Assembly: GCA_965178125.1 (NCBI GenBank)
Contig: OZ237752.1
Coordinates: forward strand, 930,001-994,000
Direction of reading: 5' to 3'
DNA from: Bilabrum cf. latius
Lineage: Eukaryota
Length of the DNA: 64,000 bases
Shown: piece after piece, positions 1 to 64,000 of the stretch
Layout of the letters: every line of letters begins with the position of its first letter
How positions within the stretch are numbered: the first letter of the stretch is position 1
Notes under the pieces: generated by a model
The model's database searches: none
Told to the model about the DNA's origin: nothing
Seen by the model: the letters and a program-made list of their open reading frames with translations, nothing else
Position numbers and translations under genes: made by a program

Positions 1-2949
1 GGCATGGGCAGGTCCGTGGACGTGCCCCCCAGCGCGCGCGCGTCCGCCCCGTCGAGCCCCACGACAGAGGGGTCCCCCACGCGGCCCGCCACGCCCCTCT
101 CCCGGTCCAGCCGGGCCCGCCTCTGTGCCCTGGCGGCGGCCAGCCGCACCGCTTCCCTTGGAAACGCCACGCCCACCTCCTGGCTCGCCACCTCTTGTGC
201 CCCCAGCGCCCACTAGACAGCGTCAAAGGCGCGCAGCTCCGCGCACTCCGCCTCCCGCAAGGAGGAGACCAGCCCCGCAGCGCGGGCCTCCTCCGCGGCC
301 TCCTCCGCCGTGGCCCGCTCGATACTCGTCAGCTCTGCAGGCAGTCCCGGTGACGAGGCCTCGCCGCCCGGATTGTTCTAGCCTGCCACCGTCTGCCTGG
401 GGGCAAGCGAGCCGGCCCCGGCCTCCATGGACACGGGCGTGGCATCTGTGCCGCTGAACTCTGTGGCGCCGTCCGTCGCATCTTGCGGCTGCGAGCCGTC
501 TTCCTCTTCCGCTGCGTGCTCCCGGCCGCCTCCATCTTCCACAGCACCACCATCGCCACCGTCGCCAGCTGCTGCTGACGATGCCAGCCTCGCCGCATTC
601 TGGGCCGCCTTGCTGACCCCCTCCTGCTCCGGGGGCCCGCCGATGAGCTGCCTCGCCGCCTCGCCCTCCGTCTCCTCTCGAGCAGCCCTCCTCGCCTCCC
701 GCGCCTCGGCGATTTGTTCTCTGGCGTCCCGGAGGGCACCCTCGGCTGCTTCCCGCTCCGAGGTGCGCCGCTCGGCGTCTGACCGAAGCATGCGCACGAG
801 CGGGGCCCAGAAGGCCTCCTGGGGAACAGGGCAGCGCATGGTGCACCCCATCCGGGGAACAACGGCCTCCAGGACGACCCCGCGAGCCACCCCGCTGGCT
901 TCGAGCACCATGCCCCGGCCGGGCCTCGCGTCGTCCTCGTCGTCGTCGTCGTCCTCTTCTTCTTCTTGCTGCTCGGCCCCGTCCGCACCCACCGCCCTGC
1001 CACCGTCAAAGAACGCGACGGTCTGCTCCCCCGGAGTGTCTGCCCCGCCTCCCGCCTACGGTGACGTCGCCCGTCCCGCCTGATTCCCGCTCAATATCGA
1101 CTCCGGGTCCTCAGCCCGCTCCAGCGCGGCCTCCTCGGCCCCCGGCTCGGTGGCGGGCACCACCGCGCTGACCAGCAGCTCCAGCGAGAGCCGGACCTTG
1201 CCCCAGACCGGGTCACCACCTGGAGTGAAATGGCCAGAAGCGCTGCCTCCTCCTCTTCCTCTTCTTCCTCCTTCTTCCCCACCCGCCATCAGCTCATCGT
1301 CCTCGCCCTCCTGCGCCTCCAGCCCGCTCTCCGCATCTGCAGGCACCGAGGGCCCCGCCCCCATCGACAACCAGACCGGCTGCTCTAGCCAGGGCACCTG
1401 CACCGACACGCCGCAGCTGACGGGCTCCCGGAGAGGGGGCGGGGCCCCGTTGAGCAAATCGCTGCCCCGCTGCCGCACCTTGGACAGGTCCGAGTGGCCC
1501 TCCCCGGTTGCAACCGCGCCGTCCAAGGCCCGGGCCAGGGACACGGACTGCACCTGGTGGTGACCCGCGTGCAGGGAGGCCTCGTCCCGCCTGCCCTCCA
1601 GGGCCCGACGGGCCACCACCACCTCGGGGTGCTGCGGGGCCCCCGCCCGATTGGCACCCCCCACGAGCGCCGCGTGACCCCCGTATGGGGTCCGCCTCCA
1701 CGCCATGGGGGCATCCGCTGGAAGATCGCCCGCCAGCCACACGGCGCGCACGTCGAGCGTGTAGACGCGCCTGGCGGCCCGCTCCCGAGCGGCGGCCCTG
1801 GCGGCTCTGTTCTCCGACGCAATGACGTCAGCGACACCACGGAACAAGGGGTGCTGCTGCGCCTGCACCACCGGCACCACAACGCCTTCTTCCTCCTCCA
1901 ATCTCTGGGCCTCTTCAGCGGCGGCCCGGCCCGCCTCGTACGCACGCTGCCTCGCCACTTCGTCTCGGAAGCGTCGGTACAGGGAGCGAATGGTCCAGTC
2001 GATCTTGCCGCTGCCGCCCGCCCCATCCAGCGTCCTGGCCAGCTCCATGGCCGTGCTGCTGATCCCTCTCTCCGTGCCCGTGGCTCGGCTCGGGTCCGCC
2101 CACAGCGCCGCGCTTCTCCTCGTGTCCGAGGCGTGGTCTGCCCTGGCCCACGAAGGCACGCCCACCTCCATGGCGGCTTGCCGCATGGTGGCGGTGAAGG
2201 CGGCCCCGGCATCCCCCGCGGCCACCGTCCGGGGGCCTCTCTCCAGGGCCTCCTGGAACGCCTGCGAGAATGACTGTTCCCCCGTTGTTCCCTGGGATCC
2301 GGTGTGCATCGGTGACTGGGGAATCCCGCTTGCCGCGGCGGGTGCTCGCGAAGAGGACCCGCCCGTTGTTCCCTGGTTCCTGCGGCTGCCGGCCCGCCGG
2401 GCGAGCCTCTTGAGGGTGCGGGAGCCCTCGTCCGATTGCTTGAGTGCTGCGAGGGGGGAGGGGGGAGGGGGGAGGGGCGGGAGGATTTATAAAGAAACAA
2501 GTGAGAATACAAAAAAAAAGGGATGCAGAGAGGGGTGGGTGGGTCGGTAGAAGCAACGTGACACGCGCGTGTGCGCAAAGGGTGGGCGCCAGCTCAACGC
2601 TGCTCGCTGGGATCTCACCATCTGCTAGCGGAGACTCGAGGATCAGGCTCCTGTGCCTCTGTCCCAATTCGGAGCGCTGCACCTCCGTCGCCCATCGCTT
2701 CTGCTCCTGCTCTTCCTGAGTCTGAACCTGGCTGCCGGCGCCGTGCTTCTTGTTCCCGCCCTTGCCCATGCCCTTGCCCTTGCCCATACCCTTGCCTTTG
2801 GCCGGGCTTGGACCGCCGCGCCGCCCGCCATTGCCCGCCGGCGGCTTGCCACTGCCACTGCTGCGACCAGGTGTAACCGACCCCAGGAACTCAACGGATC
2901 TAGCGGTGGCAGACTGCAGCGTGTCACCACCTCCACCCAGCGTGTCAGA

Positions 2950-2982
<33 letters not shown>

Positions 2983-3825
2983 CGACCGCGCGCTGGCCCC
3001 ATCCCCCAACCCCCCCCAGCCTCGAGCCCGGATGGGGTCTTCGCCCGCGGCCAAAGCCGCCTCTTCCGCCTCAACGTCGATGACCTGACCGGGGCCCTCA
3101 CTCGTCACACCGGTGTGCAGCCGCACGGGGCTGCCCGGGTCCCTGAGGCCCGTGCTGCCCGTGGTCATGCCGGGCACGGGCGCGCTGGGCTCCAGTGCGC
3201 TTCCGGTCGTGCGGATTCGAAGCATGGACAGGGAGCCGTGCCCGCCCTCCAGCCCCACGCTGGCACCGAGCAGCTCGCTGGCGCTGCTGCCGGCACCACC
3301 GTGCAATGCACCCGGACCGGACGCTCCACCTCCGGCCCACGCCGAGGAGGCCGTGGAGGCTCCCACCAGAGAGCCAGAGGGACCAGCGCGCCGCCGCCGC
3401 CCCCCTTGACCGCGGCCCCGCGCCGGCACGCTGCCAGTGCCGCCCAAACCGACAGGGTCTTCCACGGCGCCCGGCGTGACTGCGCCGGCTCTGGAACCTG
3501 CCCTGGCTGGCCTTGCCGTCTGGGAATACGAGACGGACGGAAGGGAAGGGAGTGAGGCTGCCCCAGCAGCTGCCAGCGGCCCGCCTACACTTCTTGCCGA
3601 TCGGCTCCTGGCCACTCCGGGACTTTCGGGACCCTTCGTCTCGGACCACGCTTGCTTCACCCCAAATCTCTGCGCATCGGCTCTTCGCCTCGGCCGGCGA
3701 CGGGCCTGCTGCTTTCGCTTGTTGGAGCTTTGCTTCAAAGCGTTTCTAGCCACTTTCTCGGTTTCCATCAGGAATTTTCGGGTATCATCATCCAAATCGA
3801 GCGTCGTGCCGGTGGTTTTTGGCAT
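1..3825 (-). CDS. Large low-complexity protein of unknown function (3' end beyond the window)
   Basis: ATG at 3825. A phase-1 intron at 2447-2618 (G|GTGAG...CTCGCAG) joins exon 1 to the frame of ORFs 1056..2309 and 378..992. The frame stays open to the window edge if the TAGs at 1056, 378 and 213 are sense. Confidence 0.7.
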
Positions 3826-4068
3826 GTTTCCAGAATTTCACGGCTCCCAGACCAGCGACACACAATTGTTTCTAGCTGGTTCCCCCTGTCAGCCTATGTT
3901 ACGCAGTGATTCGTCCGGATTTAGTATTTTTCGTGGTCTTATCCAACGTGCATATTTGGTTCCGTTCTGCGCGGCGCCCCTCGTGGATGTTATGTGTGCT
4001 TTCTGGAAATGTGAATTTATTGGGCCGCGAAGCTCAACGACGGATACTCGGTTGTAGCGCCTGGTAGT

Positions 4069-4930
4069 ATGGCTTCTCGTATGCTTCGTGCCTCTAGGCG
4101 AATTGCTTCCACTAGTCGCTTGTCTCAGACTGCCCGCGCGGCAGTGCCGAAGGCTAGTGTCAGGAGAATGGGATCTCATGCCAAGAAGGATTGGGTGGCG
4201 GACCGATCTGGCTTCCTCCCTAGGCACCCTGACTACCCCGGGGTCGAGGGATATTTGCGCTATGCTATGCCCGAGGATGGCGAGGTGAGAGAAGCTGTTA
4301 TTTGCTGCTATCTCTGATCGGCATGCGTCTCTTGCGGTCCGGCAAGTTGGCACTGGCCTGGTCTGCCGATTACTGCGACTCCAGATTCACATTTCCGTCG
4401 CGTCCAGTCACATAATTGGTGTTGCATGGAAAGTTTAGGCTTTGCACTGCCTGAAGATGGCTTCTGCTGCTATGCTAGGGCAATACCGCTGTTGTCACTG
4501 CCCGCCGTTGTTGCCACTGTTGCTTTACTAAGCTACCCGCAGCTTTCTCTTGGCATTTTCACGATGTACGTTGTTCTTGTTGGCGGATACATCACGTACG
4601 GCAACTACGTTGAGGCCACCAAGCCGAAGCCGGCCCCTAAGCGCGCCATGTACGAAGAGAGTGAGACTGAAGCGACCATCCTGCAGCGAGGCAGGAAACC
4701 AATCGAGAGCAGGTGACAAGCGGGCCCATCATGGAATCTGTGTACCAATAACTCCATCCCGCGCTTCTCTCTCTTACATGCTTGTCTTGCTCGCAGTCGT
4801 GGAGAAGCCCCCGGCCTCGTCCGTCCCCACCATGGAGGAGGACGCCGACGCTTGGGCCGCGTTCATCAACGGCGGTGACGAGAACGTGAAGGCCTACATC
4901 GAGGCCATGACTGGGGAGCCGCAGGCGTGA
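4069..4930 (+). CDS. Small single-TM mitochondrial protein, possibly ATP synthase subunit k/DAPIT-like
   Basis: Three exons (4069-4284, 4543-4660, 4797-4930) with GTGAG/GCAG introns. Arg/Ser-rich presequence (MASRMLRASRR...RRMGSH), one hydrophobic helix (LSLGIFTMYVVLVGGYITY), TGA stop. The family assignment is from recalled resemblance only. Confidence 0.55.
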
Positions 4931-5438
4931 GGTGAGCACACGAGTGGTCCTCGCAGATGAACGGGGGTGCATATTCAATCCATCGGTCGGGGGTGCGTCG
5001 GTGTGGTGTGGGGAGGGGTAACACACGGTGTGGCAGGGACTCGGGGGAAGGGTGGGTTCGGTGCGCTCGATGTGGCCTGGGAACTCTCGATTGATGGTGA
5101 TATGGAGTGATTCAAACTCGGATTTTTTATACATTGCTCCAGGCAGGCCTTGTTGCCTCTTGCTTAGTTCATCACGAACCTCGCGTCTAGTTGGCTCTTC
5201 CATCTTGCGCTGCCTCTGCATCGCTCGAATACCATTTCGCGCATTTTCTCAACCATGCAAACATTATATCACGGACCCCGCTACGCTGCGCACGGGGCAC
5301 ACCCGGACACTGCCTATCGTTGCAGTTCCGGGTTGATGGCTTCGTCAGGTCTCGGCCCCATCACCCGCGCTCTCGTGCACCTATTTGCGGCCTGCCTGCC
5401 GAGTGTTTGCGAACAAGCCAGGTCCACTCCCATTAGAA

Positions 5439-7724
5439 ATGATGCGGGCTATGGCATCGCGGAGGATTGCTTCGAGCATGGCGCGGTGGGGAGCAGCTTC
5501 GCGGTCGAGACTCGGAGGTGCGTGGAGCACCACGCGCACAGCCGCCCCGTGGGGCCAATGCGCCGGTTCAATGGGAAGCTACTACTCTGACGATTCTAGA
5601 AATTTCTCTTCCTCGGCATGTAGCGAAGAGAACCTTGAGAAACTGAGAAACATTGGAATCTCAGCCCATATTGACAGCGGCAAGACAACACTGACTGAGC
5701 GCATCCTATACTACACTGGGAGGATCGATTCAATCCACGATGTGCGCGGTAAGGATGGAGTTGGAGCCAAAATGGACTCCATGGACCTGGAGCGAGAGAA
5801 GGGAATCACGATTCAGTCGGCAGCGACTTTCGCAACGTGGGGAGACAACCACATCAACATTATCGACACACCGGGCCACGTAGACTTTACGGTTGAGGTC
5901 GAGCGGGCGTTGCGGGTGCTGGATGGTGCCGTGCTTGTGCTGTGTGGCGTTGCGGGCGTGCAATCCCAGAGTATCACTGTCGATCGCCAGATGAAGCGCT
6001 ACAACGTGCCTCGCGTGGCCTTTATCAACAAGCTGGACAGGATGGGCGCGAACCCCAAGAAGGTAATCAGCGACCTGCGAAGCAAGCTGAGGCTGAACGC
6101 AGTCGCGGTGCAGCTCCCCGTGGGCCTCGAGGCGGCGCACGAGGGAGTGATCGACGTGGTGCGGCAGCGGCAGATCCTCTTCCGGGGCGACAACGGCGAG
6201 ACCGTGGAGGAGTCGCCCGTGCCCGAGGCCAGGCTGGGGGAGCTGGAGGAGGCGCGCAAGGAGCTGGTGGAGCGCCTGGCCGACGTGGACGAGGAGATGG
6301 AGATGCATTTCCTGGAGGAGACCATGCCCGAGGACGAGGAGCTGGTGGCGGCCATCCGGAGGGCCACAGTGGCGCAGAAGCTCTGCCCCGTGTTCCTCGG
6401 CTCTGCCTTCAAGAACAAGGGCGTGCAGGCGCTGCTGGACGGCGTGGTGGAATACCTCCCCAACCCCACGGAGGTGGAGAACAAGGCCTTGGATCGGAGC
6501 AGCGACGAGGCCGAGGTCGTGCTGTCCTCGGACGACCCCGAGCTGCCCCTGGTGGCGCTGGCCTTCAAGCTGGAAGAGTCCAGGTTCGGGCAGCTGACCT
6601 ACTTCAGGGTGTACCAGGGAACAATGAAGAAGGGCACGCAGATCTTCAACGTGGACAAGAACTCCAAGCACAAGCTGCCGCGGCTGGTGCGCATGCATTC
6701 CAACGAGATGGAGGACGTGGCGTCGGTCGGGCCGGGCGAGATCGTGGCCACGTTCGGCGTCGAATGCGCGTCCGGAGACACCTTCACGGACGGCTCGGTG
6801 AAGTACGCGATGGAGACGATGTTCGTTCCCGACCCGGTGATCTCGTACAGTATCAAGCCCAAGGGCGCGGGGCAGGCGGACAAGTTCGGGCGGGCCCTGG
6901 GCCGCTTCCAGAGGGAGGACCCCACCTTCAGGGTGCACACGGACGGGGAGACCGGCGAGACGATCATCAGCGGGATGGGCGAGCTGCACCTGGACATCTA
7001 CGTGGAGAGGCTCAAGAGGGAGTACGACATGGAGGTGGTCACTGGTGAGCCCAGGGTCAACTACAGGGAGACTATCAGCAACAAGGGCGAGTTCAACTAC
7101 CTCCACAAGAAACAGTCCGGAGGCGCGGGGCAGTACGGCAGGGTGGTGGGCTACATCGAGCCCATGCCAGAGGACAGCGAGGAGAACTTCGAGTTCGTGA
7201 ACGGGATCCTGGGCAACGCCATCACTCCCGACTACATCAGCGCGTGCCGCAAGGGATTCGAGGAGTGCATGAAGAAGGGGGCGCTCACTGGTCACCCGGT
7301 GCAGGGCGTGAGGGTCGTCCTCACCGACGGGCAGGACCACCCGGTCGATTCGTCCGACCTGGCATTCAGAGCCGCGGCCCGCGGGGGGTTCCGGCAGGCC
7401 TTCCAGAACGCCAACGGGCAGGTCCTTGAGCCCATCATGGATGTGGAGGTGATGGTGCCTACGGAGTTCCAGGGAACAGCGATCGGCCTGCTGAACAAGC
7501 GCAAGGGGCAGCTGTACAACCAGGAGGCCGGGGACATGAACGTGACCCTGCAGTGCCACGTGCCTCTGGCTGCCATGTTTGGGTTCTCGACGGACCTGAG
7601 GAGCGTGACCCAGGGCAAGGGCGAGTTCACGATGGAGTACCTGAGGCACGACCCGGTCATGGGAGACGTGCAGAAGAAGCTCATCAAGGAGTTCCAGGAG
7701 GGGAGGAAGGACGAGGACGACTGA
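5439..7724 (+). CDS. GFM1: Mitochondrial elongation factor G (EF-G1)
   Basis: [47 protein letters not shown] and [11 protein letters not shown] motifs. N-terminal presequence, intronless, TGA stop, no internal TAG. Confidence 0.97.
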
Positions 7725-7872
7725 GGCGAGTCCATTCAGGCAGATGGTAAGGCGCATGATGGTTGAATTGCAGCTGAGAGTAAGCTCTGCACAGCATGAA
7801 CATGATGTAACACAGCGCTGTAAGCATGCCAGCCAAATGCTAGAGTTGCATTGCACTGCACACGCCACGTCA

Positions 7873-8838
7873 TCATGTGACCTCTTCCCCCCCATCCGCC
7901 TGCTAGCTCTCGGCCCCAACCAAGGCCTCCCCAGACCCCTCCTGCCCAGCTGCTGCACCGACACCCCCATCCGCGTCTACGCCTGCAACCACAGCCTCTC
8001 CGTTGGCACCCGCTGCATCTCCCGCGCGCCCAGCAGAGCTGGAAGCACTGTTGCTGCTGGAGGACGAGGAGGACGAGGACGAGGTGCCCTGCGCGCCCCT
8101 TTCCCCCGGGAGCTCCAGCTCTTCTTCATCTTCGGAATCCGCCTCGGCAGCCGCGGCCTCGCCGCCCAGACCATTTTCGTCCTCTTCGTCCTCGTCCTCG
8201 TCATCATCGTCATCATCGCCGGCGCCCTCCGCAGCGGGATCGTACTCGGCCTCCCCCTCGGCGCCGCCCTGACCCTCCATGCCGCCAGCAGCAGCCGCAC
8301 CAGCGCCGTCCTCCTCATCTTCGTCAGCGATGAAGTCGCCCATCTCATCGTCTTCCTCTTCGGCGCCATGCCCGCCCAGCGCGGCTGCCTCCATGCCAGC
8401 CGCATCCTCGTCGTCCTCCTGCTGCTGGTCGTCCACTGCCATGGCGTACAGGCCTCGCTTGTAGAAAACCTTAGCTCCATCTTCGTCCGTGTAAAACAAG
8501 CGGAGCCACTTGGCAACCCATGACGCTGCTGGATTTGTCACTGTTACCATTCTGCAAGAGAGATGACTGGAAGTGGGGAGGCAATGCCAGTTCGATACGC
8601 GAGCAAGATTTCATCGGTGCACGATGCTGAAGCCGCCTCACCCTTGGTACCTATCTGTTGTATACGTAGCAACATAATCGTCCCTAGAATCCAAGTGGTC
8701 ACCCGCCGGATGGTTCTACGGGCAGTTCTCGCAAAACGATTCATGGAACTACGCCGCAGTTTTGATAAGATGACAGGTACGGCACGCGCGCCACTGCTTA
8801 ACGCGTGCATCACTTGGTGTTTCAGCGAATTCGCTCAT
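7873..8838 (-). CDS. SPT4: Transcription elongation factor Spt4 with long acidic C-terminal extension
   Basis: RACRTCHLIKTAA*FHESFCENCP...SWVAKWLRL matches the Spt4 zinc ribbon and body. Intron 8552-8641. In-frame TAGs at 8749, 8716 and 7903. Ends TGA TGA. Confidence 0.92.
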
Positions 8839-9020
8839 CAATGCTGCGGCTCCGCCCCCTTGCATGCTACGCACAGGGCAATCACTGCCCTGGCAGGTTT
8901 GCCTCCTCGGGTTCCGCAACCCTCGCGCGCGGCGCCGTACCGTTCGCGCGAGGCTTGCATAGCTGGCAATTACGCGCCGAGTCAAGGCGTATCTGTTGAA
9001 CCATTTGACCATATTCTAGT

Positions 9021-12000
9021 ATGGAATCGCTTGCAATTGTTCCAGCTGATAAATCTGGCATTTTGGAGACGTTATTCTAGCGAGCGTCGGGGGGGTCTGG
9101 CGAGTGTAGCGCGGAGGGTGTCGTGAAGCTCATGCTGGATGCGGGTGCGACAGATGACAGAGAGGTTGCGCAAGACGCTATTAATACAACTATGACTTTG
9201 GTGCCAGGGGAGACTCTGAGCATGCACTGGTTTCCGGCAGCTGTTGGCGACGCGTTTCGTCGAGTCGTGTGCCCGTACGAGACAGCGTCGCGTGCTAGGC
9301 TGGTCGTAATGAAGAAATACTTGCTACCTCTTGCAACTAGTGGGCTGCAGCAAGCGAGCGATGCGCAGCCGCATCACTCGCTGGGCAGCCCAGGCGCAGC
9401 CGCTTTTCCCAGAGCCCCGGGATCTGCCAGAGGCATTACCACCGACGAAGCGAAGACCGGGCTTGCCGAAGGGTCTCCTCGCGGAATCGAGAGAGTAGCG
9501 TATCCTTCTGTCAGCTCCAGCGATGGCTCTGCGGGCAGCCAGCCCGCGCACGGAGCAGCCAGCATCGGCATGGAGGACGGGGGCGTGGAGGGCGGGTCCC
9601 ACGGCAGCCTGTCGCTGGCCGATTTGCGGAAGGAGCAGGACAGGCGCTAGAAAAGCAGGCGGCGGCTGCAGGCTCAGCTTAGAGAGCGCAAGCAGAGGGA
9701 GCAGGACCAGCGAAGGGCGGCTCAGGGGCAGCCTCCTGCTCGCCCTCTCGGAGCAGTTGCTCCGCGGGATGGTGGAGGAGGAGGAATAGCGCCCGGCGGA
9801 CCCGTCCCCAGGGCACTGCAGCTCTCCCGGAGCGCGGCCCGTGCGGAACCAGAGGCGCCGCGCAGCCTCATGAGTCCCGGCTCCCGCGCGATCGTGAGGC
9901 GCATGCAGCGGAGGAGGCAGCAGGACGCGAGGAGGGAACACAGCGAGGCGGGCATCGGGCCGGGGATGGGGGGGCCGCCCCTCGCAGGAAGTGGGCTGTA
10001 GTCGTCACACTTACAGACAGGCCGCACGCACCCCCGTGTTCCCCGAGCGCCCTCCCTGCCCAGGGTGGCCAGAGAGGGGGAGGCACTCGCCCAGAGGGCC
10101 AAAGCGGCCACCAGGGCAGCGGCCATCGCGGCGGATAGGGACCGCCTGGCTGCGTCGGCGGGGCGCGCGGGGTCCGGGTCCGGCCCGGTGGCTGGATCGT
10201 CCTCGATGCCTCCTCCTTCCTCCTCGAGGCGGCGCGGGGGCGGGGGGGACCCCCTGGCGGTGCGGCTGCTGGTGCGGGAGCTCTCTGCCTGGGTCGGTTC
10301 CGCAGCGCGCGGCGCCGGTGCCTTGGAGGCGCTGCAGGTGCCGGTGGGCCTGGATGCCGTGGCCAAGGTGTGCGTGTCGCTGGGGTTCTTCCCGCGGCGG
10401 TCGGCGGCTTCTGGCGCCACAGCAGGGAGCTTGGCAACTGGGATTGCGGGGCCGAGCGCGGGCTACGGCCAGCAGGAAGAAGACAATGGCAATTTCGATG
10501 ACACTGACGACGATGACGTGGAGGAACCATCCGACGCGAAGGAGAGGCAGCGGGACGGCGAGGCCCTGGCGGAGGTGTGGGCGGCGGCGGGGGAGGCGGC
10601 GCAGGACGGCAGGAGGGGGGCGGGTGCTGGCAAAGACGGAAGGGAGGATGACGAGCGCAAGGACGAGGACGGGGAGGGGGAGGGGGTAGTATCCGAGGTG
10701 CCGGCGTGGGCACTGGCGCTGGTGCTGGCGGGCGTGGTCGCGTCCGGAGCCCGTCTCGGGCAGGTGGCCCATGCGGGGGCCCAGCTGGACGCGGAAGCAG
10801 GCGTGCTGGGGCTGCTGCCTGGTCGGTCTACCAAGGGCAAGGGCAAGGGCAAGGGGGCCGGCCGCAGGGTCAGGAGGGGGCTGGGGAACAAGGGGGCCAG
10901 GGGCTCCCTGCTGCCGCTGGACCGACGCGCGGCCATGAGCGTGATGAGTGGAGGCGAGCCGGGTCCGGGCAAGGGCGGCGGCGAATCTCCCCGGAGTCGG
11001 TCCAGCCGAGGGTCGGTCGAGGAGCGCGACCAGGAGCATGGAACGGAGGCAGGTGACAGTGACAGCGACTCGGTCCGGCTGCGCGACATCGTGGCTCCCG
11101 AGCTCCCGGAGGCGGTCAAGCGCAGGCTGTACGCCTCCAGGCTGGCCCGCGGGCGCTACGGCAGGCCGGGAGGTGCGGGATCCGGCCGCCAGGGGGGCCT
11201 CACTGTGCATGCAGGGCCGGGAGGGGGAGGGAGCACTGGTCCTGCCCCGGAGGAGCGCGACCCGTCCGATCCCGAGCATGAGCGCCAGCTCACGTTCGAG
11301 CCCATGCTGTGCCGCAGGTCGCTGGAGATGGCGGACCGGGCGACTGCTCGCGTGGCGGAGGGCGTGCCGAGGGCACTGCTGCTGATGCGGTACCAGCAAG
11401 AGGTGGACGAGAGGCTGGAGGAGCAGAGGAGGCAGAAGATCGCGCAGGAGATGGCGGCGTGCACGTTCAGGCCAGCCACCAACGCCGGGGCCGGGGCCGG
11501 GGCCGCCCCAGCTGGTGCTGGTGGGGGCTCGTTGCCGCCGGGGGGAGGCCCCGAGGCTCGCTTCGAGCGGTTGCACGAGCTGCACGAGCAGAAACTGGCC
11601 AAGCAGCAGAGACTGCTCGCGGCCAAGCGGGCTAAAGCCGCCGAGGAGGAGGTGGAGGAGTGCACGTTCCAGCCCCTGACTGCCTCTGCGATCGGGAGGC
11701 AGGGGGCAGGCGCGGGCGGGCTCGTGGGGGGCGACGAGTCGATGGCTCTGGCCCTGCGAGCGGCGCAGCAGGCCCGCCCGCGGGGCCTGCAGACGCACCG
11801 TCGGCGCATGGAAAAGGCCCGGGTGCAGCTGCGGCCGCCGGGGGAGAGCGAGAAGCAGCTGCAGGCCATCGCGCAGGTGGCCAGAGGGCAGGACGGGCTC
11901 ACGAGGGTGTCTCCGTTCAAGCTGGGGACGGACAGGAGGGCCTCGTTGAGGAGGACCAGGGAACAAGAGGGTGGCGGGAGTGGAGAACAGGGGGGAGGGT

Positions 12001-12353
12001 GGGGAGCAGAGGGCGCGGGGCGCGGTACGTCTGGGGTACAAGCTAGGAGAGGTGATGGAGGGATGCGTGCCGGCGATGGAGCGCAAGAAACCCTTGGGAT
12101 CGGTTCGGCAGCAGGTCCCGCAGAGGGAGAGGCAGAGGCAGGCGGCGATACCCTTGATGAGAGCCCCACCGTGATTGTGGATCTGGTGCTTGGCGAGGGA
12201 GAGGAGGGTGTGGAGCGGGTGGTGCTGACCAGGCGGTCCGATCTGGACGCCGTGTCGGCAGCGCTGGGGAGGAAGCACGGGCTCTAGCCGGCCCTCGTGG
12301 GTGCACTGCGGTCCGCGCTCGGGAGGGAGCAGGCCAAGGCCTGGGAGGTGTGA
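9021..12353 (+). CDS. Hypothetical cytoskeletal/coiled-coil protein with CTFxP-type repeats
   Basis: ORFs 9123..9650 and 10065..12287 share one frame, which is continuous from ATG 9021 to TGA 12351 through TAGs at 9078, 9648, 9999 and 12285. LTFEP, ACTFRP and ECTFQP repeats. Confidence 0.7.
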
Positions 12354-12775
12354 TGCCCCAGGCGCGATTACAAAGCGATCGGATGTGCACAAAGCACCAG
12401 ATACAAAGCACAAGTTAGTCGGCAAAGTAGAGGATAAGTAGGTGCACAAATCCGATGCTGGTACCAGGTCTTTAGCCACATCAATTGGAGTCTCTTCCCG
12501 TCAGGCTAGCATAATTCGTGCTGCTCATACTGTGAGGGCTGCTCGGTGTCACACCATCTAGGTCAGAGGCAGCGATCCGACACTGCCCAACGCCTGCGAT
12601 CCCCCCCTAGCCACATCCCGCGGTAGGATAACTGCTTTCATGCAAAAGACTACAAAGCTAGCACGCCCCGGTAGGAGCGATATGGAGACTTTCGGCTCCC
12701 AAAGTCGGTATGGCGAGCACCTGTAGCGCCGTTCAGCCGTCCGGGGGGCGGAGAGGGGGAGCACGTCGTGCTGGA

Positions 12776-14209
12776 TCACAAATGAACAGTATCCATGTGC
12801 TTCTTGAGATGGCCTGCCTACCCGAAGCGCTTGTGGCACACGATGCACTCGTGATTGCGCTCCCCGAGATGCACCGTGCTCATGTGCGTCTTGAGACTGC
12901 CTGCCTCCCCGAAGCGCTTGTGGCACACGATGCACTCGTGATTGCGCTCCCCCAGATGCACCGTGCTCATGTGCGTCTTGAGACTGCCTGCCTACCCGAA
13001 GCGCTTGTGGCACACGATGCACTCGTGATTGCGCTCCCCGAGATGCACCGTGCTCATGTGCGTCTTGAGACTGCCTGCCTACCCGAAGCGCTTGTGGCAC
13101 ACGATGCACTCGTGATTGCGCTCCCCGAGATGCACAGTGGACATGTGCTTCTTGAGATGGCCTGCCTCCCCAAAGCGCTTGTGGCACACGATGCACTCGT
13201 GATTGCGCTCCCCCAGATGCACCGTGCTCATGTGCGTCTTGAGATGGCCTGCCTCCCCAAAGCGCTTGTGGCACACGATGCACTCGTGATTGCGCTCGCC
13301 CAGATGCACAGTGGACATGTGCTTCTTGAGACTGCCTGCCTACCCGAAGCGCTTGTGGCACACGATGCACTCGTGATTGCGCTCGCCCAGATGCACAGTG
13401 CTCATGTGCTTCTTGAGATGGCCTGCCCTCCCGAAGCGCTTGTGGCACACGATGCACTCGTGATTGCGCTCCCCGAGATGCACCGTGCTCATGTGCTTCT
13501 TGAGATGGCCTGCCTCCCCAAAGCGCTTGTGGCACACGATGCACTCGTGATTGCGCTCGCCCAGATGCACAGTGGACATATGATTCTTGAGATGGCCTGG
13601 CCTCCCGAAACGCTTGTGGCACACGATGCACTCGTGATTGCGCTCGCCCAGATGCACACCCAACACATGCCTTTGAAGCGACCTTACGCTCGACAGTATC
13701 TATCCGCACACCTCGCACTCATGCCCCACTCCCGCACTATCACCACTGGCATGTACCTCGTATGCTGTCCTCCTCTTCTTCTTCTCCTTTCCCACAGCGG
13801 GCTTGTCACAAGAAGCCTCCTTGGCGGTATGCTAGAGATCCGTTCGAGCACGCTTCTGTCCGATTTGAGTGCTCGGGCTATGTCTGCTAAGCCCACCGAA
13901 TTCCATCACAGAGCTGCTTGCCATCCCCGAGGTTGCGCTCGATGACGACGACCGGGGCTATTGTAGTGACTTCAAGTTGCTGTCATCCGGCCTACCTGCT
14001 AGTCCTGCACGAGATAGCATTGTGCGTCTCGCTGCTCCGCCAGTCCTCGATTCATTGCCGACCAGCCTAACCACCACATCGTGACTTGTAGTTGGTGCCT
14101 TCTACACATGCTCGTCATGGCTCTCCTCGTCGTCCTGCTCGTATTCACTATCGCTGCTGCTAACGAGGTCAATCACATCATCATGAGCTGATGCTGCCAC
14201 GGACGACAT
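12776..14209 (-). CDS. C2H2 zinc-finger protein (11 fingers; N-terminal SIM-like VIDLVSSSDSE and basic NLS-like KEKKKRR)
   Basis: One 477-codon frame from ATG 14209 to TGA 12776 with 8 in-frame TAGs (14102, 13958, 13832, 13700, 13340, 13079, 12992, 12818). Repeating unit HECIVCHKRFGxAG[H/S]LKxHMSTVHLGERN. Confidence 0.88.
12779..13657 (-). repeat. 87-bp coding minisatellite, 10 near-identical units (zinc fingers)
   Basis: The unit core gcttgtggcacacgatgcactcgtgattgcgctc recurs every 87 bp; for example, TAG positions 12818, 12992 and 13079 are spaced by multiples of 87. Confidence 0.95.
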
Positions 14210-14562
14210 TGCAAAGGAACGCACTTTTAAGATGACAGCAAATCGATATTTCTAACGGGTGTGTCAATGTGACACGCTTCCAGTCAACTAAGGGGTCTGA
14301 ATATCTTGCAGAAGGTACCCTGGTCCTCCCTTTCTCTCGCAAAGAATCGCGAACGATAGTCTGCTAGCCAACACAGCTGATTTATAGTGGCAATACGAAG
14401 AAGCCCGTGATTTTTTCGGAATTTAGCTGGAAGCAGGCAAGAAAAAGTTGCGGAGATCCGGTATGTCGCCAGCTTGGATGTTCCGCAATATGGCCGGGCT
14501 AAAAATGGCGCCGCGAAGCAAACCGAAACGAGCACTTATTAACACTGTGTCACTTGCCTGCC

Positions 14563-14931
14563 ATGCCCTACCCAACAAGCACCATATCTACGGGCACCCA
14601 TCGCGCGTCCGTTCCTCCACCGGTTCAATACCAGTGCAACATGCCTGCCCAACCGCCGAGTTGGCTGCAGAAGGCCTACTAGTACCTGTAGCCAAGGCTG
14701 CCCAGGACAACCCGTTCGTACACCCGTCATCTAAAGTCTATGTGCCATGGGCTGCAGCATGAGACCGCAGCGTCAGACTGCAAAGACAGTGTAGCTTGCG
14801 GTCACATCTGGGCGCAGCCCAACTGCGTGGCTCACTATCAGCCGCATCGCTTGCCGTGCTGCAGGAAGGCCTTCGACCTTGAGATGGACCTACTCTACAT
14901 CGAGCGGATTGCAGGCCGGCACCTCTCGTAA
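14563..14931 (+). CDS. Possible small hypothetical protein (122 aa)
   Basis: Open from ATG 14563 through two TAGs to TAA 14929. No recognisable domain, so it may be non-coding. Confidence 0.25.
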
Positions 14932-15172
14932 CATCCTCTGCCTCTGAGGCAGCACCCCATCCTACGAGACACCCATCAATGCCCCCCCCTTGAGCTGCTG
15001 CAGCAAGCGCACTGACACAGGTCCCTGTGCGACTGCAAGGCAGGCATCGGACGGGCTGCAAGCAAGCTCTCATGACAGTCACCTCATGAGTGCTGCCAGT
15101 GCGCCCACACCACGACAGTCAATCGCAGGGCGCACAATGAGCTGGCATAAGGTCACAGCAAATGTGATACGA

Positions 15173-15820
15173 TCATCGACCCCCCATTCCGCCCCTTGCA
15201 GCAACACCCCCTCCTCCTCCCCCCATCCCTCTCCCTCGTGCCGCGCCCCTGCCCGTCGTCCTACTAGAGGGACCACTGGTGGCACCCCTGCTGCTCTTCG
15301 CGGCGGCAGCGCCTCCTCCCGCAGGCATTGCTTTGGGAGCCTCTCCCATCGCCTTCCTGGACTTGGGCTTGAAGGGGATGCCCTCGAAGCCACCGGACGC
15401 CTGCTTGAAGGCAGGGTGGTAGTCGAACTCGGCCTCGAGCAGCGCAAGGCCGTTCGCGTGCTTCTCGACTGCCTTGTCGTACAGCGTGCCGATCTCGCCG
15501 GTCAGGGTGTCGTACTTGCGATCGAATGGGCCGATGCGCCGGTCGAACTCATCGAGCCACTCGCGTGCGTGCTTCAGGCGGAGCTAGGTGAGCTCCTTCT
15601 CGAGGCGAATCCGTTTCAAAATGGCGTTGTACGCTGCAAGGCCATCCCTGTCCGCCTTAATTTCATCCATTACTATGCTTAATCGCTGCTGGAGCTGGTC
15701 AATCACTGCTCCAAGCATTGCAAAATTCTGATTCATTTTGGCGTACTGTTTGTAGTTGACTTGCTTCTTGGCAGCCGGCTTTCGAACGCCTGAAGCTCCA
15801 CGTCCTCTCCCAGCTTCCAT
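15173..15820 (-). CDS. Hypothetical coiled-coil protein
   Basis: ORF 15584..15820 continues through TAG 15584 (EKELT*LRLKHAREWLDEFDRRIGPFDRKY...) with GC3-rich codons to TGA at 15173. Confidence 0.75.
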
Positions 15821-15966
15821 GGCAACAGGAAAGCAGCAGAAGGTCTATTTGCCGCTATTTATGTCTGAAAACGACGAATTTTCGGCTCGCGACCAACTCC
15901 GATTTATGCCTCACTCGCCAACGGAAACTCTGGCCGGTTGCATTGGAGTGTACAGGGCGCTACACG

Positions 15967-16762
15967 ATGCCGAAGAAGAAGAAGAAGGCCGCTGGTGATG
16001 GTTCTGAAATGGATGATGCAGCGAAGGTTGCCAGACTGACGCATGAAAACACTGCGTTGCGATTGCAGCTAGGTTAGCTTTGTTGCATCGGCAATCAGCC
16101 GCTGTGCAGCACACCTAGAGCGACTCCCAATTGTCACTTGTGCACCATCTGTCTCATTTCACAGCACAAAAGACATAGGATGCGCTGAAGGCTGAACGCG
16201 AAATGCGGGAACTCCGCAGTAGGGTGACAGAGCTTCGGTCCGACTTTCGCGAGACCGCCGACGATACTTTTGCCATCACGGCAGACATGACTAGGCAATA
16301 CAAAGCTATGGAAAAGAAGTTTCTTGATGATATTACCAAGCTGGAAGATAGGATACGCGCACTTGAGGACGAGCTAGGTGAGCGAGGCTGGACGGTCCGA
16401 ATCGATTGCTTGCGCGCACAGCCCAAGCCCAAGAACTGACACATATATGACCCTTCTTGCGCCCATGACTTGCAGCTGAGGCTCGCACTGCCTATGAGGA
16501 ACTTCAAGAGGAGAAGGTAGCCCTGTTGAAGGCGAAGGACGAGGAAATCGCGCTGCTCAAGGACAAGGCCGAGGACATGGCCGCAGAGTTCGCAGAAATG
16601 CTGCAGGAAACGCTCCGCAGGATGGCAGACAAGATCGAAATATCCGCGGCCAAGTGGGACGGGGACGGATCGGTCCCCGTCATCCAGCGAATGAAGGAAT
16701 TCACTCCATCGGCAGGCGGAGGCGCGAGCGCGGGGGGCAGCGGTGCGGGAGCAGGGACGTGA
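15967..16762 (+). CDS. CCDC153: CCDC153/DRC12-like flagellar coiled-coil protein
   Basis: Exons 15967-16072, 16165-16377 and 16476-16762. TFAITADMTRQYKAM and KDEEI...MAAEFAEMLQETL motifs. TAG at 16176, TGA stop. Confidence 0.75.
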
Positions 16763-16894
16763 CCGCCGGCGATGAGGCTCGGTTCTTCTCTTTGTGTGTA
16801 TTTCTGTCTTTGTAGATGCGATACGTCAGTACAGAAGATCAAAAGTGATCGTATTTTGGATGCGTTTTTGTTGTTGTTGCTGCCAGCATATCCG

Positions 16895-19800
16895 TCACCT
16901 CGGCACTCGCCTGCCTCGCCCACTGCTGCTGCTGCTGCCGCTGAGGCCCGCTGCAGCCCCCGCCCCGCCCTTTTCCTCCGCTTCTACCCTCCTTTTATAG
17001 CCTTCCTTTCTATCCTTCTCCATCGCCCCTCCCCTCCCCCGGGTGAACAGCCCGGGACGCTCATCCCCCGGCTGCCACCTGTCGTCCTCACGGGCAGAGG
17101 ACCGGACCGCCACGAGCAGAGGCGTGCCAGCAGGCGCCCTGCCCCCCGTGCCCTCAACGCTCCAGCTCGCCCAAGGCTCCTCTTCCTGCACACGGAGGGG
17201 CATGGGGTCGGCAGGCCCATAGAAGGGCTCCTCACCTGCGGCACACAGCAGGACGGCTTCCACGGACCTGGCTGCAGAGTACGAGATGGCGACATTCGGG
17301 TCCCTCGGAGCCGCCACCTTCGCGTCCTCGAAATCGCATGCGGCGCGCTCGAACTCGCGGAGGGCCCGCCACGACAGCCCCCTTCGGAACAGCGCGTGCG
17401 CGTTGCGCGGCTCCATCCTCAGCACCCGGGTGAAGTCAGCTGCCGCGGCGCGGTGACGGCCCAGCACCTGCCTGCACTTTGCCCTCTCGTGGTAGCAGCA
17501 CAACCGTTCCCTCCGGCTGTGCCACAGCGCAGAGGTGCCCGAAGGCGATGACACATCCTTGCCGCGCCGCACGGTCCCACCCCCCCCAGTCTTAGGCCCG
17601 AGCCCCATGCCCCTCTCACCCCCCCCGTCCTCACCCAAAGCCGCTACCTCCTCCTCCTCCCGTTCCTCCTCCCGTTCCTCCTCCCTGGCGTCCTCGTCAC
17701 ACTTGCGACCCACCATCAGCGCAGACCCGAAGGCCTGCTCCGCCTCGGCCCACCCGTCCGTGTTCGCGAGCGCAACCCCGAGGGCGTACCAGCACCTCGA
17801 CCCCAGCCGGGGGCCGGGCCCCTGCTGCAGCGCCAGCCTGAGGTCCTCCGCAGCGCCCTAAAACCTGTCCTGGTCATACCTTGCCAGCGCGCGCAGGTAC
17901 AGCAGGCGGGCCCGCTCCGCACCCTCAGCCGCGCGACCTCCCTGGAGCTCGGGGGCCTCTGCAGACGCGGCCGCCGGCAGCATGGCCGCGAGCCGCCGCT
18001 GCGCGCCCCCTTGTTCCCTGGGCGGGGGCGCGCTCAGAAGCTCGTGCGCGCCGCGCTCCCTGCCCCCCAGGGACGTGGACTTTCCCTGCTCGGCCCGCCT
18101 GTCGGCTCTCTCTGCCCTCCTGTCCGCCAGCCCCTGCATGGCCCTGTCTGCCTCGTCCCCCCCTGTGCCTCTGTGCGCAGCATGGCTCGCAACATCGGCA
18201 GCGCCGCCGTCCGCCCAGCCGCTTTGCTGCACCCGGACACCTTCCCGCCCGCCCCTGTCTCCCCCTTTTATCGTCTTCTTCTTAATCCCTTGCTTTCCGG
18301 CTCCTCCCACCCCGCCGAGCGCCGCATCCAGGTCCTCCTCGGCACGCCCCGGCTCGCCCACCTCCCGGAAGCACTGCGCCCTCCTCGCCAGGAAATGCGA
18401 GCTGCCGGGAGCCTGTGCCAGAGCCGCCGAGTACGCCTCCACCGCCCCAGGCACGTCACTCCGCAGCAGCTGCACGGTGGCCAGCCGATCCCACACCGCG
18501 GCTCTCGCGAAACCCGCCCTGGCCGCGCCCCTCAGCTCCCGCGCCGCCTCCTCCAGGCGAGGCGGCTCCAGGGCCAGCAGGCTCACGGCGCGGTGGTACC
18601 TGGTTTCCCCCCTCGCGGGGTCGCACTCCCGGGCCAGGTCAAAGTCATCCAACGCTTCCTCGTGCCGCCCGAGCGCCTGTTTCACCAGGCCCCGCGCCTC
18701 GAGCACACGCCGCGCCGCCGCGCCCGCCTCGGTCAGGGGGCGTCTCCGCCGCGAGGAGGAGAGCGGGGACCTGCGGGTGGAGGACCCCTTGTTCCCTGGG
18801 CCGTCCCCCGGGCTGGAGGGCGAACCCGGGGCGGCCCTTCTCCCGGCCCTCGCTCTGGAGGTGGCTCCCGCAAGATCCAGCGACACGGACGCTGCACGGG
18901 GCTCGGACGACCGGCCGTCCGTGTCCCTGAGACCGCCGCTTTCCCCCTCTTCATCCTCCCCTGCCTCCTCCCTCCTCTTTGCCTCTTCGATAGCGCGCTC
19001 CTCCTCGGCCTCCTCCTCCTCGTCCCGCTCCCGCTGTTCCCTGGCCTCCTCCGCGGTGCTGTCCGCAGACAGCTCCCTAGACACGGACTGGAGCACGGAC
19101 TCGGCTCTCGAGTTCCTCCCGAGGGCGTGAAGGGCGAGGCCCTCGTGGTAGCGGGCCGGCACCAGCCCCGGCCACGCCTCTTGTGCCCTGCGGAAGTGCC
19201 ACAGAGCCGAGCGCCACAGGCCCAGGGACTGCAGCGCCAGCCCGATGCTGTGCTGCTGCCTTGCCACCACGGCCAGCTCGTCATCTCGGAGTACTGCCAG
19301 GTCAGCGTCGAGAGGGGCGGCGCGCCTGCACCCCGCCGGGAGACGCTCCCCGTCCTCCCCTTGTTCGCTCGTGCGCGAGTTGGACAGGGGTGCGGCATCG
19401 CCGCCGTAGGCACCCCCACCCATCCCGCGGAGTCCGAGCCCCTCACCGGATAGGCCATCGCTAGCAGTGCCCGGGCTGGGGGCACTTTCTCCCTCCCCGA
19501 GCCCCAGCCTCCGCACCTCGTCCTCCGTGGGGAGGGGCACCTCCTCCTCCCAGCCCGCCTCCGGGGGCACCACCCCGTTGCCCATGCGCGCGTCCACCGT
19601 GGCTTCCAGGGTCCTCAGCACGGCCTGCTCGAGATCCTCCAAGGCACCCTCTGGGCTGCCCATGGCCAGCCTCACGTTGCCTCGGTGAAACCGAGCAGCC
19701 GCCGCCCCGCCCACACCCACGTCGTCATCCCCAGCGCCTCCCTCCTGGACCCCACTCGTCACACCGCCCCTCCCGGGCCGCTTGGACTCGGCCCCCACGG

Positions 19801-20917
19801 CCGCATCCAGGTCTGCCCTAGCGTCGTCCAGCCTGCGCATGTGGTACAGCACCAGACCGCGGTTGGCGAGAAAGGTGGGGTGCCCCGGGGCGGCATCCAG
19901 GGCCCTGGTCAAAGCGGCGAGGGCCTCCGTGAGGGAGCCGTCCTCGCACAGGGCCAGCCCAAGGGCGTTCCAAGCGGCGGGGGCCGCGCTGTCCACGGCC
20001 GTGGCAAGCCTTAGGTCCTCTGCGGCTAGGTCTCCCCTCCCCAGCTTGCGGAGGCAGGCCGCGCGGTTGAAGAGGGCGCGGTAAGCGAACCTTCCCTGGG
20101 GAACAACGGGGGGCGGGGCCTGGCGAGAGGGGGAGGCGGCTCCGGGGCCTGAGCTGGCAGTGGTGGACTACCCCCGTGCCCCCCCTGCGCTGCCGTGCGA
20201 TGCACCCTGCGATGGATCGGCTGCCCTGCCGTGCTGCCCGGGAGAGCCAGCCCCGGCAGCGGAACCGGCGCCGCGAGGGCGGTTCGACCCCGCCGCTGGG
20301 GCGGCGCGGCGGGGCGCCGCGGATCGCGAGCTCACCCGAGGCAGGCCCGCCGCATCGCTAAAGTCCCTGCAGGCCATCTCGAAGGCGCCCGTCTCGAAGA
20401 GCACGAGCCCGCGGCTGAAGTATAGACCAGCCACCGAGGGCCCGCCGTCGTTTCCGTCCTGCACGCCCGGGTGCCGGGGCCCGACTCCCGGGATCGAGCC
20501 CCGCAGAGAGCCCCTTCGAGGCGCCGACGACTGCCGCAGCGGTGCCGCCATCTCGATGGCTCGGGTCAGGTCCTTCAGGGCGTCTTGCATTCGTCTCAAT
20601 TTCCTGTGGCAGAGGCCCCGAGCCGAGTAGAAGAACGGATCCGTGTCGTCGAGGCGGATGGCGGCCGTGTAATCGACGCAGGCCACCTGCCACTGCTTCA
20701 AGGCGCGCCTTGCGTTGCCTCGCAGGAAGTAGTACCGAGCTACGCGTGGTCTCAGCTAAATTGCGGCATCCAAAATCTCTACAGCTCGCTCCGCACCTCC
20801 CTCCCTCCCCCCGCGCAGCTCGTCCAGAGCTTTCCTAAACAGGTCCATCGCCTGCCTATCGCGGACCTGGCGGTCTGCGGACGACTTTACCCCGCCCCTG
20901 CTAGGTTTACGTGGCAT
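16895..20917 (-). CDS. Large tetratricopeptide-repeat protein
   Basis: ORFs 20756..21067, 20168..20701, 17858..19996 and 16895..17716 are one frame separated only by TAGs (20756, 20168, 17858), two of them inside TPR units (DAAI*LRPRVARYYFLRG; YDQDRF*GAAEDL). TGA stop. Start codon uncertain. Confidence 0.85.
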
Positions 20918-21141
20918 TTTGCGCAATTCTTTCGTTATGTCGCCGATTTGCCGTGGTTGCGGCCGGAAAAAGCGCTGTTGCTGCTGGCGATCTACCGTTG
21001 GGTTTGGGTGCATTGCATGCAGGGAGGCCTCGAAAAGCCACGACTCGGAGCAACAGATCATCGTCATCGCGCAACATCAAAAACGCAGGCTGTTAGGGGC
21101 ATCTCGGCACGAGCGCAGCCAATCGATCCATGGATCCTGGA

Positions 21142-22295
21142 TCAGCCCTCCTTGCCCTCCTGCTCGGTAGCACGCGCTGCACCCCCCGTGGCAGCAACCT
21201 CCGCCACCGGCCCATCCACCTTGCCCTCCTCTGCCCCTGCCCCTGCCCCGCCCACCGCCGCTCCTCCCTTCTTCACGTGCAGCTCCACCGCCTCCCCGTC
21301 CAGCCTGTCCCCGTGCGCCTTGTTCCTCACGAACGGCCGCAGCACCTCCCGCCGCTCCCTCAGGCCCTCGTAGGGGTCCCTCCCGCACACCATCGTGTAG
21401 TCGCCGAGGTCGCCCTCTCCCTTCACGTTGAAGCGGCCGTCGTTCGTCCAGGGATTCAGGCTCTGCGCGCTGCAGTAGTGCATCACTAGCGCTCGGCGGA
21501 AGTAGGACCCGCCCCGGTTGGGAAGCGAGCGGTGCAGCAAGTACCCGTTGAACAGGATCGCAGAGCCGCTCGGGACCGGGGCGCACACCCAGTCAGATTC
21601 CTTGTACGAATGGCCGTAGCTTTCACCGCCGTGGGCATATCGCGCGTCCGTGGTGGGCTTGTTAGGCCAGATGATGCCGGGCCGGTGGGACCCCGGAATG
21701 ACCCAGAGGCAACCGTTTTCTTCCGTCGCGTCGTCCAAAGCGATCCATAATCCGCACAAAGATCGATCTCGCGTAGGAATGTATGTCTCATCCTGGTGGG
21801 GGGCTTGGCCCTCGACTCCACGCGCCTTGTAGAATGCCATCGATTGCAGCAGTTTGACGTTCTCGCCCACCGTGGCTCGGAGACTGCGGCGAAACGGCTC
21901 GGACTTGCATTAAAAGGCGTTTGCATTATCAATAGGACAACTGTGCCCGCTACAGCGTTGTGGATCCAGGCACTATAATGCTACGCTGGGAATCGACGAG
22001 TTGCACTTGCTCACGCATCTTTGATTCCGTCATGCTCTGCTGCGACGCCCTTAAGGTGCTCGCTTAGTTTGTGAGGAAAATGGATAGCTGCTATGCCTGA
22101 CTGCACCTCATCGTCAGTCTGGCCCGCACATCGAGGAGATACGCCCTCGATTTCACCGTAGGAGCCGTCCACGACAGCGAGCATCTCAGCCAGAACCTTA
22201 TTAACGCCGTCCTTTTCGAGCAAATTCTCCAAAATAACAAATCCATCTCTGTCGTACTTCTCTTTGAGCTCAGAGAACCTGTCCGGGACTGCCAT
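21142..22295 (-). CDS. Phytanoyl-CoA dioxygenase (PhyH)-family Fe(II)/2-oxoglutarate dioxygenase
   Basis: [37 protein letters not shown] and LLHRS..N...RR motifs. Intron 21884-22014. TGA stop. Confidence 0.92.
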
Positions 22296-22430
22296 GCCTG
22301 TCACTGTGCATAGACCCAGGGGATGGGGGGCTCTGCATGGACCGGAACCGAGACGCCCGTGCACAACATCAGCAAATGCAGCAGCATGGCGATCTTCGCC
22401 GGCAACTGGTCAACCGAGACATACTAACAT

Positions 22431-23806
22431 TTATCCCTCGCGGATCTGCAGGTCACTAAGGGCTGCCGCCAAGCCCTCGGCACTGGGCTGCTTGGCCACG
22501 GCGTGGCACGGCAGGCCGGCCTCGAGCAGTGCTCGCTCCGTGGTAGGGCCAATCGCGACCAAATACACGCTTCCAAGCACTGGAAGTATCCCTTCGTGAC
22601 TTGACAAGGGGTCGCTAGCAGTGCTAGGGCTAGTACCCGCGCGCAGGTCTTCTGCTGTACCCATCGCTGTGGTTTGGCTTCCCGTATCGGCAGCTGACGG
22701 AGTGCAGGGCTTAGAGGATATGCCGCCTCTGCCTTCACTGCTTCTCGCCGTAGAAGCGCCCGCCTGTGCTCCACCAGCACTAGCACTAGCACCACTTGTA
22801 CCAGCACCAGCTCTTGCGACAGCACCCACCAGACCCCCTAGCCGCTCAATCACCCCTGATGCAACAACCCCAGCGACCGCACTCGGGCTGAACAGGCAGA
22901 GGGCAACTGCACCAGGATCAGAGCCAGCGACACCAGGATCAGAGCCACTCTCGCCACCCGGACCACTGAAAGCTGCACCTTTGCCAGCGGGTCCCGTCGC
23001 GCCCTCCTCGGAATCAACGCAACGCTCCGCTGCGCACCGCAGCACCCCCGCCACGGCCTCTTCCAGCAATTTCTCTGGGGGGCGGGGCAGAGTGCGGTAG
23101 CAGACTGCCTTCACGACTGGCACACCTGCGTCTCGCAGCGCCTCAGGTATCTCTTTGCGGTGCTTCTATCCGCAAAACAGAAGTACAGGATTAGGACTCA
23201 GCCTGCTGCCTATTTCTTCTGCTGGCGTCTGGACATGGGCTTCTGCAGCTGAAGGGCTTGCACGCCCGGCCAATGGGCTGCCGACTGCGTGCGCAACAAC
23301 CCTTGGTGCAAGGGCACTTGCGCTACCAGTATCAGCTCCTTCGATGATGGCGTCTTTGATGACTGGCAGGATTCCAGACCGGAGCACAGACTCTGTATAT
23401 GGCCCAACAGCGAATACGTGCATGTGCGTGTCTACAAACCAGCCTTGCACAGCTGCAGGGTGACTCTTTACGATCTTAACGAGCTGTGCAGCCCCTCGGG
23501 GACTTGTGACAACTACGGATGACACCCGAAATCCTTCCAATTGCTTCTCGATACATGTGAGCACGTCCGGCAACCTGGATGGTTCGGTACTGAGCGTGCA
23601 AAGGTGGCACACTCTCCATCCCCCAGCACACAAAAGCTCTTCATACTTGTCTGCAAACTCGACGCGTCAAATGGAAGATGGAAAAAAACACTACAGATTT
23701 CTGGATATGCCGCATTTGTATATCGAATATCCACAGGCACCATCTCACCGTCTGGTGGCGATAATTTCGCAATAATTGCGATGTTCCTCAACTACTTGCC
23801 ACTCAT
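22431..23806 (-). CDS. UROS: Uroporphyrinogen-III synthase (HemD/UROS)
   Basis: DKYEELL, VVVTSPRG, FAVGPYT, LLFCG*KHRKEIPEAL...VCYRT, LFSPSAV, AIGPTTERAL and KQPSAEGL. Intron 23651-23748. TAGs at 23792 and 23166. Ends with TAA at 22431. Confidence 0.88.
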
Positions 23807-24237
23807 AAGAGATATTTACTGTATTTTACATGCGCTTCATGGAAGCTATTCACTAGATATTCCATAAAATGGCAAAGTGAATGCACTCATTATTATTCCG
23901 AATGGATTTAATGATTTGTAACGTGCATTCGTGAATGAAATCAGAATTAATCCGGCACCGTTTGCAAGCGCGGTATTTTTGGTCCATCGATCCCTGACCA
24001 GCATGTCCGATCAGCCTGCAGCGTGAGATCTTGTGCCTTTTGATGCTGCCTGCCTCACAAATGCCAGTTTGTATCGGCATTGAAGGTACAGCTCGCTTCT
24101 GCGACGAATACTGCCACGTTGATCGGTTTCGAATAATCTGCTCGGTCTAGTGTTTCTTGCAATCGATCGCACCCCGGTCGGATCTGGCTACACGTACTGC
24201 ATACCAGTTGAATACCGCACTTTCGCGCCGCAGTCCA

Positions 24238-27149
<2,912 letters not shown>

Positions 27150-27396
27150 TGCGGTCACGGTGGACGGACACTCGCGGTTGAAGAGATCTGATGGGGTTCG
27201 TATTGGGTGTGTGAAGGTGCACATAATTGAACGCAGCGTTTGCCTGTACCACGTCCCACAATACACACGCCACCACCATACCATGAACAGAAAAGTGCAA
27301 GCAAACGTGCTCTCATCACACAGCCATCGCGTTCGGTCCGACGGGGCTGTCGTCACAAGCCACGCACTGCATCGACATTGCGTCTAGCGAAGCGTC

Positions 27397-28755
27397 ATGA
27401 TGTTCGTGGTACAGTACTTTCTGATGCTGCGGCACGGCCGCACGCAGAGCGGCACTATGCGGATCCGACCATCCGACGGCGAGAAGACGCTTCGCCTGTC
27501 TCACCTCAAGGCATACTTGCCGATCAAGGGGCCCAGCGAAGCTGGTTTCTTCTTTAGAGCCAAGAAAAATCTCGCGGACGGAGGATTCGTTTGGCTAGAC
27601 CTGCGCCACCCGAGCGATGCCGTTCCATTGGTTGGCGACAAGAAGCAAGCTGCGGTCATCAAGGTCACGCCGCTCTTCGAAACGCCGGTAGATCCGACTA
27701 GGGCGCCGTCACTGTATCCGTTCACTCCCGAGGAATCAGAGTCAGAGAGAGCAAGGATTCGAGACCAGCGCGGACTGCCTCCGCTTTCCGTTGCAGATGC
27801 GAGGGCCGTACATGCCTCGTCCGAGGCCGAGGGCCTGCGGCCAGAGGAGGCCGAAGACGAGGAAGAGCTCCAGGATAGCGATGCAGTGGCCGCAATGAAA
27901 GCAGGGGCTAGCGCTGCGTCGTCAAAGGGCGGGGCCTCGTCGGGAGCGGGCGGCTCTGCGGGCGAGGCGGCGAGCTCCGGCGCCGGCGCGGGCGTGGGCG
28001 ACCAGCTCCGCAGCGGACTGAGCATCGTGAGCAAGCAGAGCCGCAAGCTGGGCACCTCCCTCATGGGTTTCTTCTCCCGCGCGGCCACTGCCGCTCAGGA
28101 CGCCCTGGAGGGAGGCTCGCTGCCCAGCGACATGGCGCAGGTGAACCTCCAGGTGGTGGGGGAGGATGCAGCGACAAAGTTCCGGCCGAACCATGGGCCG
28201 CACGAGTCTCTCCTGGAGAGGGTTTGGGACGGGCTGTACCCCGACAAGGCGGGGAGCTGTGTGCGGGTGGGGCCGCAGTGGGTGCGGGCGGGCTTCGGCA
28301 GCGAGAACCCTGGGGATGACGTGGACTCTGTGCTGACTCTAAAGTGCCTCGTCTACCTTGTGGAGAGGCACGGGGACGTGGCGAGAGGGTTCGTGAACCT
28401 TCACCGGGGCAAGGAGGACGACGGGAGCAAGCGCCTCCTGCTCGGTCCCACGGCGGGGCTGCTCGCCAGGGAGCTCACGCAGGCCCTGTCGCTTCCCTGC
28501 CCCGCGGAGGAACTGGCGGGCAGGCGCGCCGGGTACTATGGCCTGTTCGAGGAGGAGGACGGCTTTTTCGAGCTGCATTTCTTGCTCCTGACTGCCTTGC
28601 ACCGGATCTGGGTGCGAAGGAAAGCGAGCCAGTCGTAGCTGCAGGCAGTCTCCAGGGAGGCGCTGGCACGCGCCGCCGTTTGGCTGGATGAGGGTCCGAA
28701 GGGGGTGGAGCACCTGAGGGCAGTTGTGAGCCAGCTAGAGAGAGTGACGCTGTGA
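27397..28755 (+). CDS. DIX-like domain plus ELMO/CED-12 domain protein
   Basis: N-terminal FFFRAK...FVWLDL...VP...VIKV (DIX-like). C-terminal HESLLERVW...QWVRAGF..ENP..D...LKCLVYL (ELMO-like). Reads through TAG 28636 to TGA 28753. Confidence 0.7.
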
Positions 28756-28909
28756 CGCAGTGACTGCTTGCGGGGCGTCTGGACGCAGCTCAGACCCTTT
28801 CTTGTGACATGTGAAGCAATAAATGTTGGTATTATTTCGAGTGCGTCTCATGGTAATCAAGAAATCGGCGAGTGGCACGAGTGCCGCATATTTTGGAAAT
28901 ATCTGTCTG

Positions 28910-28956
28910 TGTCATCAAGCCGGCAAGCCCTCCTACTCGTCCAACTTCGTACCGCC
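28910..28956. repeat. 47-bp direct repeat, copy A (copy B at 31319-31365)
   Basis: tgtcatcaagccggcaagccctcctactcgtccaacttcgtaccgcc versus tgtcgtcaggccggaaagccctcctgctcgtccaacttcgcaccgcc; 42 of 47 positions identical. Confidence 0.85.
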
Positions 28957-29097
28957 TGGGCCCCGCGGCGACTTTGCGGTTGCAACCTATTTTGAGGTTA
29001 GAACCGGTCGAAGCCCAAGGTGAGCAGCCTGGGCCACCAAGATCGGCTACCTCCTTTGGCACACTTTGACTCGAACACCTGAAGAAATCGTATCAAG

Positions 29098-30696
29098 ATG
29101 GCTAGCGTTGCTGTAGCAAAGGTATCATCTACCAAACTATCGGATCATGAAGGCGAACAAAGCTCTGCTGAGAGCAGGCCAGCGGTGAGGGTGTTTTGCA
29201 GACCACGAGTGTTCCGAGGGCTCGATTTCTCCGTGTTCAGCCGGTAAGTTGGAACAAATCTGCGACGAAACGTTCAATATGATTTCCTTCCATCCGCAGG
29301 GACCTCGCTCGGTATGGGAAGAGCTACCTCCTGGCAGCTGGTGAGTCTTTTGTTGTGACACGTAGAAGCAGCACTCATGCTCCTTATCAGTTGAGTCCAG
29401 AACCGGGCGTTTTAGCGCAGAGTTCGCGGTGCGATTCGCCATCGAACGTCGGACACAACATCTAACTCCCCCCATCAAGCCGTATGTTATCGCTTGAATG
29501 CAGTTCCGAGGGTTGCGATCGAGCAATTCCAACCGTGCGACTGCGAAGCTCAACCCTCCACCTTTCCCCGCTGTTCCTGCCCGGTTCACTTCTCTCGCAG
29601 GGTGGCCTCCATGTACCAAGGCCGCGCAAAGTGCATGGAAGAACTATTTGATCACTAGATGACAGTGCTTGAGGAGCAGCTGGCCGAGCTGAGCACCCCC
29701 GACGCCAAGGCGACGTATGTCGAAGTCGGAAGCGGCACGAACGAGGCAGGAGCGCGGCTCCTCGGGAAGAGCAAGACGTTGGGCCACTACGTTGGCCTTG
29801 ATTTGGCTCGTGCATTTCTCGAGTGGTCCCAGCGAACGTATCCGCAGCTGAACGGGCCTTCCAGCACGCTCATCCACGGGAACGCCGTGCACCTGGCAGA
29901 GTCCATGGCCGGCCTCGTCCCCGACTCGATGTGGAGCAAGCCCCGCCTCATGGGCCTGGTCATGAACACGATTGGCGTGCTGCCGGACTGCATCCGCCAG
30001 GACGTCGTGCGTGAGTGCGTGCTGTGCGCCGGGACGGGCGGGACGGTCCTCGTCGGATGCTGGTGGAGCGGGGCCTTCAAGCGCGGGGTCGAGGAGTTCT
30101 ACAAGCTCAACCCGGAACTGTGCGGCGACATCACGGACGACATGGTGGACCTTGAGAAGGCCACCCTGCTGAACCCCAAGACGGGGTACAGCTCCCAGTG
30201 GTGGGCCGAGGCCCGGGTGCGGAACCTGTTCGAGGGCGTGGTGCCCGACGCCGACATCGAGATCAGCACAGCGGGCGTAGGCATCTTCGCCAGGGTGAAA
30301 GTGACGGAGCTGCACGTGGCCGCCGCGGCGTCCCTGCGCCCCGACGGGGCCAAGGCACTGTCCAAGTACCCTGGGTACGCCAAGGGCACCTAGGGGGCGA
30401 CGGAGCTGGTGGCGGACGTTGTGGCGGCCGACGCTGGGTCGGGGGCGGGTGCCGGTGCCAAGGCACCTGCTGCAGGCTCCGAGGAGCCAGACACGGAGGA
30501 GGAGGACGAGGCGACGGATGCCGGCTCCAAGGGCACGGGCAAGGGAGTGGAGAAGAACCGAGGGGCCGAGATCGTGCCGCCCATCGGCGGTGCCTCGTCC
30601 AAGGACAAGTTGAAGGGGAAGGCCGGCGCGTGGGGCTAGGGCGTGGAGGAGGAGGGAGGGGAGGGCGTGCTGTCAACCGCGGATGGGATGCAGTGA
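29098..30696 (+). CDS. Class I SAM-dependent methyltransferase-like protein
   Basis: Exons 29098-29184, 29300-29340 and 29601-30696. YVEVGSGT motif I, YVGLDL, IHGNA, MNTIG. TAGs at 29656, 30391 and 30637. Ends TGA TGA. Confidence 0.8.
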
Positions 30697-31323
30697 TGAG
30701 GGCAGGGTAGAGCAGCTGCTTGTTGAGGGCGCTCGTGTGCGCTGCCAGCTGCAGGGACACTACTACTAGTACTAGGCCTAGTAGGCCTAGTTCCAGTAGA
30801 CTTTTTAGTCCCAAGTCAGTGGCAGAAATGCTCCCCCGTGCGCGCCGTTCGTTCGATGTCGCGCGCGCGCCTCAGACCCACGGGTCTCGCCCATTGCTTG
30901 TCTTTCCTTCTTCATCCTCCCATCCTCTGATTCTTCACCTTTCGGACCACAGTCGGCTGCCAGCCGGTGCTGCCCGGAGCCACTCGTGACGCCCAAGCCG
31001 CGGCCAGTACTATGCCCGGCCTCTCCCATTTTCTATCCCTCCTACAACCTATCACAATGCATCCCTCGCCTTAGCTGGGGCCGAGCAGCAGGCGTCAAGG
31101 CCGGGTCATGGCGAGATCCTCCACAAACCAGGCATCCCCTATGGTAACCGACGACCTGGTTGTCGCTGCCGACGCGAGGCTTTCATTTCCCTAGTGACTC
31201 GATTGATCTATTATCTGTAGATTGTACATATATCGACTTCCAACGCATCAGCTCGCACAACGATCTGAGATCTGTGGTTCATGTCTGCCGACCGTCTGCT
31301 CTCAAGTATCCGCCGGCGTGTCG

Positions 31324-34300
31324 TCAGGCCGGAAAGCCCTCCTGCTCGTCCAACTTCGCACCGCCCGTTGCATCTTTGCTGCGACCCTGTGAAGCCCCAG
31401 CATCCAGCCCGGGCCCCTCATCTTCTGGGCCCTCCCCTTCGCCGGCGGCGGCGCCGCCCCCCTTCCGGTTGCCCTTCACCTAGGGCACGGGCGGCTCCCC
31501 GTCCTTGTCATTGGCCAGCACCAGGGGCTTGGCCTCCTCCGAGGTGATGAAGGGTCGGTACACGTTCGCCTCCAGCACCTTGAACACCTCTAGCAGCACC
31601 TCGTCGAACAGCACGCTCAGCCGATGCAGCCTCGCCAGCGTGCTTCCAGAGACGCGCATCCACCTAGACCACTGCCGGGGCGCGGCCGGGTCCCTCAGCA
31701 AGGCAGCCGCCTCGTGCGCGCCCTCCTTCCTGAGGCGCCTTGCCCTCCGCGCCCTCCGCTGGGCCTCTTTGGCCACTTGTTCCCTGCTCACCAGCCCGAA
31801 GTATTTCTCAAGCAGCTGCTCCACGGCTCCCCGCTGCTTGCTGCTCACGTTCACCTCCAAGGGAGAGCCTGTGGCGAGGTACCACCCCAGCGCGTGCGCG
31901 GCGAGGAAACGGGCGTCCAGCAGATCCACGAAACACTCCCTCGACTGCTGCTGCTGCTGCTGCTGCCCCCGGCCTTGGCCTTGGCCTTGGGCCAGCTGCA
32001 GCGACAGCCCGGGCAGGCGTGCATCCGGTGCTCCCGCGCCGCCGTTGCCGGCAGGCTGCGTCGCACCTTCTTGCCCTTGCCCTTGTCCTTGCTCCTATCT
32101 GCTGCTGCTCTCTCTCGCCGCCAGCTCCAGCCCGTGCTTTGGGTAGCTGGGTGGGGATGCAGGGGGCGACAGGGACCTGCGGGGCTGCTCCTCCTCGCCC
32201 CGGCGACTATCTTTAGCTACGGGTCTCTGCCCGGTTCCAGTAGCTGCCTTCCCGAGATCCTTCTCCCCTCTCTCGTCACCTAACTGCTGCTGCTGGTCCT
32301 AGTGCCTCTGCGCCCGAGGAGCGGCCCAGGATGGATCGCGTGATGGCTGGTGCACTGCACGGTGGTGCACGCGCACGTCCACCCCACCCGCAGACTCTGC
32401 AGACGCGCGGTCGGTGCTCACCGCGGGGACCCCGCCGCTGCCACCGCCGCTGCCACCCCTGCTCCTCCCGTTGTCTTCGCCCTCGGACTTGTGCTCTAGC
32501 TCCTGCTGGCCCTCGCAAGCTTGCGCGGCTCTGCTCACACCCCTCGCCGTGCCATCGACAGACTCGTTGTCCGGCAGCTCCGGCACGTCGCTGGCCCTCT
32601 TCCTCCCCGGCAAGCCTGCCGCCTTGTTCCCTGGGTCTGGGTCCGGGCCGCCGGTAGCACCGTCGGCATGGGGCGCGTGCATGCCATCCTGCGGATGACG
32701 GGTAACAATTCCATCGGTGGACCGTGGCTAAAGCGGCACGCCCGGACCGGATGGCAGCCCCGCCGCGACCAGCTCCGCGGGACTGCCCCTGCCGCTGCTG
32801 GACAGATCCCCACCGCTGCCGCCGTGCGGCCGACGCAACTCCATGTCGTCGCCAGTGTCCAGCCCGATGCTGTGCTGCCCCCCTGGCAGCCGCTCCACGA
32901 CGATGGACCCGATGGACCCCCTCTTTGCCCTCGAGAGAGTCCCATCCGTGGCGCTCCCGTCCCCCACGCTGCTGCCCCCGTCCCCCCTCGGCCCAAGCAC
33001 GTCTTCGACCGTGGTGCCGCCGCCAGCAGCCAGCGCCTCCTCGATCGCAGCAGCCGCGGCAACCGCCGCAGATACTCCGCTCTCCATCAAACTGCCCCTA
33101 GCCCCCGCCCCCGCCCCCGCCCGCGAGCCGACACCACTGCCTGCCACCCGCAAGGGTACACGCGCCGTCTGCGGTCCATCCATGGCCGCACCCAGCCCCA
33201 GCCCCAGCCCCTGTCCCTGTCCATGTCCCTGTCCCTCCGCCAGCCCAGGTCTCATGCCGGACCGCTCCAGAGCCTTCCCCTGGCTCCTGCTCCTGCTCCT
33301 GCTGCTGGCCTCGGGTCTGCCTCTCGCGTTTAGCCTACTCGTGCGCGTCCCAGCATACCTGTCCGGGGAGGCCTCTCCCGCTCTCCCATTCGATCCATGC
33401 TACTGCTGCTAGCTGGGTACCTTGAGCGAGTTGAAGCTCGAGGCACGCACCACCTCCACCGCTTCGCTGGGCTGTGACTCGGTTTCCGATCCGATCTATG
33501 ATGCCCCGCGGTGCGCGTGCACGACTACCTCCACGGCATCTTGCCCCTGCCCCTGCCCCTGCCCATCGCTGCGGGCCAACGCTTGCTAGTCTGCAGCGAC
33601 GCCGGGCGGTTGGACGTACGAGTGCCGTTTCCAGGCCGACTGCCCCGGGCCTGGCGTGTCGCTGCTCTGCTTGCTGCTGCTGCTGCCGCTGCCGCTGCCG
33701 CTCTGCGAGCTCGAGATGGAGTTCATGCTGAGCCCCCTCTTGTTCCCCCACTTACCCTTGCCCCCCGACACCGACATGACCTTCTTGAGGGCGTTGGCTC
33801 TGGCCTTCTGCCGCGCGGCCTGCAGCCCATTGCTGGGAGTGTCGCCGCTGCTTGCTTCCTTACCGTTCGTTTCCTGCCGACCGATTTGGGACGGGCTGCC
33901 GTCGGTCCGCCCGAAGGCAGACGCTTTTTGCAGCTGCTCCCGCTTCGAGGCCTCCCTCGCCAGCCTCTCCCTGACCCTCTGCGAGGACACCTGCATCATC
34001 TGTTCCCTGCGGAAATGGGAGGCCACCATGCGCATCAGGCGGGCAAGCACCCGCTTGTACATGCGCACCACCAGGTAAAAGTCCAGCAGCTCGGGGCACA
34101 GCTGCCGACGGGCGTACGACCGCAGCAGGCCCACGCCGGCCGGCTCCTGCAGCATGAACTTGAGGGTCGCCACTTTGGCCACCTGACGGTGGTCGGCTGC
34201 CTCCACGCGGGCGCTCTGCCTGCTGTTCTCCGGCTCTGGCATGGACACGGTGGAGGCCAGCCGGGTAAGGTCCGGGTCCGCCTGCGCCACGGCGTACCTC

Positions 34301-36383
34301 TTCCACCTCTTGGAGATGGCAAACCTTCGGGCGCGAGGGCCCGGGCAGTCCTTCTCTTGTTCCCCCGTGCCTCTGGATCCCGGAAACTGCACGCTACCCC
34401 CCGCTTTCTGCCCACCCTCCTCGTTACCACCACCGGCCTCTCTCCCCTCTTGTTCCCCCAGCGAGTTCATACCCCCGTCCTCCTCGTCGCGCTCCCCGAA
34501 CACGTCCGAGATGGCGGGCAGCACCCCCGAGGCCGGGTGCAGCGCGCTCTCGGCCTAGCCCCTGAGCTCCAGAAGGGTGGACACCCCGAGCACCTCAAGG
34601 GAGGGCAGCAGCTCTATGGCCCTGGTCCAGGGCAGCACCGCCCGGAACTGGGTCTCCCTACCCCCCCGCAGGAGCGTGGCGAGGTCGCGCCCCCTGAGCT
34701 CAACGGCTCTTTTCTCCTTGTCGGCGTCGCTGCCCCCGCTCGATGCACCCCGCGAGGAGGAGTCGGGGGAGGACAGCTCGCGCCTAGTCCTGCTGCTGCT
34801 GCCGTCCCCCCGCCTCGAGGATATGGGTACGCTGCTGGCATGCAGGTCATCCCCCGGGCCACCCAGCCTCCTCCCCCCATCCCTGTACTCGTCCTCGTCC
34901 TCGTCCTCGCCCATGGAATCCCTGCCCACCCCCCCTGTCCCCTCATTTTTCTCCGTGGGACCCCCCACCCAGTCCGGGACAGACGGCCGCCTGCTCCCGC
35001 TCCCCTGGCTGGACCCAGCCTCCACCTCGAACATGAGCGTGTTGCCGCTCCCGGACCGCCACGCTGCTCCTCCGTCGCCGCTTGCATGCTCTAAGCAGTC
35101 CCACATTATCTCCCAGGCCGGCTCCAGGGCGAACGGGAAGAGCACGCTGGCGGAGAGCGTCCAGAGGTACATGACCGCGAGGAGGGCGTGCGGGGGGAAC
35201 ACATTGCGAGCCGAGTCTGCGTCCTCCTCGTCCCCGTACAGCTCGAACAGGAGGTATCCGAAGTAGGACCCCGCGAAGAGCCCCCAGCCCGCCATGCAGG
35301 TGTACAGCTCCCGCTTGATGTTGTAGTTGTCGCTCACCTGGTAGGTGCTGATGAGCCACAGCGCCGCGCCCGCTGCCACCACGTACACTATCAGCAAAAT
35401 CATGAAGAGGAACCACTGCTCGTACATGAAGCACTGCTGGCCCGGGGCCAGCTCGGGCGCGAAGGCTCCGTAGAGTCCAGCCACGAACACGTGGAGGAAG
35501 GTCAGGGAGATCAGCACCGCGGCTTGGAACCTGCGGGGGGGGGGGGGGGGGTAGTGGGATGAATGGATTCGTAATGATCTAAGAAGCGAGGACAGTGTGC
35601 GTAGTGGCGACGCAAGAGCATGCCATTCAGCAGCCGAAGCATTCAATGGCATGGGTATCAAACACCACACATGAGAGGCACGAGCGAGCGACCGAGCAAC
35701 GACACACAGTCTCACCACGTGGTCTGCAGAAAGCCGTACCTCAGCCGTAGCTGCGGCTCGAAGAGAACAGCCAGGCGAAGCGCCCTTAAAATGTACGGCG
35801 CCGCGTACAGGGGCGGGGTCAGGTGGCTCGCCCAGTATACCCCGAAGCAGGTCCACGGCTCGAGCCCGCCGGTCGCCCACGACTGGAACGGGACGCTCGC
35901 CCCGCCGATGCGCAGCCGGACCACCTCGTGGGCCAGGATGACAACCAGAATACCCGCGTTAAGGATGGAGCTGAGGAAAATCAGGCTCGATTGGCGGTAC
36001 CCGCAGCAGCCTTGCAGCTCGTTGGCAAGCGGGGCGCAACAGTTTCCACAGCATCCGGTTGACTCGAAATCCTCCGATGCACCGCTCGCGATGCTCGACA
36101 TATCGTCGCCAGTAATATCACGAGGAGATATCAACGGCGAGCCCGGAACTGGTTCGCTCCCAGCTGCGCTTGTGGAATCGGCCACGGCACTGCGCGTTGT
36201 TGCACTCGATGACGTAGTGTTTCCGTTTTCGTCCTTTGCAGATGCGCGCCGCGACGCGCGTGTATAGCCCGTACACAAAGATACTATCGCTGTGAATAGC
36301 CAACTTGCTAATGTCAGAATAAACGCGATAGATGTTACCCAGACTAGCACGATGACGATGAGCCTCCCAGAATTGGATGCCAT
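31324..36383 (-). CDS. Seven-transmembrane RGS protein (7TM-RGS) with split RGS domain
   Basis: Seven hydrophobic segments with LRALRL and SDNYNIKREL motifs. RGS N-half MLQEPAGVGLLRSYARRQLCPELLDFYLVV and C-half YLATGSPLEVNVSSKQR...LFDEVLLEVFKVLEANVYRPFITS. Intron 35531-35715, 9 in-frame TAGs, TGA at 31324. Confidence 0.85.
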
Positions 36384-36661
36384 GGCCACTACTCGAGGCA
36401 AAAACAAGCGGAACACGAATTGATCAGAGAATCATCGCAAATTGGAAACGTACATGCACAGCAACTAAAGCCGCCCGCTGCTGCCTGGCAAAAGTGGAAA
36501 AGGGTCCAATCTCTGTTGCGTTGAGGTTCCGCAACCGGCAGCAGCGTGATACGCGCGGCGCCCTACAAAGCTGTATTGTAACGAGCACACACTTTTACAC
36601 AATTTGAGAAGCCAGCGGCTGGCTGGGGCAATCCAACAAGTCCAGTAGCGCTGCAAGGACC

Positions 36662-39600
36662 ATGATCCGGAGACTTGTGCTCTGGTTTGCTTTTATATCG
36701 TTAGTTTCCTTTGCGTTGTCCCATCGGGATGGTGCTCATGCGTCTGTGAACGTGGGATAGGCCCTCGAGAAGCCAAGCCTTGGCTCCAGCTCGGCTGCAG
36801 GAAACGAGGTCGGGTCTGAGATCGGAAACGGACCGAAACGTAGTAAAACCAGCAAAGATGCGCAGTCCGACCCGGTGCAAGATGCCGAATCGCTCGCGGT
36901 GACCGCAGGGTCCGGTGCCAAAGCACCGGGGGCAGCGGCCAGCAGCCTAGCGGCCTCACAGCCGAATGCAATAGAAACCGCAGAAGATAAATAGGCGTTG
37001 GTCGATTCAGTTGCGTCTCCAGAAGAAGCAGCAGACACAGTTACCAGCGAAGGTGCCAAGATAGAAACGGAGGCACTCGCCAAGATCAATGCCGCCCTGG
37101 AGGCCGAGCTCAAAGCCGTTGTGGCCGCCGATGCGGCAGCGGCCGCCGCCGCCGACTCCCACGGGTCGCACGGGTCCGAGGTGGACGACCTGCGAGAGAA
37201 GCTCCGCTCGGCTCTCGGGCGGGCTGCCTCCTCGTCCACTGCGGCCCGCAAGGCCGCGTCCGAGCAGTCGGCGGCGAGCACAGGCGCACCCCTGCCGGGC
37301 TCGGGTGCCTTTTAGGCGGTGGACTCCCACCTGGACGCCACTGTGGACGCATCCACAGAGGCGTTCGACCTGCAGCAGAAGCTCCGCGCCCTGGAGGGCG
37401 AGGCGGAGGGCAGGCAGGCGGCTTCCACCGAGGCCGTGGGGGCGAGCCAGGCGCAGCGCGCGCACGCCCTCGAGGTGATCGGGGAGCTCACGGCGCAGGC
37501 CAAGGCGCAGCACGCGACTGCGGACAAGGCCGCGTGCAAGGCCGAGGACCAGCAGGCCGAGCTGGGCAGGGAGGCAGAGCAGGCCGCCGGCCGGGCCGCC
37601 GCCATGCAATCGCAGTCCGAGTCCGAGTCGCAGCTGCAGCAAGGAGAACAAGCAAAGGACCCCGAGTCCGCGGCAGACGCCCACTCCAAAGCCATCCAGC
37701 ACGCGGAAAAGGCAGCCAAGGCAGCCAAGCATGCCGCCAGCCTCGCCTCGGCCGAGCGGGCGCACGCCGCCATGTGGGCGGACCTCAAGGCGAGGCTCGC
37801 GCAAGCCAGGGAACAAATCGCCGCGCGGCTGTCGGCCCCCGCGGCCCTGGGGAAGCACGAGATCGAGGGGATGCTCCTGAAGTCCGCTGGGGCGGGGGAG
37901 GGAGGGGACGCCGAGGCGGAGGCGGAGGCGCAGACCGCGGCGGCCAAGGGCAGGGCCGCCATCCAGGCTGCGGCGGGGCTCCTGGCACACCCGGAGAAGA
38001 GCCAGCTGGGCAGACTCCGAGCGCAATCGGCGGCTTCGAGCGGCGAGGCGGGGGCGGCGGCACAGGCGGAGGCTGGCGCGGCGGGTGCGGCGCTGGAGGG
38101 GCAGGAGGCGGCCGCTCGGGAGGCGGAGGCCAGGGAACAAGCCAAGCGGGACCTCGAGGGGGCTGGGGATGGCGAAGAAGAAGAGAAGGAGGAGGAAGTG
38201 GAGGGGTCAGGGAACAATGGAGACGCTGACGGTGTGCTGGACGGAGATCTGGCCGTGGGCTGTGAGGGGGAGGGGGATGGGGATGGGGGTGGGTCCTCTG
38301 TGTGCGACCAGGCCAGGGCAGCAAAAGAGGCGGCCATGGGCGTGTCCACCTCGGGGGAGGGCGAGGACGGGGAAGGAGAAGGAGCGGGGGAGTCCCTGTT
38401 CGGTGCGAACGGCGAGCAAGCGCTGGCGGGTGTGGACGCCGCGGCCGACGCGGCTCTAGCCAAGGTGGAGGGCGCCGTGCAGGAGCTGGGCCAGGACGAG
38501 CTGGAGAACAACGACCGCAAGGAGGGAAACAACGCCACGGGGCACACGCACACGGTGGAGACCACGCTGACCGTGCGTCGGTCGGGAGGGCACGGCGAGC
38601 CTGTGCAGGTGCAGACCCACTCGAGCAAGATGCAGGTCACTTCCGCTTCCATCCCGGACGGGCCAGGTGCCCCCCTCGGTGACGGGCCGGGTGCCCCTCT
38701 CGGTGACGGGGGCCCGCAGCAGCCCGTGGCACTTGCAGCCGCTGAGCTGCGGGCCGAGCTGGACCGCAAGGCCCTGGAGGATGGCGCAGGAGCTTCCAGC
38801 GACAAGGGCAAAGACAAGGGCAAGGAGAAAAGGAGGCAGGAACGCGAGGCGGGCCGCAAGTCGGGCGGGTCGCAGCAACCGCTGGGGCCAGGCAGTGGAA
38901 GTGGAAGCGGAAGCGGAAGCGGTGCTCCCCTGACGCAGGAGGAGAAGGAGCAGGCCGCTCGAGAGGCCAAGGAGAGGAAGGAGGAGGAAGAGGAGGAGAA
39001 GCGCGTCGTGGAAAAGGCCGCCAAAGAGGCCGAAGAAGAGGAGAAGGAAGCGGAGAAGCAGGCCGAGTAGGAAGTCGCGAAAGAAGAAGAACAGGAGGAG
39101 GAGAAGGATACGAAGAAGGGGGGCTCCGCCGCGCTGCTGGCACAGCTGTCGTCCTCGTCAGCTTCCTCGTCGTCCCGGGTGTCCAGGGAACAAGCAGGGG
39201 CTATCCTGGGGGCCGCCACTCGCATGACCACAGCCAAGGCTCCACCGACCAGTGAGGAGAGCCAGGGCGGGCATGGAGGTGGGGCCGAAGACGCGCACGA
39301 GGTGGGCACTGGCACTGGCAAGGCCGCCATGAGCGGGGAGGCTGGTTCGGGCTCGGGCTCGGGCTCGGGCGGGGTGGAGGGCATGCTGGCTCGCCTCTCT
39401 CACACGATCGGGGCTGCGTTTGAGAAGGGCTTCGGCATGCTGTCCAAGAAGAAGGGCGGGGCAGAGGAGATTGGCTCCGGCTCTGGCCCTGGGGCTGATG
39501 CAGAGTCCGGCTCCGAGTCCGGCTCTGGCCGCGTGGAGACGGGTTCTTCGCCCGAGGCGCGGCAGGCCAACCTCGGGGGCGTGGACCACGTCGCTGCGAT

Positions 39601-41947
39601 GGCGCCTCACCTGGAGGCCGTGGCGGACGGGCTGGGCAGCGGGGATGCGGTGCATGGGGACGGGGAGGGGGAGGGGGAGGGAGCCGAGGGGGCGGGCATT
39701 CTCGCCGTGGCAGACGCCCCTGCGCAGCCCACTCTGGGCGAGGTGCAGTCGAGCGTGACCCAAGAGGACATCGACAAGGTGCGGGAGCTGACAGGGGCCG
39801 GTGCGGGGGCCGGTGCGGGTGCGGGTGCGGGTGGGTGCGGCAAGGCGGGCGGTTCCCCGTGCCCTCCGCTGGTGGTGCATGAGCCGCAGTGCCCATGCCC
39901 TCCGCTGGCGGTGCATGAGCCGCAGTGCCCGTGCTCTGCAGGGAACAAGGCAGCTGCCCCAGGCGCCGAGTGCCAGTGCAAGGCATAGGCACATGCACAG
40001 GCACAGGCAAGCGCGTGCCCTTGCAAGACAAAGTCCTAGTCCCAATCCGCGGGAGGCAAGGCGTGTTCCTGCAGCGAGGGCGCTCACACGGAGACTGGGA
40101 CTGGGCATGAGAACGATGCCGATTCCGCGCCCCCCAAGCAGGACCCTGCAGGCGCCTCTGTGGCAGCCAAGGTGGATGAGGCCGTGGCCCGTGTGAAGCA
40201 CGCCGCCTCTATGGCCGTGGTGGGGGCCAGCAAGCCCAGCCCGCCCGACCCCAGCAAGGAGGAGCAGGGGGGGGACGAGCAGGAGGGCAAGGCTAAGGGA
40301 GAGGGGGAGGAGCAGGAAGAGGAAGCGCCTAAAGAGGCCAGCAAGGACGAGGAGCAGGCCGCGAGTGGCAAGCAGGAGGAGCAGGTGGAAGAGGAAGACA
40401 AGGAGGCCAGCAAGGCACCGAAGGAGGACGGGTAGACAGACGAAGCCGAGGACGAGGCGAACGGCAAGGAGGGGCAGGGGGGAGAGGGAGGGCAGGGCAG
40501 TGCCGAGGACGAGGGCGTGAAAGAGGACGTGAAGGAGGACGCGGAGGGAGAAGTTGAAGAGACGGAGTCGAATGGGAAGGAAGAGGAGCAAGGGCAGCAA
40601 GGGGAGGAGGAGCAAGGGCAGCAAGGGGAGGAGGAGCAAGGGCAGAAAGAGGAAGAAGAGCAAGGGCAGCAAGGGGAGGAGGAGCAAGGGCAGGAAAGGG
40701 AGGAGGAGCAAGGGCAGGAAGGGGAGGAGGAGCAAGGGCAGCAAGGGGAGGAGGAGCAAGGGCAGGAAGAGGAGGAGGAGCAAGGGCAGGAAGAAGAGGG
40801 CAAGGACCAGGGAGGGGAGGAGGAGACTGCCCTACTGCAGCGGCGTGCAGGCAGCACCAGCAGCAGCACTGGCACCCAGCGGGTGCTGCAGATGGAGGGC
40901 ACGGCCCGCTCCCGCGCCAGGGCACAGTCCAAGTCCTAGGCCCACCGGTCCCCCGTGTTCACGGCACTGCAGCGCTTGGAGCGGGACTAGCGGGTGGCGG
41001 AGATGACCCAGCGGCTGCACCGCGAGGAGGACGAGAAGGAGGGCAGGAGACTCAAGGGGCAGTCGGTGGAGGGGGAGGGGGGGCAGCCAGCGCCGACCAT
41101 GTACCTATTCAAGGAGGGCGAGGGTTAGAGCGTGCAGGGGGTGCAGGTGGACGCAAGGAAATCGGTACAGCCACCGCCACCATCCCCCGCGCCGCAGCTG
41201 CCGCCCCCGTCGCAGCTCGCCATTGCTGGGCAGACGCAGGCACAAGTAGCGGCACAGGCAGTGGCACAGGCACAGGCGGTGCCAGTACAGGGTACCCCGG
41301 CATCGCCACCAGCAGCAGTAGCAGCAGCAGCGCCCCCCCCTGCGCCCCCTGTTCCCGGTGCCGCTGGCTCGGACCCCGCTGTGTCCCAGCACGGAGTCGT
41401 CTTCATCCCGGGCAGCGAGCCCAAGCCCAGCGAGCCCACGCCCAGCTGCCCCCAGCAGCAGCAGCAGCAGCAGGCCCCGGCCCCCGTCCTCCGGGGGGCC
41501 TACAGGACCCCTGTCTGCGTGCCCGAGGGGACGCTGCAGCCGGCCCAGGCGAGCCCCTGCCAGCAGAGCCCATGCCAGGAGGGCAGCGGGGAGGGGGAGA
41601 CCACCGAGCCGATGGCCGTGCAGCTGGCCCCGACGCTGGACCCCGGCCTCCCGCAGCTCCCCGGCTCGATTTCCGATTCCGAGTTATCGCACAGCGCAGA
41701 GGGCTCCTCCTCCTTCCACGCGGAGCAGGAGGCCCGGCTCGAGAGGCTGGCGGAGCACACCAGGGACATCTTCGGGGACCCGGAGCCGGAAATGCCCCGG
41801 CAGGTGGTGGAGTGCTGCTGCGAGGCCAAGTGCGAGAGGCCCGCGCCGCCCACGTGCGGATGTGCGGCGCCTGTCGCGGTTGCGGAACCGGCTGCACGCA
41901 TCGTTGTGGCGTCGGAGGGCCTGGCGAAGATACCAGGCAACGCATGA
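36662..41947 (+). CDS. Secreted, ~1760-aa Ala/Glu/Gly-rich low-complexity protein with Cys-Pro clusters
   Basis: Signal peptide MIRRLVLWFAFISLVSFALS. One frame with 10 TAGs (36758, 36992, 37313, 39068, 39986, 40037, 40433, 40937, 40988, 41126) unites six track ORFs. TGA stop. Confidence 0.8.
40578..40800 (+). repeat. 24-bp coding tandem repeat (about 9 units, EEEQGQxx)
   Basis: Recurrent gaggagcaagggcag core with 24-nt period. Confidence 0.85.
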
Positions 41948-42093
41948 GCAGGCTACGGCCCTTATCGCTTCTTTAAATCCTTTCATTGGCATTCGTGTTT
42001 TGACTTAGCTATTTTTTGACCTGTTTGGTCGTGCTTGATAGGCAGTGCTTCGCGATGATTTAAAATCAAAACACTTAATCATGTCAAGCCACC

Positions 42094-43548
42094 TCAGCCG
42101 AGCTCCTTCACCCCGTCGAGTTTGGGAGCCCCCTCTGGCTTTCCAGGCAAATTGCCACTGGTATTGCTGCTGCTCTCACCTGCACCGACTTGCTTGCTAC
42201 CGCCTGTGCCTGTTTGCGATGTGCCGCTCTCCGTCACTTTCGGCACTTGCTCAGTCCCTCCAAGCCCCGCCGCTCTCTGTGTATTGCCTTCATCCCATGC
42301 ACCAGCTTGAAGCTCCTGCCTTGAGTGGGATGTGGAAGCAGACGATAGGCCGATCGGCCCTCCGTCCACCGGTTCGCTCGGTTGCAGAGCTTCGGCCGAC
42401 GAGGCGGCCGCAGCTGCAGATGGCCTAGGCAGCCTTGGAGCGCCAACCAAATCTTTTTGAGGTACGCCGAGCTGCTAGGGCGCAGCAGGGAGCAGCCCAC
42501 CGGAAGTCCTGCCCAAGTGCACCTGCTAGTGCAACCCGATGCGCCTGCTACCAGCACCTGCCTTTTCGGACAGTCCGGCGAGTGCCTTGGCGTGCTCTTC
42601 CAAAGAATTGCCTTCTAGTCCAATATCAGTCGGCGGTGGTAGTTGACTTCGCCCCGTGCTGCCCGATCCACCGCTGCCTGCGGTCCGGCTGGTCGTCCCC
42701 CCGGCGCCGGCTGGCTACCCCATGCTGCTGTACGGCGAGGGATCGCTGCGGAAGCTCCTGCCGCTCCACTGCGCGGGTGGAGACGTATCGTCCTTGGCAA
42801 ATCCTCCTTGGCTGGAGTCCCATCTCTCCGGGATCGTGACCCGCCCGCTGCTTTGCTCGGTGCTCGCCATCGGGGTCGCTTGCAGCGAGGTGCCGTCAGG
42901 CCCACCGATGCCGTATTCCCCCGCGCCAAACCCTGGCGGGAGAGACAGTCGATACTGAGTGCTTCCAGCTTGTGGGGCGTAGCCTCCGGTCGGCCGTCCC
43001 ACGGCGGGCATCTGCAGCATCATGCCAGTGGGAGCAGACGACATCATGCCAGCGGCTGACTGTTCCACCCGATGGCCTTGGGGCCCGTTGGCGCGGGCAC
43101 CCGGCCCACCGCCGACTGGTGTGCTACTTGATGCAAAGTTATGAAACTAGTGGTCCATGCCACCGAACGACACTCCTGCCCGGGAGCCAGCGGCCCCGTC
43201 TGAGGCTCCCAATGTACCGCGCTGGGCTGATGGGCTGCGAGCATAGTGCATCGCCGCCTCACCAAGAGGGATGCGAAGGGCGGGCGCGTCTACAGGTGGC
43301 GCACCGGGTGTTCTGATAGATTCTATTGCGTTTTCCAGCCCCCTCACTGCCCTGGCGGCCTCGCGAACTCTTCGTGAGACCGAAGCAATCTAACTCTGAG
43401 TGACCTCGTCCTCATCGCCATCCTCGATCCGCGCGATAAGTTCGCTAGAAAGTTCCATTACATCATTCCAGCGCGCCTCTCCGACTCGAATCTCGCTCTT
43501 CTTCCCGCGCCGCCCGCCTTTGCGGCGAGGCCTAGACCGGCGGTTCAT
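42094..43548 (-). CDS. Hypothetical disordered protein with basic N-terminus
   Basis: Four track ORFs in one frame joined through TAGs at 43390, 43147, 42715, 42526 and 42475. TGA at 42094. Confidence 0.7.
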
Positions 43549-44153
43549 TCTGGCGTTTTCGGGTGGCTTACGTGCCACGGACAGCAAAGGCGGCAGGTGC
43601 GAGCCGGAACAAATCAAAAGATATATTAAAATATTTTGAGGTCAAACCACTCGTACACCTACACCGGTTCAGGTTGGCTTTGTGAATGATGACGGATCCC
43701 GCAGATAGGTGAACGAACGGATTCGGCAATGATTGCAAACCCGACGGCTGGCTTTATCTCGGTCCGCGTCTACATGGATGACATTTGAGGCCATTCGTTG
43801 AATAGGGAGTGTTGATATCATGGTATCTAGTCATGTGTGCACCGAAGGCGCTGGCAATACGTATACAACACCTGTACAGCCGGTGATCCTCGGCGGCCGC
43901 AAGCCACCTAGAGGAGCTCGTTGAAGCATGGCGACAGCACCAGATCTAGTTTGCACCCATCTGTGACTTTGTGCACCACGTCGACTACAAATAGCAGTGG
44001 CCGGTGGCAGTATTAAAGCATAGAAGCTGCATCGAAAAGCGCCCTTCCGTGCGAATGCTGAAGGGTGAAGCAAGGTGCAGTGCCCGCTGATATGTGGATC
44101 CCGCCTACTTGTCGGCGGCATTCAAAGTATTATGGGATTGACAAAGCTCGAAT

Positions 44154-47100
44154 TCATTTGGTCGGCTTCGCCCCGGCAAACGCTTCCTGCTGCTGCTTGA
44201 GCACTCGCTCCGCCTCGCTCTGGGCCTGCAGAAACCTGTCCCTCCTGCGCCCCTCCACGTCCTTGTAGAACGGGCTGTGCGTGTCCGTGAGGATGAGCTC
44301 TTCCAGGAAGGACCTGGGCGTCTGCAGCGACGTGGACCCCACCACGATCTCCCGCCCTAGCTCCTTGCCGGCTCTTCGAAGCGACTGCAGCTCGTGCGGC
44401 GATACGCCCCCCAGCACGAACACGATGATGCGCCCCCCCGTGCATCGGATGGGAGGGTCCTCCTGCCGGGCGTTCTCCCGGAGCCACTTGTCACTCCACA
44501 CCACACCCCCCTTTGCCTTGCCAGCCCGAGACCCGTCCCCCGAGCTCCCGGCTTCGTGGCCCCCCGCCGCACCCCCCCTCGTCTATCCCCCCCCCACGTC
44601 ATCATCGTCGTCCTCCTCCTGCTCGATCGCAGCGAAGCCCGACCCTCCAGGCAGCCCGAGGTCAAACGTGCCGACACCTCCGAATTGAGAGCCCAGCTGC
44701 AGACCTACGCCCTGCCCCGACCCCGGCCCCGAGCCCTAGCCCGAGCCGGGACTCTTGGACGACGACGAGGAGCCCGCCCCCGCCCCGCCCCGGCTGCCAG
44801 AGGCCGCCTCGTTCCGGATCCTGGCCGCCTCCGACGCCTCCAGCAGCACCTGCCTCGCCCTGGAAGCATCGCTCTCACTCGCCCTCTCCTCCCCCTCCTC
44901 GCCCCGCACGGGCACGAACCCGAGCTCGGGCAGGATGGCAGGGTCCCGGATGAACTTGCGGACCACCCTCTCGATCCTAGACTGGAACCGCAGCTGGGGA
45001 ACATGCACCTCGGGGCCCTCACCGGTTGCAACCTCCTCCGACGGGTGCTCCAGCTCAGCCTCGGCGGACTCCTCCGTCACCACGGGGGCAGAGTCCGCGG
45101 TGCTGGCCCTGGAGGAGGCCTGCGTGGTGATGAAGAGGTTGATGAGGCTGGTGATGCACTGCTGCATCACGGGGGCGAGTCCAGCCAGGTCGAAGAGGCG
45201 CTGCCGCTCTGCGGCAGACACGCCGTCCGTGCATGTGAGCTCGTGCAGCAGCAGCAGCCTCGCTTTCTGCTGCTGGCTCAGCGACTCCCGCTGCACCATC
45301 TCCTGCACCTTGCTCGCCTGCTTCTTCCCAAACATGCCCACCTTCTGCTGGATGCACATGCTCTCCTGCAGTTCGATGAGGTCTCTGAGCTCGTGCCTGT
45401 CGCCCCGGGGGAGTCCCAGCGAGGCCGCGCTGGCGAGCAGCACGTTGTTGAGGGCGAAATGGCTCACGTACTGGGCGTCCCACTCGGGGGCACCCTTGGC
45501 CTGCTGGGCCACCGCCAGCCGCTGCAGCGACTGCAGGTCCCCTTTCGCCTTGAGCTGGTCCTGCATGGCCTCGTCCCCCTTTCGCACCCGCATCCAGGCA
45601 TTGAGCCTCTCCTGGGCTCGGGACATGGGCAGGTGCTGCAGCTTGGCCCAGACCCTGTCCTTGCGATCCAGGCTCGCAATCCGCGTAACATTTCTGAACT
45701 GAAACACCAGAGGCAGGCCCGGGGTCCAGTCCGCCAGATCCACCACTGCCTCCCCGTAGCTGGCCCCGTGCAGCAGGGGGGCGAGCACGTCATCCACGCG
45801 CTCCACTACCAGCAGGGTACCGCGCTCCGTGGGGGGGCCCCGCCCGCTCTTGTGTTCCCTGGCGGCGCGCAGGGCGGCCGCAGTGACGACAGCATCCCTG
45901 GATTTTCCGGCCGTTGCCCCTGCCCCTGCTGCTGCGGCGCCGCTCATCTCGTCCACCTTGCGGGCGGCCGCCGCTGCCTCCGCCTCGGGGCCCGCTTTCA
46001 GCTCTTCCACATAAGCCTGTGCCCACGCTGCAGATCCCACGGGTTTGAAACCATCTCCTGCCGCCTTTGTGAGCATATCCAGGTACTCCTGCGTCTTGGT
46101 TGCGAGCCTCTGGGCGAAGGACGTGCCCCTGAATCCCCTGTGCGCGGCCATACGGGAGCTGAAGTACGAGACTCGGGGCCGCTCGTTGACGGCCACGAGC
46201 GTCTGCGCCAGCTTCCAGGCGTATTCCTGCAGCTCGTTGTCGATGTCGGCTTCCTTGCGGCGGAGGATCTGCTGCGCGCTCTCGTCCTCATCCGGAGCCG
46301 ACCGCACCCGAAGTCGGTCGGAGCGGTAGAGCCGGGCCATGACTCCGACCCAGTCCTGTTTGCCCACCCTGTTGCTGCCCCGGATGGTGAAGAAATCGTC
46401 ATCCTCAGCCATGACCGAGGCCAGGCAGGTGAGCGGGCCCCTGGCGTGCGGCATCTGGAGGTGTCTCGAGAGGCGGGCCGCGGGCTGGCCCTTCTCCATG
46501 CTCTTGCTCAGGGCCCGCATGAACTGGACCACGGTGCTCTGGCCCGAGGCGGCAGGGCGCACGGGGTTGAGGAGCAGCCTGCACTCGCCGACTCTGGGTG
46601 GCTCCTCCTTCACGTCGATTCCCTCGAACAGGCAGGGGCAGCAGCTCTCCATCCAGGCCAAAGAGTCGCCTTCCTGCTCCTGCTTCTGCTTGATCTCCAG
46701 CAGGGCCCGCTCCCGCTGGCTCTCGTAGTCCCCCAGGATCCGCATGAGGTTCTCCTTGTTGGACTTGCACAGGTACAGGGCGGGCACCGGGTAGATCGGC
46801 TTGCGGCGCGAGCCGGAGGCGTACAGGTCCGCCGGTACCATGCTCTGGATTGCTGCGAGGTTATGACAGAAACTCGAAATTACTTAGAAGCCGTTCTGAG
46901 GAGTTATGCAGGAATACTCTGCTTTGGGTGAACTTAGGCAGGCAAACGAACGAAGTGTTTGCGAGCCTCAAGCAACGCAGCACTGCTATTTCGCATTGGT
47001 GCAAACGAATAGCATGCAGAGTATCCAAGAATCCGCCGGAATTTGGTCTTGGTACTGCGTACAGGGTGCATTGGCGGGACGATCCGCCGGTTGCTGCCTC

Positions 47101-47376
47101 ACTCATCACTCCGCTTGTATACAGTCGAATGGGGTCCATGCAGCTCTGAATCATGTGAACGCAATCAATGTCAGCGATTAGCACAACGTTCTTCCCTCCC
47201 CTCGCGAGATTGATCCTATTGAGTACATCTGCGAGGACAAACTCAACGAAAACGGCAACCAGCTCGGTGGGCGTGTCAAGGTGGTATCGCCCAACGGTCA
47301 TGCCCTTCGTGTTCTCACGATCAGCAATAAGATCTCTGAATGGAGCCCTGCTCAGCGGCTGCAGTGGGTCGGCCAT
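44154..47376 (-). CDS. Sec1/Munc18 (SM) family protein
   Basis: KNVVLIAD, RRKPIYPVPALYL, LLVVERVDDVLAPLLH...Y and GRIIVFVLGGVS..E...EIVVGSTSLQTPRSFLEEL. Intron 46853-47102. TAGs at 44736 and 44583. TGA stop. Confidence 0.88.
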
Positions 47377-47527
47377 CCTACAATAGGCTGCAAACTTCAG
47401 TGCAACTTGCTCGAGAGAGTGCTGGGCGCCGCGCATTCACGCCACGTGGTTCCGCAATCGGCGAGAAGCAACAACAGCATAATTACGGCCCTTCGCACCC
47501 TGTGGCCCGGTTCGGACGCTGCAAAAT

Positions 47528-47970
47528 ATGATTATCCCGGTTCGATGCTTCACATGCGGCAAGGTGAGCAGCGCTCACACTTGCTGTCGCCCTGGACTTA
47601 TGCTGTGACCATTCATTCCTCGCCCATTTGTGATGCTCGTATGATTTTGTGCAGGTAGTCGGCAATAAGTACTAGGCATATTTGCGAATGGTTATGGATG
47701 GGACGACTGAGGCGTGAGACTGTTTGCTCAACTTTCACTTCGTGATCCGTATGGGCTCTTCTACACAACGTGCCCCAGTTGCAATCTGACAGTGCTTCGA
47801 TCTCGATACTACGCAGTGACGCGATGAATAATTTGGGACTGGACAGGTACTGCTGCAGGCGAATGGTATGCACACACGTTGACCTCATTGACCAGCTGCT
47901 GCAGTATTCGACGCTTGCGAAGAAGCCCACGGGAACGGAGGCCGCCAGCGGTGCCGGTGCCGGCCGATGA
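47528..47970 (+). CDS. RPB10: RNA polymerases I/II/III subunit RPABC5 (Rpb10)
   Basis: [21 protein letters not shown]...[33 protein letters not shown]. Introns 47564-47654 and 47714-47816. TAG at 47673, TGA stop. Confidence 0.96.
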
Positions 47971-48102
47971 TCACTGGGCGTGAATTGAATCGACATCCAG
48001 GAACTTTAAAGTGTGCGATTGTTAATCGTTTTGTGTACCCCCTATGCATCATCGAGTTCTCGTCACTGGAAGGGCGCTGCTCGTCCTGCTCCTCTAGCTC
48101 AC

Positions 48103-51100
48103 TCACTGCCTGTGCCGGCCGTCCTCTCCCAACTCGCCACTGCCAGCGGCAGCACCACTGCCACTGCCAGCCAACCGCCCAGCCCGGGGTCCCGACCGGG
48201 TCACCACCTCGACAGGGTTGCTCAGCTCAACCAGGTTCCCGTCCGGGTCTCGAAAGTACACGCTATCGATCGGCCCTCCGCTCGACCCGTGGTCCAAATG
48301 GAGCTGGCCGGCCACGCCAACAGCGCTGCTGCTGACGCTACCAGTCGTACGCGGCCGTTTTCCCGGACGCCCACGATCATCCCACTCCCCACCACCACCC
48401 TCACTCGTCACAGCACCACCGTCTCTCGCCATCGTGCCTGGGAGTGATGGTCCAGAGGCACTCGCCCCGGTTGCTACTGATGTTGCCGCTGCTGTCGCCA
48501 AACCCCTGGACTGCCCCTTCCCTTTGCCCTTGCCCTTCCCCTTGCCCTTCCCCTTGCCCTTTCCTGCCACCGCACCACTGCCACCACCCGGCCATCCCCC
48601 GCCGGGCACCACTGCGTCCAGCGCCAGCGTCGGCCCAGAGGTGCCAAGCCTCGCCGCCACCCCGGGGTCGATCCCCACCTCCACCTCCACATCGTACCCG
48701 TGGTGCTCCTACCGCCGCCCCAGCGTCAGCACCTGCATGTCCTGGGCGCACACCACGCGTCCCTCCATGGCGACGGGAAGGCGCGTGACCGCCGGCGCCT
48801 GCTCCTCCCCCTGCAGCGGGACGACGTGCGGCCCCGAGGTGGGGTCCAGCGGTAGGCTGCTCTGCTCTGGGCCTAGCAACAGCTGGCTCGCCAGTGCGCC
48901 GCCATCCTCACCCGAACCCGAACCTGACTCCGGACCCGGAACCGCACTCGTCACATCGCCAACCCCACCGCACTCGTCACGCAGCACGTCCCTCAGCATC
49001 GCCCTCAGCCTGTCCACGTGGGGGGGCCCCCTGCCCCCATCGTCCCCCACGCCCCCCATCCCGCCCACAGCCGCCCGCACGATCTCCTTCATGCCCCCCA
49101 GGCCCCTCCGCCCTGACGAGTACCTGCTGGACAGGTGGTTCAGCAGCAGGGTGCGGGCCCCCACGGCGCGAGCCACCTCGCCCGCCATGCGCGCTGTCGA
49201 GTGCCCGTGCTGCACGGTGCGGGTTCTGATCCTGCGCTCGGCGTCGGGGCCCGTCGCACCCGCCGCCACGTCGTGTGACGTCAGCGAGTTGGTGGCCTCG
49301 TGCACGAGGAGGTCGCAGCCGCGGGCGGCCCGCAGCAGCTGCGGAGATACCCTGCAGGTGTCCCCGAAGATGGCCAGCTTCCTGCCCCGCACGGGCGGGC
49401 TGATGTGGGAGGGGTCCTCGGGGTCCAGCACGGCGCCGTCGGGCAGCTCCACCCTCTCCCCCGCCCTGAGGCGCCCCACCAGCACCATGGGATTCCGCAG
49501 GCCCATTTGTTCCCTGATGGCCTCGCTGTTCCTCTCCAGGAGCGGCTTGACCGCCTCGATCTGCACGTTGCCCCGTCTCGAGGCCTCCTCCACGACGTAC
49601 CCCAGGCTGGGGACGGGGTGCCGCAGGGGACCCGCCACCACCTTGGGGTGGCCGTGGGGGAGCGTCCGCAGCCGCGGGTGGGAGGAAGGCCCCTCCTCCT
49701 CGTTTTTGTTCCCTGGAACGACCTCCACGAAGGTGGACGCGCTGCCCCCGCCGTTCTGGTCCGCAGCATCGGCGCGCAGAGGGAGGTGCCATAGCCCGTC
49801 AGACTCGCTGGGTCCCACCGCGCGGAGGGTCAGCTGCGGGCAAAACCCGTTCTACGAGAGACCAGCCCGCGACTCGTACAGGATGTTGCACTCCGGGTCT
49901 TCCCCCCAGGCCGCGTCCCGCTCCATGCTCGCATCCAGCTGCACGCCGCCCATGGGCCCGCACTCGCCCAGCGGCCCGGCACCGTACTGCGCCCCGAGCC
50001 CCCGGAAAAAATCGAGCGTGAACCGACCCTCGGACACCCCGGCGCCCCACGGGGTCTCGCAGGGCCAGTCCTCGTCCTAGTCGTGGAGCCCGTGCGCGAC
50101 CGTGCCTCTTGTGCTGGTGCTGGTGCTGGTGCCGACGGGTCGGGGCGAAGACGAGGACGAAGCCTCGCCGCTCTTTCCCCCTGCCCCTTGCTTGTTCCCT
50201 GGGCCAGGGTGCAGCTCGACGATTTCCAGCGGCAGCGTCAAGAAGGCGTAGGAAGACCCCAGCGAGCCCAGCACCATGGATGCGAGGCCTGGTGGCCCGA
50301 CCAGGGTCAGCACTCGGTCGTCCAGGGCCTCTGCCAGCTGCTTGCGGGCCTTGGAGAGGTCCGAGAGGGCTGCATGCAGCGCACTGCGGTGCGGCTCGTC
50401 CTCGCCACTCCCGCCCTCCGCAGATGCCCCTGCTCTCATTCCTGCGCCAGAAGCTCCATCTGCCCCCGCCCCTGCCCCCGCCTCGCTCCCGATGGCCTCT
50501 GCCTCACGGAGCGCGTCGAGGATGGACTCGGCCTCGTCCTCCTCGCCCTGTTCCCCCTGTTCCCCCTGTCCCTCTTCCTAGCCCTGTTCCCCCTGTTCCG
50601 CCTCAGCCTGGGCCTTGGCCTGCGTGTCACTGGAGTGCAGTGCACCTGCAGCGGGGTCCACTGACTCGCCGGATCCCTCCGATGCATCGCCCACCGCCAG
50701 CCCCTTGGCCTCCACCACCTCAGCCCTTGCCTGCCTGACCCTCGCCACGGCCTGCACGAGCGCCTGCCGCAGGATCTGCAGGTGACCCCCCGTGGCCGAG
50801 ATGGAGCACAGCATGCCGGGCAATCCATACGTGTGATCTCCGTGCATGTGCGTGATTAGAATGCAAGAGACTCTGCGTGTTCGCGCCACGCTGCATCGCT
50901 GGAGCTGGTGCTGGGTAGCCTCCCCGCAGTCCACAAGCCAGACGGCCCCCGAGCCCCAGCGAATAGCTGCCCCCGAGACATTGCGGGTTGCCGTCGGGGC
51001 GGCCGATGATGTGCCCAGTGATATGTAGCCAAGCTTCCAATTCAGCATGTTGTGCTGCGCCTCTGTCTGGGCCGGCAGCTTCTGGTTTCGGCTTCCCTTG

Positions 51101-51534
51101 TGGCGACCAGGGAGGCTCGGAGGCTTCGCACTTCTACTCGACAGAGGATCTCCGTGCGGATTGCGTTGATTTTGTCTCTTTTTCGTGTGTTTTGTGCCGG
51201 TGCTGGGCCCTGCTGTGCTAGAATTGCGCCCAGTGCGCCGACCTGGCGCCCTTGGGTGCGGCTGCCCTCTGGCCTGATTTGGACCGCTTACAGCTGCTGT
51301 GTCAACGGACTAGTCTAGTAGCTCCCAACCCCCGTCGGCGTTACCAATACCGCTAGAGCAAAGTTGCTTGCCCGAAGTGCAGATGCCCCGAGCGGCTCCT
51401 CGAGGCACACGCCCGTGTGCAGATACGAAATTGAGGTGAGGCAGTCCACTGCAGCTGCTGATAGAAATCCTGCAAAGAAGGCTGGTCCTGTTGTGAGGAC
51501 CGATGCGGCGGGTGCCGCGGCTCGCAAACCGCAT
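48103..51534 (-). CDS. Short-form RNase Z (tRNase Z) with putative mitochondrial presequence and C-terminal glyoxalase/VOC-like fragment
   Basis: LGTSSAAPTATRNVS, LVDCGEATQ, THMHGDH, GRKLAIFGDT, HEAT, HGHST and NHLSSRY motifs in one frame broken only by TAGs (51310, 50578, 50077, 49852, 48709). TGA at 48103. Start uncertain (51534 or 51048). Confidence 0.85.
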
Positions 51535-51743
51535 TCGATAGTGGAACGAGATCCGGGCGGGGCAAGGCTGCGGGTGGTGTGATGAGTGCAATTTCTTGAG
51601 CACCATGTTGTCATGTTGTCGTCGTTGTGTTGTGGCCAACCAACCGAATACGGCAGCTTTGGGGTTCGGCCGGCAACTTCCAAGCAAGCCAGCGGCACGA
51701 CTCGAGTGGCAGCTGCATGTCCAGCAGGCCGCCAAGACCTCTC

Positions 51744-53339
51744 TCACAGGTCTCCCCACGCACCGTCCCCGTCCGCGCACACGACCGATTCCGGCGCCGG
51801 GCTGGCCGCCCGTGCGATCCTCCAGTTCTGCGGGGGAGGCCTGGGCGTGCCCTGGTCGAGTGGCTCGTAGAAGACCCCCACGTCCATGTGCGCGAGCCTC
51901 CAGACACCCGCCTCCCTGTACAGCTGCCTGTCTCCGCTCAGCTGGAAGACGGGGACGCCGTCCGCCGAGCGAGCGGTCTGCAGGTACAGACCGTCCACGC
52001 CGGGCTCCCCCGCCCCCGTCACGCGGAAGGAGGAGCAGTTGCTCGGGTTCGGGGGCAGGGGGGCGGGCGGCGCGGGTGGGGGGGTCGAGGTGAACACGAC
52101 CCGCCTCCTGAGGATGTTCCTCCCGACGTTCACGAGCAGGTACGTGCTCGAGTTGGTCGCGACGTCGTAGGAGTCCCTGCCCAGCTGAGGCGACCTCGCG
52201 TCGAGCAGGGCGGGGTACAGCAAGCGGCCGTTGATGCCCATCGTGCGGTCCAGCCCGGTCTCCAGCACCTGCACGCTCGCGTTCCAGCCCGTCACCGCGC
52301 GCGCAAAGTCGGGCTGCGAGCTAAACCGGAACCCCACCCTCCCCTGCGTGACGTCGTAGTCCCCCGACGTCACGTAGTACGGCAGCCCGGCGCGCAGCGC
52401 ACTCGTCACACCGGACCCACCAGGCTCGCCCTCGAGCGGATGCCCCCGCCGCAGGGCCTCTTCCTCCTCCTCGCTGAGCACCAGCCGGCGCGGCTGCGCG
52501 TGTGACGAGTGCCACGTCTCGGTGCCGGGTGCCGGCGTGCAGACGAACTTGCTCGGGTCCGGCCCCGGGTCCTGCACGTACGGATCGATCCAACGGACCG
52601 TGTAATCGCTCCCGTCCCATCCCCTGAACGCCTGCGGGTCCCCGAGATCCGTGGATCTGAACGGACACATGCCCCTGGGCTGCTCCTCCCGGGGATTCGC
52701 GTACACGAGTCCGTACCATGCCCCGTCCTGGCCCTGCATCATGGCGCTGATGGCGCCGTACCCGTAGATGGACTGGTTGTTCTCGTACTTGTACGGGAAG
52801 CTGAACACCCTGTGCTTGGGCGGCGCATCTGCGAGGTGGAACGTCTGGCCTCCATCGGTGGAGAGCCCCACGCCCGTGCTCCACAAGTTGCAGTGACCGC
52901 GCCACTGCTCTCGAGGGAGCTGGCAGTATTCGGCTGGCTGCTCAAAGCCGTGGAACTCGTTGTGGATGAGTGCGAACACAGTGCCGTTCGGAAACACGCG
53001 GACGCTCTGCAGCCACTGGTTGTTCGCGTACGAGGCCGGGTCCAGATCGTGCGTGCTGTTGAATACGAGCCGGGAGCAGTCGTGCTCCAGGTGCAGAATG
53101 TCCGGTCCGACGTTCGGAAAGTCGCCGTCGCTGACAGAGGCAATCAAAAACGTCTGATTCAGGGAGCGGACGTGCCACGCGATCGGCATAGAGTCCGTAC
53201 CATCGTGCGGCGTGCAGTTCTGAGATCGATTATACATGGTCACCCACTCGGATCCTTCGGCGTACTGCACGTACAATGGAGGGTCCTGGGCGAGTGCACT
53301 AGAAGTAGTTGCGATAGCCGCTAGTCCTAGAAGAAGCAT
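51744..53339 (-). CDS. Secreted hypothetical protein (beta-propeller/glycosidase-like, Asp-box STDGGQTF)
   Basis: Signal peptide MLLLGLAAIATTSSALA, intronless 531-aa ORF, TGA stop, no TAG. Confidence 0.8.
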   Translation of the reverse strand: MLLLGLAAIATTSSALAQDPPLYVQYAEGSEWVTMYNRSQNCTPHDGTDSMPIAWHVRSLNQTFLIASVSDGDFPNVGPDILHLEHDCSRLVFNSTHDLDPASYANNQWLQSVRVFPNGTVFALIHNEFHGFEQPAEYCQLPREQWRGHCNLWSTGVGLSTDGGQTFHLADAPPKHRVFSFPYKYENNQSIYGYGAISAMMQGQDGAWYGLVYANPREEQPRGMCPFRSTDLGDPQAFRGWDGSDYTVRWIDPYVQDPGPDPSKFVCTPAPGTETWHSSHAQPRRLVLSEEEEEALRRGHPLEGEPGGSGVTSALRAGLPYYVTSGDYDVTQGRVGFRFSSQPDFARAVTGWNASVQVLETGLDRTMGINGRLLYPALLDARSPQLGRDSYDVATNSSTYLLVNVGRNILRRRVVFTSTPPPAPPAPLPPNPSNCSSFRVTGAGEPGVDGLYLQTARSADGVPVFQLSGDRQLYREAGVWRLAHMDVGVFYEPLDQGTPRPPPQNWRIARAASPAPESVVCADGDGAWGDL

Positions 53340-53514
53340 GGACGCACAGCCTAGGCTTTAGCTGAATGAGCGGTACGCGCGAATCCTCCACCAGCGGACC
53401 AAACTCGATGACGATTGCGATTTCCCGGAACCAGCGACGAAGTTTCGCGGCTGTTCCTGAGGAAGCACTGTCGAAACCTGCAAGTCGAGACTTTTGCAGA
53501 GTTAGTGTTTCGCC

Positions 53515-55029
53515 ATGAACTATTCCACGCTAGATGATGAAAGTATGTTGCAAGATTTAGAGGATGAAGGTGACATTACTGCCGAGGATCTTGGGATAAG
53601 CCAAGCCAGTCCCAAGCCCAGCCAGAGCGCCACCGGTCCTAGCAAAGGCGCGGCGGAAGCCTGCGCTCCGAGTGCAGGGGGAGTCGATAATGATGGAGCA
53701 GGGCAGGACGGAATCGATCGGGCAGGCACAAGGGAGCCGGATGCACTGTCGGTGGCATACGCTCCGCTGATCCAGCAGCTGAGAGTTCGCCCTGAAGTGG
53801 TATCAACCGACCGTAACGATGATAAAGACAATACAAGGCCATTAAGACAATCTGAATCGGAAGATAAGCCGGAGCCAGCACCCCCTGAGCTGCCGAAGCA
53901 GGTCCAAGTAGAACCCGGCCTGCTGGATCATGGAACCATCGTGTACGGCAGCGGCGCAGCAGAGATAGCACAGCCAAAATCAACGATGGAGCATTTGTAC
54001 GGAAAGCGAGAGGATTATACAGCGACCGCTGCGCATGTGGGCTTGAAGGTAGCACCTAAGAGCTCGGTAGAGCAGCCGAGCGAGCTGCCAGCCGCGGCGG
54101 GCGAGCCCGGCACTATCAGGCCGATGCAATCACCTTCAAATCCTGGCGCGGCCCCGGTCCCGGTAGGCAGCTCGCGCCAAGTAATGGCAGGTAGGAGCGG
54201 AGAGGGGACCGGTGCTGTGGGCAGCCAGCTTTGCGAGCACTCGCAGGAGCAGGAGCAGGAGCACCCGTGGCCGGGGGCAGGCGGGCTGCAAGAGATGGGA
54301 GCCCCTGGCGATGGCGGGGGCGTTGGCGGGGGCGCAGCCTACGATGCGCCGCATAGCAGCGAGTCGAATGGCAACGCCAGCGGGGGAACAAGTAGTGGGG
54401 ATGAGGGCGAGGGGCCGGGACCTGGTGCGGCAGCCCCACCGGAGGCAGGCGAGCCGGAGGGCGAGCACGGAGCTGCTGCAGGCCTGCAGGGGCTGTCCTG
54501 GCCCTCGCTCGCGGCCCCCTCTGCAGTGCCTGCCAGTGGACAGGCACATGGCGAGACAGGGGGGACGGGGCTCCTGGCAGGCAGCGGGGGCGCTGGTGGT
54601 GCCTGTGCTGGTGCTTCAGGTGGTGTTGCTGGTCTTGGTGCCGGCGGACAGGGACCCGGGATGGGTGCAGGCAAGGTGGCTGCACCGTCTTCATCTCCGG
54701 CTACCGCCGCCCCAAGCCGCTCGCTGGGGGACGGTCAGGGCGCCATGGAGCCGGAGGACGCGGTGGAGGCGACGGGGCAGCTGCTGGGCAAGATCCAAGA
54801 CATCATCGCGGGCAACACGCCGGAGGCCAGGGCGAGAGCCGCGGCGCGGGCGCAGCAATCAGCGGAACGGAGGGCGAGACGGGCGCAGGAGCACCGCGAG
54901 AGGGAGCAGCTGCGAGCCAAGCAGAAGGCGGAGAGGGAGGCAGCACGGCTGGCGCGGGCGGCCCGGCGAACGGCAGGCGAGCCGCGTTCGGATGCACCCA
55001 AAGAGAGCGGTGACTCCGCTTCGAGCTGA
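53515..55029 (+). CDS. Hypothetical low-complexity protein with C-terminal coiled coil
   Basis: 504-aa ATG-TGA ORF, divergent from the previous gene. Confidence 0.7.
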   Translation: MNYSTLDDESMLQDLEDEGDITAEDLGISQASPKPSQSATGPSKGAAEACAPSAGGVDNDGAGQDGIDRAGTREPDALSVAYAPLIQQLRVRPEVVSTDRNDDKDNTRPLRQSESEDKPEPAPPELPKQVQVEPGLLDHGTIVYGSGAAEIAQPKSTMEHLYGKREDYTATAAHVGLKVAPKSSVEQPSELPAAAGEPGTIRPMQSPSNPGAAPVPVGSSRQVMAGRSGEGTGAVGSQLCEHSQEQEQEHPWPGAGGLQEMGAPGDGGGVGGGAAYDAPHSSESNGNASGGTSSGDEGEGPGPGAAAPPEAGEPEGEHGAAAGLQGLSWPSLAAPSAVPASGQAHGETGGTGLLAGSGGAGGACAGASGGVAGLGAGGQGPGMGAGKVAAPSSSPATAAPSRSLGDGQGAMEPEDAVEATGQLLGKIQDIIAGNTPEARARAAARAQQSAERRARRAQEHREREQLRAKQKAEREAARLARAARRTAGEPRSDAPKESGDSASS

Positions 55030-55393
55030 TTGTAATAAAACTCCGCGTGTTGTGTCCGACAGGCGCGGCACGGCCTCACGTGCAAGCGCTAGTGCCTGGC
55101 GTACCCGGTTGACAAGCCGCAGCCAACCAATCACGACAGAATCTACAGATGGAAATGACCTGTACTGCGTAATATCAAGTATGATACGTGGGAATCACAT
55201 CATCTCCAAATGTTCAGCGCTTTTCCGGCGACTGAAACCCTTCCCATCAACTGCTGCTAGCAACTGGTTGAGCCAATCGATGGCAGAGCCACCGAGAGAC
55301 CATTTTACTGCACCAGCCCAGCCCAGTGATATAATTAACCATAAGGTCATGCATGCAACATCCCTACGCAGTGCCAAGTGGGATCTGACTAGC

Positions 55394-55549
55394 TCAGATG
55401 CCCAGCTTGGTGCGCCTCCAGTGCCGCCTCTTCATGTTGTACCTGATCGTGTTGTCAGTCCGCATGCGGATCCAGTTGGGGATCGCGCGGTTCTGCCTAG
55501 CCTTCTTGGCAAGCTTTGTCTTGGTGCGCAACGACTTGAAGGCGGGCAT
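55394..55549 (-). CDS. RPL39: 60S ribosomal protein L39 (eL39)
   Basis: [54 protein letters not shown] stop. Confidence 0.97.
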
Positions 55550-55695
55550 CCCGTTCCTACAAACCTTGATATAAGCCGGTTGGTCGTTTCGTGGTGCACG
55601 GAGCAATCTGATTTACTTTTTACTGTAACGATATGTTACAGTCAAAGCGAGCCTTTTCGCGGAATATCGCATCCAGGGCACATAATAAGCCAGCT

Positions 55696-57766
55696 ATGGC
55701 AACAGTTTCGTTTCATTTTTCAAACGAAAAGGTTGAACATAGTATTGGTCTGGAAGGCACTTCGATATCGACTGTTGATTTTCGGCACAGGGTCGTCGAG
55801 GAGCACGGTCTCGACGAATCTGGTTAGGACGTCGGAATTATAGTGACGGACGCTGCATCCGGTCAAGGTTAGAAAATAATTTAGGTGTGTTGTCTCAGTG
55901 TGGTGATTACAGACCTAATATTGCTAGCAAGCAGAGCCTTTCGTTCGACCAACAGCACAAGGCTCTGCAGTATCCTCTCTGGTACTTTCCTTACAACAAC
56001 ACTCCCATTGCGAACCATTATTTTTGCAGTGTATGGAGATGAAGATCGGATTCCGGCCGGGGCGTCTGTTGTAGTCAGGCTGCATCGACAAGTGAAACGG
56101 CAAACGATGGCAGATCAGGCCGCTGCTGCGCGAGCGAGCATGAACATCACATCGCTTGATTCTGGGTTCGCGGATACGGCTGAGTTAGTTTACCCAATGA
56201 ATTTGAAAGCTTGGATTGCCGCGAAAATATTTATTGTGGGCGCAAACGAGATGCTTCCACAGCTGTCGATAAGATGTGCACGATCTGGGTTTGTGACTAT
56301 TCGGCTGCGTCTGGGACGGCATGAGCAAGTCAAGCTGCTTCCAGGGGGGAATTTGATGCCAATTAAGAGTTACATGATCCGCAAGTGCACCACGGGGTGC
56401 GGGGGAAGGGGCTGTGCAAGTTGGGCCTGCCCATCCGACCAAGCGAGGTGGTGGTGGTAGTGCGAGGGACACACGCGCGGGCAGGCAAGCAGGCAGGGAT
56501 TCCTGGCCTGGGCTGGGGGCGGGCAGGGAGACCATTGCGCACCCAGTCCGACCCTCCTTGCCCTTGCCTCGCCTCTCCTCTCGTGCATCGTGCACTGAGC
56601 ACTTAGCGACCTGTTCTTTCCCGCTGCGCCGGCTCTGGCGATGCCTTGCTATGCCGCCAGACTCACTGCCTTTCACTGAGGTGCAATGCAGACACCTCCC
56701 GTCCCCTCGTCCGATCGCCCCGATGCTGTGTAGCTATGTGTCCTCACGCCCCCGTCCCCGTCTTCCATCCCCCCCCGACACCCACGGTCGCCTCCCTTGC
56801 AAGCATCCCAACCCCTCTCATCCGCATCGCGTGTCTTGTCCCACCCATTCACTCGTCACACTCGCAGCGACAACGCCCTCGAGTCGATCCTGTCGGGACA
56901 GCCCGCCCAGGACCAGGGCACTGCCGCCATCGTGGGGGCAGGGGCCAGGGGCAGGGCCGCGAGGGCGGGGGCAGCGGCGCACGCCAGCGGCAGGGGCCGG
57001 GGCACGGGCAGAGCCAGGGAACAGCGATATGACGCGGAGGGCAAGCCGCTGCCCATGGGGCCGGGGGACCTCGCGAGGCAGGATCCCAACGCTCTGGTGC
57101 CCGCCTCCCGCCGTGGCGTGCCCGCGCACATGGTGACCCGTCTGACCAAGGAACAAGCCGAGATGCTCGCCCAGCAGGGGCACGGGTCCACGGCCGGCGG
57201 GCTGCTCACGGGCTCGGACGTGGACGGGCACGGTGTGGTGCTCCCGGACCTGACTGCCTTCCAGAAGATGGCAGCTGCCAACGGGGGCAGCACTGGCGGT
57301 GCCTCCTCGTCTTCGTCCTCGTCTTCGTCCTCCTCCTCTGCATCTGCCCAGGCGGCCGCTGCGCCCCCTGGGGCCCCCTAGGCAGCGGGGCCGGACCCGC
57401 GGGCCATGGGCAAGGAGGCATTCGCGCTGGCCGCGGCTACGTCGGACCTAAAGTGTCCGTTGAGTTTCCAGCTGCTGACCGACCCCGTGCTCATGCCGTG
57501 CTGCGGAGCCGCCGTGCAGCGGGCCGCCGCCCTGGCCCAGCTCCCCATGCGCGGGTTCGTGTGTCCCCTGTGCAGCACCCCGGATGTCTCCCCCGACCAG
57601 CTGGCTCCGTTCGTGGGGATGAGGAAGAGGGTGGAGAGGCACCTCGCGGATGCGGGGGCCAGGTGGGGGGCTGCGAGGCAGCGGGCCGGTGCCGACTCTT
57701 CCTCCTCTTCCTCGTCGTCGTCAGCCGCGGGTGCCGCGGGCGGGTCTGCTTCGTCGGATGCCTCTG

Positions 57767-57802
<36 letters not shown>

Positions 57803-58860
57803 GGCAAGTTGGAGGTGTCGGCAGTGGAGGAGGAGGTGAGAGGACAGGCACCCTCTCTGCCCTGCAGGCGAGTCTGCAGTAGGCCGAGAGGGACGCGAAG
57901 GCGGTCAAGGAACTGGAGGAGGAGCAGGTGAGGAGGGGGGAGCGGGAGGCGGGGGGGGCGGGCGAGGGGGAGGGGGAGCAGGACGATGAGCTGGATGGGG
58001 ACCTGTTTGGGGGCGGGGAGGACGAGGAGGATGAGGATGAGGACGAGGAGAAGGGGGGGGAAGCGGCCGGACATGGTGGGGAAGGGGGAGACAAGCAGGA
58101 GCCAGAGCCAGGGAACAATGAAGGGAAAGAGGGTGCCGAGGCTGCTGCTGCCACCACGGGGGGTGCCAGCGCAAGCAGCACAGCAGATGGGCAGGGGGCC
58201 AACGGGGGGGCGCTGGAGGCTGGTGACGCACCGGCACCCGGCCCATCCGGTGTGATGAGTGCACCCTCCACCACCGCCTCCTCCTCCTCCTCCTCAGGCC
58301 CGGGGGAGGCCTCCCTCAGCGAGGAGGAGGTGGAGCGCCGGGCTGCGGCCCTCGTGGCCTCCATGGGGGGCGGCCCGGGGAGCGCGCTGCCTGCACCCAT
58401 GCAGGAGCAGATGCTGGCCATGGCAAGGCAGGTTGTCCGCCAAACGGCTGCTGGCGCTGGCGCTGGCGCTGCCCCGGGGATTGGTGGTGCCGCACCGGTG
58501 ATGCCCATGTTGCCGGGCATGCCCATGTTGCCGGGCATGGTGCCGGGCGCGGTGGGTGGTCTGAGTGCCGCGGGTAAGCAGCTCATGAGGGCGGCACTGG
58601 GGCTGGAGGAACAGGGAGGCAGCAATGGGGGCGACCATGGCCCAGGGAACAAGCGTGGCAGGGCGGACGGCCGCGAGGACGACAGGGGCAGGCGACCCAG
58701 GAAGGCTCGGCGGGTGGGACTATCTGTTGAGCTGGCCCCGCCGCGGGAGCCCTCTCCCCCGCCGACCAGGGAACCCAGCAGGGAGGCCAGCGGGGCCAGC
58801 GTGGAGGGATCAGCCAAGAGCTCCGGGCCCGGGGGTCGGGAGGGTGGGGGCCGGTCGCCC

Positions 58861-58907
<47 letters not shown>

Positions 58908-59775
58908 TGGGGATGAAGGTCGCAGGGACTGGGGAAGGGACAGGGGCACGGCTTGGGACCGAGATGGAGACAGGGATGGCGGCCGCTTCGGTCGTGGGGA
59001 TGGGCCTGGGAGGTCCCGAGACCGTGGGGCCGGTCGGGGGTCTGGGCCTGGTAGCCGGGGAGGATTCGACCGCGGGGCGCGGGGAGAGCCCGACGACTTC
59101 CGGCGGGGTCCAGGGAACAAAGGATCGGGGCCACCTCCCAAGCGGTGGTCCAGCCGCTCTCGCAGCAGGAGTCGCAGCCGGAGCCGGAGCATCGATTTCA
59201 GGCGAGAGGTGCGCGATGTGCGGCGCGAGGTGGGGCGAGGTGGCGCTGGTGATGGCGCTGGCGGTGCCCCCGCAGCAGATGACAGCCGGCGCGGTGATAG
59301 GGGCTTCGACCGAGGCACAGATCAGGGTAGAGACTGGCGGCGCTCCCCATCGCCTCCCCGCAGCGGGGTCTCAGGGGATACCCCCCGGGGTGCGTAGGGG
59401 GCCGCTGAGGATCGGTGGAGGCCCGCGCCCCGACGTGAGGACAGTGGTAGGGTGGACGAGAGAAACGAAGACAGGCGCGGCGGGGCCAGGGGTGGGCGCT
59501 CGTACAGTCCGGCCCGGAGCGCGAGCTGGGACCGCGATGCAGGGAACAGTGGAGGGAGGGGGTCGCGCGGGGGCCGGGGCAGGGACAGAGGCAGGGACCG
59601 GGATAGAGGGAGGGGCAGGGACAGAGGGAGGGACAATGGTAGAGACAGGGACATGGGCAGGGACAGAGATAGGGGTGGAAGTCCAGCGCGTGGTGGCGAG
59701 GACGGCGGGGGTGGCGGTGGCAAGAGGAGGAAGAAGAAGAGCAGAGGCGGCAGGAAGGGGAGGCGCAGGCGGTGA
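55696..59775 (+). CDS. RBBP6: RBBP6/Mpe1-like cleavage-polyadenylation factor (DWNN ubiquitin-like domain, RING/U-box, RS/RD-rich tail)
   Basis: DWNN-like MATVSFHF...ISTVDFR...YGDEDRIPAGASVVVR, GVP motif, LKCPLSFQLLTDPVLMPCCG...CPLC. Introns 55868-56029 and probably 56184-56867. TAGs at 55825, 57379, 57880 and 59395. TGA stop. Confidence 0.82.
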
Positions 59776-59973
59776 GGGGTGAGCATGTTGTGGTGCAAGT
59801 GCAAAGAAAGGCGTAGCATCGTGTAACATGCTGCCGTAGTCGACGTGCCAGCAGCGTTCTGCGTGTGATGCCTGTGGCGAAAACGTCGCAACTCGGAGCC
59901 CTAGGACATTCAGGTCTACAGCAACTTTGCCAGTGTGCACTTGAATTGACGTGGCAATTTGGAGCTTAATCAC

Positions 59974-62900
59974 ATGATGAAGCATTCGCTATCGTTCGCG
60001 TCCACCGGCTGCATTCGCGCCTCGGGAGTGGTGCAATGGGCACAGTTCGGGGAGGCTCGCACAGAAAGGGTGTTGTACGCTGCAAACAAGCTCGTGGCCG
60101 TTGCCAATGCCGAGGTAAGATAGCAGATCTGTAGGTATTCCAAAGATGGATGTTGCGCTGCTGGCTAGTGGTGCATGGACTACCTCGCGCAACTCTTCTC
60201 GCAGGAAGGAGCCGTCGAGTAGCTTTTAGAAGCCCATGCGGCCCCCATCTCGCGTATTTCGGTGCCAAAACAGTTGCACGAGCATGTATAGTCCTCAAAT
60301 CATTGGTTTACGTCCTGTGCTAGCGATGGTTCTGTGGCTGCATGGGAGTTTGACCGGACGTTCTCGCTGGCTGCCGCGCAAGTGGTGCACAAAGGCAGTG
60401 CTGGGGCGCTCGCCGCGTGCTCGTTCGGGGATATGAGGCTAGTTGCATCGGCAGGAAAAGACTCTCGCCTGGTATTGTCGCGCTTCCAAGAGCAGCCCGC
60501 CGCTGCCGGCCCCAGCCGTCTCGTGCCGCTGTGCGAGCTTCGGATGCGTGCTCTCGACCTGGCAGAGAGCCTGGATTTCTTTGCCCTACCTGGGGCGGGT
60601 GCGCCAGCCATCCAAGGAATACCATCGTCAGCTCCTGCTGATCGAGACGCGGCGCCCGCCGATGACCGAGTCTGCAAGTGGCAGAGCACGGGGATCGGGC
60701 TGGCGGCGGGCACGGTCAGCGGGGCCCTCCAGATCCTCGTCCTGGAGCAGATGCTCGGGGCGGGGGCAGGGGGCGGAGCAACGAGCGCGGAAGGCCAGCC
60801 CCAGCCCTAGTCCCAGCCCCAGCATTTGCGGCTCCGGATCGCACTCTCCCTCCCCTCCCGCCGCACCAGCCTGCGGTCGGTGTCCGTCTCGAGCGGCCCC
60901 GTCCTGCCGGCGGACGGAGGGGACCTGCCCCCGGAGGCCGCCCGCCGGGCGCTCCAAGCAGCTGCCCCGCACGTGATGGTCGCAGTAGCGGGTCACGACT
61001 CCAAAGTGGCCCTCTGGAAGCTGGCAGCGAGGACGCAGGGAACAAGCGGGGAGGCCTCCGCTGGAGCAACAGGTGGTGCAGCAGCTGCCGCGAAGCGGGA
61101 CGCAGATGATGCTGCTGCCGCCGCGCTTGCTGTGCTAGGCATCGATGAGCCGGGGGCATTTGCCCCCGAATCATCGCACCGCATTGCACTGCACCTGGCG
61201 AGCAGTGGCAGTGCGCTGCACCTCGAGGCCAGCTCGCAGGCCGTGCTGGCTGGGCACGAGCAGTGGGTCACAGAGGTGCGATGGGTGCCCCCGGTGCCCG
61301 TGCAGGGAACAAGCGCGCCCGAGGCCGAAGAGTCGGGTAAAAGCGACGAAGGTGACGGTGCCTCTTGGCCGCTGCCCGTGGCCTGGCAGCCCGCGGCTCT
61401 CTGGACGGCTTCCCTGGACCGGGCCGTGGCGTGCTGGCAGCCCGACATGGCGACCGAGGGGCCCGCCCCCGGGGAGGCAGTCATAGAGGCGGCGGTGCGG
61501 CGCGCGGGAGAGGCGGCCGTGGGGGGCTCCCTCGGGGGCTGGTCCCTGGTGGCCCGGCTAGGAGGATTCGGAGCCGATTTGCCGGGGTACCTTTGCGTGT
61601 GCCTGCGGCCCGACGGGCGGGCGCTGGCTGCGCTGGAGCAGCGGGGTGCCATCGCTGTGTGGGCTGCGCGGGGGCAGGGCAAGCGGGTGCAGTGGGGGGA
61701 CGAGAAGGAGAGGATAGCCAGGGAACAGCGGGAGATGGAGGAGCGTAGGTCCGGGCTGGGCCTGGGGCTCGGCCTGGTGGGGATCAGGGACGCCCAGTGG
61801 GAGCCGTGCATGGGGCTGCACGGGTTCGGGGCACAGGTGACGGGTGTGAGCTGGGCGGCGGACGGGTCGTACCTGGCAGCGTGTGGCTTTGATAAGACCA
61901 CGAGGCTGTTCGGTAGGGCGAGGGGAGGGGTCAGGACCCTTGGTGAGGCGACGAACGGGCGCGGGGGACGGTCAGGTGCTGGTGCTAGTGATGGTGCAGG
62001 TGCTGACGGTAGCAGTGGTGGCGTGAGTGCAGGGGGTGCAGAGCGCGCCATGTACCGGGAGCTGGCGCGGCCGCAGACGCATGGACACCCGGTGCGAACA
62101 GTGGCCGTGCTGCGGTCGCCGGGGGCGATGCATCGCATTGCAGCAGGGGCAGAGGAGAAGGTCGTTCGGGTTTACGACGCCACGCAGCCGTTCGTGGATC
62201 GGGCCCGCGGGGCGGGTCGCCTGGCGCAGGTACGCAACGAGGGGGCCTTGGATCGGATCAAGAAGGCCGAGGAGGGCTGGAGAGGTGCCGGAGCCGCCGG
62301 TGGCGCATGCGAAGGCGAAGGCGCGGACACGGACACGGACGCGGCAGCAGTGGCGCGCCGGCGCGTGTTGACGGCCCGCAGGTCGCGCGCCTACCTCCCC
62401 ACGCTCGGGCTGTCGAACAAGGCCATCGTGGTGCGGGAGGGCGCGTCTGCCGTGGCCGAGGCTGCGTCTTGGTGGGACTCCAGAGGGGGGGCGGGGGAAC
62501 AAGAGGGGGGTGAGGAGGAGCTGGAGGCGGCTGGGTCGGTGAAGGGCGTGCTGAAGCCAGCTCAGGGCAAGGGCGAGCGCGTGGGTGCCAAAGCACAGGC
62601 GCCAGTGCAACCCGTGGCCAGCGCAGACACGCACGTCCTCTCTGGTGAGACGCTGCAGGACCGTCTGAAGCAGGAGCAGCTGATCAAGGACGCGGCCCGC
62701 TTGGACAGGGAACAAGGGGCGCGGGCAGCGGCGGTGAAAAGCAGGGAGGAAGCGGAGAGGGTGGCCAAAGTGGGGGCCGCCGAGGAGGTGCAGGCCAGGC
62801 TAAGCCAGGGGACTGCGGGGGCCGGTGACGGGGCAGTGCCTGCAGGCGAAGAAGATGCAGGGGCAGCAGGGGCAGAGGGAGAGGAGGAGGGGATGGGGAA

Positions 62901-64000
62901 TGCTGCGTTGCCGCCAGAAACAGCATCAGCAGCCGCCGTGGATGGTCCCGCGGCAGATACAGCGGGAGCGCCTCGATCCACGAGTGCTCCCGGCTCGCCT
63001 CTTGTTCCCCCGCCCCCACTGCAGGACGAGCTCAGGGCCGAGACGTTGTTCCCCGAGACCGACAAGCTGTACTACCACGGCGATGAGATCGTGCGAGTGG
63101 CAGGGGACCCGATGGGCCGGTGCTTCGCCACGGCATGCAAGGCCAGGGACCCGGAGACCGCCGCGGTCCGCGTGTGGGATGCGCTCACATGCCGGCCCGT
63201 GTGCGACCTGAAGGACCACGCCTCCACGGCCTGTGCCCTGGCCTTCAGTCCCTGCGGGAGGTTCTTCCTGAGCGCCTCCAAGGACAGGCACGCGTGTCTG
63301 TACGCAGTCGTGGGGGCCGGGGATATCGAGGATAGGCGAGACTCTGGTGCCGGTGGTGGTGCCGGGCCCGGCCTGTCGCTGCTGGCTCGCTTCAAGGCGC
63401 ACAAGCGAATCGTCTTCGATGCGGACTGGGCACCCTGTGTGACGAGTGGGAACGAAGATGGTGTGACGAGTGTTGCGGTGTTCGCGACGTGCGGCAGGGA
63501 AGGCGCCGTGAAGGTGTGGAGGCTTGCCATGCCCGAGGTAGACACGGGGGCAGGGGCAGGGGCAGGGGCAGGGGCAGGGGCAGGGGCAGGGGCAGGGGCA
63601 GGGGCAGGGGCAGGGGCAGGGGAGCATGGCGATTCGTCGGGCGGGGGTGGAGGGGCGAGGAAGCCGGTGCTGTCGGAGGGCCCGGCTCCTCCTGCGTACA
63701 AGGAGCCGGTGACTGCGGTTGCGTTTGCGACCAGCTGTCCCCTGGCGGGCGAGGTTGCGACCGAGGGTGCCGCTGGTGGTGGTATCGGTGCTCGCACGCT
63801 GCTGCTTGCCGTGGGGCGGGAGTCGGGTGCAGTCGAGGTGTGGGGGGCTTCCTTATCAGCGGTCCAGTCGCATGGTCCCAAGTCGAAGGGTGTTTGGCAG
63901 AGGCTGGGAGAGGTCAAGCGCGCCGGGCCGTCCTCGGGCGCTGTGCGGCAACTGGCGTGGAGACCGGGACGGCGGGATGTCCCTGGCCTGGCCGAGGCCT
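59974..64000 (+). CDS. ELP2: Elongator complex subunit 2 (WD40), 3' end beyond the window
   Basis: LAGHEQWVTEVRW, ARPQTHGH, AEEKVVRVYDA, LPTLGLSNKAI, ETLFPETDKLYYHG and AHKRIVFDADW motifs. Intron 60115-60204. TAGs at 60220, 60289 and 60808. Confidence 0.92.
63547..63618 (+). repeat. Perfect (GGGGCA)12 microsatellite encoding (Gly-Ala)12 inside ELP2
   Basis: Read directly from the sequence. Confidence 0.95.

Follow-up and report, generated by a model that had tools for sequence, protein, structure and literature searches.

A clustered zinc-finger gene family with an N-terminal SUMO-interacting motif and diversified finger arrays in Bilabrum cf. latius

The KRAB zinc-finger proteins (KRAB-ZFPs) of tetrapods and the FiNZ-ZNFs of cyprinid fish constitute large, clustered families in which a short acidic N-terminal effector is followed by a C-terminal tandem array of C2H2 fingers whose DNA-contact residues diversify (Wells 2023), traits that recur in the family described here. 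The targeting of transposable elements by such proteins has been regarded as a likely metazoan innovation (Wells 2023), and the C2H2 motifs of non-metazoans as limited in diversity and slow-evolving (Najafabadi 2017). Lineage-specific C2H2 expansions are also known outside animals, in the red algae Chondrus and Porphyridium, where they have been tied to morphological complexity (Petroll 2021).

The gene studied here lies in a stretch of 64,000 nt of Bilabrum cf. latius (assembly GCA_965178125.1, contig OZ237752.1, positions 930,001-994,000, forward strand), called the window below; coordinates without a contig handle refer to it. The gene shares with PRDM9 a homogenised minisatellite array, a divergent first finger and diversity at the contact residues. 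Our best explanation, held with moderate confidence, is that it belongs to a convergent, KRAB-ZFP-like surveillance family that would recruit silencing through SUMO, both the targets and the repression being putative.

The window gene, its array and the genetic code

The features of the gene are collected in Table 1. Reading through TAG, the ORF contains eight in-frame TAG codons. Its start agrees in alignment with those of its paralogues and, because of this match, no upstream exon for KRAB or SSXRD is needed. A 411-aa antisense ORF (12710-13945) was considered as a gene and taken to be a shadow of the repeat; paralogues have similar open antisense frames.

Table 1. Features of the zinc-finger gene in the window
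Feature	Position	Strand	Remark
Single-exon gene with SIM, NLS-like motif and tandem C2H2 fingers	12776..14209	-	477 aa, TGA stop
Predicted SUMO-interacting motif (SIM), core residues 12-16, then Ser/Asp/Glu tract	14111..14182	-	paralogue profile vs PDB
Two basic clusters, residues 117-148, bipartite-NLS-like	13766..13861	-	conserved alignment columns
Divergent first finger, type common to many paralogues	13637..13723	-	finger alignment
Ten 87-bp / 29-aa HX4H C2H2 fingers, variable at -1, +3, +6	12779..13636	-	
First -1 TAG (Gln) codon, in finger 5	13340..13342	-	
Further -1 TAG (Gln) codons	13079-13081, 12992-12994, 12818-12820	-	

A first-pass annotation of the window had described one divergent finger followed by ten units differing at helix positions -1, +3 and +6. 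Its coordinates and triplets were reproduced, as were the single +1 Pro and the one Ser-to-Asp replacement in the last finger. The triplets of fingers 2-11 are RHN, EHK, RHK, *SK, EHT, EHK, *ST, *ST, EST and *HK (the asterisk marks TAG), and position +2 is an invariant Gly. TRF finds 9.9 copies of an 87-bp unit at 12794-13657, and the mean DNA identity of the ten homogenised fingers is 91.5% (24 codons). Only three positions, each a contact position, have amino-acid variants that recur in at least two units; if three of the 23 non-structural positions were drawn at random, all would fall among the four contact positions with a probability of 4/1771 = 0.002. Synonymous variants present in at least two units occur at five other codons, so the backbone of this array mutates yet holds its amino acids.

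Only finger-type Pfam families matched the protein (zf-H2C2_2, E 1e-57, ten stretches) and none matched its N-terminal 160 aa, which agrees with the absence of SET and KRAB reported at first pass. Seven residues separate the last His of a finger from the next Cys, and the array thus joins at least three C2H2 fingers by linkers of canonical length; similar HX4H arrays occur in haptophytes and red algae. The label NLS for the basic clusters would follow from the known form of that motif. Since the ten units share one frame and dozens of intact paralogous arrays exist, misassembly of the array is unlikely. A strain comparison (four runs from three studies) gave no differences in the non-repetitive stretch 13660-16000, outside the array.

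The genome comprises 48.6 Mb in 111 contigs, and reading through TAG yields long ORFs with Pfam domains. The residue inserted was assigned from 12 dynein heavy-chain stretches with 143 TAG codons, compared with 40 of 120 homologues. Where a column is conserved, TAG faces Q in 27 of 64 cases, E in nine and R in six; in the same alignments CAG faces Gln in 316/601 columns, CAA faces Gln in 33/74, and GAG faces Glu in 531/866. The TAG profile is like that of CAG/CAA and unlike that of GAG, ruling out Glu, Leu, Tyr or Lys. By this comparison, TAG encodes Gln in the nuclear genome, as had been supposed for the recoded codon at -1. The PRP8 gene has too few informative TAGs for a residue to be assigned. 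The single CTA-anticodon tRNA (C23:907607-907679, L051) does not name the residue, because it gives no clear alignment with the Gln tRNAs of the genome. Family genes end in TGA (58/61) or TAA (3/61). Gln is the commonest -1 residue of the family when CAG and TAG are pooled; TAG stands at -1 in 4 of 40 genes, three of which have no CAG there.

A quick phylogeny of a single dynein places the host with Cantina marsupialis and metagenomic proteins (SH-aLRT 97), and on this basis the organism is probably an opalozoan within the stramenopiles. The reading of UAG as Gln with UAA kept as a stop is known in Iotanema and some ciliates (McGowan 2024); in the open-licence literature searched no case was found in a stramenopile.

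Other observations concern the same genome. Contig C111 is dense in tRNA genes, one with a TCA anticodon, and is probably a mitochondrion reading TGA as Trp. Nuclear contigs carry a tRNA-Ile with GAT anticodon (C32:91173, L057; C4:952092, L092), which is unusual for eukaryotes. Elsewhere in the window, a 24-bp Glu/Gln-rich coding repeat (40579-40825) lies inside a 1761-aa protein (36662-41947) that has a signal-peptide-like start and no Pfam match.

A clustered gene family with an N-terminal SIM

By its sequence, the window gene is no lone locus but one of at least 70 family members, which are intron-free and spread over 17 contigs; 53 of the 70 lie within 15 kb of another member. The number of fingers per gene has a median of 12 and ranges from 4 to 19. 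In the genome, a DNA query of two fingers matched 318 times, and the Pfam finger model yielded 951 candidates. Among 73 ORFs with at least two fingers in the fetched stretches, 69 carry an N-terminal VIDLV-type motif, one of them divergent; the other four are one unrelated ORF, one ORF with no in-frame motif and two fragments that form the downstream parts of interrupted genes. A DNA pattern for the SIM-coding region matched 45 times, always at the start of a finger gene, and never in the reversed control. These matches correspond to 34 known finger genes and 11 new ones and, because all 11 were confirmed as finger genes, a family total of roughly 80 members is suggested.

Intact members consist of an N-terminal SIM with an acidic tract, the basic clusters and the tandem array, and the two clusters are the only conserved part of the stretch between motif and fingers. 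This clustered multigene family, with an N-terminal motif and a C-terminal tandem array, has a KRAB-ZFP-like organisation. The window gene has no close paralogue among the fetched genes. Carriage of the family as mobile-element cargo was also considered and set aside: dispersed duplicates share the gene and about 0.2-2 kb upstream, and no transposase-like ORF was seen by eye.

Some loci deserve separate mention. A dispersed repeat of about 149 bp, mostly 90-98% identical between copies (L102:3721-3869 and more than 30 matches in the fetched loci), is often found just 3' of finger genes and interrupts at least one. Two genes are possible ancestral forms: one encodes a five-finger protein with a similar finger type and no SIM (C26:699176-701107, L105), and the other is a divergent, non-homogenised family member (C3:329880-331250, L112).

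Relatives outside this genome were searched in several ways. A word-index search (8000 scored, best 120) returned generic, mostly animal zinc-finger proteins with a best identity of 47%, and the best 150 of a profile search were long generic zinc-finger proteins. Among these 270 matches listed, 86 have at least three HX4H fingers, which resemble the family motif at a mean identity of 0.46 in the best case, and none carries an N-terminal SIM. Protist relatives may be missed, because long arrays rank higher in both searches and gene calls are cut short at TAG. Of the metagenome scans for the family, one found no locus and the other two (42-45%, unrelated-looking); viral scans found none.

The SIM-like character of the N-terminus, already noticed in the first-pass annotation, was borne out by a profile built from 15 paralogues and searched against 177,635 PDB sequences. 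Only three chains matched (2ASQ, a PIAS2 peptide, E 0.005; 5D2M, ZNF451, E 0.08; 4FO9, PIAS2, E 1.7), and all three bear SIMs. The motif aligns with the SIMs of these ZNF451 and PIAS2 structures, and two alignments show one conserved SIM per member. The genome has an intron-free SUMO-like gene, which carries an internal TAG, and a probable second one that is split by an intron. A six-frame search run with no positive control gave no match to zf-MIZ, the PIAS domain. SIMs also have non-repressive roles.

ZNF451 resembles the family in combining a SIM with C2H2 fingers, whereas the family differs from ZNF451 and PIAS in its single SIM, its fast-evolving tandem array and its multigene nature. A role of the members as DNA-targeted SUMO E3 or chain-elongating factors of the ZNF451 type appears highly improbable: although the family SIM closely matches a ZNF451 SIM and the zf-MIZ search, run with no positive control, detected no PIAS-type E3, the activity of ZNF451 requires two SIMs with a PxRP spacer where members carry one, and a ligase role alone leaves the diversification of contact residues unexplained.

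Diversification of the finger arrays

Gene conversion makes formal dN/dS invalid for arrays of this kind (Baker 2017). Diversity within arrays was summarised as piN/piS in 57 arrays with at least five canonical fingers, out of 60 at that stage. Pooled over arrays, the contact codons -1/+3/+6 gave a ratio of 2.35 (2.07-2.63 by bootstrap over genes), compared with 0.36 for the non-contact codons, so that the per-site excess, for which the first-pass annotation had proposed a dN/dS estimate, is centred on the contact codons. Single positions gave 2.9 (-1), 2.5 (+3), 1.6 (+6) and 0.9 (+2), with 1.34 at the non-contact position +9. In the window gene the values are 2.73 for contact and 0.21 for non-contact codons, and 56 of the 57 arrays have a contact piN above their piS. 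The data are a strong indication of diversifying selection at the contact sites and no formal test, since units recombine or convert and paralogues are not independent.

The contact alphabet of the family is small, with 100 triplets in 442 fingers and few codons per site. This would suit a neutral birth-and-death process, in which constraint is relaxed, minisatellite slippage and conversion shuffle a limited standing stock of contact codons, and the majority of copies have little function; codon bias, which may depress piS, and the interruption of some copies point the same way. However, relaxation predicts a ratio of about 1 and not those observed at -1 and +3, the backbone and SIM are conserved across subfamilies with barely alignable linkers, and nearly all family ORFs are intact. 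We consider such neutrality improbable.

The arrays also seem to exchange segments. The four-gamete test was positive in 48 of 67 arrays and, in the window gene, for all three site pairs, with all four allele combinations between contact codons only 9-18 bases apart. These positives therefore point to fine-scale exchange between finger units, with recurrent mutation as an alternative. The first-pass annotation had also proposed comparing finger order and array length among paralogues, and genes with near-identical N-termini mostly turned out to have no order in common: pairs 96-99% identical in N-terminal DNA share runs of 0-3 fingers, runs of 3-9 being found only in the youngest C3 cluster. 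For instance, C4:861525 and C4:865299 are 99.2% identical in N-terminal DNA, and they have 18 and 9 scored fingers, respectively, with a shared run of one. Contact diversification and re-ordering among paralogues sustain the idea of a rapidly re-targetable array, predicted to bind DNA. Seventeen of the 57 arrays are closer within themselves than to the nearest paralogue, among them that of the window gene (0.056 within the array, 0.115 to the nearest gene). On these distances, homogenisation acts at the level of subfamilies.

The PRDM9-like label given to the window gene is supported as regards its evolutionary signature, and not as regards a single special locus or recombination targeting. 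The contact-site share of amino-acid diversity in this array is 0.825, rank 1 of 57 (median 0.457), and PRDM9 itself has 0.687 in human and 0.910 in mouse (Baker 2017). A protein that marks meiotic break sites and recruits a separate methyltransferase or axis proteins via SUMO could show this PRDM9-level share, and the window gene is a singleton with a private backbone in a genome that has two Spo11/Top6A-family genes. Nevertheless, the protein has no SET, KRAB or SSXRD domain, and hotspot function together with fast finger evolution has been linked to the full domain set (Baker 2017). In addition, at least 70 paralogues have the same architecture, among which the window gene is the extreme of a continuum. 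A meiotic role is thus very unlikely, and an analogy with KRAB-ZFPs, that is, silencing of repeats or viruses, would fit better than the PRDM9 framing.

Resident viruses, putative silencing and comparison with known systems

The genome contains 74 matches to rve integrase, many in groups of equal score, and 12 of 13 sampled ones sit in extended low-GC islands (25-49% GC). Pfam matches in these islands include virophage major capsid in three ORFs, pPolB, D5-like helicases, a small SET protein and methylases, a content similar to that of Cafeteria's endogenous virophages (Hackl 2021). One AT-rich region of about 50 kb (C3:1092001-1142000; L165, L166, L145-L147) is virophage-like, possibly with nested elements, and contains a capsid gene, two rve integrases, TET/JBP and FkbM-methyltransferase genes, a small SET, C5 methylases and a tRNA-Met; the SET- and tRNA-bearing type has at least five copies. 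The viruses at L145-L147, L157 and L166 use in-frame TAG freely and are in this sense adapted to the host code. Long ORFs in other endogenous viruses (L159-L161) lack TAG, which suggests that these arrived recently from standard-code hosts. GC-rich inserts of about 2 kb with split direct repeats occur in virophage-like elements (L156:2374-4394, L158:2123-3902) and resemble the Ngaro retrotransposons described in Cafeteria.

Sites predicted for 67 arrays by a rough recognition code were compared between real and shuffled finger orders on 128.5 kb of viral DNA. Real orders fitted this DNA no better than shuffled ones (7/67 top-ranked, 5.2 expected), and on host DNA 10/67 arrays ranked top; finger recognition codes are known to disagree with each other (Persikov 2015). 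The predicted sites have a GC content of 0.49 by soft scoring and of 876/2244 = 0.39 by consensus, between that of virus (0.35) and host (0.64).

This null scan would agree with members that regulate host genes through SUMO, or that act as gatekeepers tuning or activating resident virophages, and do not silence foreign DNA. Resident virophages can protect their host against giant viruses. A related flagellate can profit from virophages (Hackl 2021; PMC10945749), and the same protein anatomy suits any SUMO-linked transcription factor. Ordinary host regulation, however, predicts neither the full scrambling of fingers between duplicates 97-99% identical nor a contact-site piN/piS above 2, and we regard this possibility as unlikely. 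There is a slight chance that the family follows host repeats that change fast (satellites, centromeric or telomeric DNA, meiotic drivers) and uses SUMO to organise them. Such conflicts leave the same signature, KZNFs bind satellites too (Wells 2023) and copies of the repeat of about 149 bp are found close to many family genes; the young foreign DNA that stands out in this genome is, on the other side, viral.

Components of known silencing routes were also searched. Piwi had no match in a six-frame search of the genome, while two prokaryotic control genomes matched; PAZ, RdRP and Pre-SET gave no genome match in six-frame searches run with no positive controls, and RNase III is represented by one lone domain. 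A lack of RNAi components is, on this type of search, suggestive only. Of the 11 C5-methylase matches, eight coincide with viral integrase loci or lie close to them and three are on high-numbered contigs, and no clear host DNA methylase was detected among them. The animal SUMO-H3K9 route is not evident, because neither Pre-SET (SUV39/SETDB-type) nor zf-MIZ (PIAS) matched. Six host SET genes were inspected, one of which is an E(z)-like CXC+SET gene (C30:41018-45550); among 18 SET matches in the genome, none falls inside a located family gene.

In the silencing model that we favour, the family would consist of lineage-specific, programmable DNA-binding repressors, KRAB-ZFP-like in their working and independent in origin. 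Each array would read a long, specific DNA site, and the SIM would dock on SUMOylated chromatin factors and so lead to silencing, with the E(z)-like enzyme as the visible candidate. The targets that drive the process would be the numerous young virophage-like elements together with the retrotransposons that they carry, and the family would supply the sequence-specific guide, a role played by small RNAs in many other protists. More tentatively, a flagellate devoid of RNAi and of host cytosine methylation may use some 70-80 zinc-finger genes as a protein-guided immunity that is directed at integrated virophages and retrotransposons, silences or gates them via SUMO and is reprogrammed by finger recombination at PRDM9-like speed. 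If true, this immunity would contradict the view of mobile-element targeting by zinc fingers as an innovation of metazoans. Whatever the target, a re-programmable finger repertoire has arisen independently in a unicellular stramenopile, and this compact genome allows testing whether fingers evolve under conflict with mobile DNA in organisms other than animals, and by what means endogenous virophages are controlled in protists.

An expansion of C2H2 genes alone is not new, because red algae already have such expansions, for which the part of the account drawn on here mentions no SIM, homogenised arrays or contact-site selection (Petroll 2021). No description of a protist SIM zinc-finger family was found in the open-licence literature searched. 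What appears to be new is the combination of a SIM effector, family-wide reshuffling at PRDM9 speed, an apparent lack of RNAi and a heavy virophage load. Unlike KRAB-ZFPs and FiNZ-ZNFs, the family has no KRAB or FiNZ domain and carries instead a SIM of about five residues and an acidic tract; its genes are single-exon, its fingers are of the 29-aa HX4H type, its arrays are far more homogenised, and its host is a unicellular stramenopile in which its targets are putative. With respect to PRDM9, the window gene differs in its missing domains, in being one of many paralogues and in its unit of 87 bp, that of PRDM9 being 84 bp. Judged from its sequence, the window gene is therefore neither a PRDM9 nor a KRAB-ZFP: its mode of evolution resembles that of the former and its organisation that of the latter.

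Follow-up and report, generated by a model that had tools for sequence, protein, structure and literature searches.

In the 64,000-nucleotide stretch of DNA analysed here (the window), UAG is a sense codon, and we put the probability at about 0.8 that it is so while UAA and UGA both serve as stops. Judging from the sequence contexts in which it occurs, UAG is most likely decoded as glutamine. The dominance of TGA among the stops is probably due to GC bias, and TAA is likely a rare but functional stop, which ends the UROS gene. The initial annotation had proposed that UAG and UAA are decoupled, a proposal supported by the codon statistics, in which TAG is tolerated in frame and TAA is excluded, together with one RNA-supported gene that ends in TAA (Table 1).

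The window is gene-dense and intron-poor, with a GC content of 58-69% in 4-kb windows. With TAG read as sense, the genes recognised encode mitochondrial EF-G, a C2H2 zinc-finger array, a TPR protein, a PhyH dioxygenase, UROS, CDC48, an ELMO-domain protein, a methyltransferase-like protein, an RGS-like membrane protein, a Sec1-family protein, RPB10, an RNase Z-like metallo-beta-lactamase, ribosomal protein L39, an RBBP6-like DWNN/U-box protein and a WD40 protein. Several low-complexity proteins without a family are also present, as is a three-exon coiled-coil gene that we take to be DRC12-like. Contigs from sequencing runs were compared with the window over positions 12000-31999. Two of these runs, X5 and X6, are termed RNA-like on the basis of GT..AG joints and a poly(A) end in their contigs, no run being recorded as RNA; X5 and X6 contigs skip GT..AG introns at 16071-16162, 16376-16473, 21884-22014 (-), 24023-24233 and 24392-24852. 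The start codon of CDC48 (24234-24391 and 24853-27149, +) is carried by a small exon upstream, and a 461-nt intron lies between this and the main exon; the 5' leader contains the further intron at 24023-24233. Introns start with GTGAGC in the cases read. The best database matches of CDC48 are at most 77% identical, those with names being mostly stramenopiles, and in a CDC48 tree the window sequence forms a long branch outside the clade of oomycetes and ochrophytes. The best explanation for the window is nuclear DNA from a flagellated eukaryote whose genome is rich in GC, densely packed with genes and poor in introns.

A recurrent 9-mer, GGGAACAAG, is found in 21 copies in the window, all of them inside coding frames and 20 of the 21 on the sense strand; 13 of the 21 sites are preceded by CA. 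Every reading frame is represented among the copies (8, 9 and 3), and the 9-mer is therefore a nucleotide- or mRNA-level signal rather than a peptide motif. A related pattern has 28 matches, compared with 5.3 expected. The recurrent peptide PGNK was considered as a trace of read-through 5' splice sites and rejected, the underlying pattern being GGGAACAAG, which has no GT.

Table 1. Positions in the window of the features discussed in the text.
Feature	Positions	Strand	Evidence or remark
UROS, candidate TAA terminator	22431-22433	-	Spanned by contigs of X1, X5 and X8, with 0 other letters
UROS, last (large) exon	22434-23650	-	HEM4 match; unspliced RNA-like contig; N-terminal exon(s) further upstream
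In-frame TAG, codon 167 of the open UROS frame	23166-23168	-	Within unspliced RNA-like contig
First in-frame TGA after the UROS TAA (stop if TAA is read through)	22410-22412	-	7 codons on
UROS 3' UTR with TAA as the stop (106 nt or more)	22325-22430	-	X5 record 11 reaches 22325
CDC48, TGA stop	27147-27149	+	Poly(A) loose end after 27248 in X5, ~100 nt past the TGA
Ribosomal protein L39, TGA stop	55394-55396	-	Ribosomal_L39, E = 1.2e-20; profile position 41/42 reached 2 residues before the stop
In-frame TAG, RPB10 exon 2	47673-47675	+	GT..AG exon borders; exon 3 matches Pfam RNA_pol_N, E = 2.3e-10
In-frame TAG, DWNN domain exon of RBBP6-like gene	55825-55827	+	DWNN, E = 3.3e-6, TAG translated as Q
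In-frame TAG, codon 308 of C2H2 zinc-finger array	13340-13342	-	Other repeat copies have CAG here
GGGAACAAG, example sites	10884-10892(+), 18788-18796(-), 32623-32631(-), 39941-39949(+), 58645-58653(+)		

Codon usage was examined in a curated set of 20 coding sequences (15,981 codons), delimited as frames open between TAA or TGA stops. In-frame TAGs are spread over 15 of the 20 sequences, and TAG is as frequent in frame (63 triplets) as in the +1 (65) and +2 (76) frames, which indicates that it is neither avoided nor selected against as a codon. The corresponding counts are 0, 234 and 188 for TGA, and 0, 20 and 35 for TAA. At least three further in-frame TAGs occur in small genes that were not pooled, namely RPB10, the DWNN exon and the gene at 7876-8610(-). 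Four of the pooled sequences (G01, G04, G15 and G20) have neither a known family nor RNA support; leaving them out lowers the count to 51 TAGs and does not alter the conclusion.

It is extremely improbable that TAG has not been reassigned and that these in-frame TAGs are merely read-through introns, pseudogenes or assembly errors. High GC does yield long open frames that are spurious, on either strand, genuine GT..AG introns are present, and some long ORFs are fusions of coding with non-coding stretches. Yet TAGs lie within exons of RNA-like contigs, both in the unspliced contig of UROS and in the spliced three-exon DRC12-like transcript, and within regions matched by Pfam families (DWNN and the UROS frame). 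Such an explanation is also at odds with the presence of TAG at the out-of-frame rate in three quarters (15/20) of the coding sequences, where the reading frames run on for hundreds of codons beyond it, and with the DNA contigs of other runs on this stretch, which carry no other letters.

The assignment to glutamine draws on the company that TAG (here #) keeps, which includes the Q-rich repeats KA#AHAQAQA, KS#SQS, QP#SQPQ, GSG#GSGPGSGQG and S#QQ#H. Codon 308 of the zinc-finger array is TAG in the window and CAG in the majority of the other repeat copies: the A at position 13342 (+ strand) is replaced by G in 231 of 302 depth units in X1 and in 361 of 504 in X5. Within the window's own array this position alternates between E, R and TAG, and glutamate fits some sites; the TAG site of RPB10 presumably corresponds to E or D in relatives. 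No TAG was found in a strongly conserved homologue column. The array itself (12776-14209, -) is a high-copy family, with a summed contig depth of ~30-100x that of its flanks in the DNA run, and of its eight in-frame TAGs four share a single repeat position (E or R in other units of the window, CAG in the run copies). An exact 30-mer of the multi-copy repeat matched 0 metagenome contigs.

Internal TAA codons are absent from the 15,981 codons of the curated set. The initial annotation had reported about 68 TAGs and not one TAA in frame, and the curated count, 0 against the 63 pooled and at least three unpooled TAGs given above, bears this out. It had also cautioned that high GC3 would make TAA rare even as a sense codon. 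Pooled over all curated sequences, codon pairs ending in A and G are used at 115 CAA to 569 CAG, 228 GAA to 1090 GAG and 84 AAA to 461 AAG. If TAA were used relative to TAG as CAA is relative to CAG, 12.7 internal TAAs would be expected (63 x 115/569; P(0) = 3e-6). The expectation rises to 14.2 (P(0) = 7e-7) with the median A:G ratio, 0.225, over 14 codon boxes. The absence of TAA is not explained by high GC3, because even proportional use with the lowest ratio of the 14 boxes (CTA/CTG, 0.074) predicts 4.7 (P(0) = 9e-3). The five most biased genes, with a CAA:CAG ratio of 5:132, suggest on their own that such a comparison has no power, but the bias of the pooled set (115:569) is milder.

These numbers bear on a code in which UAA and UAG are both sense, as in UAR=Gln codes, TGA is the only stop, TAA is missing through the scarcity of A-ending codons, and UROS ends at the TGA behind its TAA. 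Such coupled reassignment is the commoner kind in eukaryotes, according to the portion of PMC5304391 available to us, and in the five most biased genes it would indeed leave TAA very rare. The pooled expectations speak against it, since zero TAAs were seen where 12.7 (from CAA:CAG) or, at the lowest ratio, 4.7 should have occurred, at probabilities of 3e-6 to 9e-3. We consider a shared glutamine meaning for UAA and UAG unlikely, and return to it below in connection with the UROS gene.

The curated sequences being delimited by TAA as well as TGA, the zero count holds only if no TAA interrupts a coding stretch, which was checked separately. Open frame extends for 60 codons or more on each side of 43 of the window's 296 TAA triplets; on inspection each of these lies in an antisense frame, in the wrong frame of a known gene, in an intron or in an intergenic stretch, and none joins two coding stretches. 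A scan of coding potential found coding sequence on both sides of 0/296 TAA, 22/678 TAG and 1/1258 TGA triplets, the lone TGA, at 52186(+), being taken for an antisense artefact opposite the gene at 51744-53339(-). The check has little power for genes of low GC3 such as UROS, and the model behind the coding-potential scan, having been trained on the five most biased genes, proved so stringent that even the UROS TAA went unflagged as a terminal one. TAA is shunned in frames just like TGA.

Three other candidate TAA ends were rejected. The TAAs at 48007(+) and 4776(-), flagged as terminal, belong to non-coding or antisense frames, and the long TAA-ended ORF at 10014-12500(-) is the antisense of the gene at 9021-12353(+), a Pro/Arg-rich junk sequence that matches 0 Pfam families.

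The single gene that ends in TAA is UROS. The letters tta on the forward strand at 22431-22433 read TAA on the minus strand, where the frame 22434-23666 ends in ...AALSDLQIREG immediately before it. This frame matches the Pfam family HEM4 with E = 9.3e-27 and 94.1 bits (cut-off 27.5), its two ends covering profile positions 1-110 and 175-230 of 231, with long low-complexity inserts separating the HEM4 segments. Scanned alone, the last 69 residues match positions 175-230 of 231, finishing 11 residues before the TAA. The observation of the initial annotation that the frame closes with TAA is thereby confirmed, HEM4 being complete 11 residues earlier, a position compatible with the C-terminus expected for the family. 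As to the composition of the gene (22434-23650, -), the inserts between its HEM4 segments are rich in Gly, Ala and Ser, similar inserts being present in the RNase Z-like gene (48103-51048), and its GC3 of 0.53 is the lowest of the curated set, with neighbours at 0.63-0.93.

The TAA letters recur without any listed difference in the contigs of X1 (DNA, 13616-31935), X8 (DNA) and X5 (RNA-like); run X1 may itself be the source of the window sequence. The UROS TAA is not an assembly slip. The RNA-like contig X5 record 11 covers 22325-23650 with no splice, and the RNA-like contig of the neighbouring gene begins at 22295.

What follows the TAA was examined up to the in-frame TGA seven codons past it, which the initial annotation had correctly pointed out as a caveat. 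The six codons in between, TTA, GTA and TGT among them, fit a non-coding composition 11- to 90-fold better than a coding one (log10 likelihood ratio 1.06-1.95); a non-coding score this high is reached by only 1.25% of six-codon windows within UROS. That these six codons look non-coding is one of two weaker arguments for termination at TAA. The HEM4 C-terminus fits either end, the TAA or the TGA seven codons on, and reading through to the latter would likewise yield a plausible UROS. A search with the UROS protein returned three weak matches (E of 4.7e-5 or worse) and no close relative in the database.

Several features of this gene are those expected if UAA were glutamine as well: its GC3 makes UROS the likeliest place for a rare A-ending codon, and a TGA stands seven codons further on, the codon that ends 20 of 21 genes. 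On that reading, however, the sole in-frame TAA in some 16,000 codons would have landed by chance within the last eight codons of its frame (about 8 in 414 within UROS), and the codons that follow it would be coding, which they do not resemble. Nor is a TGA close behind the UROS TAA remarkable in itself, the next in-frame stop being at most seven codons away after 3/16 TGA-ended genes. The chance position that a sense TAA would need is the second of the two weaker arguments for TAA as the UROS stop.

Across the window, 21 complete 3' ends were tallied, of which 20 are TGA, one is TAA (UROS) and none is TAG. The tally combines 17 TGA ends and one TAA end from the curated set with RPB10, L39 and the gene at 7876-8610(-); a possible small exon ending in TGA at 4928 was left out as uncertain. 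The TGA of mitochondrial EF-G, like that of L39 (Table 1), falls at the end of its profile, and CDC48 ends in ...DLYG, which we take to be the usual ending of the family. Back-up stops stand close behind TGA in the methyltransferase-like gene (30694-30699, +; one codon), in G20 (55027-55035, +; two codons) and in G15 (42079-42096, -; five codons); an enrichment of tandem stops might be expected if TGA were leaky.

The initial annotation had offered the ORF at 14563-14931 as a second TAA-ended example, which we find unconvincing as a gene: it matches 0 Pfam families, has an odd composition and two internal TAGs, and lies under a low-depth RNA-like contig, with nothing to show that it encodes a protein. 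That contig (14550-15163, +) lies over a stretch without a convincing open frame; it may represent non-coding RNA, part of an untranslated region or carried-over DNA in the run. Direct evidence for termination at TAA is thus limited to one 3' end among 21, with a back-up TGA seven codons later.

A further reading of these ends is that TAA is effectively unassigned or context-dependent, being near extinct under GC pressure and poorly read either way, with the UROS end leaky and backed by the TGA. Its use at 1/21 ends, its absence from the inside of every frame and the presence of that back-up TGA would all suit such a state, and context-dependent stop codes are known (PMC4967479, as far as the accessible part of that paper goes). 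Nothing in the window requires this reading, and a rare ordinary stop would give the same data; UAA is moreover a normal stop in other organisms that have reassigned UAG alone, in the parts available of PMC5304391 and PMC11687900. A TAA without a settled meaning is accordingly improbable next to a TAA that is simply a rare stop. The same codon serving as both sense and stop, as in Condylostoma or Blastocrithidia, was not encountered: no 3' end needs TAG (n=21) and no TAA is in frame, in a window too small to exclude rare cases.

The likely route to UAG as sense and UAA as stop, along the lines that the initial annotation had set out, has two parts. A tRNA-Gln with anticodon CUA would arise by one mutation from the CUG isoacceptor, and would pair with UAG and not with UAA. 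Where CAG is preferred, here five to one, the CUG isoacceptor should dominate, which would make it a natural source of the CUA tRNA. In parallel, eRF1 would lose recognition of UAG and keep that of UAA and UGA. A suppressor with a CUA anticodon is given as the reason that UAG can evolve apart from UAA in the accessible portions of PMC5304391 and PMC11687900. Neither partner was seen in the window: ARAGORN, and Rfam at gathering thresholds, found no tRNA gene in it, and the eRF1 family had no match among the window ORFs scanned, which were part of all ORFs. More speculatively, and with rather less than even odds, GC pressure in a hitherto unreported, non-ciliate lineage may have driven UAA and UAG towards extinction, after which UAG was captured for glutamine, UGA became the near-sole terminator and UAA was left as a nearly vacant stop. 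If true, this genome would come close to a natural one-stop-codon code, and would show codon capture at work on each of the two UAR codons separately.

UAA and UAG nearly always share a meaning, a rule to which few lineages are exceptions. Each independent case tests the two causes proposed for the coupling, namely wobble by a tRNA with a UUA anticodon and the recognition of both codons by eRF1, and this one would supply a new eRF1 variant for the study of stop-codon discrimination. For practical purposes, gene prediction in this genome should treat TAG as sense and TAA as a stop.

The coupled arrangement, NCBI table 6, is found in many ciliates, in dasycladalean and other ulvophyte green algae and in hexamitid diplomonads. 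These UAR=Gln codes resemble the present one in having UAG as glutamine and TGA as a stop, but they also use UAA as glutamine, whereas here internal TAAs number 0 against 4.7-14.2 expected and one gene ends in TAA.

A separate meaning for UAG, with the same assignments as NCBI table 15, has a closer parallel in the fornicate Iotanema spirale. In its nuclear code UAG is glutamine and both UAA and UGA are stops (PMC5304391, in the part available to us). As here, in-frame UAG alone is found in that organism, with no convincing in-frame UAA or UGA reported in that part of the paper. The route proposed there, a UAG-specific tRNA together with an eRF1 weakened for UAG, is the one that we infer for the window, where tRNA and eRF1 are unseen; the Iotanema eRF1 carries a T32G change in its GTS motif (same source and portion). 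The two differ in their stops and in their composition. UAA is the predominant terminator of Iotanema according to the same part of PMC5304391, whereas TGA ends 20/21 genes here and TAA 1/21, and the window is GC-rich, at 58-69% in 4-kb windows. The source of the window is not an anaerobic fornicate, since it encodes mitochondrial EF-G and a haem-pathway enzyme.

Other lineages have likewise reassigned UAG alone and retained UAA as a stop. In the accessible parts of PMC5304391 and PMC11687900, UAG is leucine in the rhizarian exLh and leucine, glutamine or other residues in phyllopharyngean ciliates, with UAA kept as a stop; the amino acid thus differs from that proposed here in several of these rhizarian and phyllopharyngean lineages. 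Phyllopharyngean genomes have a GC content of 27-54% (PMC11687900, same portion), in contrast to the GC-rich window. No GC-rich or stramenopile or stramenopile-like case of nuclear UAG=Gln came up in the literature searches, though one may already have been published. A code that splits off UAG alone is already established as a kind; what sets the window apart is its occurrence in a GC-rich genome with TGA as the near-sole terminator. Published cases of UAG-only reassignment have UAA as their main stop, as far as the available portions of those papers describe them, and a GC-rich, TGA-dominant case, if real, would show that the split between UAG and UAA can arise from the opposite compositional direction.
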